Source: Leptogorgia sarmentosa (taxonomy: Eukaryota). From it: a DNA stretch of 64,000 nucleotides. The notes beneath the pieces are model-generated. The model was not told the DNA's origin and ran no database searches. It worked only from the letters and a program-made list of their open reading frames with translations. Made by a program: the position numbers and the translations under genes. Positions 1 to 64,000 of this stretch are shown one piece after another; position 1 is the first letter of the stretch, and each line of letters opens with the position of its first letter. The stretch lies in NCBI GenBank assembly GCA_964658305.1, contig OZ210884.1, positions 7,998,001-8,062,000 of the forward strand, written 5' to 3'.

Positions 1-963
1 AAATTTTCCAACCGTTCGCTACGGCGAAAAAAAAGGAGTTCGAATGATTCTTACTCGTTCGTACATTTTCGCGGCGAAAAAAGTCGCCACCCAAGTAGAT
101 TTCAAAATTGACATTCAGTGATATATTCTGCGTATCCAAAATTTTTTCTTTTACTTTGTACGTAGATTTTTAAGGTCTTCTGAGGAGCAGCCTGATATTT
201 ATTATAAAATTGGAGTCATTAATCCCAATGATTCATAGTCATTAGCCGGAACAAAAAGCTCAAAAAAGTATGCAGTTTAAATGTCGTCGTTTTTGTTAAA
301 AATAGATAACGACAAAGCTATTTAGCCTTTTCTGAGCTGCATGTGGAAGTACTTTTTTGTTGTAAGTACTTAATTATTTACTGTAAATATAATATCATTA
401 CATGAAAATTTACTATGGGAAATGAATGTCTACATGCCTGTTCCCGCCTTTTTCCATGTTCTCTGAAAACTGGTAGGTTTAGTAAAACAACGTACTCAGT
501 TGTAAAGATGCATGCAACCTTTTGATAGGTTGTTTTAACGAATTGAATAGACCGGGTTGGAAAGAGATACACTGCCAGATGTTTTATTATTTATTCATTC
601 CTCAAATTGTTTACATTGCTTATTAAAAATAATGAGTTGCTTTAACTAACAAGAATTCGAAAGCGAAACATGAAATCTACGTGGCAATGTCCACAACACT
701 GATGCAGTTTCTTAAAACTTCGTTTTTAAAGACAATAAGCAGTTTACAGCATGTGTCATACACGCGCTTCATAAGTCTCAACAACTTGTTGATAATTGTG
801 AAAATGATTGATATGTTGCAAGTCAACACGCCTGTCTTTATGTTCTGTAGCAATTAGCAAAACAGGTTGTACCATATGGATCTGTTGTATTGTAATAAAA
901 GCATTTATTACATGAGTAAAGAGCAATATGAGAGTAATGTCTGCAAGAGGAGGACTGAACCCT

Positions 964-1878
964 TTACGAAATATTCAATAACCGTTTGAATGCTGATCTA
1001 AATTTCTTCATTCCAATGAAATATATATAGGGATTGAGACAAGAGTTTAAGAAAGTAAACGACATCAACCAGCGCCATGTTATGCGTTTTGATGTCTTGG
1101 ATATAGTGTGATCAAAATGTGTTATAATTCTGTACACAGAATATGGCATGAACGTGGCGTAGAAAAGACATACGATAGAAAAGGTGGTGCAAACAGTTTT
1201 CCAAATGTGTAGGATACTTGCACTAGATTTCGTAGACTTGCTTGATTCTGAGTTGAGATGAGATAACTGGCTTGAGACGTTTTTAACCTGAGTTCTTGCT
1301 GTCCTCAAAATTACAGTGTAAATGATCGACATCAAAATCATCTGAAATATGGATATCAACGATAGGGTGAATTCGTATTCTTTATGTTTAATCCACCTTA
1401 TAACTGTCCCGTAACTCAATTTGTGACCAATACACAATGCCAGTGCTGTACACCAAGAAAGCGTTACTCCGAGCCGAACTAGTTTACTGGTAACTAACGC
1501 ATGATATCTTAGTGGACGAGTAACGGCTATAAATCTATCAATTCCAATGAGCAGTATTGCGTTTCCAGTGTTGAAGATGCAGAAGACAAATAACGAAGTG
1601 TAGTATTTGTAGTCCTCAGTTGTTCTGCGTATATGTAGAAGATGTGTTCGCCAAGGCAAATATGTCGTTAAGGCAACAAAATCGGCCACCGCCAAATTCA
1701 GAGTCAGTTTATCAGACGCGCTGTGATGCTCATGTCTTTTTCTCAAGAAGAATACGATTTCAAATATATTTGCTATTGATCCAAAGATGATCTGAAGTGA
1801 ATTGAAGATCACGAGAAAAGTCGCCGCGCTTGAATCCATAAGGAGCGATGTCTTGCCATCTGTGTTGTTGTGAAACAT
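964..1878 (-). CDS. Rhodopsin-class (class A) GPCR, single coding exon, 304 aa
   Basis: Seven hydrophobic segments; TM1 'GSIAN', TM2 'NLAVAD', TM3 'IGIDRF..V..PLRY', TM4 W, TM6 'FMPY', TM7 'NSCLNPYIY', helix-8 'KKFRSAF'; N-terminal NNT sequon. Confidence 0.93.
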   Translation of the reverse strand: MFHNNTDGKTSLLMDSSAATFLVIFNSLQIIFGSIANIFEIVFFLRKRHEHHSASDKLTLNLAVADFVALTTYLPWRTHLLHIRRTTEDYKYYTSLFVFCIFNTGNAILLIGIDRFIAVTRPLRYHALVTSKLVRLGVTLSWCTALALCIGHKLSYGTVIRWIKHKEYEFTLSLISIFQMILMSIIYTVILRTARTQVKNVSSQLSHLNSESSKSTKSSASILHIWKTVCTTFSIVCLFYATFMPYSVYRIITHFDHTISKTSKRITWRWLMSFTFLNSCLNPYIYFIGMKKFRSAFKRLLNIS

Positions 1879-4721
1879 CTCAGATGAAGCGGATCAATCA
1901 ACCCTTCAAACTTTCAACTCTATGACGGATGACCGCAAATTGATAAGAGTGCAAACTGATAGCACTAATGCGGTCCACGTTGAAATGCCAAAACGTTAGG
2001 ATCAAGCGAGAGGACTATTTTTCAAGGTCAAAATTATTTGTAGTGACATTGTGCAACCTGATGTCAGCTTCTATGAATTTTTTATCGTGGACTACAAATA
2101 CCTTGTGGGAGGAGTAATGTTTAAGCTTGTGATAATTATACGTATATACCGGTATACATAATTGTAAAGCGCCCGTTTAATCGTGCTCTTTTATTTATCC
2201 ATAATGTGTACATATCTACATGCCTGAGTAAACAAACTGGTGCAAAAAGAAATTAAGGCTGGACGCTTTAATTTGAAAGTATGAAAACCTATAGAATGTT
2301 GTAATATACATATCGTGGAGGCACACGTAGCTAATATACACTAAAAATCGTTTTATCGGTTGAAATGCGAGTGATAAAATATTTTAGCATTTTATAAACC
2401 CACTATATAATTATATAGTCTTAAATTAGCTATAGTTATTCATTTTAAAAATATTGTCGACCACTATTTTTCATGAATCGTTATATATATTTATATTATC
2501 GTTATAATAAATGTTATGATGATGTTTTATGTTTAACGAGAAATTTGTTTTTTTGGCCCTGAAAGCACACATGTTCTTGCTCATAAAGTAAGTGTAAAAA
2601 CATATAATTATTGTACAAAAAAAGGCTAGTCCGTGAAATTCAAATTAGTCATAATTATAGCGATCCGATTGTTCTAACTGCGTAGAGTTGATGAATGAGT
2701 CACAAAAACGTGTTTTATCTACAAAAGAAATGTCCATAACTAGAACAGTCTTTTGTTTTGAGGGTCGCTAAATGATTCGAAGGAATTATGTTTGTCATAT
2801 GAATGCAACACCATACGGCTACAATTTCAATTCAAAGACTAGAGCCTTTGTTTTATACACCCCATATCAGGACACTTTCAGCCAGCCTGAGTGCACTTTT
2901 GTGCGAATATGATTATTCAAATTGACGCCAATCTTTACGTCATTACCCTTAGGTTGTACACATGAGCAGCTGCTAGGTCTAACCATATATATATAGCATT
3001 TTACTAGACGACATTTGAACGTTTTCCTATATAACTAGCAATTGGTTTTTTAAAACGATTTTACCTGTCAGAAACATGGCGTTCAATTTGCACTCATGTA
3101 TATGCTGTACTTCTTGCTTGGCAGATACGATTTTGTATGCAAATTTAACTTTAAAAGACAATATTTAGTCATCAGTGTATACACACCTTGTACATCGATG
3201 TATTGAAATCAATTGAAATTCACCGAGGTGAATTCGAACTAATTATTTGATGCGTTCATCTGACTGAAGTGGCGCAATCATGGTCTGAAATCAAACATGC
3301 AAGTGCAATTACTCAAATGCGAGCATTAGGCTGACGCCAAATTTCCTTTCCATCATCGTCGGCGAGATAAGAACCCTCTAAGGATCGTATCGCATGATGT
3401 AGATCAGTAGATCGGCATAGGTTTTAAGATTTTTAAGAGGATAATTGTTTTTGCAAGTCGCGTATTTTCGTATTCATTTTTCGACAAAATGCATGGTGGT
3501 TAAAACTCTTTGCGGCGTTTTCTCTCAGAATCATGTCGTTCTATGATAGTAACCTCGAAAAGACAGTGCGTTGCCTTGGAAACTTTGTCTATAACTATGT
3601 CAGAGTGTCCAACCTTTAAAGGAATAGAAAAATTAGGAGCATCAATGTACGTAACTATACGTATACAGTCAGCACAAGATAATTGAAACCTTTGCTTTAG
3701 ATTTTAAACGTAATTTTAACCGTGGCATATTGTCCAAAATCTTTTTATCTTCGTTTTAAATTAAGGCACAAATTATGATTTCATGCTTTTGAAACAACCG
3801 AGCGAATATGCTCGAACAAAGAACTTAGCTCATTATTGACAATGGCCTAAAAGCCTCAAAATTCGATGTTTGTATTTCGACGAAGCAGTGGAGTTCTGAG
3901 CGAGAGTTATGCGTGGAATACGTAAAAATTTCGTCTTAATAATTTATGAAATGGAATTGAGTTATTTCGAGTGAGTTGAGTTTTTTCCATTATTATTGCA
4001 AATTACTGCCCTGTTGCAGCCGAGATTAGGGCATTGATACTGTTTAGAACTATAGATTGATACGTCGGAATTATGTGCTACGAACTTAAACTTCGCTATT
4101 AGTATACTAAAATCATTTTAGTCAATCTCCTGGACGCTGATTGGCTAAAAAGCTTCAACAACTGTGCGAATTAAACATTAATTACACAGGACTGGTGTGT
4201 AATTAAGATAGCTTTGTAAATTTTCCCGCTCTTTTTCATGAGTACGGCTGTGCTTGCGTCAGCAAATCCCTTAATCGATTTACGTGGTCGCTATAAGTTT
4301 TGAGTGATCTTCGTTGAAAATACGTGACACAGAAAAAATCTCTTCTTAACAAGCATTCCTCGTGAAATTACGTTTAATTTCATGAAAATACGCGTGAAAC
4401 TGAACCTCAATTTTACGTACTCGGTTCCATGCGCGATTACCTACATCTTTTTTAGAACTTTTGTTTAAGTCTGAATTATGCAAGAACAGTTTAAAGATAG
4501 CCAGAATTTCTATCGCTAAACTTGATATATCTAAAGATAATCTAAAATTAATTTGATATATCCGACATAGCTACAATTTAATACACAATGTAATATGCTA
4601 ACTGTCTTCATTAGCCTCAGCTTGGTTATTACAGTTAGCATGTACCCGCTCTCTGTCAATCTACTTTATTAATTTATTTGTCTTTCTCTCTTTGTAAGAT
4701 ATGGTAGCTACTTAATGAAAA

Positions 4722-4748
4722 TTGTTGTTGTTGTTGTTGTTGTTGTTG
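4722..4748. repeat. (TTG)9 microsatellite
   Basis: Read directly: ttgttgttg... run. Confidence 0.9.
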
Positions 4749-5586
4749 ATAATCTCACTTGTTGCTATACACCGTTGAAAGTAGACGTAGTTGAAAGCCT
4801 GAATAACGATGTCTTCACAAAAAATCACTGTAATACATGCATTCAACAACTCATCGCCTATATACCCAAGGATACAACTATTTTTGGAACATGAGGTATT
4901 TGTAGACTGTTGTCATAGCAATATAAGAACTCGGGATGGAGGATGTCCACACGTGTTGCTTCGCACAGTGTCCGCGTTTTCAATAACAATTCAATTCAAT
5001 TTCATCTAATCCGTGAGTCGGCCTCAAGCGGGGTCTTTGATTATTCTTTCTGTATATATTTTATTTAAAGGTGTGAAAATAATGGCAAAAAATGGAAAAT
5101 TTTTATCCGGGCCGTATTATCTGTTATTTGCATGAAACTAATTTATTATCCATGTATATCCAATTGCAAGTTTCGTGTTTAAAAATAAAAAGCATTTCAA
5201 GAATAAAAAGCAAGACAATCTTCGCTTGTAGTCTTCATTAGATGTAAAGTTCGTTTTTATTTCGAAGTAATAAGAAGATCGATACAGTCTTCCCTTTACA
5301 GAACGTAAACTTATTCAGAAATCAACAGTGAACAGACAAAATTTATTGTCCAAAAAAAAGGCCCTCGTTTTCATGTGATAATATAGTTCGTTTAATTATA
5401 ACGTCAAACACAATTTTTAATTATAATTATATAATTACCTGTCCACAGGCGACTAACCGAAATAGACGATGCTAAATTATAAGAGGCTTTTTAAAACGCA
5501 TTTATTAACTCAATAGTATATTATACATATCGATTTAATTATATACATGAAAGCTGGGTTCATTCTGGCTACGAGAGCAAAAAAAA

Positions 5587-7102
5587 ATGCAAACTCAGAA
5601 CATTTCATTTTTAAACGAGTCCAGACCGATAGAAAATTATCTTACTTCTGATGAGCGAGCGATTTTAACTGGAGTGTATGTGGTATTGAGTTTTCTTGGG
5701 TTTTTCGGAAATGGAGTTGTGATATATGTTGTCATATCTACGCGATGTTACTTTGATGTTCCTGCTAACATTTTCATCCTCAGTCAAGCGTTTTCGGACA
5801 TGGGAACAGCGCTATCCTTATCCATCTACGTAGTTCATATGTATATCTGGATTTGGGACGTATTCTACTGGTACACAGCTGTAGTTTGGTTGGCTTCTCT
5901 GGGGAGTTTATTTCTGCTCACTTTTAATCGCTTGCTCTCGGTCGTCAACGCGTTCACGTATACTCATCTGATGACATTGACCCGCGCAAAAGTTCTGGTT
6001 GTGCTCAACTGGATTTTAGCCGTTTTCGTTACAGTATATCCTCTTCTTATTCCGTGGCCGTCTCTAAATACAAATCTCGGACGGTACTATGTTCTTGTGA
6101 TAACAGCAATGATGATAATATTTAACGTTTACTTATTTCGCGAGGCTAGAATTCAAGGCAAAAAAATAAAGCGGCAAAATCGAATCGTGACTGGATTGCA
6201 GGTATTTATAACATATGCAATTTTACAACGCCACGATACCGATTTTTAAGCCTATAATCAGTGAATAAATAAAGGAAAGAAATTAAAAGACAAATTTATT
6301 TTGATGATCAACGATTATACTTAACTATAGACGATATTGAATAAATATGTTGTTTGCTAATTTTTCGATGAGCATTTTTTAAGAGTGTCCATTTCTCTTT
6401 CAATTTCACTTATGCTTTTCATTATGAATACAGCGGTATGCACCTGCTAATGCTTTTATTTAAATTGAAAAAGTTGATATATTGGATTCACATTGTGACA
6501 ATACAAAACAAATAGTCTTTATGCATAATGACGTCAGGGCTGGGTGCTATGGAGACCACAAAATGACGTCATTTTACAATTCTACTGTGAAGAGATGTGA
6601 AATTCAAACAGCCTTCACTAATTTACATGTCTTAAAAGCAGATCGAATTGCGTTTCAAGTTGCGAGACAAATTTCATCGTGTAACAGAGCCTTTATATTA
6701 ATCCATTTATTATTTTCGTTTTATGATTTACAGAAAAACCTGAAAGAGGACTTCAAGTCAGTCAGGACTCTGGCCATCGTTAGCGGAACATTTTTGGTCT
6801 GCTGCCTACCATTCACAATTGTAGCGTTTATCTACGGAGATAATAAAGTGTCCATGGAGTTCCAGAGAAACGCCGCGTTCACCGGAATACTTATGTCTAT
6901 CAACGCAATTTCAGATCCAGTTATCTACTATTTCCGAAGCTCAGAGTTTCGGGCATTTTATCAGAGATTCAAACGATCCTGGCAAGCAGCACGAGGGAAC
7001 TCTTTGGAACCAATTCGTCCCTCCAGGACTTTAGCATGGGCGTATAAAATGAAGCGACAGATAGCACCGGTTGAAAATAACGGAGAGAAGATAACTATAT
7101 AG
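5587..7102 (+). CDS. Rhodopsin-class GPCR, two exons (5587-6201, 6734-7102), ~327 aa
   Basis: Exon 1 has TM1-5 (GNGVV, NIFILSQAFSD, TFNRL, NWILA). Phase-0 intron CAG|GTATTT at 6202 to TTTACAG| at 6733 lies in ICL3. Exon 2 has TM6 'FLVCCLPF', TM7 'NAISDPVIY' and helix-8 'SEFRAF'. Confidence 0.9.
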
Positions 7103-7333
7103 AGATTCCTAAAAACCTCGACTGAACTAGTTCTTTTCCTTGCAAGTTTGGTACGTTGATATGCCGTTCATTCATTGTCCTCGAGGACTTTAGCATGGGC
7201 GTATAAAATGAAGCGACAGATAGCACCAGCTGAAGATAAACTGAGAGAAGATAACTAGGGATTCCTAAAAACCTCGACTGAACTAGTTCTTTTCCTTGCA
7301 AGTTTGGTACGTTGATATGCCGTTTATTCATTG
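7018..7333 (+). repeat. Direct tandem duplication (~158 bp x2) spanning the GPCR stop codon and proximal 3'UTR
   Basis: 'aggactttagcatgggcgtataaaatgaagcgacagatagcacc...gatatgccgtt(c/t)attcattg' occurs at ~7018-7177 and ~7178-7333. Confidence 0.92.
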
Positions 7334-7353
7334 AGCTAGATTGGAAGTTTGTA

Positions 7354-7570
7354 CAGGGTGTACCAAAAAAAGCAACGAGTATTGAAAATGATCTATTGTC
7401 ATAATTTCAATATAGGCTAACTCTAAGCGCTGAATGTAAGAGTTCAAAATATTGACAGGTGCATATATTAAGTTTGTCTTATTCACAAATTAAAATATCT
7501 TTGTTAGGCCATTGAAATTATGACAATGGGTCATTTTCAATACTCGTTGCGTTTTTTTGGGGACACCCTG
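7354..7570. mobile_element. Tc1/mariner-type MITE
   Basis: TIRs CAGGGTGTaCCaAAAAAAGCAACGAGTATTGAAAATGA... / ...TCATTTTCAATACTCGTTGCGTTTTTTTGGGGACACCCTG, flanked by TA at 7352-53 and 7571-72. Confidence 0.85.
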
Positions 7571-7680
7571 TATACACTTACTCCCAAAACTCTAAATGAT
7601 ATATTCACCAGTGAAGATATGGAAAATATCTCACTGTGTATTTTTCGGTATCTCACTGTATCATAAATATTTTATATTGT

Positions 7681-8124
7681 TATATAGTTGGTGTCAAAGT
7701 TTAATTTTCCTGTTTGCTGATTGGACAAAACCGTATCACGTGCCGGTCCACAAAACGTCATGTACGCCTCCGGTCAAAAATCAAAAAATTATTGACCGGG
7801 CAACAATTAAATGGGCACAATGCGCATGCGCGTCAACCGTGAAGTCCAAAGTTCATTCAATCGTACGATGTTTTAAAATTTAGTAAAATGTCGACTGCTG
7901 TCACTGTTTTTTGTTTTCAAAGTTCACTCCAGTATTAAACCGGTGAATTCATTCATATTTTGACACTAAACTATATAACAAAACACTTATTTACTGAGAC
8001 TGAGGGAAACATTGTGTTTTGTGGCCCCTCGACCGCCATTGTTGCCCTCGGCTTCGCCTTGGGCAACAACGGCGGTCTCGGGGCCACAAAACACAATGTT
8101 TCCCTTGGTCTCAGTAAATAAGTG
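7681..8124. mobile_element. Non-autonomous element with subterminal inverted repeat and terminal hairpin (Helentron/HINE-like architecture, inferred)
   Basis: tatatagttggtgtcaaa (7681) is inverted at tttgacactaaactatata (~7959-7977). It is followed by a ~65-bp-arm palindrome 7984-8124 centred on ctcggcttcgccttgg. Internal CTGATTGG. Confidence 0.6.
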
Positions 8125-8711
8125 ATAATTAAAAAAGCTTGTACAAGGTTATATGGTATAAATGAAAATTCGACGTTCACTCCGGGCTGTAATTGAAAAA
8201 AACCTCAAGGGTCAGTCCTAATTTTGTGTTCAATTATGGGTTATGATTTAAAATTAATATTAATCGAAAGGAAAGCTGAGTTCTTAACCTGTGAAGTATT
8301 GAACACATTGCAGCAGAGGACTGGGTAAGCTCGCTTGTATTGAAGAGACAAAAATAAACAATGAAATAAGTCGAACACAACATCTAGAACGTTTAATTTT
8401 CACAGTTTTTCTGACTTCCTAAATTCTTTATGCAGCTCAATATTATATTTAAGGCATTTTTAATATATATTTACTCTATTTATTGTTACAATATAACTTG
8501 TTCTCCTTCAAAACATCAACTGGACCCAGTCTTTTGCTCGATTGGGAAATGGCTAAATAATGTTGTACCTCCTTGCAAAAGACAGCCATATGTTGAATGT
8601 TTCTTTCAAATATATAGTAATGTATTTATATTCAATATTAACCTTGACCAATAGGAACTTCAAATCGTCCTGTATATTTTACCGAAAAATGCGAAATAGC
8701 TAGTATGCATG

Positions 8712-8885
8712 TATCTGCTGAGCTGACAGTCACTCGTGCCTAATGTCTTAAGCAAAATGCCCCCGTGTGCGGCAAAATTTTGAGAGGCTTTCGTTGCGCG
8801 TGCGAAAAATCTTTCAATATTTTGCCACACGCGCGGGCGTTTTGTTTACGCGAATAGGCACGAGTGACTGTCAGCTCAGCAGATA
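8712..8885. mobile_element. Palindromic MITE-like element
   Basis: Perfect ~31-bp TIR tatctgctgagctgacagtcactcgtgccta / taggcacgagtgactgtcagctcagcagata; imperfect internal symmetry continues. Confidence 0.8.
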
Positions 8886-8908
8886 GTTCTCGCCGTGTAG
8901 CAGGCTTA

Positions 8909-9028
8909 GGCCTAGATCAAACGTCGAACTTTTCATGCGCCGAACCTAATGCAAATGAGCTCAAACAAAGAACTTTGCTCATTAACATTAGGTTCGGCAC
9001 ATGAAAAGTTCGACGTTTGACTTAGGCC
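8909..9028. mobile_element. PIF/Harbinger-type MITE
   Basis: GGCCTA..TCAAACGTCGAACTTTTCATG.GCCGAACCTAATG TIR and its inverse; TTA on both flanks (8906-08, 9029-31). Confidence 0.8.
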
Positions 9029-9031
9029 TTA

Positions 9032-9173
9032 GGCCTGTTTCAGACGTCGAACTTTAGTCGCGTCGAATGCAATTAGAACAATAGATAATGAGATAACTTG
9101 CCTCATTATCAGCTCATTATCCTTTGTCTGAATTGCATTCGACGCGACTAAAGTTCGACGTTTGAAACAGGCT
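9032..9173. mobile_element. Second PIF/Harbinger-type MITE, abutting the first
   Basis: GGCCTGTTTCAGACGTCGAACTTTAGTCGCGTCGAATGCAATT ... AATTGCATTCGACGCGACTAAAGTTCGACGTTTGAAACAGGCT; TTA flanks at 9029-31 and 9174-76. Confidence 0.8.
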
Positions 9174-9446
9174 TTATAGTCTTGTACAAGACAGTCCAGC
9201 TCATTGTTTTTCATCAAGATTAATTAGCGCACTGGCGTATCTCTGTCCACATTCCAATCCGTCATACAAATAGTGAAGATCCAAATTATATGCATAAATG
9301 ACACAGATTTTATTGTTGAACAAACGTTTATAGACACACGCGTCGAAAATAATAAACCCGATTTCTATTCGCTTTGTTTTCGATACAGACCTACAGAGCG
9401 GAGATATTGCCCACATGCAAATATCGGCCAAAATTTCTACTGGACA

Positions 9447-9780
9447 AACTGGACACAGACTGGAGACCTCAAAAGACCGCAGCAGCGCAATATTAACCAA
9501 CAATTAAAAGCATATTGATTGTCATTGTTATACGAAATAAATTCATATATCTTTATAACAACGACGTGTGGCTTGAGTTGGATTCTGGCTGCGTTCGAAT
9601 TCTAACTGAAGAGTGTTAGCTAATGAACCAAAATTGAATATATGGTCTATGTTCTGCGCTTCAGTGTAGATATTGGGAACTCTATATCGTGAGGTATGAC
9701 TTATTTTCTATCTTGCTCTGTTTGATACGAGAGGAATTAGGTCATTATATAATTATAGCGCTTAGCTTACAACAGGAGTT
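9447..9780 (+). promoter_or_regulatory. Putative promoter / non-coding first exon of channel paralog 1
   Basis: Homologous to 23361-23660 upstream of paralog 2. Both carry GAG|GTATGA donor-like sites (9694, 23578), and matching acceptor-like sites precede the ATG exons (11619, 25149). Confidence 0.45.
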
Positions 9781-11706
9781 TACAGGACTTAGCAGATTAA
9801 TCTTTGCAAAATTCCTTTGCAGAAATCTCATTACTGAACTAGACGAAACCGACAAAATAGGAACTGGGAATCTTTGTTTGAATGTCTCAGTTAATAGATC
9901 TCTTTATATTCAAGCCTATTAGCTAGTTCATGTATATTCTCCTCCCAGAATAACTCTATGCAGTAGAACATATTTCCAAAATCTGCTATGCATGTGTCTG
10001 TTCGCTGCTTAGCCACACAGCTCACTATTATATCAATCGCGATGTACCCGTTTACTGAAGAATCAGTCTAGAAGGAGACTTTTGCTCACATTAATATCTA
10101 AATGATTGGCTATGTAGTCAAAATGTTGATGACAGGCATTTTCACAATAACATTTAGAACATTTGGCGTGAAATTTAATCATGGACAAGAAATAAAAAGC
10201 AATGATCTAGACTCGTCATACATTTCAAGATTTTAACGTATATCGTTCCTTTGATTGTAATGCATGCAGGGTAGAAGGTTGGACAACACTTTCACGCAAT
10301 AGGGCTTTATTTTGAGCTTCCCAAAGCAATTAACCTGCTGATTGGTCTGACAATGCAGATTGAACCTTGATACTTTTTTAGTTGAACTTTCCCGTTTTAT
10401 CAATTGCCAAGTCCACATCTGCAATCATATATAGCGTTCTTGAGCACAGATTTTACAGCGATACCGACTTCCATACAACCGGCACCAAACTGGCCCCAGA
10501 CTCCATGCAGTAGTAATATTTACTGTATCGAGTCTATCAACGCCTTTGTTTCTCGCCCTTTTGAAATTTTATTGTATTTTGTTTGAATTAAAAAGGCGGA
10601 AAAGTCGAGGCTGAAAAACAGATACCTTGATTATTATCAATATGAAATGTAAATTAAGGTATATATCACCGCTGTTTAAACACTCTAAATTAAATGGTCA
10701 ATCGTTGAAGCAAAATTTTTCCTCCTCACATCCTATCCTAGGAAACCGTTTGCACGATCGTCATATTATAAATATAACAACACTCACACGAAATGTGTCT
10801 TTCAGTAAGTCTAGATGTGCATTGCGTTAACTTTTACACTTTTACAACATTATCTATATTACTTTCTTGGAATTAGTTTTTTTGCTGCAATTTTTCATTA
10901 TAGTCAGCAGGCGGTAATATATCAGAAAAAAAAATACTAATGACCAATGTTGATTTTTAATTTATTGAGTTCAATATAATATAGCAGCCGACTATAATTA
11001 TAGTATTTGAAAACAAATATTTATGTCACTTCCTTTCAAATTATTTAAATATTCCGCTTTTCGTATACTCATATATGCAGCGAATCACTAGCTATATGCC
11101 TACATTTTTTGCTAGCTCCAATTTCATGGAAATTTTGGTCGTAAACAAAACTGGTATACGGGGAAAGATTAAATGATGCGGACATGTAGCTACATCAATC
11201 TGAGCTTATACTCCAACAGGTCTAATTACTTTGAGTGTGTAATTTTAGAATATTAAAACGAGACCGATCATTCATGCACGTTAAGTACATGCAGTACAAA
11301 ATGAAAACTTGCATAACTATTTGTTTACGATAAATTAAGCCCCACTCAAACAAGGGAGTCATCATAATCGGCACGGTTTCAACAAATTTCTGGAGGGAGT
11401 ATACATGCACAGTCAGTATATTGCTAACGTCATTTAGGCACTATCTTTGTAATGTAATGATAGACTATGCATGTGCATTGAGATTGGGGCTTACTTTTGC
11501 TTTGGTTAATAAGTCTTGTTTCTCTTTCGACAATTTTTTCGTACTTAATAACGTTCGACTTCCACTATCTGAATATATATGACTTGCAGATTAACACTAT
11601 GCCTATCTCATTTCTCTAGTTTCATTAGAAGGTTACGATCGAATTGAATCAAGGGGCACGATTATCATTGTGAGAAGAGCATCAAACTCTACTGAAACGT
11701 GCCAAA

Positions 11707-14700
11707 ATGGGACCTAAAACATCGCTTCTGAAAACTTTCCTTCTCGTCCTACTTTTTCATACCTTTTTCAAGGCTAATGCGGAGTCAACCAAGGAACTGA
11801 TACCGAAAAAGGAGTGCGAGAGAATCTCGGGCGTGGAGGTTCGTTATAACGAGTTCTACGAGCTTTATCTAGGACATGACACAGACAAAGGTGAAGTTCA
11901 GGAACAGGGAATTATATACAAAAGTTTGGCAAAAGCAGTGAACGCTTGCTGTCCTGGAATGGAGCTTAATTTCACATTTGTGAATACATCAGTGGAGTGG
12001 CTGGTGCAAGACGATATACTACATCACCATGAAGTACAAAACAGCTCCCATTTGATCTTTTATTTTCCAGAGTTTACATCCCAGGGAAACCTAGGTACGA
12101 TGGAATATTGACCAATGGCACGCGTGAATGACAGCATGAGGTCGCTATTTGAAATGATCTAAAATCACACGCTTCGAGCTGTTAATTTCCTTCGTGTGTC
12201 GACTGAGAATTATTTATAGCCAGAAATCATTGAAACGACTACGGGTCGAACAAGGTTGTGCATGAAACCACCATTTGAACAGTTTCGATTACACTTTCTC
12301 ATAATCTCATAATATTTTCACTTACGTATTTTTATTTAGAGGTCTACTCTCATCAGATTCCGTTTCTAAAGTTACGAAAGTCGCCAGGATTCGCTTTAGT
12401 GATGTTGAAGAGCGAGTCACATTTGCACTTATCTGCGTTGGATATTTTTGGATCATCCTGGTTAATTTTCGCCCTAGTATTGTCTCTGTCTTGGGCAGTT
12501 GGAATCATCGGTTGGGCATTGGTATGTATCAAAATTGTATAGGTACAGAAATCCAGCCAATACATGAATGGACACTATGGTCATTGTCTTAACTATAACT
12601 ATACAAAAAATCTGATCTGAAGACAATGCAGATATACTTTTTGCGTCTACGTTGCTAAGCAACGTAGAGGCTATGTAAGCGTAAAATTTCTGGCTGGCTG
12701 TGTTTCAACAACGAATATGACGTATTTTGACGTCACGAGCTCTCAAGGTAAACACTAACACGCAAACGTTGTTATCTTTACCGATGATGTATCGAACTTT
12801 CGGCAAATTAACTCGTGACGTATGCGATTTAGCTACTATGGCGTGTTTCGCAAGTGTGCGTTGTTCTAACGTTCGTTCGAAGGACTAATTTCCAAGCTTC
12901 TGTAAAGCGATTTCTAAATGGGGTTTTCATTTACTATTTCATGAGATTATACTTGTATTATATTTGTATTAGATTTGTATTATACTGATCATGAATACGG
13001 CGAGTTTCAAATGCAAGGCATCAACGTAGACGCTTGCACGCATCGTGCGTGCCTATTTTTTAATCTTAGAATCGAAGAGAGTATGCCATCGTATCTCTGA
13101 GCAATACAGATTTGTCGTTCGGTTCTAGTACTTATTTTGGCGGAATATAAACCTAAAGACTGGGCAAGGTTTACGTCTGGCCGTTTTTATGAGGCTGTAT
13201 AAAAAGAGGGGTAAAAAAATTAGAGAGTATTCCCAGAAAGCTTTCTTTTAAGCTGAGGAAGACAGACATCTGGCTTTCTTTGTTATGTAGTTAGTTAAAG
13301 TGTACTTCCACTGTTTATTCTTTGTTATTGATTTTTAACCCAACTGAATGGATTGCGAAGTCGAAAAATATCCGTGTCGAATAATAGTCGACATTTTATG
13401 AGATTTGAAGATTTTCTTTATGTGGGGACCTACATCCCAGTCCGAAAGCACATGCAAATCCCATCGTCTCAGTGGCTGTCCTGCTCAAATCATGATCCCA
13501 TTCTCTACTGTTTTCTCGCTGGTGAATCCCAGTGCATGAAATCCCATTTTCCCAGCAAAAAATAAGCAAATCATGGTTCCCAGTTTACCCCTACAGGACC
13601 CTCAATGTAAAACGCAACGCACGTGCATTTTTTCATCTATAGGACCACTACTCGAACCCCGAGGAATTTCCTACGCCATTTGTCCGAGGAATGTTTGAAG
13701 GATTTTGGTGGGCTACGATTACAATGACGACTGTGGGGTGAGCATATCCACTGAATACGCGAAAATGTCATGTTTTTTTGGGGTCGACACCCACTAATTC
13801 CCAAACCCTACGTGCACCACTTAATTTCGGTGCCCTCATCGTGAAAATTCTGATTATTCTCCAATTAATTAAAACCATAATTTTCGCGTTTTTTTCAACC
13901 TGCATATCCATCTTCCCATGTTTCAGATACGGTGATAAAGCACCCAAGTCAATCTTCGCTCGTATTCTTTGCATTTTCTGGATATTAGCTGGTGCCATTC
14001 TTCTTTCACTCTACACGGCAAACATAACATCCATCATTACTACCAGCAGAATTGAGCAGAATTCACGGACTATGGGCAAAAAGGTAAAAATAAAATATAA
14101 AGAATATCACCTCTTTAAAAACGCCCCTTATTAAAATATTCTTTCCCTTCAACTCGCATGCACAATTATTCCACCACGTTATTACAGGGTGTTATAACAT
14201 TTATTGGATTATCATTGCACTAGATCGGAATCGTCAATATGAAACATTTTGTGGAGGCAGAACTGAATCTTGGAGCTCAAATTATAGGTAATAATTACAC
14301 GGTGCTTCACGACATAATATTACTGATTCGCCGTCTGTGAATAACTCCTGCAATATTTATAGGTTTTACTTCTGACAAACGTTATTTGAAAATTTGCGGA
14401 CAAACGCTATACAATGTCTCCGTTTTTACTTACATACTCTACTTCTGTGAACAGTAGGGAGGTTGATAAGTCGGATGTGATACAACAATTCTTCACTGCG
14501 CATGCGTTTCCAGTCTTTCCCCACAGTAGTTTTGATTGAAGTGACCGAATGACTTTTCGCTCTACTGCAAAGGCAATCAGCAGGGAATTACAGAAATTCT
14601 ATCATCTTTTTTCAGAATACACCAAAGTTGAATCCGCCCTAAATGCTCTGTCGAACAAGACAATCGATCGACTGTTGTTTCCGCACTACCTGGATTTACT

Positions 14701-16006
14701 TTATCTCATGTCTGACCCTTATTACCGCTCAGGATCGCTCTCTGATATCTATATCGCGAAAGAACTGGATAAATCTTATCAGATTGGAATGGTGTTGTCG
14801 CATGCCGACGCTTCATCTATCCGCAATAATGAATTTTATACTTGTTTGGAAATTATGACATCTAGAGTTGCTTCTGAGGTATATATGGACTTAGGGTCAC
14901 GAATATTGTTGTTTGGGGGTGGGGTTAGGAGAGAATACCAGCTTCAGTAAATGATCAATAATCTTTTGGTCATGAACGGCTGTTGTGGAATACCTCGCCC
15001 CACCCTGCCTCTCACTTCACACCCGTGTATCAAGGCCTTTATACTGTATACTACACCATAAAGCACTCTAAACTATCTTAGTACACGATGGTAAGTCTGA
15101 TTTAGACGTCGAAACTTTCTTGTGTCAAACCCAATGTAAATTAGCTGAAACAAAAGTCATATTTACGTTATGTTCGGCGCATGAAACGTAAGAGGTCCGG
15201 GGCCGGTTGTTCGAAAGTTGGATAGTGCTATCCATGGGATAGCGATGTTTTCAAGCCTCCAAAAACAACCCGTTCATCGATCTGGTTCAGATTAAACTTT
15301 GGCATTTTCAAGTTGGACTTTTGCTGCATCAACTGCCAGGACCATATCTGCAATTTTATAGCTTTTTGAACATTTTTACAACAGTTAAAAAAATCACTAT
15401 CCAGTGGATAAAGTTTCCGACTTTCGAACAACCGACCCCTGAACTAAGGCGAATTATGTAGATATAAATTTAAACCTTACGTGTAATTAAAGTTGTATTA
15501 ATTTGTATTAATTATGTATCCTTATATTTAGCACGATTACGACTACTCTCGCATTGATGGCTCCATCATTGATGAAACCAAGAACACCTTTGACACAGGA
15601 GTCACTCTACAATATCTTTACGGCATATTGGGTGTGGTTGGAATGATGATCATTCTTGGGGCAGCTTTTGATATCTACAATCACTGCTACAAGTCTAGAG
15701 GAATGGCAAAGCAAAAGTCTTCAGGTAGGGTACATTGATTTACTTGAGCAGTGAATCGGCCTGACGGATTTCAATTTTGAAATTAATCTATGCAAAAAGA
15801 AGTGGTTTCAAGAGAAATTTGTTGAGCAGAACACGAATATATGAACATGCACTCCTTCCAATCAACCCTCTAACTACAGCAGCCTACAGCCTTGGCTCTT
15901 CACAAACTTTCCATGTCATATGATAAAAACTGCTCTGGCAACCTCGTTATTAATTATCAATGCTTGCCTTTAAGATTACGATCGGGGCCCTTCGAGGCCT
16001 ATCTAA
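11707..16006 (+). CDS. GluR0/AvGluR1-like ligand-gated channel with K+ selectivity filter, paralog 1 (~457 aa, 8 coding exons)
   Basis: Exons 11707-12094, 12340-12521, 13643-13737, 13927-14083, 14224-14287, 14616-14878, 15532-15724, 15975-16006; all GT-AG, in frame, 1374 nt total. Signal peptide; M1 (WLIFALVLSLSWAVGIIGWAL); pore GFWWATITMTTVG|YGDKAP; M3 ...SLYTANITS; S2 MGKKIGIV...YTKVESALNALSNKTID; M4 YLYGILGVVGMMIILGAAF; ends DYDRGPSRPI*. Confidence 0.88.
15198..15441. mobile_element. MITE in intron 6 of paralog 1, nested in a degenerate Harbinger-like MITE
   Basis: TIR GGGGCCGGTTGTTCGAAAGT / ACTTTCGAACAACCGACCCC. Flanks (15095-15197 and 15442-15450) resemble the 8909-9028 element. An internally similar decayed copy lies at ~10290-10450. 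Confidence 0.7.
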
Positions 16007-16199
16007 TGTTTCTATAAACAGAAACGTTCGCGTGATGAGTCGAAAGATATGGTGATGGACCAGCAAGAAGATGCACGTAATCCCCGTTACAATCATGCTA
16101 TTTATGAAGTTTAAAAAGTAATCAACTGTCATGTATCTAACTTCAGATCTAATAGCCGCACTGATCCAAGTATTGCACTGAATTGAGACATTAAATAAC

Positions 16200-16970
16200 A
16201 TTATATTATTTTTTTATTTGTGCATGCCTAGTGATATTTTTTGATTTCCTGCAATCTGATTGGCTGCAGCAGCGGGCGGCTTTTTTACGATATCTTGACC
16301 GTGGTCCAAAAGTGTTATTTTTTAGCGATTTAGTTTGTTTACAAAGACTCCTTTTAAATTTTTAAAGTTTTTTTAAAACATTCAAAACGAATTTAGGCGA
16401 TAAAAAACACATGAAAGTTCATTTTATTATGCTAAGGGATATTTTAGGGGATATTTACAGCAACAAAAACAAGTCTCATCAGTATGAACAAAACAAAACA
16501 TTCTCGGCGAAATATTTCGGGTCTAACGCGTATTTTAACCATGTTTATATCGTGAAACGATCGGGAAAATAAATAATTTTAATAAGTTTACCTTTTTCAT
16601 TGTAATGTTGAGAGGAAAAGCATCAATATTGAAGCAAATGCGTCAATAATGAAGGGTTTTTTCTCACTTCGTCTTGGCTGTTTAGCAGCCATACTTGCGA
16701 TAGAGTAGCAAAGTAAACAAACACAACTGATCTCAAATCTAGTTCGCAACACTGGAATTTCTTATGAGTTGTATTATAGCTTCGAGCATAAAAAAAAAAG
16801 TTATTTACCGGCTGGGAGGTCCGTACTGGAAAATATTTTGTCTCGTTTTTGAGACCTCGACAAAATATTTTCCAGTACGGACCTCCCAGCCGGTAAATAA
16901 CTTATTTATTTTTTTATGCTCGAAGCTATAATACAACTCATAAGAAATTCCAGTGTTGCGAACTAGATTT
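16200..16970. mobile_element. CTGATTGG-containing non-autonomous element ending in a ~235-bp near-perfect palindrome (16735-16970)
   Basis: aaatctagttcgcaacactggaatttcttatgagttg...atttaccggctgggaggtccgtactggaaaatattttgtc is mirrored on the right arm, apart from a small A/T-tract indel. Confidence 0.65.
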
Positions 16971-17873
16971 TATATAGTATATATTTTACTATAGGACATT
17001 AGTTGGATCACAATTTCTGCTAATATTTCATATTTAATAATCGCTCAAATACATAATTATGTTGTAATAATTAAAGTACTGCACTGAACTGAGAGATTAA
17101 TAACATACAATTTTACTATAAGACATTTGTCGGGTCACCATTTCTGCTAAAATACACTCAAATACATGTCGTGATAATCCATAAAGGTATGTACCGTACC
17201 GTACCGTACATAGCTGAAGGTGAAAACAGGGGATCTCATGAAGGTACGACTGATCAGTCCATATTACCGAACCTTGAGCATTGCGGTTAAAAATTTGGGG
17301 AGACTGGCCTACCGGTTTTCGTTGGTTAAGGTAAGTTATATTACCAATTCCACTCGCCCATTTACTTCTGGGTAATTGCCATAACTGTGGGCAAATAAAA
17401 ATCTGAGCATGCGCATTGGTAAAAACGTTTCCCACGTACGTATCCATAAAGACCAGAACTAAGGGTAGGTATTCCCATATGCATGCGAACATCAGCCCAT
17501 ATCCCAACTGAACACCTCAAAAGACCGCAAAAGCACAATATTACTTAAATAATTAAAACCATGTTATTGTCATTATTGAAGGGAATATTGCCTTCAATAT
17601 TGGATATTAGCCGGCTTTCTTGTTTCTTAAGAAAGTATTTGGATTTTTAACTGACGTGCAATTAGCCTTAACAGCACGATCATGGAATTAATTGTCTTTT
17701 CTGCATAAGACTGCTGATTTTTTTCATTTGTATTTGGTTAATAGGCGATTAAGCCCCGCCTTCGATTTAATGATGTATGCGTTCCGGAAGCGATGTTTTT
17801 CTTCATAAGAGATATCAAAGTCAAGATTGCTACATGAATTAAACTACCAGGCCTATACTCAGATAACTTAATC

Positions 17874-20800
17874 ATGGAATCAGTGGTAAGTACCATGTAT
17901 TGTTAGTTCGAAAAATTGTCGTAATTCATTAATTTATTCTTTATTCGTTTTCACGCCGAAGCAGCATGTATTTACATTATTTACCTCCAATCACACTGGA
18001 GGGCACTTAAATACTGCATATACCTCCGCCATGCAGCAGCATATTTCGGACGTTTTATTTTACCTCATCAGTCAAACATTTAAATATCAACAGAATATTC
18101 ATATTTGAGAGAATAAAGGGAAAATCTTAACTCTCTTAAAAGTTCTTTTTCAATTTTAAAAGAAATTAAACCAAATTCCTATCCATCAATTAATTTTTCT
18201 TTGTAAGCTTGCAGATGTATCAGTTTCGCACGTTCGATCAAAATATCGACAGAATATTCATATTTGAGAAAGTAGAGGAGAAATCTTAACTCTCTTAAAA
18301 GTTCTTTTTCAATTTTTAACGAAATTGAACCAAACTTTCATCAAATCTTACGTGTTCGTTTTTGTATTTCTTCAAAACGACTATCGCGTGTCTTGAAATA
18401 TTTCCAATTTTTTTTATAGTTTTTTTAGTTATTTTATTCAAGTATGTGCACCGTTGACCGTTGCGTTGCTTTATAAACTATTTGGTATAAACTTCAAGCA
18501 ATGAATTTAATATTAACGTCTTTGTTATTTGCATGGTTAAAAAATACAGTTTAGCTATGCTTACAGTAATGAATATTGATCATTTTATTATCATAAGCTT
18601 TCGGCGGATATACCACTGAAGATCCAAGCTTACGGACTGAAAGCTCTGCGATAATAAATCTATACAAAGAATAAATTGTAATGGATTCATATCTGTTGTT
18701 ACTATGAGCATGCATTTGCCAAATTCGGCAAAACAGTCCGTATAGCTTTGCTGTTGTTACATAGTCGTAGCTAATATGAGGGTAATTTTAGCTTAAGTTT
18801 ATGTTTAAACTAAGATTAATAACAATTTCCTATTTATATCAGACAACACTTGCTAGCAACGTTAGCTATATACACTCTTGTGCAAAGATATTTCAAAATA
18901 GTTAATTGAAATTTCAATTAACTTTGAACAGATGCAAATTTAACCAACCTATACGCATGTTTGTAAGAACAATTGAAAGCACTGCTAGCTTTTATGTAAA
19001 AATCATGTGCAAAAAGAAGGAAATGATGAGAATTTATGTATTTCTGAAGAAACATTTCCAAGCAATTTTCTAGTTTGGCACTGCATTGCGGGAACCTGCG
19101 GGTCACAGATCATGTTTGTTTTAATCAGAGCGATTCAAAGTGCATCATCAGCTATTCAGTATAATAGCGCAGCCAACTCTATGATTATATAGCGTAGCCA
19201 ACGTCCGGTGTAGCCAAGATATATGCGACAGAGCACTCATTATTTGTTTTCTAGCTCCCCCATTCCTTCGCTCCATTCATTCTCTAAGACACAACATCAT
19301 GTTAAATGTGACCATACTCAACGTCAACCTGACATGTTGAACAAAAAATAGCTCTGTGACTGTATAGCGTGGCACAGTGATCCATACCACACAGCACGCG
19401 GCAATACAAGATTATTGCAAGTCTTTTAAAGCCAAAATACGCGAAGTTTATGTGTTTATTAAAATTAATGTTCAGTTATTTACAAGTCGATCTTTTGTCT
19501 TTTATCTTTACCAATAACTTATTTTGTTATTTCAGGTAGCCAACCAGAGTAGCAGTGTTGCAAAATTCCAGAAATTCCTTGAGTCACAGGATGTTGGACC
19601 AAGAATGCTGTGTTTGGATGGCGGTGGAATACGCGGTCTCGTTTCCGCGATGGTTGTTGAAGAGCTTGAAAAAATACTGAACCAAGCTATTATTAAAAAG
19701 AATGATTTTCTATTAATGGCAGAATCCAGCCTAGATGACCCTGATGGAAGTGGTGAAACACATCATGAACAACAAAAGTTTATAAGAGAGATTCGTGAAA
19801 AGTTACCTAAAAAGTCGCCCGAAGGACAGTTCATCAGATTGTGGCATTTATTTGATGTCGTGATTGGTACAAGCACTGGTTCTCTCCTTGCTTACGGCAT
19901 CGGAATGACAAGGTTATCAGGTAAAATTGCCATAATTAAAAACCCCTAAAGAATGGTCACCAACAGCAGTCGTTTTTCCTAATGTGCTGCTAGCATTGAT
20001 AAATATACTGTACACAGAGGAACTCCAACATTACTGGGGCCGCGGAAGCTATTTAAATGTGGGGGGCTGAAATTGTTTTTACAGTTTTTCTATATTCTTG
20101 GTAGCATCATTATCACTATTATGACCCAACCCTAGCCTATAGGGTCCACTGCGCCTGAATTAATATACATGGGATAAAATAATTGTTCTTTTTAAATAGA
20201 AAATAATGAGAGAAAATATATACAATCTTAAAAGTAGAGAGACTGATCTAGTGCAACACCTATGCCAAAGAAAGATTTCGGCAGAAGGTGCTTTAGTTAT
20301 AATGGTACCTTGCAATGAAATAATCTTCCCAATGAAAAAAAACTGCTGACTCTTCCATTTTAAAGCAAGAAATGACTTGAAACTTGCTCGTTTATATTCC
20401 ATGAATTATCTTGTAAATCCATTTTTGTTGTTAATTTTCACGCCACTTAAGAAAATTGGCCAACAGATGGCGGTTGAGGCTAACGTCATAAAATAAAGTA
20501 TGTGTCTAGAAACAGGTTTATTGAATATATCTCGGCCTTCTTTCCAGTGGTCACTGCATTGTTGGACTGCCTCAATACATACATTATATAATAATTTTTG
20601 TTACTAACTCATGTATGATCTTATCTGATGCATGAATATCTTAAAATTCCAGGCTATGAATGTCGCGGGTTGTATGAGATTTTAGCAGATGAAATCTTCA
20701 AAGATTACCATCACTTTTCCATGTTGCGGGAAGCGAAGTATGAAAACAAAAACCTTAAAAAGGAACTGCAGAAATTCTTTCCTTATGATTTGGATATGAC

Positions 20801-22373
20801 ACGCATCAACAGCATTCCAATCACGGCTTCTTGTTCGTACAACATGGATAAGGGTCACATATCCCTGTCTGCGACCGCAGGCCTTGCTGACGAGGATGTC
20901 AAGGATATGGTATTGGGGAAATGCATTTTAGCAAGCGCAGCAGCGCCGACATATTTCCCGTCAGTGGAGCATAATGGTGAAAAATATGTTGATGGCGGGC
21001 TCGGAGCTAATTGTCCTGTGTACCATGGATACAGACTGGGAATGAGGCTCTATGACTACGAAGCAGCTCCTGGCGAAAGACCTGATCTCTTTTATGATGA
21101 TACCAAATACGAAAATATGCATCATCCTGCTTTTGTACCACCAGGTCAAAGGTACCAAACAAGACTTTGTCTGTCAATTGGTACAGGTATGCATAGTAAA
21201 ACCTCAGATAAAAGCTCAACTTATGCCCCCCCTCACGCCTTTGTACGTCTATGCGTCTTAATATTTGGTAAACAATTGTTTTCGATTTGGCAGATGTTAT
21301 CAATGCTTTTTGTAAATCAAGGGAATATTAATCAAACATTTTCTAAAAGAAGGCATCTCTGCGACTCATTATCATTATTATCATTATCATTATCAGGTGG
21401 AGGTACGGAGATTGATGTACCAAGCAAATGTCTGGGATGGTTCCAGGGCCTTGCACGTGTTGTATCACAAGCAGAGGGGCTTTGGAGAGTAGTAGAACCA
21501 ATGATGGAAAAGTTGAACAAGTTTGGATGCTTTAATCGCATAAATCCTTCCCCTGATGACCCGAATGGCAAGAAAATAGCGGAGTTTAAGCTTGATAATA
21601 CCGATGTCAAGACTCTAGGAAGACTGGCTGAGCAGTGGTTATCAGAGGAGTGTACACAGATGCAGTTAAAAGAAGTAGCGATGCAACTAATTGCTAAAAA
21701 CTACTATCTTGACTTTTCAGGTAAATCCTGTTTTCCATTAGGCGAATTTGTTCGCACGAACAAGAGTAACAAGGTAAAAAGAAACTTGATTGGCTGGCGA
21801 CATAACCTTCCAATCAAATTTACTTTCCGCCTGCTCGCGCGAAAAAATATCGCCAAAGGGGAAAAGGCTCCATATAGTATCTTTGTACAAACAAAGGTTT
21901 CAAACCTAAAATATTGTACAATTTACTTTTTATGAAGGCGTTTTTCTTTTCTGTATATTTCAGAGATTGGCAAAGGGATTACACCAGGATCAAATGTGCT
22001 TATTCCTTTATCGCAAATCACTCAATCAGTCTTCGACTTCGATGCCGGACACTTCGTCCCTGAAGCATACAAAGTTATCCGAGATTTGAAGGAAAAATCA
22101 GAAGATATCACTTCAGAATGTAAAGTAAAGATATTCATTATCAATCAAGGGTATTCTCCAGTGCAACTTGGTCTTTCATTTATATGCCCTGACGCACCAT
22201 TTGTGCTTGTGGTCAAGTTTAAACTACCAGGAATGGGAGTGAGCAAAGAGTTCGAAAATCAATGCTACATAAATGGGGGAAGGAGAATTTTTCTCTCCAG
22301 CCACACTCCCACTGGTAGCAGTGGGGGAGGATCATTTGAAGCAAATAAAACCTTAGAACCCTTCATGGCTTGA
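17874..22373 (+). CDS. Patatin-like phospholipase (PNPLA/iPLA2-type catalytic domain) with unrecognised C-terminal domain, ~554 aa
   Basis: Model: 17874-17885 (MESV|GTAAGT, less certain), 19536-19920, 20653-21186, 21397-21720, 21964-22373; 1665 nt in frame. Motifs LCLDGGGIRG (oxyanion loop), GTSTG (nucleophile Ser), ASAAAPTYF, YVDGGLGANCP (catalytic Asp), LSIGTG, FNRINP. Confidence 0.85.
18082..18340 (+). repeat. Direct repeat, ~100-bp block at 159-bp period, in patatin intron 1
   Basis: aaatatc(a/g)acagaatattcatatttgaga...aaatcttaactctcttaaaagttctttttcaatttt at 18082 and 18241. Confidence 0.85.
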
Positions 22374-23892
22374 AAGTTCAAGAAAATAAGTTCGATTTCG
22401 GAAATGGCAGGAACAGAGGCGAACTGAACAATATGACAACAATTGGCACCATTTTTAGATTAAGAACAGACAATGTTGACAATAAAACGTGTTCATTATT
22501 TTGTAATGTAATTGTTGTTAATCATCTGATAAGTAAACGAGTTTCTAATTTGCCAAAATAATTACAGAAAGTACTTAAGTCAGAGAAAGAAAAAGAAAAA
22601 TGGCTTATTATGTTTCAAATCATTTCATGTTTAAGATGATGAAAAAATAGGTAATTTGCACTTTTGAAACCTGGTGCGAATTTTGCGACGGCCGCGAATC
22701 CATCCAATTTGAAGGGTTGCAAATGTGCTGGGCAAAAATACTGAATATATGCACTAGTCTTGTGCAAATGGCATCAACAGAGGAATTTGATTGCATGATA
22801 AAAGTAATTTTTACTTGGTAAATATTGTTATACATATTTTGGGGATGGTGGCAATGTGCTTTGGCTGTAGCTGTAAGAAGAAGAATCCTGTTTAAACTTC
22901 GGAATTAGCAATGTTTGCGATTTTATATATTCCATTTCAGTTTGGAAATTTGACTTCCCAATATTTTTATTTATGTCCATCCACTTAAGTAAAATGTTTT
23001 GGCGATATAGTAATATTTTTAAGACAAGAACTACTGCGGTCTGCGGCAAGACTACAAAAAAGCCCTGAGAAGGCATAAATACGGGAAAATGCAGAGAGCG
23101 GCCGGGGAGAAACGAGAATGGATTGAAACACAAGTTAGATACGTTAATATATTGTTTGCACTAAAGCTTTGCATATTTATATTAATTAACTGCCGACGTA
23201 TTGTGGCACTCAAATCTGTTCACTGTTTAATTCCAGAAAGTTTACGTCTTACAAATCTAAGATTGTCTAGTTATCATTATTTCGAAATAACAACGATTTG
23301 GAACTTTTCATATAAAGGAATATGATTGAATATTGCGCACATGTGAACATCACCCAAATCACAACTGGACACCTCAAAAGACCGCAACAGCACAATATTA
23401 GCTAAATAATTAAAACCATTTAATTGTCATTATTGAAGGCAATACGTATATGCGTAGCTATACATAACATGCATAGACGTGAGATGATTCTCACGGTGTT
23501 TAAACTGTGACCAAACAGGTACAGTATCTGGTTCGTATTCTACCCCTCTGTATAGGAATTGGGAACTGTATTTTGAGGTATGACTTATTTTGTACTTAGC
23601 TTCGTTACTTTGAGAAGAATTTTGGCACATTATAGCTTTTAGCTTCATACAACAGGACTGAGGGATTTTCAATTACAAATTCCATACGCAAGGGGCAGTT
23701 CCCATTATAGACCAACTTTTGATGTAAACAACGGAAACAAGGTTTTTGCAAAGAACCTTAATTATAAGAGTGACAAAACGTTAACCCTCAAATTTGGTTA
23801 AAAAGTGTTCCAATGATACAGAAGATGATATTCTTGCACGATGATAGTTTGCATGGCAAACATTTCTCATTATTGCGTTGCGTGCGAAAATT

Positions 23893-23985
23893 TTCCAGGG
23901 CCTTGCAAGTGTTGTATCACAAGCAGAGGGGCTGTGGAGAGTAGTAGAACCAATGATGGAAAAGTTGAACAAGTTTGGATGCTTT
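23893..23985 (+). pseudogene. 93-bp duplicated fragment of patatin exon (source 21441-21533)
   Basis: ttccagggccttgca(a/c)gtgttgtatcacaagcagaggggct(g/t)tggagagtagtagaaccaatgatggaaaagttgaacaagtttggatgcttt; 2 mismatches by eye. Confidence 0.9.
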
Positions 23986-25202
23986 CATCATCAGTAAAAT
24001 ATTTTCACCAAATTTCGAAATTTTACTACTCAGTTTGAAAGGTTATTTTCGGGAATTCCGGTTTTTCGTCTGGGTTTTCTAGATCAAAGATTAGCCGATA
24101 ATGGGAATTGTTCATTGGCCTCAAGTTGCGATCTCGTTGATTTAAAATGTGAATGGACAAAATAGAAACTGGGTTATTCAATTATATTAAGACGACGTTT
24201 TTCCGTATGTCACGTATCTCGCGCTCAACACTAAAATTCGCAGAAATAAAAGTTTCAAATTTTGAGAATTCTCAGTCGGCAGACTAATTTAAAAACTTTG
24301 TTGGATTTATAATTAATGGTATAAGGTACGCCAAGGAGAAAGTTACGTTTGAAATCTTGTTTTTATTGTTGAAACTATAAGGCTTCAAGGCGCTGGTTAT
24401 GCGAACATAAAAGCTCCTAATTTTTATATTCTTCTTACTTTCTCGAAACCCAAAAACAGTTTTATAGTTAGCAAACAGTGCTGTCAAGTCAATAATCATA
24501 GAAATTTTGAGAGAAACACTGTTATTGTAAACATTGTAAACTGTATTTTGAGCTATGACCTATAACCAATTTTGTATCTAGCTTTATTCTTTTTTTGCAC
24601 TGCCTCATTAGAATATTGTTTCAAATTCTAAAACTGAAAATTTATTAAACATTTATCCACGTTTCAGGTACTACACATTTTGAAGTACATGGTGATGGTG
24701 TAAATTTCGGCCATGCATATGCAATCATTCAGTGGAAAATTGAGACTTGATTATCAACACTCAGAACTCAACACTCTTGGCACCGCATATTCATCAAACC
24801 ACGAAAGCAATATGTTGAGTTTCATTTTACACCAACCCTCACTATTGATGGACTCCACATTTCTAGAGGCATTAGCTATATATTGCTAACATCTAATTTC
24901 CGAAACCTGTGCTCGAAACGTCGAATCTGTCTGTATCGTTTAGGTGGTAAGTAAACTTGTTGATGTTGCTATCAGCAATCTTCACTGCCACATATTGAAA
25001 TGATGGTTGGACTGCACTCTCATGTATTCTTAATTTAATTAAGTTTTGTTTTTCTTCACACAACTGCATGTTTCCTGATTAATAATGTTTGACCTCTTCC
25101 CATATCATATTGTTGGTGATTAGAATTATGTCTGCTGCCTTTTTTCTAGCCTCCTTGTCAGTTTACGTTACGATTGTGAATTAAATTGATCGGCGAGTCA
25201 GA

Positions 25203-28200
25203 ATGCGACTTCAAACATTGCTATTGAAAACTATCCTTGTCCTTGTACTCTTCGATATCTTATGCAAACTCAAAGGCGAGTCAATTCGTAGATTAATACC
25301 GAAAAAAAAGTGTGATAAAATCTCAGGCGTGGAGGTTCGTTATAACGAGTTCTACGAGCTTTATCTAGGACATGACGCGGACAATGATCAAGTTGATGAA
25401 AATGGAATTGTATACAAAAGCTTAAATAAAGCGGTGAACGCTTGCTGCCCTGGAATGGAGCTTAATTTCACTCTGGTGAATACATCGGTGGAATGGCTGG
25501 TCCAAAAAGATATACTACATCACCATGAAGCACGAAACAACTCTCGGTTGATCTTTTACTTTCCTGAGTTTACATCGCAAGGAAATATAGGTACGAGGAA
25601 ATATGCACTGCAGGAATGCATGTGACTAAAATTGACAAATGTTAGACCTGCCGCTATAGTCGCTACCTGAGAGAGAAATAATAGGCTGATTACATCAAGA
25701 AATTTGGGCTCGGGCTGAGATTTCATCCAGACTGTGGACGTATGGAAAGGAGAAGAATATTCTGAATAAGAAACACGAAGTGCATTAAAATATGAGCTTT
25801 TGTTATTCAAATTGTACTCCTCTTTCAATACGTCAACAGCCGGGTTCAAATTCCATCCCGGGCTGAAATTTCTCCATGTATAGTCATCTTCAAGTTTTGT
25901 TATCAATTGGGCTATTTGGCGTAACATTATGGGATATCTATCGTTTTGAGGCTTTGAGCAAAGGTGCAGGGATCACAAGATTACTCGAATTCATTTTGCT
26001 AACTGCCATTATGCGGTTTTTATAAACAAATGAAGTGAATAAAAAATGAAGCTGATAGACTAGGGAAGAAAAGAAAATAGTCAATTCAAACCATGCATAA
26101 ACATTACAATTAACTGTTTATGGCTAGCAATCGAGACGAGTTGGATGCGACCTTAATTATTTCCATGCAGCACGTTTTGTGATATTCATCTGGGCGTAGG
26201 AATTTCCTGTTTATCCTTGAAGCCCAATTACACAACGTGATATGCTAAAAAAATGGAATCATCGAATAGATCATGTCCGTGATTTCAGAGAAATGCGCAT
26301 TGGGAATAATTGCATATCCATTCCACGTTTGTGAGTGTATTAGCATTAAAAGCTTGCGTCGTGACTGAATATTTTTGGCCCAGTTACATGATTATGATTG
26401 CGCCGGAGTGACATCAATTTAGGACGCTTTCCAGTCTTCTCTGCTCTTCAAACGTTTTGTATTTAAAGTTTATGTTTAGCGCTGTGATATTATCACAATT
26501 TAAGTGCTAAATCCACTTTGAAATACCAAAAGTCGCTCGGACAGTATTCTGGTATCGTGTAACTGGGGCCTTAGTGACCTGCGTTTGAATCCCTCGGACA
26601 AACAATCCATGAGTTTGTGAATAGATCGACGTATATACCTGAACGAAAGAACCCAAAGTGAGAGTGAAACAAGGTTTGCATGAAACCTTTAGACGAGTTA
26701 GGTGTCAACTACAACTGCTCATGTAGTATAGTCTCATATTTTCACGTATTTTTATTTAGAGGTCTACTCGCATCAGATTCCGTTTCTAAAGTTACGAAAG
26801 TCGCCAGGATTCGCTTTAGTGATGTTGAAGAGCGAGTCACATTTGCACTTATCTGCGTTGGATATTATTGGACCATCATGGCCAATTTTTGCTTTGGTAC
26901 TGACTTTGTCTTGGGCGGTTGGAATCATTGGTTGGGCTTTGGTAAGTATCAAAATCTGTGGATCCAGATTCCAGAATCCAGCAAATTCGGGATACATTAC
27001 TGCCTACTTGGCTACTTCCCTTATTTGTCGCAGCTATTGAAAAAAAATATCACCATCTGAGAGAGAATACTGCACACGTCAACTTAGACCAAACGTTTAG
27101 ATAATGAATAAAATTTTTACTGATTTTTACATATGCGCGCTACCGTTGATATCGCGCTTGTTTAGTCAAGGTGAAGTTAAGGTGAGTAAATACGGTATGT
27201 GAGATCGAGTTTCACTGAAGTATGTGCAAGTAATTATGTTTCTTATAAAGAATGCTGTCGACAAGTATTTTCGACGTTTTCCAATACATGGCTTATATAT
27301 GATTAGCGTCATGTCTGCACTACCTACATTGGCCACACAAAGTATATTGAGACCCCAATTACACGATACCGTGTCCGCATCGATTGACATCAATTTAGGA
27401 GGCTTTCCAGTCTTCGCTGCTCCTGAAACTTTTTGTACTTCCAATTTTCGTTCAACTTGATGAGATTTAAAGACTCTCAGACTGTATCTTGAACATAACG
27501 TACATTTTTCCACCCACAGGAACATAATTCAAACCCCGAGGATTTCCCTACACCATTTTTTCGAGGAATGTTTGAAGGATTTTGGTGGGCTGTTGTTACA
27601 ATGACGACTGTGGGGTGAGCACACTCGATAGGCATATTTAACGTCTTAGGAAATCAATTGTTTTTATGGTATGTGAACACTGAACATGATTATATGAATA
27701 TGCCCCCCCCCCCCAATTATCGTTCTGGCTACGCCATTGCAGCAAACCTATTTTCCCATGTTTCAGATACGGTGATAAAACCCCCAAGTCAATCTTCGCT
27801 CGTATTCTTTGCATTTTCTGGATATTAGCTGGTGCTATTCTTCTTTCACTGTTCACTGGGAATACAACATCCATCATTACTGCCAATAGAATTGAGCAGA
27901 ATTCACGGACTATGGGTAAAAAGGTGAAAATAAAGTAGAAGCAGTTAATATAATAATTATCTTTCGGCTTGACAGCCGAAAACATCATTCAGCATAATTA
28001 TTCAATATCACGTGATCGATCATATCTAGCATGATCCAATTTCAAATGACCAATTTTCGATCAGAGTATTATAGAATTTATTCCATATTATTGCACTAGA
28101 TTGGGGTGGTTAATATGAAATACTTCGTGGAGACGGAACTGAATCTTGGAGCTCATATTCTAGGTATGAACCAACCTCGTCCCCAGGACCATGCCATTTG

Positions 28201-30276
28201 GGCGATATAGGGGGAGGCCATTTCGTGCCTCCCCTATATCGCGCAAATGGTCCCGGGGACGAGGTTGGGTATAAGCGTGTGCTTTATAACAAATAATAAC
28301 TTATTAATGAAGCGAGACGAGATGCTCTTGTACTTTTTATTATATTAGTTATATTACCCCCAAAAACATCCCACTACAGGCTGTTTCATCCAGGAAGAGG
28401 ATTCCGAGGCAACAGCATCAACGAGCAGCAAAAGTTCTACTCACTACATAAACGATACAAACAGAAACAGGAAAGCGCCTTTGCTGGAAGCGTCGAATCT
28501 GTTTTATCGTTTAGCTAGGCAGTAGATCTTTTGTTGCTGGATGATGACCACTATAAATTGTTTCTCAGCCATTAATCACAGTTTGTCATTTTACTGGAAG
28601 TGGTGCTTGCCATATGTTAAGATAATAAACAATTATTTCATCCACAGCTCTCATTGGGCTTAAATTCGCCCTATTGTGATGCGAATTAGTAGGAAATTTC
28701 AATTCATTATGGGATTACAGAAATTCTATCATCTTTTTTCAGAATACACCAAAGTTGAATCCGCGCTAAATGCTCTTTCGAACAAGACAATCGATCGACT
28801 GTTGTTTCCGCACTACCTGGATTTACTTTATCTCATGTCTGACCCTTATTACCGCTCAGGATTGTTCTCTGATATCTATATCGCGAAAGAATTGGATAAA
28901 TCTTATCAGATTGGAATGGTGTTGTCGCATCCTGACGCTTCATCCGTCCGTAATGATGATTTTTATACTTGTTTGGAAATTATGACATCTAGATTCGCTT
29001 CTGAGGTAGGGACACGTAGGGGCACGTAGGGTGCCTCGCGCGACATTGTTGGCCCGTTGTTCATCCAGCTTCTTTTCCAGCTGCAGAAAACGAATGATCG
29101 TGTTTAGTGGATAAGGCAAAAATGCGCATTTGGTCACGAATCATGTCTATCTCCACTGTTCTAGCGCCTGCACTTAGATAGCCACCGTATAAATTCAGCC
29201 AGAAGCGAGTGCTTTGTAGCAATGGCTTGGAGTGCCTAATTTGTTGGCATTTTGAAGCATGGGAAATTTTGCATGAAAAAGTAGTGTCAAAGCCTCTTTT
29301 CAACTTGTCGCAAAAGTCAATCCGCAAGCTGGCAACGAGTGCTTTCAAAGATTGTGATCTCGTAGCGACCTTACGAGTTGGCTTTTGCGGTGAAAAAGTG
29401 ACCGAAATTCCTTGCCACAGATTGCATGGGGCGAGCCAAAAATGCCCTTATACTTGCCCGCCATTTTATGGAGACAAAATTTCACTGAGAGTAACGGTAG
29501 GAGCACGCATTCTAATTTTATTATTTCTACAGTATACAACCCCACTTACTACATATGTTTTAGCTCAAAAGCAAAAAAAACCCTGTATGTATTTGTATGT
29601 TATAAATTAAGTTCCCTTATATTTAGCTCGATTACAACTACTCTCGCATTGATGACTCCATCATTGTTGAAAGCCAAAGCACATTTGACACAGATGTCAC
29701 CCAGCAATATCTTTACGCCATATTGGGTGTGGTTGGAGTCATTGTCATTCTTGGGGCAGCTTTTGATATCTACAATCACTGGCACAAATCTGGAAAAATG
29801 AGAGAGCAAAAATCTTCAGGTACTTTGATTGTCTTACGCTCTTTAATCACTGCTGGCAAATACCTGGTGAAGCTGTATCAAAGGCGTCTAGCTTAAATGG
29901 TGGATAAGTAAAAAAGCAAATATTAAGAAATCTACATGAGCTTAAAACCAAAAGTAAACTATACTTTTCTGTCTAAAAATAACAACTATGGATAGAAATA
30001 TACATTTAGTCGAAAAAATTTAAGATAAACCACTTACAAGTCGAACAGAAACGTTTTTAATCTTTGCATATACACCATTCAAACCAGGCGTATTTGATAC
30101 AACCGACACCTGATAAATTAGCCAACCGAACCTAATGCAAATGAGCTCAAAGAAAGCAATGAGCTATAGCTCATGCTCATTAAAATCAGGGTTGGCGTGT
30201 GAGAAGTTCGGTGTTAAAAAAAACCTATCAATATTCACCTTCAGAGTACGATCTCGGAGCTTCAACACCCGTCTAA
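25203..30276 (+). CDS. GluR0/AvGluR1-like ligand-gated channel with K+ selectivity filter, paralog 2 (~457 aa, 8 coding exons)
   Basis: Exons 25203-25590, 26760-26941, 27520-27614, 27767-27923, 28100-28163, 28743-29005, 29627-29819, 30245-30276; exon lengths identical to paralog 1 (388/182/95/157/64/263/193/32). Pore GFWWAVVTMTTVG|YGDKTP; M3 ...SLFTGNTTS; ends EYDLGASTPV*. Confidence 0.88.
28171..28268. mobile_element. Short palindromic MITE in intron 5 of paralog 2
   Basis: CCAACCTCGTCCCCAGGACCAT ... ATGGTCCCGGGGACGAGGTTGG with an internal stem gcgatatagggggaggc/gcctcccctatatcgc. Absent from the equivalent intron of paralog 1. A related half-end is at ~54799. Confidence 0.8.
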
Positions 30277-32681
30277 TGTTAGTGTAAACAGACGTTTTTG
30301 GCTCATGACCTGTATTCCACAGATACGAAGATGCACTCGCAAGAGGAAACCATCTCCGCTGGAGCTGCTAGAGACCTTCAACCAGCTGGACAATTACGGT
30401 TATCAAGTGTGAACACAATTAAAATATGAAATGATAAAAGAAATGTATGATCAAGGCAGGGGCGTGCTGTCCAGGATCGAGACATTGCGAACTCGTTGTG
30501 GGCCCCTGGGATAATGGCCCCTTGAACTATAGATTTAAATTTTAAATAAATATTAAATCCACAAAAGTCCACAAAAGCAACTTTGTTGTGAGTACGAGCT
30601 AAGTCATGACGTCTTAGACCCGTATTGATAATATTTTATTTTCCTTTCAAGTACATCGCCACAATTTGCATGTGGTAGTTCTTCATGTATTCTCGTTCAC
30701 AGAATCGTGCTAGCTTGTGGCCAATAGAACATATTGGGTAGTACACGTTGTCGGTAAAAAAAAGTGGAAAGTCTGGTCTGTTTTTGTTTGTATCCCGTCC
30801 TTTGGCCTCTTAGATGTCGCTCATTCGTTGTTCTTCTTGACGAGCCAGCATGCACGTCCCTGGGTCGGTTGCGATTTCGACATGTCGTTGTAGGTTTACA
30901 ACAGCAAGGGGGAGGGACATAAAGGTTAATTTTACAATTGCCTACAATTAGGCGTGACCAATCAAAAGCTGAGAAGAGTAATACATTTATTGTATTTAGG
31001 ATTATCAAAGAGTTATGAAACTTGATTATAGTTTTGAAGAACCCCTTTTTGCCAAACAATGAGGTCGAATCCATGATTATATTCGACAAGTGCAAACACC
31101 TTTGCCAAAGTGACTATTTTAATAGCCAGACTAACTCGGAAGTTACAGTTACAACACGAATAATGCATCAATTTTCACAGCTTGAAATTATATTCGATCG
31201 ATTACCAAATTAAAAAACCGGCATGGAATAAACTAATGAAGTGGATAAGAGGAAAATTTTTCAAGTGCCGTATTTACGATGAAATTTATGTGTTGAAAAC
31301 TTGAAATTTCTGTAACGTCCCTTTCAAAATGGTGTTTTTATATAAATGTTTTCCTGGAAAAACAGTTCGCTACCTTCGAAAATGTGTTTGTTAGTCTAGA
31401 AACAGATGGAAAGCCGGGATAGAAAAATTATTAATGTTGGTACAGCCAGTGGGATATGATTGCAATCATGCATTGTTTCATCAATAGAAGCAAGACTTCA
31501 GACGCAATTTTCTTTCAGGCGAACTGCCCAAAATTTTTTTTATTTCCGTTTTGTCTGAAATTATGAATTTAAATAAGTTTGCCGATTGAGAAACCTCAAA
31601 ATTCGAAAGTTGTTAGCTGTTTATTTCGACGTTTTCGTTGCAGGGAATCTGAGTGTTTGTGAAACTGGATTGGGACAAGATATTTGGATCATCGTTCACT
31701 GTAGGCTTGATTTAGATTTCTTGACGGCTTCGTTTGGGCCTACAGGGGTGATGGCTCTTTTGATCGCGTGAGGGTTTCGAACTTCGCTGGACAATAGACT
31801 ATTTCAGTTCAGTGTTTCGGTAGACTTTAATTATTTCGAGATATCAATTCGGTTACAAGTAGCTATCGATTGTGCGAGTTCGAACTAGAGTAGGAGAATG
31901 AACTATGATAAATTTATGGCTAAACATTAGGATATATAAAGGTTATATGACTATACTATAATGTACGTAGCGTTCGTGATGCTAACATCTGTTCCTTAAT
32001 TTGTGGTATATTTTAAATTCGCTAACGGATTGAACAATATCTATATTTAGGCTTACTTTGGTCTCCTCTCTGTCTTCTTTAAATTGATGAGCCAATAGTT
32101 CGGTAGAAATTGAGGTTTTGTATTTATGGTATATATCTTAACGTTCGCTCTCTTCACTCTGATCGTAATCTGCCTAATCTCCTTTCCCCCCTCGTCAAGA
32201 ATCTCTCAACAATGTCTCCGTTGTGTCACTGTTCGGTGGCTATATATTAACTATTTAAGTATTTAAGAGTTGATTCAAACTAACATTCACTAAACATGCA
32301 TGTATATATTGAAAAGTGATTATTATACAGTAGGAGGGTCTGCCTAACCTGGCTGTCTGCCAGCTAGCAATTTTTCTTTGGTCGCTTCACTATTTTGTTA
32401 ATTTGTTTTCGATCTATAGTAGCATTTTCAATCTAATGAGGAACATGGGATCAAAAAGGATGTCTAACTACACATTGGATCGCAACTCGAACAATGGAAT
32501 GATTGGATTGTTATGTTGTGGTTGTGGACAGAAGTGTTGTCGGAAGTTTAGTAAATATAATCATCATGTGTTAACGTCATCATTTCCTTTCCGAATTCAG
32601 TGAAGTGAACATTGGATTTGGTTGTTTATGACCTGGTGAATTCGATGTAATAAACCAATAAAAAAATTAATAACTATTTTT

Positions 32682-32826
32682 GGTTATATTTACATGTTAC
32701 GCACACTAATTCATTTCTATCACATCCTATCCCCCCAACTATAACATTAACTTCACGGCTAATGCCTAACCCTATCCCCATCTAACCCTAACCATTTTCG
32801 TGACTGCGTAACATGAAAATATAACC
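32682..32826. mobile_element. Short inverted-repeat element with internal telomere-like (CCTAAC) units
   Basis: ggttatatttacatgttacgca / tgcgtaacatgaaaatataacc; interior cctaaccctatccccatctaaccctaacc. Confidence 0.6.
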
Positions 32827-35628
32827 CCATTTTTCGTCAGCAATAAATGATCAATTTCAGCGTTCGACTGAAACTCTTTATTTACAGAGGGCATACAAAC
32901 TGATAGTAAAAACTAACAAAAAAACTTAATCCTGATAAGATATTATGCTGAGCTGGACATATCCTTGATCGAAATTATCATCATCATCATTATCATCATC
33001 AATGGATAGTCGTTCGAATGTGCCATAGGCTACCTCAGACTTTAAAATCACGTGCGGGTTTGATTCGTGCTTTTAATTGCACGTGCCTTATAACCAATAG
33101 ACTGAGCTATTTATTCTGCGTCAGTATATACCATCATCTTCAAATGTGTTGGGACAGATGCCCCAAATACATATCATTTTCTCAATGTTGTGTTTTTTTG
33201 CGTACAATAGTGTGTGGATTAGAGAAACAACATTGACTGGGGTGGAATAGGGGAGGGGTGTTATTATTGGTTGTAATTATTAACAGAATGCTATACTGAT
33301 GTCCTAAGACCATTATTGGTGTCCCAGTGACTTTTGAAGTGATTGTACCTCCCAAATATACCATATGTACAGTAATTAACATGAGCAGTACAATATCAAA
33401 TTTTATTAGACAATCAGAAAGTAATTTACACGTAACTACAAATTATAATGAGAAAAAATTTCAACCATTCCACCTATTCACCAATTTCCACCTATCTAGC
33501 TATTTTACAATATGAAATATTTAATTTGAAAATACAGAGAACTGCTATAACATAAAATTACAGTTTTTGGCGGCGTTACACATGATATTAGATAATAGGA
33601 ATAAACAATTAGTACATCTAGAATTTTTGGTCTTAAAAGTAAACGCTATTCAGCCCCTGTAGGACCTGGAGAGCAAGTATAAAAGATTTTACATCTTATA
33701 AAGACTTGAACAAAGAAATACAAATACAACAATCCAATAAATTTTATAAACGAATTAAATGTACAAATGGAAAATTTTGTACAATATTATAAGGCTTGGT
33801 ATCCAGTTTAATACCTAGCTGTTTCTATAAAAAATGTACACGTAATTTTGAATGCGCTATATTATGTCCCAAACGATTTCAGCAAACATGCTAAAACTAC
33901 AGTATGCGTGATTTATTCATTTTTAAGTTTTTCATAGGATCGAAAGTGCTAATGTTTTAACAACGTTAGATATATTGAAATGAAGGAATGATAAGGTTAC
34001 TCATGATGAAAAGTAATTTTGTCAAGTTTTCATTGATCGCCTGAAAACATCGAGCTTTGACCACTCTTAAAATCAGAGGTTCTTTGCGTTGCATGCATTT
34101 ACATCAAATGAAATGAATCAGACCGATTATATAATGACTGAGGGAAAACATGCATCCACTACCACAGCATTATGAGCATCTAAAAGTTTATAGTAACACT
34201 GCAATGTCGGGTTGAACAGAAAATTCATAAAATCAATTTTATCTTGCGTAGTGCAAAAATATCCAAAATTCGCGATTTCCACATTTTTCACATTTTACAA
34301 GTACCAAGCATTGCAGTTTCCCTAACTTTAGGATGCTCTTTAATGCTGTGGTATAATGAAATTTTATGACCATTGACTTTTGCGGAAAAGTATAAAACAT
34401 GTCGGAAAGTATAGGATTTCTTGCTGTCAAAGAATGTTATATATATTAAAGGCAATGTGCATGACCATGCAACCAAATATGGGCAACTACAATTTTCAGA
34501 TGCCTTTCACGGTGTACTTTTACTTTGTTTACAACTGAGGAAGTCTAACATTCCTGGCGTGTCAAATCATTAGTCAAAGCACTTTAAAATGTGATTCAAG
34601 TTCGAGGACGTCAAGAGTAACTCGTGGTGATTTATTCAAAGACCTTATTATTGTCATATGAAGGAGTTTGTGCTCTTGCATGTAATGATATGATGCCAGA
34701 TTAGTCTTCCTTCCGCGAAGTTTGGTGCAATTTGAGGTTAAAAATAAACACAGAAAGCTTGACAAAAAGATTTGTATTCGAAAAGATATTGCTACCGCGA
34801 TTAAGGTGGCAAGCAAGATTCTTGCACAAAAGTATCACACGATAAGCATTGTGCAATGTTTTACTTTCTAAATACTAATAATTACCTTTTTATTTAGATA
34901 TGAAGAAGACTTCTCATGCTCTTTAAAAACTTCGCATATAAAAACTCTTTCTTTGACAGCAATCAATGGTCTTATGCAAGTCATTTATGAAATCAGTCAC
35001 TTTTATATCTGCCACCTTGACATAATTACTACATTATATATTGTTATATATATTGCACGATTCAGCAGATGTCAGAGTTTGAAAGTCGTAAACATTCATG
35101 AAATCTATGTAGATACTTCATTTGGCGTACACGCAAATTCATTAACAGTTTTCGAGGAATCTTTATAATATATATAATAGGCGCGGGTAAAACAAACATC
35201 AGCAAAGTGGTCGAAAATAGTATGTTCCGTTAATGTTCCAATAATCGAAAGAGTCGAAAGGCTATGCATGTCACGGTGACTTTGAAATAAGTATACGAAA
35301 TAAATGGCCATATAAGCATGTAATGTATAACAGATCGCTAAAATTATTTGTTCTGAAATCTTCTCACGAAAACACGCCACGCTTTTCAATAGCTTTTCAA
35401 GTTCTTTGTTCTCGGTGTTAACGGCCACGTGTCGTTAACGGTCTAATGCTAATTATAGACCTGACGGCAGCCAATTTGAATATTATCGGATGTCAATATA
35501 TCTAGCGTTGTATTTGAATGTATAAAAGGTTAAGCAATTAAAAAATTGTTATAATTCGAAAAAATATGCTATATAACTATTATTATCTATGTATCTGGCA
35601 AATCTATAAAAATTGTACAAGAACACAT

Positions 35629-38600
35629 TCATGAACATTGCATGGCAACAAGAGATTGTGCAAGCATATGTCGTTTTTTCAACAAAATAAGTAGTCTTTG
35701 CTTTTCTAGTTCTTTATCAGCGAGCAGTCGCTGTTCTTCTTGTTCTAAATATTTCACATACTCACAAGACTTCTTCAGAATGAGAACTTTAGGAGCTCTA
35801 TCGTTATCTTGAAGCTCCGGTAAACAATCTCGTAGCCGTTGAAATTTCTCCTTCAATTCTTCACGTCTTCGTCTTTCCAAAACGTTATGAGTTGCCCGAG
35901 TTGTCTCGCTGTCTTCGGAGTCATCCGCGGCTTCATCGGTGAGTATCGTCTCTTGTGTTCCACGACTTATTGTGCGCCTGATCTTCCTGCCTCGTTTTGT
36001 AGGACTTTCTGGTAGTGGTTGCAGATTGGTCAGGTCGAATGGACCGACTAGATTAACTCTTTCGTTTAAATAGTTCGGGTCTAAAAATGACAAAATATCA
36101 ATGAGCACTACTGCAATATTAGTTAGAACTATATACAACATTTCCTATAAATTCTGTATCTATAAATTATCGCGTGCTGTTTTTAGATGGTTGTTAGCTA
36201 TATCGAGTTGATAAAATTCGGATCGAAATTATGTGCAAAATACGAGATACTTGCTTTCTATGTAAAATTTTTCAAGGGTAAAGGTATCCTGTATATATTC
36301 AATACCGCGTAAATGCATTTTTTATTGATTTGAATAGTTCATTAAGACATTATGACTATACCAACAGGTGGTCTCCATTCTTTGTGTCGGATTGTATTCA
36401 TTTTACTCCTGAGTAATTTTGAAAATAACGGTCACTCGATTCAAATTTCTATCGCGTGTATCAATAGCAACTTCTTTAATTAACAAAATCGTATCGTCCC
36501 TTCGCCGAGGCGCCCGGCGCACTTTGCTTTTGCTTATGGCTTCTTCAGCTATTGTATTCATAATTTATTGTCATTTTACAGAAAGTGAAATGCGTTTTCG
36601 CATTGTTTAGTATGTTTGTCATCATAACGTGTTATTGCTTTCGTAATCACAACAATATTTTTTTTCATGTTTTGCTCAGACAGATGCCCGCGATAAGGCA
36701 TAATTAAAACAAAGCACGTTGCGCGAACTTTCAAAATTATGAGGCTTTTGCTAAGTCTACTTAATAAGCTTGATAAAAGGCTTAGCAGAATTTTAAATTA
36801 GACACAGAAGACCATAAACACGTCTACCTGAAACTTACAAAAGTGTAGGCACACAGATTTCTTTATTTAACTCTTTAGCACACCCGAAAGCTGCATGTAT
36901 ACGCCAATACAATCCTCCCGTTGAAAAGCAATAGCAAATTTTCTATTCCGAGCAAAAAGTATAACGTTTGGGGCGGCTAATAAATTTAGTATATAGCTAC
37001 CCTATAGACTTATATGGCTGTAGAATTTGATAAGCGTATTTGCATGGGCCAATACAGCTTTCTCATGCCATTTTTCTGATGACTTGGAGCAGATTCATAA
37101 GCCCTTAGCTCAAACCCTGCATTAAATTAAATTGCGATGGAGCCGGGTATGTGGAAGTCATGTTGAAAGCTTGTTAGTCCAACAGGCGTTTTCTCTGCTA
37201 AACCAAATAAACATAAATGAAATAAACCAAAATACAACTGCAGGTTAAATTTTAGCTTAGGGTTAGTGCTTGGCTAGTTTGAATATCCGGTCCTTGAAAG
37301 ACAATTTCTGTTTTGAAAGGAAAATCCAAAACAGTTAGCACAGCTACACGTGATGGATGATATTTTCTCATAAGCTATTTTCGTACTTGTAAAGGATATT
37401 TCAAGATATGCGAATTGAACTGAAACCTGCCAATTACTGTATAATACTTTTTCATGAAGGAAATCTATAAATCCAGCAACAATTAGCAGACAAATAATTC
37501 AATATAATACATTCAATACAAGTATATCGGAAAAGAACATTTCCTAAGTCGAATCCTGTTGTGAATTAGTGTGTAAATAATACAAGGTTTTTTTCAACTA
37601 GGAAGAGTTGTGACCAATTTTCTCATTCGTGAAAAGGCAGGTGGCTTGAGGGAAATCATTCACTGCTTTGTATTTGAGAAGCGCATCTTCTAATTTAGCT
37701 CACAATTATCTTGTCTAGTCGCTGCTCAGTGCTCACACTAAACTCATGCATGCATGCATGTAGCAAACTTGCGGTCGACCAACCTATAAGTTGGACAGAT
37801 TTCAAAACGATGCTACGCGTTCATCGCTCGGACCGTATACAGTGGAGCATTCAAAGTTGCACTACCAGCGTCAATAAGCGGGAAAACTTGCCTGGCTGCT
37901 AAGCAAAAGAATTGTAATGTACACTGCATGGTTGAAAGTTGAAACCAATATGAACCAACCCTCAACGGAAAGGGGAGGGAAGGCCCACTTGAGGTCTTAG
38001 CTCCGACATAGTATCGATTCAAATTGCCAGTGTAAACGTTGAGTTAAATTTAGCAAACTCATTCATTTTGTGTATAAAGGCGGTAAAATCGCATCCGCAT
38101 CTAAATATCTCTATTATAAACTGCTCCTTTGAATTCAATGCTGCTATAATCCGTTCCGTTATATTCATGATATTTAAAGCCAGAAGCGAATTCTAGTTTC
38201 CTAAAACTTTAATGAAGTGTCTATCAAATGATCACAAGTCGGAATTTTACTCGCTCATTCAAAAGATTCTATCAATGACAAAGGACAAAACGCCCTGTTA
38301 TACGATTGGTCAATAAACGCAATTAAATAACGCTATGTCGTTATCACCATAGCAGCAAGTGCATGAATGAATCGCATTAAAAATTTGAATAATCCCTTCA
38401 TAGATTGAAAAACAGGTGTTGGCACAATTACTGATGTATTGAATATTTGAATTGCTGGTAGTTTTAAATTATTTTTTAGCAAACAACAAAATCGCTTTCT
38501 CGTATATTGTGAAATACAGTTATCGATTTGCAAACTCCATCAGAATTGCTAGGACATATTGTACAAATTGAAAGACTTTCAATTTTTGTAATTCTTATTT

Positions 38601-41539
38601 TATTGCACGCTTTAATCAGATGAAGAAATTACTTAACACAGCAGCTGTTTTCTTTTATTATATACGTCAACAATAAGATCAACAAAAACTCCTAACTAGT
38701 ACTTGTAACTAAAATGTCCTTTGTAAACTGCGCGCCTATATACAAATGGAAATTTGAAAATTTTAATCATGTTATAGAATACATGCAGGAGTAGTTTGAA
38801 AATGTTGTCATGTTGTCCTGATCATCAACCGATGTAATTGTCTATCCCATGGCCAGATCATCCACAGATATAATTAGTTGAGGCACTACAAATGGTATTT
38901 CTATTTCACTGCACTACAAATGATATTTCTATTTCACCCAATTATAAATACCGTGCAATATAGGTATCATTTGTTTTACTTCAGAACGAGTCCGTACCAA
39001 TTCTGCTTGCCCTCCAAACTGAAATCTTTAATACTGACTGCTTTGAAACGTAGCTACATCGTGCGTCAATTGGTCGAAATATTCTGACATTTTATAAACG
39101 ACAGGCACTCAGTGAGCAATTTTTCATTTTCTCAGATCATATTTTAATGTTAAAATTTACTTGAAAAGGAAATTATCAGTGGACGTTGATGTGTTAATCT
39201 ACGGATATTCTCTCAACTAAAGGCTTAACTGATTCATTAAGCGTTAATATCCATCTTTGGCATTAGGTGTATAGGGAATAATTGTATTCAGAGTTATCAA
39301 AGACGCTTTGCCTGATGTATAGAGATACGGACTGCTCGCACTCACCGGCGGCTATGAAAGCAACAAAAAACTGGCCCTCTGAAACATACGCGATCTAGTG
39401 CAACTTGCTTTCACTCATAAAGCAACGGTCGAAACCAAATGTCAACTTAATCTCTACCTAATACTATGTTAGACTTAATATTCAGGTTAATGTTGACTGG
39501 CCATGCACGCGGTTCTTACAAGATGAAAAGTTACTCGAGTGGAACTAAATTTGCAAATCCACAACGTACGACGACTGCGGGAGTTTGCTGGGAAAACGAT
39601 CGCGCCAAAAAGGCTGCACAATCGTACGGTTATTCGTCCCGTTTTGCGTAAATAATTTTCAATTTGTAAATTATAATGTCTATAGCCATCGATGGTGACA
39701 GGAAATATTTGGTTTTCTGACTGAGATAGATGACTAAGCATAGATCCAAAGTCTAAACAAATAAGATGTGTGGACGCGTGCCTAATCACTTAGATGCACC
39801 TTTAATGAAAAGTTTGGCCCATTACGCCTTGAAAATGATCGTTTTATGATCATCTTGCTTTTCCGTAATGTTCTCGAGGGAGGAATGAATGATATGTACA
39901 CGAGCAAGTCTTTTATTATACAAAGAGCAGCAATATCGTTCAGGAAGGGCTGATTGATTCTTTTACAGCTTTAATTTCGCATCTAATTGTGATAAACTGA
40001 CGTGCAGCTTTCAACGTATTGGTATTCACAATGCGTTATTGACGTTTTGTCTTGAACGGTCATGTTAGGCTATCCATTCACTTCATACAACGGAGAGTTA
40101 TGGCCTAGCTAGGCTCTCCTTAACGGTCGTGTATAGAAATTGGGAAATTGGCATACGTTCAAGACGGCAGTCGTGATTAATGAGTAACTATTTCGAAAGC
40201 AATAGGCGTACGGTGCACGCGTGCCGCAACAACTACCACATTACGCTTTGAGTACACAACAAAGTGTAGATTTCCTGTTTTGCTCACATATCCCAATTCT
40301 CGCATAATTTGATGACGATAGAATGAAGAAGGCCTTTTAGAAAACTTGAAACTGTCGGGTAGTGAAAAAAAGCTAATTTTGCGGTTTATATAATAATGGT
40401 CACGGCTGAGTTCGTATTTTATTTACCGCCATTTTTGAAACTATTTTTCAATCAACATATTACCGCGATGACTCATAAAGTCTAACCGCCATGACTAGTA
40501 ATCTTACTAAGGATTTCTAAAGATAGTTAATTACAGCTAGCTAGAAGAATTGACCAGGTTTTGAAAATACAAAGAGGTACCCTCTGATATTGGTTAACTC
40601 GATCAACAATCATGTAAAACAGCATGGTGAGTGTTTGAACGTAAACTGTAGCACTATACCCCGCGGTGTAGAAGTAAATTAGATTCGCTCGCGTGGCCCT
40701 GCCCGTGCCGTTTTTTACGCTGCATGCAAATGAGGCTAGCGGCCACATGGACTGATACACTTAAAATATTGTGAGTACACTTACAGAATTTAGTGCACTT
40801 GTAAACTAAATATAAAACTATATAACATAAGCAAACTTTGAAGGTGTGCCTTTACTGGAAGACATTTTGTGTGTAAATGTACAGCTATACTTTACGATTA
40901 GGAGGGAGTAGTGAGCTTACCTGAAATCATGCCAGAATTCGTTGGAGTTGCTAGGATTTCTCGCGTGATGAGGTGTCCCATCGTATTGAGTGGTTGAATT
41001 GGGTTTGCATTCACGGTTAGTACAAATGACTGGCTGTAAGCGGGTGACCCTACAACTTGATCAGAAATATGAACTGTGCGAATGCCATGCGAGATGTAGT
41101 TTACATCAGGTACGTTGGTAGCTCTGTTGTCGTACACTTCGCATTGTGGTTTGGGTTGGTGCGTGGAATTCATTTGCCACATGGTCTCGTCAAATACCGT
41201 AGGCGATGTTAATTTTTGCATCTCTTCGTCGCTGATGTCCAGCACAGGTAATGAACTCAGCCCGGTGTTCACGAGATCATCTGGGATCTCGTCGGGCACC
41301 ACTTGTAGGGCTGGTTGAAAATTGCTCTGTGGTGCTGCTGCTGGTGGTATGAAGTCAGGAAAGCCAGTTTGGTAGCAAAGTTCTTCTGGCGAGCATGGAG
41401 GTGTTGGCAGGAGATTCTGTACTTTCTGCCAAGGATCTTCCTTCAGGGCAGTGTTAGCGCACATATCTTCATAACTACCATCAATTAAGAATCCCACACG
41501 AGAGTCGAGCATGTGGTTATCGGAGCGCTCGTAAAACAT
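35629..41539 (-). CDS. myc: Myc-family bHLH-ZIP transcription factor (gene A), coding exons 41539-40921 and 36080-35629, ~356 aa
   Basis: MBI-like EDPWQKVQNLLPTPPCSPE; MBII-like FDETMW; phase-1 intron (TCAG|GTAAG ... TTTTTAG|AC); bHLH RATHNVLERRRREELKEKFQRLRDCLPELQDNDRAPKVLILKKSCEYV followed by a zipper. An acceptor just before the ATG and a donor-like site at ~41820 suggest a non-coding first exon, as in c-myc. Confidence 0.88.
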
Positions 41540-44500
41540 TTTCTGCAAGAAAAAGTGGCGGTTAAACACAGTATTCAGTTACTCGCCAAACACTGAGCTC
41601 TGTACAGTCTCTGCATGTTTATATTCCTTTGCGAAGACATCAAAATGCAAAGACTCCTAATCTCCTAATGCTTATATCAGCTCCTTTCATCAATCTTCAG
41701 ATTTTAAGCCTGCCTTGTTAAGGATTTAATAAATCGGACAACCACGCAAACTTGCAAAAGCAGGCACACGTATATTGACATTGAAATCATTACTACGACA
41801 TGAATAATTATTTTTATTTACCTCTAAACGTTGTTAATAATTAGTTGTTTTGCTCAGCTTCGATCTCATACGGTACGTGCTCGTTCAGCGCTCGTCAACA
41901 ACTAACCAACGCACGGCGCTTAGCGCTAATTTGACTGCACTCATTTGAAATTTTCGAAATTAGCATATTGATATTCTCTAAACAATGGCTTTGGCTTGGC
42001 TATTCTTAGCATTTCAAAGAGACCACTCAAATGATTTCGCAGCCATTTGTGTATATGGAAATTACTAGTATAGCCTTATACAAGCCTTGCTAGATTAGCT
42101 TTCTGAAGATTTGGGGTAAAACAAACTATAGTACAGAAATTCTGATTCTTTGCACGCTCGCAAAATCAGAATTAGTAGCCATTGAAGTCGAGTACCAGTA
42201 AGATAAAATTGTTGACTTGGCAAAGGACTGAAAGAGCCACCGGTCGTTGAATATAACCACAAGTTGAGCAGCGCATCACTTTTTCCTTTCTTATTTCGCT
42301 TATAGGCATGCACATAGATTTGTGACTAGATATATTGTACTCATTAACTTTGTAAGTTTATGTAGTCAAACATATACATTATATTATAGGACAATCCGCA
42401 GTTACATAGGATCGCTGCAGCAGTCGAAACGCTACAATGAATGTTTATTTGCTATACTCTGTATCATTGTATAACACTCGGAGTTGAGTCTATACTTAGC
42501 CTAGACAAAAGTCTACTGGAAATGAAGGGAAAAACAGCAACTGAGTGGAGAGGAAGAAATCTTTTAAGATATGAATCAAGTGTAGAGTAGACAGCATATA
42601 ATTATGTCAGCTGAACGCGTGTGCACAGGAATGAAATATGAAGCCGACGGCACCTGTTTAAATACCAAATGTTTCACAGGTTAGCTGCATACCAGTGTAT
42701 TTATAATTTGTGACATCAGCTGTGCGATTTCACACATCATATATTCTATAGTGGTCATTTGGCTTGATTTATACTCAACCGGCCATTAGTCTTATTTCAT
42801 TTCTTTCTGTGTGGCTGACAAACAATTACAACGGATTAGGCATCTTAATTACAGGCAGTAAATCTTCTCGCGCGGGTATTAGAAGATGAAAATAAATCCG
42901 ATCTGTGCGAGATAACAATATCGGAATTAAGATTTGACGTGAAACGCGTGCCATATTTGATCTGTTTATAAAATCGTGTCGGCAGCCAGTTGACTGGGAA
43001 CACCCACTCAATGTGTTATTTGGCAATTAGTTTATAATATGATCTCTCCCTGCAAATTACTCTTGACGTAAACAGCAGGAGGCTTGTGTAAGTAGATGCG
43101 AGAAGTATAAAAACAATTGCTTATCGGAGGGGTGTTGGTGTGCGGGCTCCATTCCGTGATATGCGGCTTTACGGTAAAATTTGGACATAAGATTGTTTGA
43201 AGACAGGCTACTCATGAGCTCTGGTGCATGGCCTGTTGTGGTGCTGAAACCTCGGTAATTATACTGTCAAAATTCTGTCATCCCAACAGGAATTTTGCAC
43301 GGGTAAAGTCACAATTTCACTTTGAAGGATTGTCAAAATTTCAGAGACCAGTTGTGAATGTACTAATGTACTCTTTAGGATTTACGGTTACACAATGCAT
43401 ATATGATGCTTACATATAATTTCTTGATACTGCAAACCAGCCGTATAATGGCAAATGCAAAATCGCTACGTGATTAGGGTGAGACTTCAGTCTCTTAGTG
43501 CTTCAGATGCTTTTACTCAAATTAGCTATATAGATTTGAAGATAAAGGTAAATCCAGCTTAATTTTTGCTGCATATATAGTATTATAGTGATTACCTCTC
43601 AATTAAACCGTGAAAAATTTGCGATTGCGCCAAAATCATCGCAGCTAGTGTTGACCTTCGCACTTATGCAGTAACTTCACACATACACCCAAATAAAACT
43701 ACTATACTAGCAATCATATGTTGAACTATACTAGACTTGAACTTGTACCTTAAATGTATTGTAATTTATAGCAGTGTTGGTTGGAATATAGTTAGCCTGT
43801 ACATAGATTACATGCATCAAATGGTAAGCTCGCGTTCCTGAGCTGAGGAACTGAAATAAGATTTTGACGTGTCTTTTCTACCCTGGTTTTATAACGATGA
43901 TTTTACTTTTGGTCTAGACCTCAAATTCGACCTTACGTTTCCTTCAGAAGTGAGCATACCTCCATTAATGCGTTCTGTTATCAGTATAATGTACCAAACT
44001 TTGCACTTTTTAAACTACAGAAACTAGAAAGTCTTATGAGACTTTAACAGACATGCAAGCATGCATAACTACATACAGTTGAATATGTTAATTAGAGTAT
44101 AACTCTACCTGGAAGTTTTCTCGTCCAGCATATGCGCAAGCAACGTTTGAAGACATCCTTTGAGAGTTTTTATCTGACTGCGAGACAGTTCGATTCAATC
44201 TGTGGACACGTTGTTTAGTAGATGAACTAAATAAAATGACAAGGCAAAAGTTTGTCAGATAAATTAATTGACAAGGTCAAAAATGATCCCACACAATCAC
44301 CTCAACACCTTGCAAGATCAAACAATATATGCTCCGATCTATTATATACTACAATGGATAGCTAGATAGTTGAAAATGAACCATTGGTTTCTGTGCACCA
44401 ACCGCTTCCTGGTTGCACCCTTTCGCCCGCCGGGAGTTGCCGGAAGATTTAAGATTTCATAATTATATAGTTGGCATTGATTGCGGGCTGATACTTCAGT

Positions 44501-47500
44501 CAGGTGAGTACCACATGCACCCTATATGGAAAGTTCAGCCTTGTACACTCTCAACTTATATATTGGTTGAAGTGGACAAGATGTTATTTGAAAACTCGAT
44601 TAGTTTCACAAAATGAAAAATGACCAATTCCAAACTTCCTGGTTTCGAAGGTGCAGTGCATGATTACATGTTGTCTATCGTTTACTTCATGAACGCCATG
44701 AATTGCGTGAATTTGGCGTAACTGACATCATGAGATAATTATTTGGAAGTGATAAACCGCAATATTGTGCACGCACGAAATTTCACTGAAAATGATATTT
44801 AATACGCTTTTGATACATTGTTTTTCCGCACTATTTACATTGTAATTTATACTCCGGCTTTCGTAATGATGATTAAATGTGGCCAGTGTAGGCAGCGGAT
44901 AACAACAGCAATTAGCAGCAAAATTTCAACTTTCTGCACCTAAACGACGTGTTGTACTGTATATAATCTTTTAAAGAGCTTAAGCCGAATTTTTGTGATT
45001 GTCGAGATGTTATATGTCCATTAATAGCCATTACATGCAGGTGTTGTTTAGGCTGATGAAGTCAATTCAAATTGCACTATACTATCCATCGCTGCATGGA
45101 ATAACTGGACATAACTTTCAACACTACAAATATAGTTGTATAATTTATATACATAGCTAAGTGTTTGTTTTAGATTCGAAAACTTCCGATACGAGGACTA
45201 TTATAATATTTGATTGTTGTTCAATGCATAGCTACATAGTCTTGTTTGGTATTCTATAGACATATCCAGAGTTTAATTTATGTTTAGCGGCAATTAAACG
45301 GCCGGTCCCTGTGTTGCTTTCTTGGAAATGGGTCATTGCAGTCGTTAACGGTATTGAGAGAAACATAAGAAACATCAATCACAGTCGTTTACTGTATTAA
45401 GGACAGAAACAACCATGCAGAAACTGATTTTGCTTCAGAATATCCATATACAGTAGTTTTCATCTTCCTATGGTTCCGTGATAACTATATGGACCAACAA
45501 TTATTTCATCAAACAAAGAGTATTTGTTTTGTTTTTGTTTCGATAATTGCCATGCACGCGAATATTTACAGCGATATCCGTAAAATCGTTTTAAAAACTT
45601 GTATAGCTCATGTTAATTATTTGTGTAGTTTTCTTTTCGAAAATTATGTCGACTCACTTTAAGACGAATTTATAGCTATTCAGGTCGCTATCAAAATTGG
45701 TAAAAATCTCTTCAGTAAGGAAGGCACTGAAGTTTACCTATAGTTCTCAGCAAATCCAAAACGATAGGACAGCTGAAACGTTTATGCCAGTCTAAGCAAT
45801 TAAAATATACATGACTACTTTTTGAAAACGGCACGAAACTCTCTTTGTAAATGTTTTATTTCGTAAGCAAATACTTGAATTAATTTTTTTAATGATATGG
45901 TATTATGCCATGCAGTTAGACGAAAATAAATACATATTTGTTATGAATGACAAAGATATAAGAAAAGTGAAAGTACAGAAATATGATATACTAAGCCTGT
46001 TCCGTTTGACGCAGTTCGGTGCGTATGGGCCAGGAAAACCAGCCAACTGCCAATATATATTGCATCAAACTGAAATGCCGATGTTACATGCATGCCACAT
46101 GTATAAAGAATTGAAGAATGCTGAAACCCCTGATATTATTAGAAAGCAATGCAAATATGATTTATTCCCAGTCCTCGTGCACATATATGATGCATTTGTT
46201 CCCTGACGTCAATATCATTTTAAAAGAGTAAAAATCTCTTTCCTTGAGTAGACATATGACAATCCGGTCATCTGATTATCCGACGGTAAACGTTCGAGAT
46301 GTTTCCGTGGACTCTTCAGATTTTTGGCACATTATTCTGATCATTCATTGTGAAATATCATCAGAAAATGGCTTTTGATTTTCCTGAGTTTCTTCCACTA
46401 AAAATTCTATTTTGAGGGACTTTCTCACCTTTTAAAAGTCCTTCAACATATCAAAGTGTATTTTTAATATATATTGTCATTGTCTCATAATAAATCGATA
46501 ACATCATAGGAAGTTGTTATTCGCTTTACCTTCTTAATTTCATGGCATGACAGGAGTTACTGATGATTGCTGAGTAGGTTGATTTCTGCTTCCTTTTCTT
46601 TCTGCAGTAAAAAAAAATTGAGAATGATTCAAATGAATCGAAGTACGTAAGTACAGCACTTGTTCGTACTTTACATGGCTGCATGTACACATGTTTTCTT
46701 AATCGCTTGCTAACTTCCTCAAACTGTACTGCCTGTCATTTCATAACCAGTCAACACGTGTTTGGATCGATGACATGCACTTCAGCACTTGGACATGGGT
46801 TTGTAGAGGGTTGAATTTCTTAGAGTTCAACATTAAATGCCCTCCATATCAAATCACGAACCTGAACGCACTTGCACAATGAAATTAATGTTTAGTGTAT
46901 AGCTGGTTTCAAGTAATTTTATATCAAAGACATGATCATATTGCAAAATTCGTACTTTATTCAATTTCAGTGGTTCCCATGATAAAATATCGTAAAGTTC
47001 AAACAATGTCTTACCCATACATCACTGGATGACTTCACAGCTTGACAGCTAAGCTAAAAATTGTTCAAGAATCAAACATTAATATTGCAATTTCTTAACC
47101 CCTATAATTATTTTCTTCAAATATTGAGATTTTATATAGGCACTAATGTGGGATAACTTCCTTAGCTTACACCATGCGATAGGATTAAAGTCCATGCATG
47201 ACGCAAATGACCTAATGTCAAGTTGCATCCCTCACAATATTATTGTTAATTCCACATGGCAGTTCGCATTTCATCCCTATAGGAACCTATATTTCGCCAA
47301 CATTCTCTGCAAGAGATTTATTCAACGAAATAATTTCAGCCGTCAACCGTTATTTTTCCACGAAACTACATATTTACTATATCTATATACTACCGCAGTG
47401 GGAATTGCAATTTAAAAAGATCATGTTGCTGTTATAGCATGAAATATATATTACACACCTATCGCCATTCAGCCCATTCTTATCAATTGATATAGCCGTA

Positions 47501-50500
47501 TTAATAGTCAATAACTATAAGTTTGTTTCAAATTAAATTATTTTACCAATTATTTTACTTTACAACACAAAAGATTGAAATAATCTCTTGTTCGAAATTG
47601 AATGGCCTATTATCTTTTATCAGTTCATAATTTATGGAAAAATTGCGTTTTCAAAATGTAAGAAGCCGCTTTTCAAATTCTCAAGATATTTTATCTGTCA
47701 ATTTTTAATATATGTACCAAAAAGGTTTTTAGGCATTTTTCCATTCGAAATTAGTGCTGAGGCTTTCAAATTTTCACAACCCAAGTTATTTCAATCGTTC
47801 GCCTTTTTTGAGACACCCTGTATATATATGTAATGTATAATGATATATTTAGCTGTGATTGAATTCGAAACCCGGAATTTTTTGAATTTACTGTATTATA
47901 ATTATAACCGTTATTATGATATTGACCCGCACAAACATGTGCCTAAAGATCAAACAATGTAGTAATGATTTATTTATGGCTGGAACTGGGAAGAGCATGG
48001 AAGTTTGCTGAGACTGCTGGCTAACCAATATTAGTTTACGCATTGCATAACCAATATCTTGACTTCCCGAGTTCCGTGTTGGTGCATGTGTCGTAAAATG
48101 AACGTAAAAGTGATTTTAACGATAGATTTACACAAATATGCACGAAACGAAACGCCGACATAAACATCAAAATCCAAAAATGACAGTACATCTACCTTGG
48201 CCACAGGAAATCCTACAGTATATCCACACACTCCGACAACTCGCCGGCCGTTGACACACAAAACCACAAAACAACCCGACGATAGGGTTTAAGTTTATTT
48301 TGCATTAAAACAATCTTACCGAGATGCTAAATTTTAGACTGAAATTTTACTTTGTATTTCTGCCGCAGCAAAACCATTTCAGTTGTATAGTTTTGTCATA
48401 ATATAACGGGGTGTTTCTCTAAAAAAGTAGGTAGTTTTAACTAAACTATACTAATCGCATTGTTGAACTTTGAAGGAGAAATTCGAAAATGACTCATCCA
48501 CCTAGGAATAGTTTAATTAAATTTAAAAAACGATATACACAGGCAATTAAATTTCCGCTGTTGTTTTTGCCAATTTTTCTTTCATCAATTGAAATATTGA
48601 TTTCGTACTATTCTAAAAGGAACCGAATACTATTTTCAAAACGAAAACCACATCAAAGTGATACAGCCACGCAACTATACTCAACGCGGATGGTTAAAAG
48701 CGCTCTCAACGATATGACGTCTCATTCCTGGGAAAGCAATCAGAAATGCGAAAAGTTCAAGTTATTGGTTTTCAGTTTTTAACATTGCTCACTATGTGTG
48801 TAATGAATAAGAATAGCTGAAGAATAGCTAAAATTTATCAATGAAACTCAAAACTTGTTTTGTCAATACAGTTAATTAACTGAGGCTGCACATTTTAATA
48901 TTAAAACAATTCATTTCAAAAATGGAAACATTGGATTTCCTGGCTAATCCCAGTGATTATCGTCAGCCTTTGGAGATGAAAAGTCCATTATGGAAAATCT
49001 GGAAAGAGGCCAATTAATATTCCAGTTCAGTCCGAAAATTCCGTGTTATAAATAAAGTGTTTTTACGAAAATCAAAACAAGGAAATTTGATAAATTAGTG
49101 CGTAATGAGAATATGTCATTTTGCTCAGTTAGTCCACGTTTTGTTACTGCCACTTGCAATCAAATACGTCGAATCTTGAATTTTTCAAGTTGGTATTAAA
49201 CCCTTGCAATAATATCAAGGCTTTTATTAATACCTTGCAAACTCCAAAGACGAACAATACTGGCCTCCCCCCTGCCCCCCCCCCCTGGCCCCCCTTGTTA
49301 GTAATTTCTAGCGCGTTGCATTGTGGTTTTAGTGGTATCATTGATATTCAACAATGATACTTGAATGAAAATAATGAATAATTTGGCGAAAATTGTCTTT
49401 GTTGGTCATTGTACACTTGACCGCAGCTTAACAGTTTTTGAACGAGTCAGCACAAAAACGAGGCAACAAACATCAGTTACACCACTAAATACTTCATGCA
49501 GTGAACCAATAAAACTATAATACATGCAACGTGCTACACTAATAAGGGATTTAGGTCCAGTAATAGTATCGCAAATTTTCTTTGTAGGATTACTTGATAT
49601 GTTTTGTTTTGCATGTACATTTCTTTAGGAAAATATTAGTTGAATGATAGTAAATAAATTGGAGAAGATGATTATGTATTTCATTTTTTTGTCGAGATGA
49701 AAATCTATTCATTGGGGGCATGGTGACAGTTGAATGATTTTCGTGATTTTAAAAAGAGAATAAATGCTTCCTATCATTCTGCACAGCCGGATGCTTAAAA
49801 AATCAGGTGCTTGAGTGAGTTGTTTTGTTGACGTCTCGACTCTCGAACTCTGACTGTAAAAGGCTTGTTAAACGTGGAACATGAGACGGAATTCCTCTAA
49901 AACCAATATTAATCAATTAAATTGTCATTTATCATATAGTTGTCAAGTAGGTTATGATAAATTATTAGAAATACACGCATTTGCTTGCTTGCAATCACGT
50001 GACTTTTTGCAATGACGTTGAACAACTTGTACACGATATTTCTCAGATGTGAATACAAAAATGTCAGCCAATGACTTTGCGTTATTTACTAATAAAAGGG
50101 AGATTCGGCCTCGTGTATTCTTGTTGCTATTTATATCCCACGTTCATGTGTGCATGTTTTATTGTAAAATGTAAAACAAAAAAACTAATAGCAATTTGCA
50201 AATTTGTGTGTCCAGCTGCAATATAATAACATTTTCTAACCCTTGGCAATTGCATGGCTACAAAACAGTATAATTAATTTGATGTGGCATCCCTAAGTCA
50301 AAATTAATAAACCCACATTCTATACTAGAAATAGTTATCACTACAAGTGCCCCACTGATTGATGCTGTTAATTCCAGTTTGGAGTATCAAAGTTTGACAG
50401 TATAAACCAGGCTTTAAATACTTGGATGAATTGAATGTATACTTTCAGCACAGAGAATGTGATAGGGTAACCCAGCCTTGAAGGGGTTGTTTATTTAAGG

Positions 50501-50689
50501 AAGATTATGTCAAGACTGAAGGTCAAAATATCAACAGTATAATTATACAAAATTATCATCTACAAAAGAGTACTTATTTGTAAAAATACATGCAAGTTTA
50601 TAATTAGCAAATAACTAAATAATGCATATGTGAATGAAAACCATTCTTCCATTCAGGTGTTTAATATGAATACATCAATAAAAATATGA

Positions 50690-51912
50690 ATATAAAACAT
50701 AAAACTTGAATGGTTTAATGATACGCAGTCAGACCAAAACATTTCACTGTACCACAACGTTGCAAGTCTGATACTGTGTTGTAAATATACCTTTTTCTTG
50801 TGTATTAATGTTAGTAAAACATTGCCGGTCAAATATTTCTGAAAACCGCGCATTACTATCCATTGTTCTTGAAATGAAGAATTGCCGTAAATAGGTCGTA
50901 AATTTGGTGTTATTTTAACACCCTAAAATTAACAGTGTCTATACTGGAATATCAAATATCTCATATAATGTCTATACTCGAATATCACGGAGTAACGAGT
51001 GATTCCCATCTTCAATCGACTGATACTGAATACAAGCATTACAAAGTATCTCTAAAAATTCCGATCTATCTGTACATATTTGCAAGTATGATACGAGTCT
51101 CTCTGCACTAAGCTCTATAAAACAGTCTACAGCACATGAAAACATTCCTGGGTCATTATAAACAGTACAACAATACAATACAAATACATTCCTGGCCAAA
51201 CCGCTGCTGAAACGTGATACCGACGTTGACATGTTTACAAATTCAGAAATGAACAATGTATCAAATTTGCTACATGTGGGACAGGTGCAGTACAACAGCT
51301 GTTCAATACTGTAAAGTGTTAATATTGCCGTGTATAACCCAATTGAAATTCTGTTATTTTCTTTCAATTTTCTGATACAAGTTAGCGATGCTCTTGGTTA
51401 CTGTACAAATTTTTGGGGCTGAGTCTGTCAATCCCGTATGTAAATGAATTATGTATGAGTATGTAAACACTTGAAATAAACACTTGAACAATGCTTGAAG
51501 TCTTGAGCAAATGTTATAACCTTGAAAATCACCAATTAAAAAGTTTTCTATGCACAAATTAATACAAAATTGAAAACTCACCGAGATTGATCTTCTGAAG
51601 AATTATTTGTTTTCGAAACGTTCTCTGGAGAATGAACTTGTGAGAAGTGCGCATGCTCAAAAACTTTCATATTGGAAGAAGTGCGCATGCTCAAAAACTT
51701 TCATATTGGAAGAATGCGCATGCTCAAAAACTGCATGACCCAAATGACCCAAATTTTTTATTTGATCGAACTTTTTTCACCCCGATGATACGAAAATTCT
51801 ACACGCCCCCCACGGTCGACTACATTTGCTTCCTCGGGTTTTGGCCCCCTGCGGGGGCAATAAGAAAGTACCCCCAACCCCATTCAGCAAACTACCATAG
51901 GCCTAATTAGTT
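50690..51912 (-). mobile_element. Decayed Helitron/Helentron-like element end with broken ORF
   Basis: GC hairpin GCCCCC-TGC-GGGGGC (~51845-51859) near a terminus ending ...ggcctaattag|tttt; 34-bp tandem repeats; interrupted minus-strand ORF (YNDPGMFSCAVDCFIEL...LRDIR / TYLRQ...SNARFSEIF). Class assignment is inference. Confidence 0.45.
51643..51732 (+). repeat. 34-bp tandem repeat x2.6
   Basis: agaagtgcgcatgctcaaaaactttcatattgga at 51643 and 51677, partial at 51711. Confidence 0.92.
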
Positions 51913-52681
51913 TTATTCTGGTGTATTTGCAAGGGAACCTTTTTTTGCGGATAAGTACAAAAAACCTTAGATTAAATTTCTCGGACTGATTTCATCACCC
52001 TGTCAAAACAAATCCCTTATAATACTTACACGCCTACATGCTTTAAAAAACAAGTTTTGTCAATACTGCCGGCAGTTAAATATAAAACAATTACACAAAC
52101 ACCAAATATTGTAAGTGGGTGGCTCATCACGGACACCTGAGGCTATTGTTGATGAGGGAGAATGTTTTAGTAAGAATCAGAGATCAAACATGAAAATATT
52201 GCAAGAAACAATTTGAAAAAAGGAGACATTGTCTTTAACAAAAATTCGCATGTTTTGCTACTCGTCTATCGAGGAATTGATAGTAATTATAGTAGCCAAT
52301 GAAATTGCAGCATTTGCAATAGTGTAGTAGTATGATTCTACTAAAACATGTTATATATTGCAACCAGATGTCACACTCACTATAAGTAGGTGTGAAATTT
52401 GTGTCCACAATTCTTGGGTGATCATAAACACTGCGCATGCTCTGTGGTGGCGTCGATGGCAGACACTAGCGTGCTGCGTTGGCGTGGACATGGCGTGGAT
52501 GGTAGTTGCTATGTAGGCGCATTCAGGGATTAAATATCGGAGATATTTTGGCAAGTGAGACATCTGGTTAGAACATGCGATCTCTTCGATAAGTAACAGC
52601 ACACGTGGCCAGCGTAGGTAGCACTTCAGGATAAGGAACAAGAGCAGGAAGGATAATCTCACTACCTAAACGATAAAACAG

Positions 52682-52717
52682 ATTCGACGTTTCGACCGAA
52701 GGGCCTTCGTCGGGAAT
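52682..52717 (-). ncRNA. Minimal type I hammerhead ribozyme-like motif (Penelope-like element type), U4C core variant
   Basis: Minus strand reads AUUC-CCGACGA-A-GGCC(CUUC)GGUC-GAAA-CG-UC/GAAU: stem I AUUC:GAAU, stem II GGCC:GGUC, palindromic ACGU stem III. Confidence 0.6.
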
Positions 52718-55700
52718 TAGTAGAATTAGTGAGTAGTAGGTAGTGAGATCACCCTTCTTGCTCTTGTTCGTTATTCTGTCCCATACGTGCATGGCAAAAA
52801 GTACATCATACTTGTTGACTTGACGAGAAAAATTTTATGACCTGTTTTCAATTTAGCTCAGAAATTATTTCCGGGCGTATCTCTTACACAGTAATTGTTT
52901 TCTATAAATCGCAATTATCATTGCAGTACCACCGAATGTCAGAAATGGCACCATGCACAGAAATGTTAAAAAAGCTCCATTCACGTAGTATGGTTTTTCC
53001 ATCTTAACGGGAGAATCTGCTCAAGCTACTAACGTTCTTAGCTTCGACGTTCCGAAAATAACTTTAACTGAATTAGTTGTATTGCACAAGGTCAAATTGA
53101 GTGACACGTGTTGTTTTCACGGCAAAAAAAAAAAATCAATTCTGCATAATATTTTCCGCCATGTGGGAAAAGCCCACGAAATGACGTGAAATTAAAAATG
53201 TATATAGTTCAAGGGAGCGTGGGTGGACATAATGTTGGCAGTCATTTGAACAAATAATTTACAAATGGTTTCTTTGGCAACTGTTTACTTTAGTAATGTC
53301 AATTCCATCAGCATTGTCGTGGGCTTGTGCAATACCTGAGCAAACCATAGATACGTTGGCATGATGACCAATTAATAGTGAGCCCGCAGTACTGGCTTCA
53401 CGCTCCTGCGGTTACCCTGTATGGTATTGTGTAGTAGTATGAATATGTGTAGTTTTCAGTTGTGAAATGTAACTATGACTGAAAGAAATTAAATTACAAA
53501 AAAGCTAAGTTTCAATATAAGAGTTCGTTTACAATTTCTTTTGCTATTTTCGGTGCGATTTTCTCCTTTAGATAGATGCAAACGAGTGGATTAATAATAA
53601 ATGCGCTGATGGAGTGCATCAGTGCCTCCTCACCAATCTCCTCGCCCAACGTTCTCGCATTTGTAGCTGGTTCGTACTCACTCACATCCATCAAAAGGAG
53701 AAAATCGCACCATAAAATCATTAAATTTGCCTACAGTGTAGCTTCAGTTGTCTGTACGTCTACGCTGACTTTTAAATTATCTTATGAATGTTATAGCTGC
53801 GTGAAGACCTAATTACATAGGACACCTCAAGTACCATTTGAAAACATATATATTATGTGTAAATTAATTTGTTAGGTACGTTCGAATTTGCTCATTAAAT
53901 AAATTCACGTTTTCACACCCTAATCCTCTCGCTACTTCTCACGATAATCCGAAGCATATCGTTATCCTACACAGACGCCGGATTTAATTAATCCGATAAC
54001 TCGTCTAACACCTAATCCTAACTCGTAATCCTAACTGCAGTCTGGTAGACAGAGAAACTGTTCGGCGCCATTGAAATCCCACTCTCATTGTCCTGCTGAA
54101 ATTGCGAAATTACACTGTTTGCATTTTTGATAAGTTGTGTCGTTTGTGTTCTGAAGCAGTCGTGCGTCCTATTTGACTATTGCGAAGGTGTTAATTGTTT
54201 CCAAAGTCATTCACAAACTCCGCCTCGCGACTTCTATTGAATTCAGTTGTCGGCACACGCGTAAATAATTGCTTATAAATCAATTGAAATCTAATATTGA
54301 TACAGAAACGACGCTTATAGCTTCACCACTGTATTATTGTGCGACAAATATTAGTGTTAGCAACCAAAACTGTATGGAGATCATGCATATATTAACTAGA
54401 TAAATATTGACGAGTGACGAGTGTGGGTAGGGTTGGGGATCAGAGGGTGTAACCTTTGCCAAAAATATTAAAACCCTAATGAATGCAGAAGGCTTGGCAG
54501 AGAACGAATAAACTAATATAAATGGACTGATTATTGAATAAGTAAACTAGTGTAAAATAGACCAATGCCAGATAGTGTTTACACAAGACAAATTATTGTA
54601 GATCAATATATTGCATGCTAGAGTGGCTTTTTTTAACATTCTTGCTTATCTCTAGCCATCCGCCTATCCTTCAACTAAGCAAACATTTGTCAAGGACAAA
54701 GATAATTGTTTTCCGGAGAAAAGAAGAGTACTCTTATAGCAATGTTTTAATTTAGTCATAAACATCCGTGCCTTGAAATGGATACATGTCCTGTAGAACC
54801 AACCTCGTACCCAGGCTCTTTGCTCTGTAGAACCTCGGTTGACATCATTGCATGCTTGGAGAAATGTTAGTTCGCGTGTCGCGTTTCCTGATCGTGATAA
54901 GCTGCTATTCCGCACTCTTGTGTTATAGTTTCCGCACTTGAGATGACGCGTTCCAATTAAGTGGCGAGACTTAACAATCATGGATGCGAGAAATTTGAAC
55001 TTTGCTCTTTTGTGTGTGATCATGGTTAGATTCTGCGGTTGTCCCAGTGCTTATGCCACCCAATAACAACTTGTAGTCTTGTATATAGACCTATTCATTA
55101 GCCTCGTTCCCACGTTTTTTCGTCTTGGTTTTCCGAGTGCACATGAAGGTTATATTCGCACGATTACAAAACTAACTCTCGATGCTCTGAACTCTCGAAC
55201 CAGATTCAGTTGAAAATATCAGATAATCAGATAATCAGACAATTAGACCAACTAGACATGCCATGAAAATATGCCTAATTATTTAGTTCACGTGACAATC
55301 CTATACACTCTACTCTCATATTATTCCAGACACTTGGATGGTGTGAATCAGCTATTAACACATAAATGAAATTAGAAATGCTATCAACGGATCCGAGTGA
55401 AATTTTTTGCAGGGAGAGGGACTCTAAAGCTTACTAATGCGGCGGCCTTGAAATTCGACAATGTGACTTTTACATTATATCTTATTATGTATATAAAACT
55501 AGAATCAGAGTGGCCAAATAAGAGGATCTTACAGTAGACAGAAGAATGCTAACAGATATGTTGTTGAAGTGTTTTAAAAATATCTGTTGTTGCCATTTTG
55601 AACTGGCGGAAATGACGCCAGAAAATGCATACTTTATTTTTGGATGGCAAAGACGATTGTTCTGAAATGGATTAGCTTAACACTATACAGCGTTAATTCA

Positions 55701-58597
55701 AAATTCAAAGCGAATTAAATTTTCCAGCAGAAATTTGGTTTGAATCAGTATAGAATGCTGGTCGGTGATTATAGAATGAATGGTCTAAATCTGGCCGAAA
55801 ATGAGATGTTGAACAAATGTGGATCCTGCTCGAGGCAATAAAGTTTCCGTTTTACACTGCATAGTGTCAGATTTGAATATGAATTAGGCTAATTTTTTCT
55901 TGTCCAATCTCCATGCAGAAAATGGTTTTGAAAACGAATTGAAATATACTGACGTTCTTTAACAAAAGTTTAGTCAGGTTGGTTCGAAATAATCGTGTAA
56001 TCTAATTGAATACACACTCACCACCAATCGATTCAGATTCAGTAAAGCAATGCTTTAAAACCCCGAAATTTACATGAGTTCGAATCCCAGTCCTATAGCT
56101 AACGAATTTTTCGCTTTAATACACTATTTGTGTTACCAAAAACCGAAATCTGTAAGTCCACTTTTCTTGGCACACATTGCGTGCTCAAAAGTCATTCAAC
56201 TGGTTCGATTTAATTAGCCAACAATTAATTGCGACACACGCCGTCACGGTCAGCAAGATGCTGACAGGAAATCGACGTAAAATCTGTTTGTTCAAATCTT
56301 AAAAATGCACAGATTTATTATTTTGCAAACCACACAAACGTCAGAATATAGACTAGAAATTCCACACCAAAACAAAGTTCATTTGAACTTTACAATGAAG
56401 AAACTACCTCAATATCCGCTTAGGCTAACCCAAAAATGCATGAATCAGCAATTGAAACAAAACGTCGAAAAGCTGTTTAGTTTAACACCGTCGCTTAACT
56501 TAAAACACAAAGCCAATTTTCCAACAGTTTGTTTATGCCCTTATGAAATATTTCTTCAGAAATCTCATCAGGATCAATAAGAGTTTTCTTCTTTAAAGTT
56601 TTGAAGTAAACAGTTGTGCAGAAACAAGCAAACTAGAAGAATGTGTTGAATCAATCTCAATAGTTTTATTGGATAATAATCTCCAAATGGAAGGAGTGGG
56701 AACGGGACTCAAGGTTCGAGCAATTTTCGATTAGCAATTTTCTATTCAAATTTTCTAAATTCGTCATGAAGTATATATTTTACTTTCAATTGTTTCCAAA
56801 TTTCTGGCAGAGTTATTTATTAACATGATAAAACAAGCTTCCTATTAGCTGATCGAGCGCGAAGTTACGTCAATTGAAAAAGTTTATTATTTGGCATCAG
56901 GTATATACCATGCATGCATGGTAAACTTTAATTTATCTGTCCTCGTAAGTTGATTTTCAGATCATGAAAAGATGCTAAGTTGTTTCAGATGTTACGTCCA
57001 AGATGCTTTTCATTCGTCTCTTGACGTCTTGTGACGTCACGTCATGCCTCCCGAAGAAAAGTTTCCTTCCGGGGAACGCACAGCATCAATCAGGAGTCAC
57101 CCTGTCTTTCTGTAAAACTTGCAAGCAGAAGTTTTTGCTATACCGAATTCTCACTGAATTCCAACCACAACGCTAGCAACATTTATAAACATACCTCAGC
57201 TGAAGTTAAAAATAAATGATACAATTAGCCAAAACTGTTTTCAAGCACAAAGCTTGCCCAAATGTAAAAGACGCACAAGAACAGAAATGATAATTTTGCT
57301 CAATTACTTTCTATTTTGGTCTCCTATCCAGAGACACGCACGTTTTTCTTGAGAGCGTCAGTCATCTTTCGCATTGTTCTTGATAATTTATTTGACAGTT
57401 CTGTTTTTTAAGTTTTATTGCCTCGGGTGAACAAAAGGATTACTACGTGAACGGCTTTTGTTGTCATTAAAACTTAAAATAAGAAAGGTGCATGTCCAAA
57501 TCTTGTCAGCTTCATTCATATCAAGTGGTGGTTAATTTTCAAATAATGTCCTGTATGATCATCGAGATCACGTTACAAAAACAACGCTTCTAAAAGGAAT
57601 ATGTACTCGTCATACAATGGCAATAAAACTGGCTGGCATAAACACAATTCGAATTATTTACGGGTATACCGTGAAAGATTAACAAAGAATGTTTGTGCAT
57701 GTGCATCTGTTACTGGTCATTTAATGACGAGGAATTTGATGAAAAACATGCAGGTGTACATGTAGCTTTGTTTTTTTCACAATCATATCTTCACTGCGTG
57801 ACCAAGGGTTTGTGTGACTAAAGCAGGGGAGTCTAAATTGACGTATATTTAAAATTAATGATAATTCCAAATAAGGGGTGCATATATTCTGAACTCATAT
57901 ATAGTTTAAGTTTGTATATTTAAAATCTATCAATTGATTTTCAATAAATTAAATGTTAGCAAAGAATTGAGTTAACTATTGAGTTTCAAAATATCTTCAA
58001 TCTTTATATCATTTTGTCCAGTATTTACTGCGATTGAAGAAAGCAAGATATTTTGAAAATTATTAATAATTTTTGACAGTGAAAGTAAAACAGATCGAAT
58101 GTAAACAATAACAAGGGATTGTGACAGCAACCTTGAAATTAAGCTCTTGCTTAATTTAGTTGTCAACATTCAGTCAATGAATTGTTCATAAAATGTCATT
58201 GGAAAAGTGCTGTTTAACCAAAAAATTTACATAGCCAAGGTCCTGTCACATTCAGCTCTCCGCCATCTTGGATTTATTCTTAACGTGAATAGTGACTTTA
58301 GTGACTTCAGTCTTCGGAGTATAGGGGTGGATTAATCTCATCGAAGTACTTCCAAATTCAGAATAATAACAAAAAACCGTGTGATGCAACATACGTGCAA
58401 AGATTGGGCAAAAAAAAGATTTGGCATTTTTTTGTGTAATTAACAAATAGCCTCCATGTATTTCTTCCAGGATTGTAGAACAACATACAAATTGAAAACA
58501 ACTCATGAAAATGAAATTTAAGCGATTTCCTCCTCCCTTTATATTAGAGCAATGGAAAGAACGACCTTGTATCTAAAAAGTTCAACATTGTGTAGAT

Positions 58598-58647
58598 GGG
58601 GGGGGGGATTGGGAGATGGGGGAGGGGGAGGGGGAGGGGGAGGGGGG
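58598..58647 (+). repeat. G-rich (GGGGGA)n tract, G-quadruplex-capable
   Basis: Seven runs of three or more G separated by 1-4 nt. Confidence 0.75.
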
Positions 58648-60263
58648 AAAAGTGAATGGGAGAAAAACTACGAATAGAACCAGGCTGCCAGGCCCTGAAA
58701 TATTATATGCATGGATTATTATATAATTATTTATTACGCTTCAATTTATTATATGAAAGTTATAGTATTGTGCAATTTTACAATTATTATAATTAATTAC
58801 AGATTATTACCATGCATTCTACATATACATGTGCATTTAGCATTATACTATTAAGGTATTCTACTACATACAACTAAAAACTACTTAAAAATGTTCACCT
58901 TTCAAAGGTAACTTTCTTCATTTTCAGAATAAAAACAGATGCATTCAATCATTTGCGCTTTAAAATGCATGCATTCTCAATTGAACCAGGTCTGGGACTA
59001 GTTGTCAGATAGAAATCCAATTTTTCTGAAAAACCGAATATCTCCCATAGTATATTTTATTTCGATTCCATATTTTTGTCAGAGCTATATAGTCCTCATA
59101 GTTTTCATAAAGAATAAAGAAAGATATAATCGAGCGAATACAGCAAAATGGATTTCTATCCGGGCAACCCTTTCTGAGCGCTGATTGGCTGAAACACGGA
59201 TATGAGATCACTTGGACTATGTTCGTAAAACACAAATGAGGATTTTTACCGATAAACTACTTTTACCTACTTTAACTTGTTTGTAATAAACCTTGTTGAA
59301 CTTTCACAGAAAGTCAGCTCTGATCAGAAAACAACTAAACTCACAGAAGCTTGAAGTGTAAATTTTACACTGGTGCCAAATTAATATAGTGCAATAATAT
59401 ATTGTCTAATTACAGAGTGCGTGCATCATAACTTAGCTGCAGTTGAAACTGCAGGCAATTCGAAATTCACAATCAAGAGCGAGTTCAAAGATCGTCTTCT
59501 TAGAAGTCTGTTGTATGACTTTTTTAGCAGTTGAAATATTATCTATATTGTGTATACCTATCGTGCAACTGCTTATTATCCATTCCATAAGGCAAATGTT
59601 TCAACATAGACGCCCATGCATGTGCAAACGTGTAATCCAAAAACATTGTATGCATTAGCAAATTAGCAGCTTATAATTTTTGTTTATAAGTAATAATGCC
59701 CTGTTGGCGACACACTGACGATCTTATAAAACCACGCCTTAGTTAGTTTTCAAAATTGTAACTCGACGCTGCATGATAATGTATGATATTGCAGTAATTG
59801 CACATATGTTTTGTTGAATGACATATTGTGCTATATGAAGTGGGACTATTAGACTAAGTGCTTTAGTATATACATGAATATAAATTGTTTGCTCCGATGC
59901 TCCGGACTTCGCAGCCGATGTTATAAACACAGTGTGTTAATAGAACTACTGAAGCATCGCTTTAACTTGAAGCATATTTGTTAATCCCTTATCATGTTTT
60001 CTGCTAGGATTTATCTGCTTGAATCGCAGTATTGAATCGCGTTAACCTAACGCTTTGTTGGACGTGCTTGCTAGCTAAGGTGTTTTCTCGGCCTACCAGA
60101 TACATTGAACACTTACGGTTGTTCCATAATCGATTAATTTAACAAAGCGATTTTCATTCTTGTTCGTGGAAATTCTTCTAAAAAGCACTCCAATCTTATC
60201 TCATAATCCATGAATAGAACGCGCGATGATAACGATTTATCTGACAGCTGTCTTTCAAATTTC

Positions 60264-60826
60264 TCAAAACGACAAATTATCGTTCTGCATTTCTAAGACC
60301 TTTTTCAAGAGCTGATCTTTGCGGTTCTTTTGTATCCTAATCTGCTGTATAAGACTCCTTTCTTCAGCCTGCAGGTGCAAGATATAGTTGTATGCTTTTT
60401 GAAGAATTGAAACTTTTGGTGCCCTGTCGTTGCCACAAATGTCAGGAATTGCGTCCCTGAGATATTGAAAACGCAATTTGAGTTCATTTCTTCTTTTTCG
60501 TTCCAAAACATTATGTGTGGCTCGGCCAAGTATTTCACAGTCCAGGTCAGATTCATCTCCTGATAAAACTCGTGTTTTTTGTTCAGTACAATTTTCTTTA
60601 TCTGAATCGCTATTACTAGATCTTCTTCTCTTTGTTCCAGAACGAAGGTTGCAAGAGTAATCATGATCAGTGTTTTCCGATTGTGGCGCGCTTTTTACAG
60701 GAATCGAAGGAGATGCATTGTCACATTTTTCACCAGATTCCGACTCTTCTTCTTTCATATTTTCCTCCTTTTCGTCGGCTTTTTGGTTTCCTTCTAATCC
60801 AACGACATCTACTTCTACTTCTTCAT
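60264..60826 (-). CDS. myc: Myc-family bHLH-ZIP gene B, last coding exon only (5' part not found in window)
   Basis: Acceptor TTTTCTAGCAG|; reads (D)EEVEVDVVG (MBIIIb), DHDY, RATHNVLERKRRNELKLRFQYLRDAIPDICGNDRAPKVSILQKAYNYI plus zipper; stop at 60264-66. Confidence 0.88.
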
Positions 60827-63800
60827 CTGCTAGAAAATATCAGAGAAATGATGTGAATAATTTATTTAAATCGGAATGAGTTCGCATACATTATATAGGT
60901 AATATCACAAGAGGTTTGCGAATATTTGCAGTATTAGTACTCTCTTTAGGTTTGAAAAATCATAATTTGCAATGATATCTAGAATATGGAGATCCTGATG
61001 AATCCGGACGTTTTTCTATCCAGTTTTTGTATTAGTTTTTGGGATTGGATAATGGTGAAGCCAAATTACAGACAAAGCTATAGAGATCAGTTTTTTGGTT
61101 TAATGCGCGGGAATTTAGCTACGTGAAACTTCTTCCAATATATATTCGCTTACAATACTCTAGTCAGCTGAAATTATAATGAAGTTTAGTACCGCATTGC
61201 GTACAACAATTTTCGAATCTTATTCAAATTCCGGATCATACATAAAGAAACTGCATGACAATTAGTTAAGGAGGTAAAAACGCAAACAATGTATCGATGA
61301 TCGGTCCGTGTAAAACTTTCGCCGCAAAGAAAACTATTGAAGAGTTTGCGTGATTTCGTGCAAGATGTGCGTGTTTTGTCGTCTTACCGACCTAGACATT
61401 TTGGTACCAGTTTACCGCGGATTGCTATTTTCAACTGCTGAACCGACAGAATAAGATTCATGGGGGGTGTCGCACTTGCAACCCTCCTCCTTCCGTTACC
61501 TACACACGCTAAAAAGCGAGTTTCAGCAAAAAAGCGAGTTTTAATTTGTTTACGCTATAACATAGTTTGAAACAGCATGTTAATTGTTGTGGCATACAAA
61601 AGAACTCAATCTTTATAAAGATTTTCCTGGTTTATATAAACTTTTTCCTCCGCTTACTTTTCTCCACATGCAGAAAAACTCTTAACATGCATTCACACAA
61701 CCGATAAAAATTATATTTGTGCCCATATACTGCAGGTCAGCTGAAACATTACATAATTGATAGGGTTGCAAGAACAACCGTTAATTCATATTGCGTGTAA
61801 ATGAGGCCTAATTCTAATTAGAGGGTGTTGCTAATTAACTCTAAAGTTATTGTAAGTACACAATAATAACTCGTACCAAAATTCGTTCTACAAAATTTTT
61901 GAACCATGCATGGTTTACATTGTATATTGCCAGGAAATTTCGATCCAAATATAGCTTGCCGCAAAAAAAAACTAATAAAACATTGTGTAACAACAACCAT
62001 TATAAAAATATTGTATAGACTTCCTACCTAGTGTAATATATTTAATTAAAAGAGATGAAACACTTTCGCTAGACATCCTGGCATTTTATCACAGGTAGGT
62101 GATACAAATGTTTAGTAAGTTCAATGCATGTTTATCAAATCACTTTCTTGATTGCAAACATGTTTTCAACGGTTTTTAGTACAGGCAATTGGGCTGGCCC
62201 TCTTTTGAACGCCAACGCTGTATCATTGACAAAAATAACTAAGGTTGAGGAAAGATTACTGATAAATGAGCTATTTCCTAAAACAATGAGGGTGCATCAT
62301 GGTAAACTGCCGCAAGAAAGATATAGTCTGCTTTCATATGTGATAGCTATATTGTTGATAGTATATCCTTTTCTACATCAACATGCAGTAAGGGGGGTAG
62401 CTACCATCGTAAAAAGTTATACAAACAATTACACTGACTAAACAAAGATGGCAAAATAACAATTATAACTATCAAGAACTGACGTACTAAAAATCCTGCC
62501 CACTGGTATGGTTTTCGCCAAGCCATGGTTATGCAGCCAGTTGTATCAATGAATTTAATTTAGTTGATTTCAATGTGCATTTGGAGGATCTAATTGTATA
62601 ATATGTTTGTTTAATATATGTACGATTATATCTCACAATATACAATGCATGATCTAAAATTTGAGTATGATTTTCACGGTAAAATATTATGCGACATCAG
62701 TCGCAAACTTTGTGATGCATAATATGCACAGCGAAAAAGTTGTCCCTAAATAGATTGTAAAACTCTAAAAGCGAAAACAATAATGAGTTTGTAGTACCCA
62801 AGCATTCTTCAATGCATGGTGTTCGAGTATACAACTAACTCGAAGGAATTAATTATTCGAAATTAGGAAAACGTATGTGAGGAAAAACAATTTGCAGCTA
62901 TTGTTGAACGTAATGTATGTTATAGCCACATTCATGACTGAGCTATAGCACGCAAGATTTCCTGCAGTGAAAGATTTTTCGCTGGCTCATGTTTTGCAGA
63001 TATTTAATTAAGAGTGTGAAAACGTCATTTCACTGATCCACATGTAGTACATGACTCAACGTTCTCTTTCCTTCACAGTTTTACTGATTCACTTAGAAAA
63101 CTAACTGAAAATCTGTTGAATCACGTCCGGTGTGTTAACGTGCATGTGCCTTTCTGACCATTCAAGTTAGGCTAGACCACATCCACACCCTTCAAACTAC
63201 GCAATGACCATAAGTTTTCTTTTATGAATCTACTTCAAATTGCGCTGACTGCAAAATTCTGCGGCAGGTCGTATATATACGTAACACGCGAATAGCGCTA
63301 TCCATTGGAAGGAAATAGGAACTTTAACCAAACTTTATAAATTGAACAATCTTTTGTGATCACCAATATTGTAAATTGGATACTTGATCAGTGCTAACAT
63401 TCCAGCTTTCGTACACAGCTCTGTCAGAGGCTAGAGGGCCGGACGCATGTTTATAGTTGAATGATGGCTAACTATATACTTTTTACACAATGCAGTACTA
63501 TTAGCTACAGATTTCTATGCGATTATCTTCAGACTTCTAACTCCAAGTTGAAAAGAATATGGAACTGAGTAATCGTTTTCCGATTTTGTCCTTTACAGGA
63601 CTCTTGGTTTCTCTTCTTATTTTGTCCTTTCAAGGGCTCCAGTCGATAAAGACAAAACAGAAATCATCCGCAAGGACACATCAATTATAACAGCTAAGGT
63701 TTCAATCAAGTTTGTACATATAATATAGGTGCTAAGAAAGAAATTAATGATTTGCAAAAAAATCATCAAATTTGTGCGACCATGCATGCACGCGCATCAA

Positions 63801-64000
63801 TATCGACATTGGTTTTTGATGTTAGGAGAGCAGGCGTGAGCATCATCGGCAGGAAAACCAGGGGAAAAAATTGAAGAACATTTTCCACGGAGAGGGAGGA
63901 GGTAGTATCGATAGCCGCTTACCGGGTCATTTCCATGCATCTTGCGGGATTGATTAAGCAATCTGCGCTGGACATTGTTGATATGCAGTCATCTATAAGC

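Follow-up and report, generated by a model that had tools for sequence, protein, structure and literature searches.

Fast inhibition in animals is generally attributed to chloride-conducting Cys-loop receptors. Ionotropic glutamate receptors (iGluRs) with a K+ filter are known, on the account given in PMC12332018, from bacteria and one rotifer. A window of 64,000 nucleotides from the octocoral Leptogorgia sarmentosa (contig OZ210884.1, positions 7,998,001 to 8,062,000 of the forward strand) holds two genes that combine such a filter with a split domain predicted to be clamshell-like. What kind of channel do these genes encode, what might open it, and how widely is it distributed among animals? 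The reading we consider probable is that the products are GluR0-type subunits with an intact K+ filter, a clamshell predicted to lie outside the cell and a helix M4, likely forming tetrameric K+ channels opened from outside by a ligand probably other than glutamate.

Gene structure and splicing

Gene A starts at 11707 and the stop codon of gene B ends at 30276, the limits given in the initial annotation. Both genes have eight exons of matching lengths (388, 182, 95, 157, 64, 263, 193 and 32 nt; Table 1) separated by GT-AG introns, and each encodes 457 amino acids with no internal stop, much as had been proposed; the last exon of gene A was corrected to 15975-16006 from a contig joint. A phase-2 intron does cut the filter between TVG and YGD (13737/13927 in A, 27614/27767 in B), and a contig joint crosses the split. 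The two genes had been described as a tandem pair, but they are not adjacent, as a patatin-like gene sits between them. No third copy was found in the window by tblastn. Between A and B, dN/dS is 0.31 overall, 0.18 in M1-P-M3, 0.22 in S1 and 0.24 in S2. Neighbouring animal genes are a GPCR and a bHLH gene.

The proposed junctions can be compared with contigs X4-X6, which were obtained in three runs within a single study and carry no record of being RNA. These contigs skip introns at GT..AG, and contigs X1 and X2 run through the same introns. All seven introns of gene B are joined, and at least five of the seven in gene A, including the one within the filter; for gene A, the exon 2-3 and exon 6-7 junctions are not among the joints listed.

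Table 1. Exons of the two channel genes, in window positions
Feature	Position	Strand	Content
Gene A exon 1	11707..12094	+	Signal peptide, then the bulk of S1 (one half of the clamshell), aa 1-129; contig joint to 12340
Gene A exon 2	12340..12521	+	S1 end and helix M1, aa 130-190
Gene A exon 3	13643..13737	+	Pore helix and first filter half, WWATITMTTVG; contig joint to 13927
Gene A exon 4	13927..14083	+	Second filter half YGD and helix M3 (SLYTANITS); Lig_chan 4.7e-9, Ion_trans_2 1.4e-6
Gene A exon 5	14224..14287	+	Clamshell half S2 begins
Gene A exon 6	14616..14878	+	S2; Pro318 at relatives' amino-binding Asp position
Gene A exon 7	15532..15724	+	Linker and helix M4
Gene A exon 8	15975..16006	+	Short tail and stop; joint 15724/15975 in X4, X5, X6
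Gene B exon 1	25203..25590	+	Signal peptide and S1
Gene B exon 2	26760..26941	+	S1 end and M1
Gene B exon 3	27520..27614	+	Pore helix and first filter half, WWAVVTMTTVG
Gene B exon 4	27767..27923	+	YGD and M3 (SLFTGNTTS)
Gene B exon 5	28100..28163	+	S2 begins
Gene B exon 6	28743..29005	+	S2
Gene B exon 7	29627..29819	+	Linker and M4
Gene B exon 8	30245..30276	+	Short tail, end T-P-V (class I PDZ-type end), and stop

Protein architecture

Both proteins carry four hydrophobic segments in addition to a signal peptide, in the order signal peptide, S1, M1-P-M3, S2, M4, with M4 at about residues 406-434. The signal peptide call combines hydropathy with a family count, rather than a dedicated predictor: of 158 full-length members, 121 have an N-terminal hydrophobic segment, while a control stretch gives 9, in a set for which the filter was a selection criterion. 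M4 is present in 179 of the 185 family members long enough to be scored and in 0 of 34 bacterial rows. In the model of a homologue (P0001, described below), S1 begins directly after the signal peptide and an ATD is absent; ANF_receptor matched none of 69 family members in Pfam. No S1-S4 voltage sensor was seen; a single helix separates S1 from the pore helix. Hydropathy, homologue model and family counts thus bear out the layout first suggested.

The filter is strongly conserved. Of 216 non-bacterial rows, 183 have TTVGYGD letter for letter and 211 have a G-Y/F-G filter, counts biased upward because the family searches were driven by the pore. Together with the pore-helix WW and a downstream Pro, it is near invariant (94-100% per position). 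The gate motif SYTANLAAF is not conserved in the family: the Tyr and Asn of SYTAN occur in 11/197 and 18/197 members, respectively. SLYTANITS, originally attributed to both proteins, holds for A, which is SLYTAN-like, but not for B.

Several features bear on orientation. Conserved Cys occur at 37, 81, 82 and 85 (75-90% of members), N-glycosylation sequons at 88, 93, 112 and 309, and the tail past M4 is basic. A scan of 20 relatives that are long or extended showed extracellular CUB, Ig, EGF, fn3, TSP1, LamG or MAM domains ahead of the module in 19. Along with the hydrophobic N-terminal segments, these features argue against a cytoplasmic N-terminus and agree with the earlier proposal; we infer that the N-terminus and both S1 and S2 lie outside the cell.

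Fold and profile matches

The AlphaFold model of the octocoral homologue P0001, 67% identical to the window proteins (pLDDT 84.4, pTM 0.74), shows M4 and a clamshell whose two halves flank M1-pore-M3. S1 and S2 are predicted to make up a single two-lobed domain of the type II periplasmic-binding kind, the fold that had been anticipated, and structure comparison agrees. In Foldseek, every top match listed is an LBD-TMD chain of an AMPA receptor (E 6e-10, TMq 0.30-0.47, identity 12-15%). When the clamshell was aligned with VIA-align, periplasmic binding domains scored Z 15.7-14, GluR0 14.8 (1iiw; rmsd 3.3, 209 aligned) and 14.6 (2pyy), AvGluR1 13.9 (4io2), and animal iGluR domains 12.6 and lower. 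As modelled, the clamshell is therefore closer to periplasmic binding proteins and GluR0 than to animal iGluR domains.

Profile-profile comparison points the same way. Residues 41-359 match bacterial GluR0-type proteins (probability 100, E 1e-48), S2 alone at 97% (E 2.8e-11) and S1 alone at 59% (E 9e-5, 36 columns), against 0.2% and 5% in crossed S1/S2 controls. The pore region is up to 59-61% identical to bacterial rows. This match and the clamshell score to 1iiw support the kinship with GluR0 that had been suspected. Family profiles were less informative. Ion_trans_2 and Lig_chan, two of the Pfam profiles originally suggested, matched exon 4, but the S1 and S2 exons of the window genes had no Pfam match, and neither SBP_bac_3 nor Lig_chan-Glu_bd matched any of 69 members at E 0.01, only the pore being recognised. 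NCBIfam gave sub-threshold matches only, and sequence searches of solved structures were crowded by K+ channel pores.

The label of chimera, first given to these proteins, did not survive. Since S1-pore-S2 aligns with bacterial GluR0-type channels, the proteins are better described as GluR0-type modules that also have M4; the reading as an animal iGluR gate joined to a K+ filter is rejected, as the SYTAN residues are not family-wide.

Relation to known channels

The closest comparators are GluR0 and the prokaryotic iGluRs that Ger et al. 2010 (PMC2950845) call Group 1. Like GluR0 of Synechocystis and its Nostoc homologue (1iiw, 2pyy), the family has a signal peptide, the order S1-M1-P-M3-S2, a TXVGYG filter, an M3 of the S-x-F-T-A-x-x-T type and no ATD. 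Unlike bacterial GluR0, which has two membrane helices, the family is animal and intron-containing, with M4, a cytoplasmic tail and conserved extracellular Cys; the anchoring Arg is not conserved, the anchoring Asp is lost in this clade, and some members have adhesion ectodomains.

AvGluR1, a protein of the rotifer Adineta vaga, is likewise an animal iGluR-like channel with TXVGYG. It presumably has an ATD, whereas the family has neither ATD nor Arg and is broadly multigene. Reportedly, AvGluR1 passes both Na+ and K+, and a TXVGYG filter need not mean strict selectivity. PMC12332018 describes AvGluR1 as combining this filter with eukaryotic iGluR architecture, and PMC12226733 as amino-acid gated and selective for K+ over Na+.

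Animal iGluRs (AMPA/kainate/delta/phi, NMDA, epsilon, lambda) share the split LBD, the order M1-P-M3-M4 and the whole-length Foldseek match; for M4 and the cytoplasmic tail, the likeness is one of position in the order. They differ from the family in the ATD, in SYTANLAAF, in Arg485, whose equivalent is missing here, and in the Q/R/N site, which is replaced by a K+ filter. The pore helix and TTVGYGD recall KcsA, Shaker, Kv2 and KCNQ, but, in contrast to 2-TM and 6-TM K+ channels, there is no voltage sensor, the orientation is predicted to be inverted, and a clamshell is split around the pore.

The presumed ligand pocket

In bacterial GluR0-type rows, the anchoring Arg and Asp are each aligned in 32 of 34. 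In the family alignment, no offset carries Arg in more than 20 of 197 members, and the Arg that binds the carboxylate is not a conserved residue; where it once stood can be placed only approximately, S1 homology by sequence being modest. Both window proteins lack Arg from 121 to 141 and have Pro at 318. At the amino-binding site, Asp is found in 148/197 members, Asp or Glu in 163/197, and Pro in 13/197, including both window proteins. With Arg not conserved and the amino-binding Asp absent from the window proteins, glutamate is an unlikely ligand. On these residues, the ligand of the two proteins is probably not glutamate, and the clamshell of the window's octocoral clade, with both anchors gone, may bind nothing.

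Proposed mechanism and alternatives

PMC12332018 and PMC6385376 describe how a K+ pore, once turned over by a signal peptide, can be gated by a clamshell. Here, the signal peptide would place S1 and S2 outside, so that the pore loop would enter from the cytoplasm, inverted relative to KcsA and Shaker. By analogy with GluR0 and iGluRs, clamshell closure would pull M3 and open the gate, K+ would leave, and the cell would be hyperpolarised or shunted. Loss of the Arg throughout the family, and of the Asp in the octocoral clade, would suit a non-amino-acid ligand.

The same inverted pore could instead carry a clamshell that no longer binds a small ligand, which we judge unlikely but credible. The channel would then be a leak, pH- or ion-sensitive, or force-gated, with the clamshell acting as a lever or assembly domain, and the window clade might supply non-binding heteromer subunits. 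The lost Arg, the Asp-to-Pro change, the extra disulfide-type Cys, the lack of binding-domain profile matches, and the fusion of many relatives to long fn3/CUB/Ig adhesion arrays would all be expected on this account. Against it, purifying selection on S1 and S2 is about equal to that on the pore, and most of the family keeps Asp or Glu at the amino-binding site. Clamshell paralogues also diversify fast while the pore is fixed, a pattern that would fit a receptor repertoire.

It is improbable that the proteins form a ligand-gated channel that is non-selective or weakly K+-preferring, exciting rather than calming the cell. iGluR-type folds usually pass Na+ and K+, but the near-invariant filter, WW and Pro argue otherwise, as do GluR0, described in PMC12332018 as glutamate-gated and K+ selective with the same filter, and the K+ preference of AvGluR1 (PMC12226733). 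Still harder to sustain is a K+ channel in the ordinary orientation, be it a Kv fragment or of the Kir or MthK type, whose regulatory domain would be cytoplasmic. The best solved-structure matches by sequence are K+ channel pores, and database names include 'Potassium voltage-gated channel subfamily F member 1', yet voltage-sensor helices are absent, the clamshell is split around the pore in the P0001 model, and signal peptides, Cys, sequons and extracellular-domain fusions speak for the opposite topology. That the genes reflect contamination by bacteria, a recent transfer or a pair of pseudogenes has a negligible chance, even though the pore reaches about 60% identity with bacterial proteins, contamination and pseudogenes being ruled out by seven spliceosomal introns with spliced contigs, animal neighbours and the overall dN/dS, alongside homologues in four animal phyla.

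Distribution, origin and meaning

Judged by sequence matches, this is a much larger and older family than a tandem pair and wider than first seen, occurring in corals, anemones, jellyfish, acorn worms, annelids and a brachiopod. Octocoral proteins are the nearest named matches (67-68% identity), and members are found in octocorals, hexacorals, scyphozoans, hydrozoans, hemichordates, annelids and Lingula; 968 representatives pass 1e-30. Nematostella has at least ten genes, and Hydra, Clytia and Hydractinia also carry members, which makes the family directly testable in model animals. A cnidarian-only family is ruled out by the bilaterian members. Among the named matches in the best 120-150 rows per search, many rows being unnamed, none came from a sponge, ctenophore, placozoan, arthropod, nematode or chordate.

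The trees contain only the family and bacterial GluR0-type rows, with no independent root, and long branches meet at the bacterial join. A GluR0-type gene with M4 may already have been present in the cnidarian-bilaterian ancestor, followed by cnidarian expansion. On a broader proposition we are evenly balanced: animals would have a separate, unrecognised class of inverted, K+-selective, inhibitory ionotropic receptors, of GluR0-type origin before the cnidarian-bilaterian split, with at least ten genes per cnidarian genome and retained in hemichordates, annelids and brachiopods. Gating would come from ligands that are not amino acids or, for members with CUB/Ig/fn3 domains, from contact between cell and matrix.

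No description of the family was found in the literature searched, in keeping with the initial annotation, which knew of no functional account; the genes may appear under Kv names in supplements to channel surveys. As outlined in PMC6307864, iGluR surveys require an iGluR best match and SYTANLAAF conservation, and the voltage-gated-channel survey in PMC12749960 places candidates in the best-matching known subfamily. With Pfam seeing only the pore, such filters would leave the family invisible to usual screens. If the proposed class is real, it would be a new candidate mechanism for ligand-gated inhibition or sensing in early nervous systems, and would provide natural animal proteins for testing an old idea, that iGluRs originated when a binding protein was joined to an inverted K+ pore.

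Some members bear CUB, Ig, fn3 or EGF ectodomains, and relatives reach 4084 aa. Algal, plant and protist relatives are present in the Atlas.

Gene structure and divergence

The initial annotation described two eight-exon genes with GT-AG introns, each encoding about 457 amino acids and carrying a filter split by a phase-2 intron, and spliced contigs and intact reading frames bear this out. Genes A and B have equal exon lengths, GT-AG borders at every intron, and products of 457 amino acids with no internal stops. Joining across the phase-2 intron 3' of exon 3 gives the filter WWATITMTTVGYGD in gene A and WWAVVTMTTVGYGD in gene B. The M3 helix motif SLYTANITS, claimed for both genes, holds for gene A only; gene B reads SLFTGNTTS.

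Features of the window
Feature	Coordinates	Strand	Pfam match
Gene A, exons 1-8	11707-12094, 12340-12521, 13643-13737, 13927-14083, 14224-14287, 14616-14878, 15532-15724, 15975-16006	+	
Gene B, exons 1-8	25203-25590, 26760-26941, 27520-27614, 27767-27923, 28100-28163, 28743-29005, 29627-29819, 30245-30276	+	
Patatin-like phospholipase gene, intron-containing (mapped part)	19517-22373	+	Patatin, two exons (E 3e-7, 3e-12)
bHLH exons (two)	35629-41578, 60264-60839	-	HLH, E 8e-16 and 1e-14
Rhodopsin-family GPCR gene	964-1893	-	7tm_1
Rhodopsin-family GPCR gene	5551-7102	+	7tm_1
Palindromic elements, 100-250 bp	7345-7579, 7984-8124, 8712-9172, 16735-16970, 28171-28268		

In contigs from sequencing runs X4, X5 and X6 (three samples of one study, whose record is silent on RNA origin), all seven gene B introns are spliced out, the last joint being given six letters leftward, inside the stated slack. 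At least five of the seven gene A introns are spliced out among the joints listed, although gene A contigs were matched at 90% likeness and some of these joints may derive from gene B transcript. Splicing of gene A itself is supported by its X4 contig depth (13.5-14.8, vs 30.6-38.3 for gene B), by contig pieces with no differing letters, and by a joint to its own last exon. Contigs from X1 and X2 cover the introns. The observation of two genes is confirmed, and they are almost certainly real.

Between A and B, dN/dS is 0.31 (447 codons), with regional values of 0.18 for the pore, 0.22 for S1, 0.24 for S2, and 0.79 for the linker and M4. Exon 6 and its flanks (14584-14881 vs 28711-29008) are 95% identical, while exons 1 and 5 are only 80-81% identical; gene conversion may account for the high exon 6 identity.

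A GluR0-like module with additions

The nearest named proteins are P0001 and P0002 of the octocoral Dendronephthya gigantea (67-68% identical), which makes an octocoral origin of the window likely. P0001 served as a stand-in for the spliced window proteins in structural work. Its AlphaFold2 model (69-row alignment; pLDDT 84.4, pTM 0.74) comprises, in order, a signal helix, an alpha/beta half, M1, a pore helix, M3, a second alpha/beta half, and M4. Every Foldseek match listed was an LBD-TMD chain of an AMPA receptor (12-15% identity, TMq 0.30-0.47, E 6e-10 to 7e-9), with a large rmsd (11-17 A) that reflects differently placed domains. In VIA-align (48,161 chains), residues 35-393 matched type II periplasmic-binding domains, so that S1 and S2 form the expected bilobed fold in this model. 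Z scores, where rows up to one unit apart are ties, were 15.7 for BvgS, about 15 for amino-acid binding proteins, 14.8 for GluR0 (1iiw; rmsd 3.3, 209 residues), 14.6 for Nostoc GluR0 (2pyy), 13.9 for the rotifer receptor AvGluR1, 12.8 for plant GLR3.4, 12.6 for NMDA, 12.5 for ctenophore, and 11.7 for kainate receptors.

Beyond the animal family, the next sequence relatives are GluR0-type proteins of 330-390 amino acids with SBP_bac_3 and a K+ pore, several named as bacterial and the rest assigned by architecture; one matches 2pyy (E 2e-33). The animal family profile aligned with 34 GluR0-type bacterial rows over residues 41-359 at probability 100. S2 alone gave 97% and S1 alone 59%, against 0.2% and 5% in crossed controls. 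This alignment indicates that the entire S1-pore-S2 module is GluR0-like. The proposed S1-M1-P-M3-S2 layout with M4 and no ATD therefore stands on the model, the structural matches and the profile alignment. M4, a late hydrophobic segment, occurs in 179 of the 185 animal members with at least 200 residues past the filter, and in none of the 34 bacterial rows, whose sequences stop 160-173 residues past it. By sequence comparison, M4 and the tail are additions to the module.

Distribution and evolution

Searched with a profile, 1.84 billion representatives yielded 968 matches at E up to 1e-30, a count that may contain bacterial rows. Of 30 proteins traced through their clusters, 13 have a named record. 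Named members among the matches listed, in this and further searches, are from octocorals (eight Dendronephthya genes, Paramuricea), hexacorals (stony corals and anemones, with 10 distinct Nematostella genes within 12 rows), scyphozoans (Rhopilema, Sanderia), hydrozoans (Hydra, Hydractinia, Clytia), hemichordates (Saccoglossus, Ptychodera, Glandiceps), annelids (Owenia, Dimorphilus, Capitella), and the brachiopod Lingula.

A quick tree of 58 rows places all 39 of its non-bacterial rows on one side of a branch (100). Eight named bilaterian and two other rows form one group (97) amid cnidarian lineages, and the window pair falls inside an octocoral group of five (100). This fits presence of the family in the cnidarian-bilaterian ancestor, with an assumed root at which long branches meet. 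The chances are even that it represents a hidden class of K+-conducting receptors of that age. Algal and plant clusters of relatives were seen in Atlas, leaving old eukaryotic inheritance as an alternative to bacterial transfer.

A FastTree was built from 236 rows, after 21 of 257 rows lacking the full module were omitted. It contains a large expansion of 51 rows (P0164, P0188, P0068 and others, represented solely in ENA and Logan data, in several cases by contigs of 5-47 kb), which groups near hydrozoan and scyphozoan rows in the quick tree.

N-terminal extensions occur in 27 of 158 non-redundant full-length members. In 19 of the 20 long or extended members scanned, extracellular CUB, Ig, EGF, fn3, TSP1, LamG, MAM, SEA or F5/8 domains precede the module. 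Six members (P0149, P0142 and P0128 of Nematostella, P0203 of Hydra, P0302, P0308) form one tree group (98) with very large adhesion-type ectodomains of up to 4084 amino acids, containing fn3, LamG, MAM, F5/8, TLDc and CUB-Ig. They are candidate K+ channels opened by contact or force. A class I PDZ-type C-terminal motif is present in 14 of 158 members (background 2.6%, p 8e-5), and likewise in gene B.

Orientation, gating and ligand

A hydrophobic N-terminal 9-mer is found in 121 of 158 members, vs 9 of 158 in the control. Together with conserved Cys residues, sequons in both S1 and S2, the basic tail past M4, and the extracellular fusions, this signal peptide would place the clamshell outside, with the pore loop entering from inside; such an inverted orientation is very probable. 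Four subunits would assemble around a K+ pore opened by clamshell closure, by analogy with GluR0, which is glutamate-gated and K+-selective (PMC12332018), and with an engineered inverted K+ pore gated by a clamshell (PMC6385376). K+ preference is likely, and ligand gating through the clamshell fairly likely.

Amino acids are held in iGluRs by Arg485 and an acidic residue at 705, without which binding is taken to be lost (PMC6307864). Of the 34 bacterial rows, 32 have the corresponding T-x-x-R and 32 the corresponding Asp. These positions are the equivalents of Arg485 and Glu705, as the alignment to 2pyy supports. In the animal family, judged by alignment, Arg occurs in at most 20 of 197 rows at any offset, while the Asp site holds Asp in 148, Glu in 15 and Pro in 13 of 197. 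In neither window protein is the Arg present, and in both the Asp site is occupied by Pro. Since the Arg is lost family-wide, and in the window proteins the Asp also, the ligand is probably other than a canonical amino acid; an amine for the Asp-keeping majority would be a guess.

A channel that leaks without ligand or opens under force is unlikely, though the foremost rival. A non-selective channel is improbable. Of the 216 non-bacterial rows, 183 carry TTVGYGD unchanged and five have no filter match. Voltage-gated K+ channels share the K+ filter but possess a voltage sensor, which the present family lacks, and an ordinary Kv-like channel is highly improbable. An artefact, set against the spliced contigs, is scarcely conceivable. 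A GluR0-type inverted K+ channel opened by ligand via its clamshell is, taken loosely, the best explanation as a whole and a reasonably likely one; the first interpretation is supported, with refinements.

Comparison with known systems

The animal family would work similarly to GluR0. However, GluR0 lacks M4 and has the Arg/Asp anchors, whereas both window proteins have M4 and neither anchor; with two GluR0 features failing, the family is best regarded as a variant outside GluR0 proper. Animal iGluRs carry an ATD and SYTANLAAF, and the present family has neither. AvGluR1 is the sole animal precedent in the literature covered, in the texts accessible. The claim that such an animal family lacks a functional description holds within the open-access texts covered, where no description of this family was found. 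The accessible texts of PMC12226733, PMC2950845, PMC13648236, PMC12332018, PMC3483616, PMC13499137, PMC6385376, PMC6307864, PMC12749960, 10.1101/2024.06.25.600656, 10.1101/2021.01.27.428399 and 10.64898/2026.04.13.718258 contain no mention of it, and by term counts 'glutamate' and 'GluR' are absent from the accessible text of PMC9989356. A search pairing GluR0 with Nematostella or cnidaria returned a single paper, which concerns an epsilon receptor of a placozoan, and 'GluR0-like' returned none.

Neighbouring features

The patatin-like gene is situated between genes A and B. Just upstream of gene B, at 23893-23989, part of a patatin exon (21441-21537) recurs over 97 bp at 97% identity, possibly a relic of the gene duplication. 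The bHLH exons read like the Myc family, which we presume to be their affiliation, and a likely upstream exon lies at 40898-41578. The palindromic elements are likely MITE-type repeats, and the one near 16735 lies within a very-high-depth zone of DNA-like contigs.

Follow-up and report, generated by a model that had tools for sequence, protein, structure and literature searches.

Within the window, i.e., the 64,000-nucleotide stretch of Leptogorgia sarmentosa contig OZ210884.1 that was analysed, two paralogous genes, here called A and B, encode subunits with the layout signal peptide-S1-M1-P(TTVGYGD)-M2-S2, followed by an M4 helix and a short tail. This architecture and the TTVGYGD filter are observed directly, as is the clamshell fold in models of close relatives. 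Both A and B have lost the equivalents of Arg485, Gly653-Ser654-Thr655, Asp705 and Tyr732 of ionotropic glutamate receptors (iGluRs). The reading that we favour, tentatively and at somewhat less than an even chance, is that they would form a K+-selective tetramer with the clamshell outside, gated by a polar ligand other than glutamate in a rewired pocket.

Gene models of A and B

Gene A comprises eight exons on the forward strand (11707-16006) with GT-AG introns, and its product is about 457 residues long. Exon 1 (11707..12094) encodes the likely signal peptide and the Arg-less loop, and carries Cys37 (11815), Cys81-Cys82 (11947-11952), a His triplet, HHH (12022-12030), and the near-invariant Pro121 and Glu122 (12067-12072), which are backed by family counts. 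Exon 2 (12340..12521), for which the GT-AG sites and hydropathy agree and the boundaries match those of B, encodes the end of S1, the pre-M1 segment and M1; exon 3 (13643..13737) encodes the M1-P loop, the pore helix and the TTVG of the filter. Exon 4 (13927..14083) completes the filter with YGD and continues through the inner helix, including a gate-like YTANITS motif (from 14012), to the start of S2; Pfam recognised Lig_chan (4.7e-9) and Ion_trans_2 (1.4e-6) in this exon. The first strand of S2, with NMKH (14236-14247) at the Gly-Ser-Thr site, lies in exon 5 (14224..14287), and the remainder of S2 in exon 6 (14616..14878), which holds Pro318-His319 (14681-14686) at the acid site, Asp322 (14693) and Cys372 (14843). 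Exon 7 (15532..15724) encodes the M4-like helix (about 15607-15678; hydropathy up to 2.07), and exon 8 (15975..16006) the final 10 residues and the stop codon. The C-terminal tripeptide is RPI in A, TPV in B, and RPV or RKV in relatives. The original prediction had drawn the gene as 11707..14878; the motifs that it quoted are indeed read once the introns are removed, but its end misses exons 7 and 8.

Paralog B (25203..30276, forward strand) has the same eight-exon structure (25203-25590, 26760-26941, 27520-27614, 27767-27923, 28100-28163, 28743-29005, 29627-29819 and 30245-30276) and also encodes about 457 residues. The N-terminal hydrophobic helix, likely a signal peptide, is clear by hydropathy in B and below the cut-off in A; S1 starts about 15 residues past this helix, and thus both proteins are without an amino-terminal domain. 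The gate motif reads LYTANITSI in A and LFTGNTTSI in B, nearer the bacterial version of the motif.

Splicing was examined in contigs from X4 and X5, a pair of runs of unrecorded kind that belong to the same study and whose coverage falls largely on exons and repeats. Every one of the seven B joints was found; X4 shows the first six of them and X5 shows all seven. For A, two joints were listed directly, namely 13736>13926 (X4 and X5) and 14285>14614; other contig pieces stop at the predicted exon edges of A, and one X4 piece begins at 15973. It is to be noted that at 90% likeness the B contigs also map on A; the X4 joints on A are likely its own, because their depths (13.5 and 14.8) differ from those on B (30.6 and 38.3). 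None of the joints of either gene was found in the two other runs mapped. A and B are 84% identical, with a dN/dS of 0.28 overall (0.25 in S1, 0.18 in the pore, 0.24 in S2), and are under purifying selection. The nearest named proteins, at 68% identity, are those of the octocoral Dendronephthya gigantea.

Clamshell fold and the wider family

Pfam reported nothing in the S1 or S2 exons, and found neither SBP_bac_3 nor Lig_chan-Glu_bd in five full-length members of the family, which is likely why domain-based iGluR surveys overlook it. The best PDB sequence matches are K+ channels. The fold was studied in AlphaFold models of two Dendronephthya relatives, P0001 (pLDDT 84.8) and P0002 (86.4). At 68% identity to the window's own protein they stand in for it, and in the pocket their segments equal those of A or nearly so. 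The P0001 model matched GluR0 1ii5 with a Z of 14.7 (rmsd 3.5, 211 aligned) and 2pyy with a Z of 14.8 (rmsd 3.0, 200 aligned), and the P0002 model matched both with a Z of 13.8. In general, the two models match type II binding proteins (Z 14-15.5), the GluR0 cores being among the tied best matches. BvgS, the best fold match (Z 15.5 and 15.2), was considered as a sign of ligand independence and rejected, since it is tied with many binding proteins. By Foldseek, the entire chain of a relative resembled the AMPA receptor LBD-TMD (E about 1e-9), AMPA receptors being the best matches; the structural matches to animal iGluRs have 10-15% identity. Helices 407-438 and 415-446 of P0001 and P0002, respectively, are the counterparts of the M4-like helix of exon 7.

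A word-based search returned 315 matches, the best 120 of which comprised 81 eukaryotic-looking and 39 bacterial-looking proteins. With HMMER, 973 representatives were retrieved at a threshold of E<=1e-30; relaxing it to 1e-10 gave 5479, and the weaker matches certainly include other channels. In addition to A and B, 216 proteins were aligned; from this whole set 180 near-full modules were kept and 38 partial ones dropped; as bacterial controls, a profile was built from 31 of the 39 bacterial-looking matches, leaving out long fusions and near-duplicates. In a tree of family members and these 31 bacterial proteins only, the 180 modules stand together as a single long-branched cluster, apart from the bacterial proteins (support 0.83). 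Pro121 is present in 179/180 modules, the filter GYGD in 175/180 and the Cys-Cys motif in most, and an M4-like helix was scored in 168 of 171 members as against 0/31 bacterial controls.

Octocorals, stony corals, anemones, Hydra, Hydractinia, Clytia and Rhopilema all have named members; those of Lingula anatina and Owenia fusiformis were among ten divergent members looked up. The closest clusters in the Atlas are for the most part cnidarian; with S1 by itself as the query, every lead there stayed below 0.9. In databases the members are labelled ‘uncharacterized’ or voltage-gated K+ channels. A description of the family was not found in literature searches, to which subscription papers and bioRxiv supplements were inaccessible; in the cnidarian Kv survey PMC9989356, a search for the terms ‘glutamate’ and ‘GluR’ came back empty, and five Nematostella locus ids had no match in the PMC13003132 supplements searched (all files but one).

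Adhesion-type ectodomains, located upstream of the channel module, were found in 23 of the 24 longer members scanned; they are of the fn3, CUB-Ig, EGF, MAM, F5/8, TLDc, TSP1, SEA and pentraxin types, and the named giants are from Nematostella, Hydra, Rhopilema, Actinia and Montipora. In Nematostella nematosomes, a ‘sidekick-2’ transcript with FN3, TLD, MAM, F5/8 and Ion_trans_2 domains is given among the ten top transcripts (PMC4877951), and by this domain list it is a possible family member.

A probably rewired ligand pocket and its possible gating

In iGluRs the ligand backbone is anchored by Arg485 and the acid at position 705, while positions 653 and 655 set selectivity, according to PMC6307864 and PMC2950845; the latter also reports total conservation of the Arg and Asp across prokaryotic groups 1 and 2. 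The 31-protein bacterial profile aligns motif by motif with GluR0 2pyy and the glutamine-binding protein, and the family aligns to these 31 GluR0-like proteins with an hhalign probability of 100 over 289-319 columns. In this profile-profile alignment, Met280-Lys281-His282 falls unambiguously on the Gly-Ser-Thr site and Pro318 unambiguously on the Asp of ‘DAvvyD’, and Ile352 takes the place of the Tyr preceding Gly (the Tyr732 equivalent). The S1 Arg column was placed on Gln126, Gly127 or Leu129, varying by alignment run; A and B have zero Arg or Lys from Pro121 to Phe138, and Arg occurs in at most 20 of the 180 family modules at every column of this span. The bacterial controls have the Arg motif in 29/31 and the Asp in 29/31. 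In the P0001 and P0002 models, the region of the Arg-bearing short helix is a strand and a loop. The original prediction had read these three canonical sites by eye as lacking Arg and as NMKH and FPH, and the profile-profile alignment bears that reading out. Since the Arg is lost, Met-Lys-His replaces Gly-Ser-Thr and Pro replaces the Asp, canonical glutamate binding by A and B is predicted to be unlikely. The claim that the gating ligand is not glutamate is supported at least for the canonical mode, Arg485 and the 705 acid being gone. Loss of the anchors is by itself ordinary, as it is recorded for 28 of 122 animal iGluRs in PMC6307864.

The pocket looks rewired, not emptied, with Glu122, Lys281 and Asp322 as new residues. 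A and B belong to a 12-member clade (support 1.0), the named members of which are all from octocorals, further octocoral proteins lying outside it. An acid at 705 is found in 0/12 clade members versus 151/168 others, Pro at 318 being present in 12/12; Tyr732 is found in 0/12 versus 123/168. Conversely, an acid occurs at 122 in 8/12 versus 0/168, an acid at 322 in 9/12 versus 0/168, and Lys or Arg at 281 in 11/12 versus 44/168, Glu replacing the Lys in P0003. At position 653, Met is present in 5/5 orthogroup members, and a small Ser is kept in 7/12 clade members. These changes are one evolutionary event on one branch, not twelve. Outside this clade, the half of the site that takes the amine (Asp) is, by sequence, retained in most members, without a conserved Arg. 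Among four orthogroup members, 15/21 cleft-mapped positions are invariant versus 100/199 elsewhere in the clamshell, a difference that is not significant (p 0.07) and for which the cleft positions were picked by alignment and not from coordinates. Pocket residues vary between paralog groups, several paralogs per species having a common scaffold length; we infer that such varied pockets on one scaffold resemble a receptor repertoire.

Several observations on the pocket count against the favoured reading, the Glu at 281 of P0003 among them. Met280 at the Gly653 site may itself fill the pocket, for which Tyr653 offers a comparison (PMC6307864); Glu122 and Lys281 could pair mutually, with no ligand; and in Trichoplax a receptor that lost the acid at 705 became a leak channel.

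In the favoured reading, the subunits would assemble as tetramers of inverted topology with the clamshell outside, and TTVGYGD would provide the K+ selectivity. The clamshell would still drive the gate, coupled via the YTANITS helix, on binding, in the rewired pocket, a small polar compound that is not glutamate, and channel opening would have a hyperpolarising (inhibitory) effect. The weakest steps are that Glu122 of lobe 1 may make a new site with Lys281, His319 and Asp322 of lobe 2, and that the charges may thereby be swapped between the lobes relative to glutamate receptors.

The original prediction took a gating ligand as given, but a leak channel that needs no ligand is a serious rival. 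The ‘orphan ligand’ has real rivals because the pocket looks rewired and loss of the same Asp gives the placozoan leak channel. A and B could be ligand-independent background K+ channels, open at rest, with the clamshell self-filled or latched shut by Met280, Pro318-His319 and a Glu122-Lys281 bridge, and at most inhibited by a solute or pH. In the available text of bioRxiv 10.1101/2023.08.03.551817, the Trichoplax receptor AKDF-19383, which has Tyr-Tyr at 705/706, shows constitutive activity, and glycine, alanine and D-serine inhibit it; A and B have Pro-His at 705/706 in addition to the orthogroup-wide Met at 653, and ctenophore receptors offer a precedent for a salt bridge across the lobes (PMC12226733). 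However, the same bioRxiv text calls constitutive activity from the 705 residue a tenuous prediction, a term search of it returned 0 matches for Pro, and the small Ser at 653 is retained in the 7/12 clade members. On balance we consider a background channel rather unlikely.

Gating by an amino acid, maybe weakly by glutamate, could still occur if Lys281 were to bind the carboxylate while the amine went to Glu122 or Asp322. Both the acid and the base that were gained lie at or near positions that contact the ligand backbone in iGluRs. Nevertheless, the Arg and Asp are invariant in prokaryotic groups 1 and 2 (PMC2950845) and each is kept in 29/31 of our controls, and the Arg-bearing short helix is modelled as strand and loop in both relatives; we regard such surrogate residues as quite unlikely. 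Canonical glutamate gating is itself unlikely in every reading, save for part of this one. It is also conceivable that A and B are silent or modulatory subunits, working only in heteromers with members that retain the 705 acid. Dendronephthya has at least six paralogs, one of them outside the A/B clade with the Asp retained, and the 28 of 122 animal iGluRs with lost anchors (PMC6307864) are consistent with such a role; yet the entire 12-member clade is without the acid while its filter and gate motif are intact, which makes this idea improbable.

The original prediction also named a metal or a proton among the possible gating ligands, and noted that ACCPG, an N-terminal Cys, the YTCLE Cys and DILHHHE are conserved in both paralogs. 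All four, with Cys37 as the N-terminal Cys, are indeed present in A and B, but their conservation does not rise above chance, as the two proteins are 84% identical and 68% of all S1 tripeptides are the same (some exon tracts have no synonymous change). Zn2+ or proton gating via the triplet draws on its retention in A, B, P0001 and P0003, P0002 having two of the three His (LHH). At this site HHH is found in just these 4/180 family modules, i.e., in one orthogroup, and is missing from the other 176, including seven other same-clade members with the pocket changes. It belongs to an insertion where a helix ends, ahead of the strand leading to Pro121, and the clamshell topology presumably puts this on the far side of lobe 1, facing away from the cleft. 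The cleft residue His319 is a better candidate, and gating by the triplet is poorly supported and highly improbable, although the triplet may have a modulatory role.

As for the cysteines, the mature clamshell of A has exactly four extracellular ones (37, 81, 82 and 372), and two disulfides within lobe 1 would be the simplest reading. Among 134 Cys-Cys members, a Cys close by and the one in S2 seemed to exclude each other (2/54/59/19, p 1e-18); this covariation was rejected as independent support for disulfides, since the S2 Cys changes once on the tree and an even number of Cys is found in 99/180.

Relation to known receptors and meaning

GluR0 of Synechocystis/Nostoc (1ii5, 2pyy), a Group 1 prokaryotic iGluR, has the same S1-M1-P-M2-S2 order, no amino-terminal domain, and a TxVGYGD filter and clamshell fold in common with A and B, a combination that Ger et al. 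2010 (PMC2950845) place only in bacteria. Unlike GluR0, A and B are animal and intron-containing, have M4, a tail and a Cys-Cys motif, and are without the Arg, which is missing family-wide, and the Asp, which is missing in their clade. They are thus like GluR0 in pore and layout, and are outside the GluR0 type in Arg, Asp and M4.

Rotifer AvGluR1, compared here by description, is likewise an animal iGluR-like channel, and is K+-selective; it carries an amino-terminal domain and has retained the S1 Arg. PMC12226733 describes this Adineta vaga protein as resembling bacterial receptors and as being opened by glutamate and hydrophobic amino acids. With animal iGluRs (AMPA/kainate/delta/Phi, NMDA, Epsilon and Lambda), A and B share the LBD-TMD layout with M4 and the YTAN-type gate; unlike them, they have no amino-terminal domain and carry a K+ filter in place of the Q/R/N site. 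Trichoplax AKDF-19383 resembles A and B in the natural loss of the 705 acid and in the bulky next residue; it is an AKDF-branch iGluR that is still amino-acid responsive, whereas A and B are also without the Arg and have a K+-type pore.

So far, the known glutamate receptors with a K+ filter have been those of bacteria and one rotifer. A cnidarian family with brachiopod and annelid members would add a class of ligand-controlled K+ channels to early nervous and sensory systems, a class that goes unmentioned in the channel surveys checked. As it combines a bacterial pore and a eukaryotic M4 in one protein, the family bears on the origin of iGluRs. Subunits of about 457 amino acids, being easily expressed, offer a test of how a K+ pore is gated by a clamshell in the absence of glutamate. 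The surprise is the family itself, more than the missing binding residues. It is possible, although we hold the whole picture with more doubt than confidence, that this is an overlooked ancient family of inhibitory, iGluR-shaped K+ channels that was present in the cnidarian-bilaterian ancestor and gave up glutamate: most members may sense amines or cations through a half-site that has the Asp but no longer the Arg, a branch within the octocorals may have acquired a charge-swapped pocket, and another branch may have gained giant adhesion ectodomains and so serve as tethered sensors of touch or contact in tissue with stinging cells.

Probable sequence exchange and C-termini of the channel paralogs

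The glutamate-receptor-shaped channel paralogs A and B, which carry a K+-type filter motif, share tracts of 96 identical bases (12351-12446 in A and 26771-26866 in B) and 85 identical bases (14651-14735 in A and 28778-28862 in B). Because these tracts, together with some intron ends that are also identical, occur despite a dS of 0.3-1.0 elsewhere, gene conversion between the two paralogs is likely, judged from the sequence. The C-terminal exons (15975-16006 in A; 30245-30276 in B) end the proteins in RPI and TPV, respectively, and relatives terminate in RPV or RKV; we take these ends to resemble a PDZ-type ligand.

Other genes and repeats in the window

A patatin-like phospholipase gene (19518-22373, forward strand; Pfam Patatin) sits between A and B. 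High-copy repeats occupy the introns of A at about 12630-13110, 13430-13590 and 15200-15520, where the summed contig depth was thousands to tens of thousands, versus about 100. Two rhodopsin-type GPCR genes lie at 964-1893 (reverse strand; sequence judged by eye) and 5551-7102 (forward strand; Pfam 7tm_1). Two bHLH exons and a weak Myc_N match, at 35629-41578 and 60264-60839 (both on the reverse strand), probably represent two Myc-like genes.

Diversity of the animal family

By tree and alignment, the family contains a large expansion, a 46-member clade including P0163, P0172 and P0075, in which CCxxC is present, the S2 cysteine (Cys372 in A) is absent, and the Ser654-equivalent site (Lys281 in A) is often Arg, in a K/R-x-R-x-x-D pattern. 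The full channel module was also found in two bilaterian proteins, P0193 of Owenia fusiformis and P0223 of Lingula anatina; in the latter, Tyr-Gly replaces the Cys-Cys pair (Cys81-Cys82 in A), and the acid site (Pro318 in A) is Glu. In P0130, P0146, P0151, P0159, P0137 and others, the module is preceded by large adhesion-type ectodomains. These members, 670-4084 amino acids in length, mostly cluster as one group in the tree of family modules, and are candidate K+ channels of a tethered mechanosensory or contact-gated kind.
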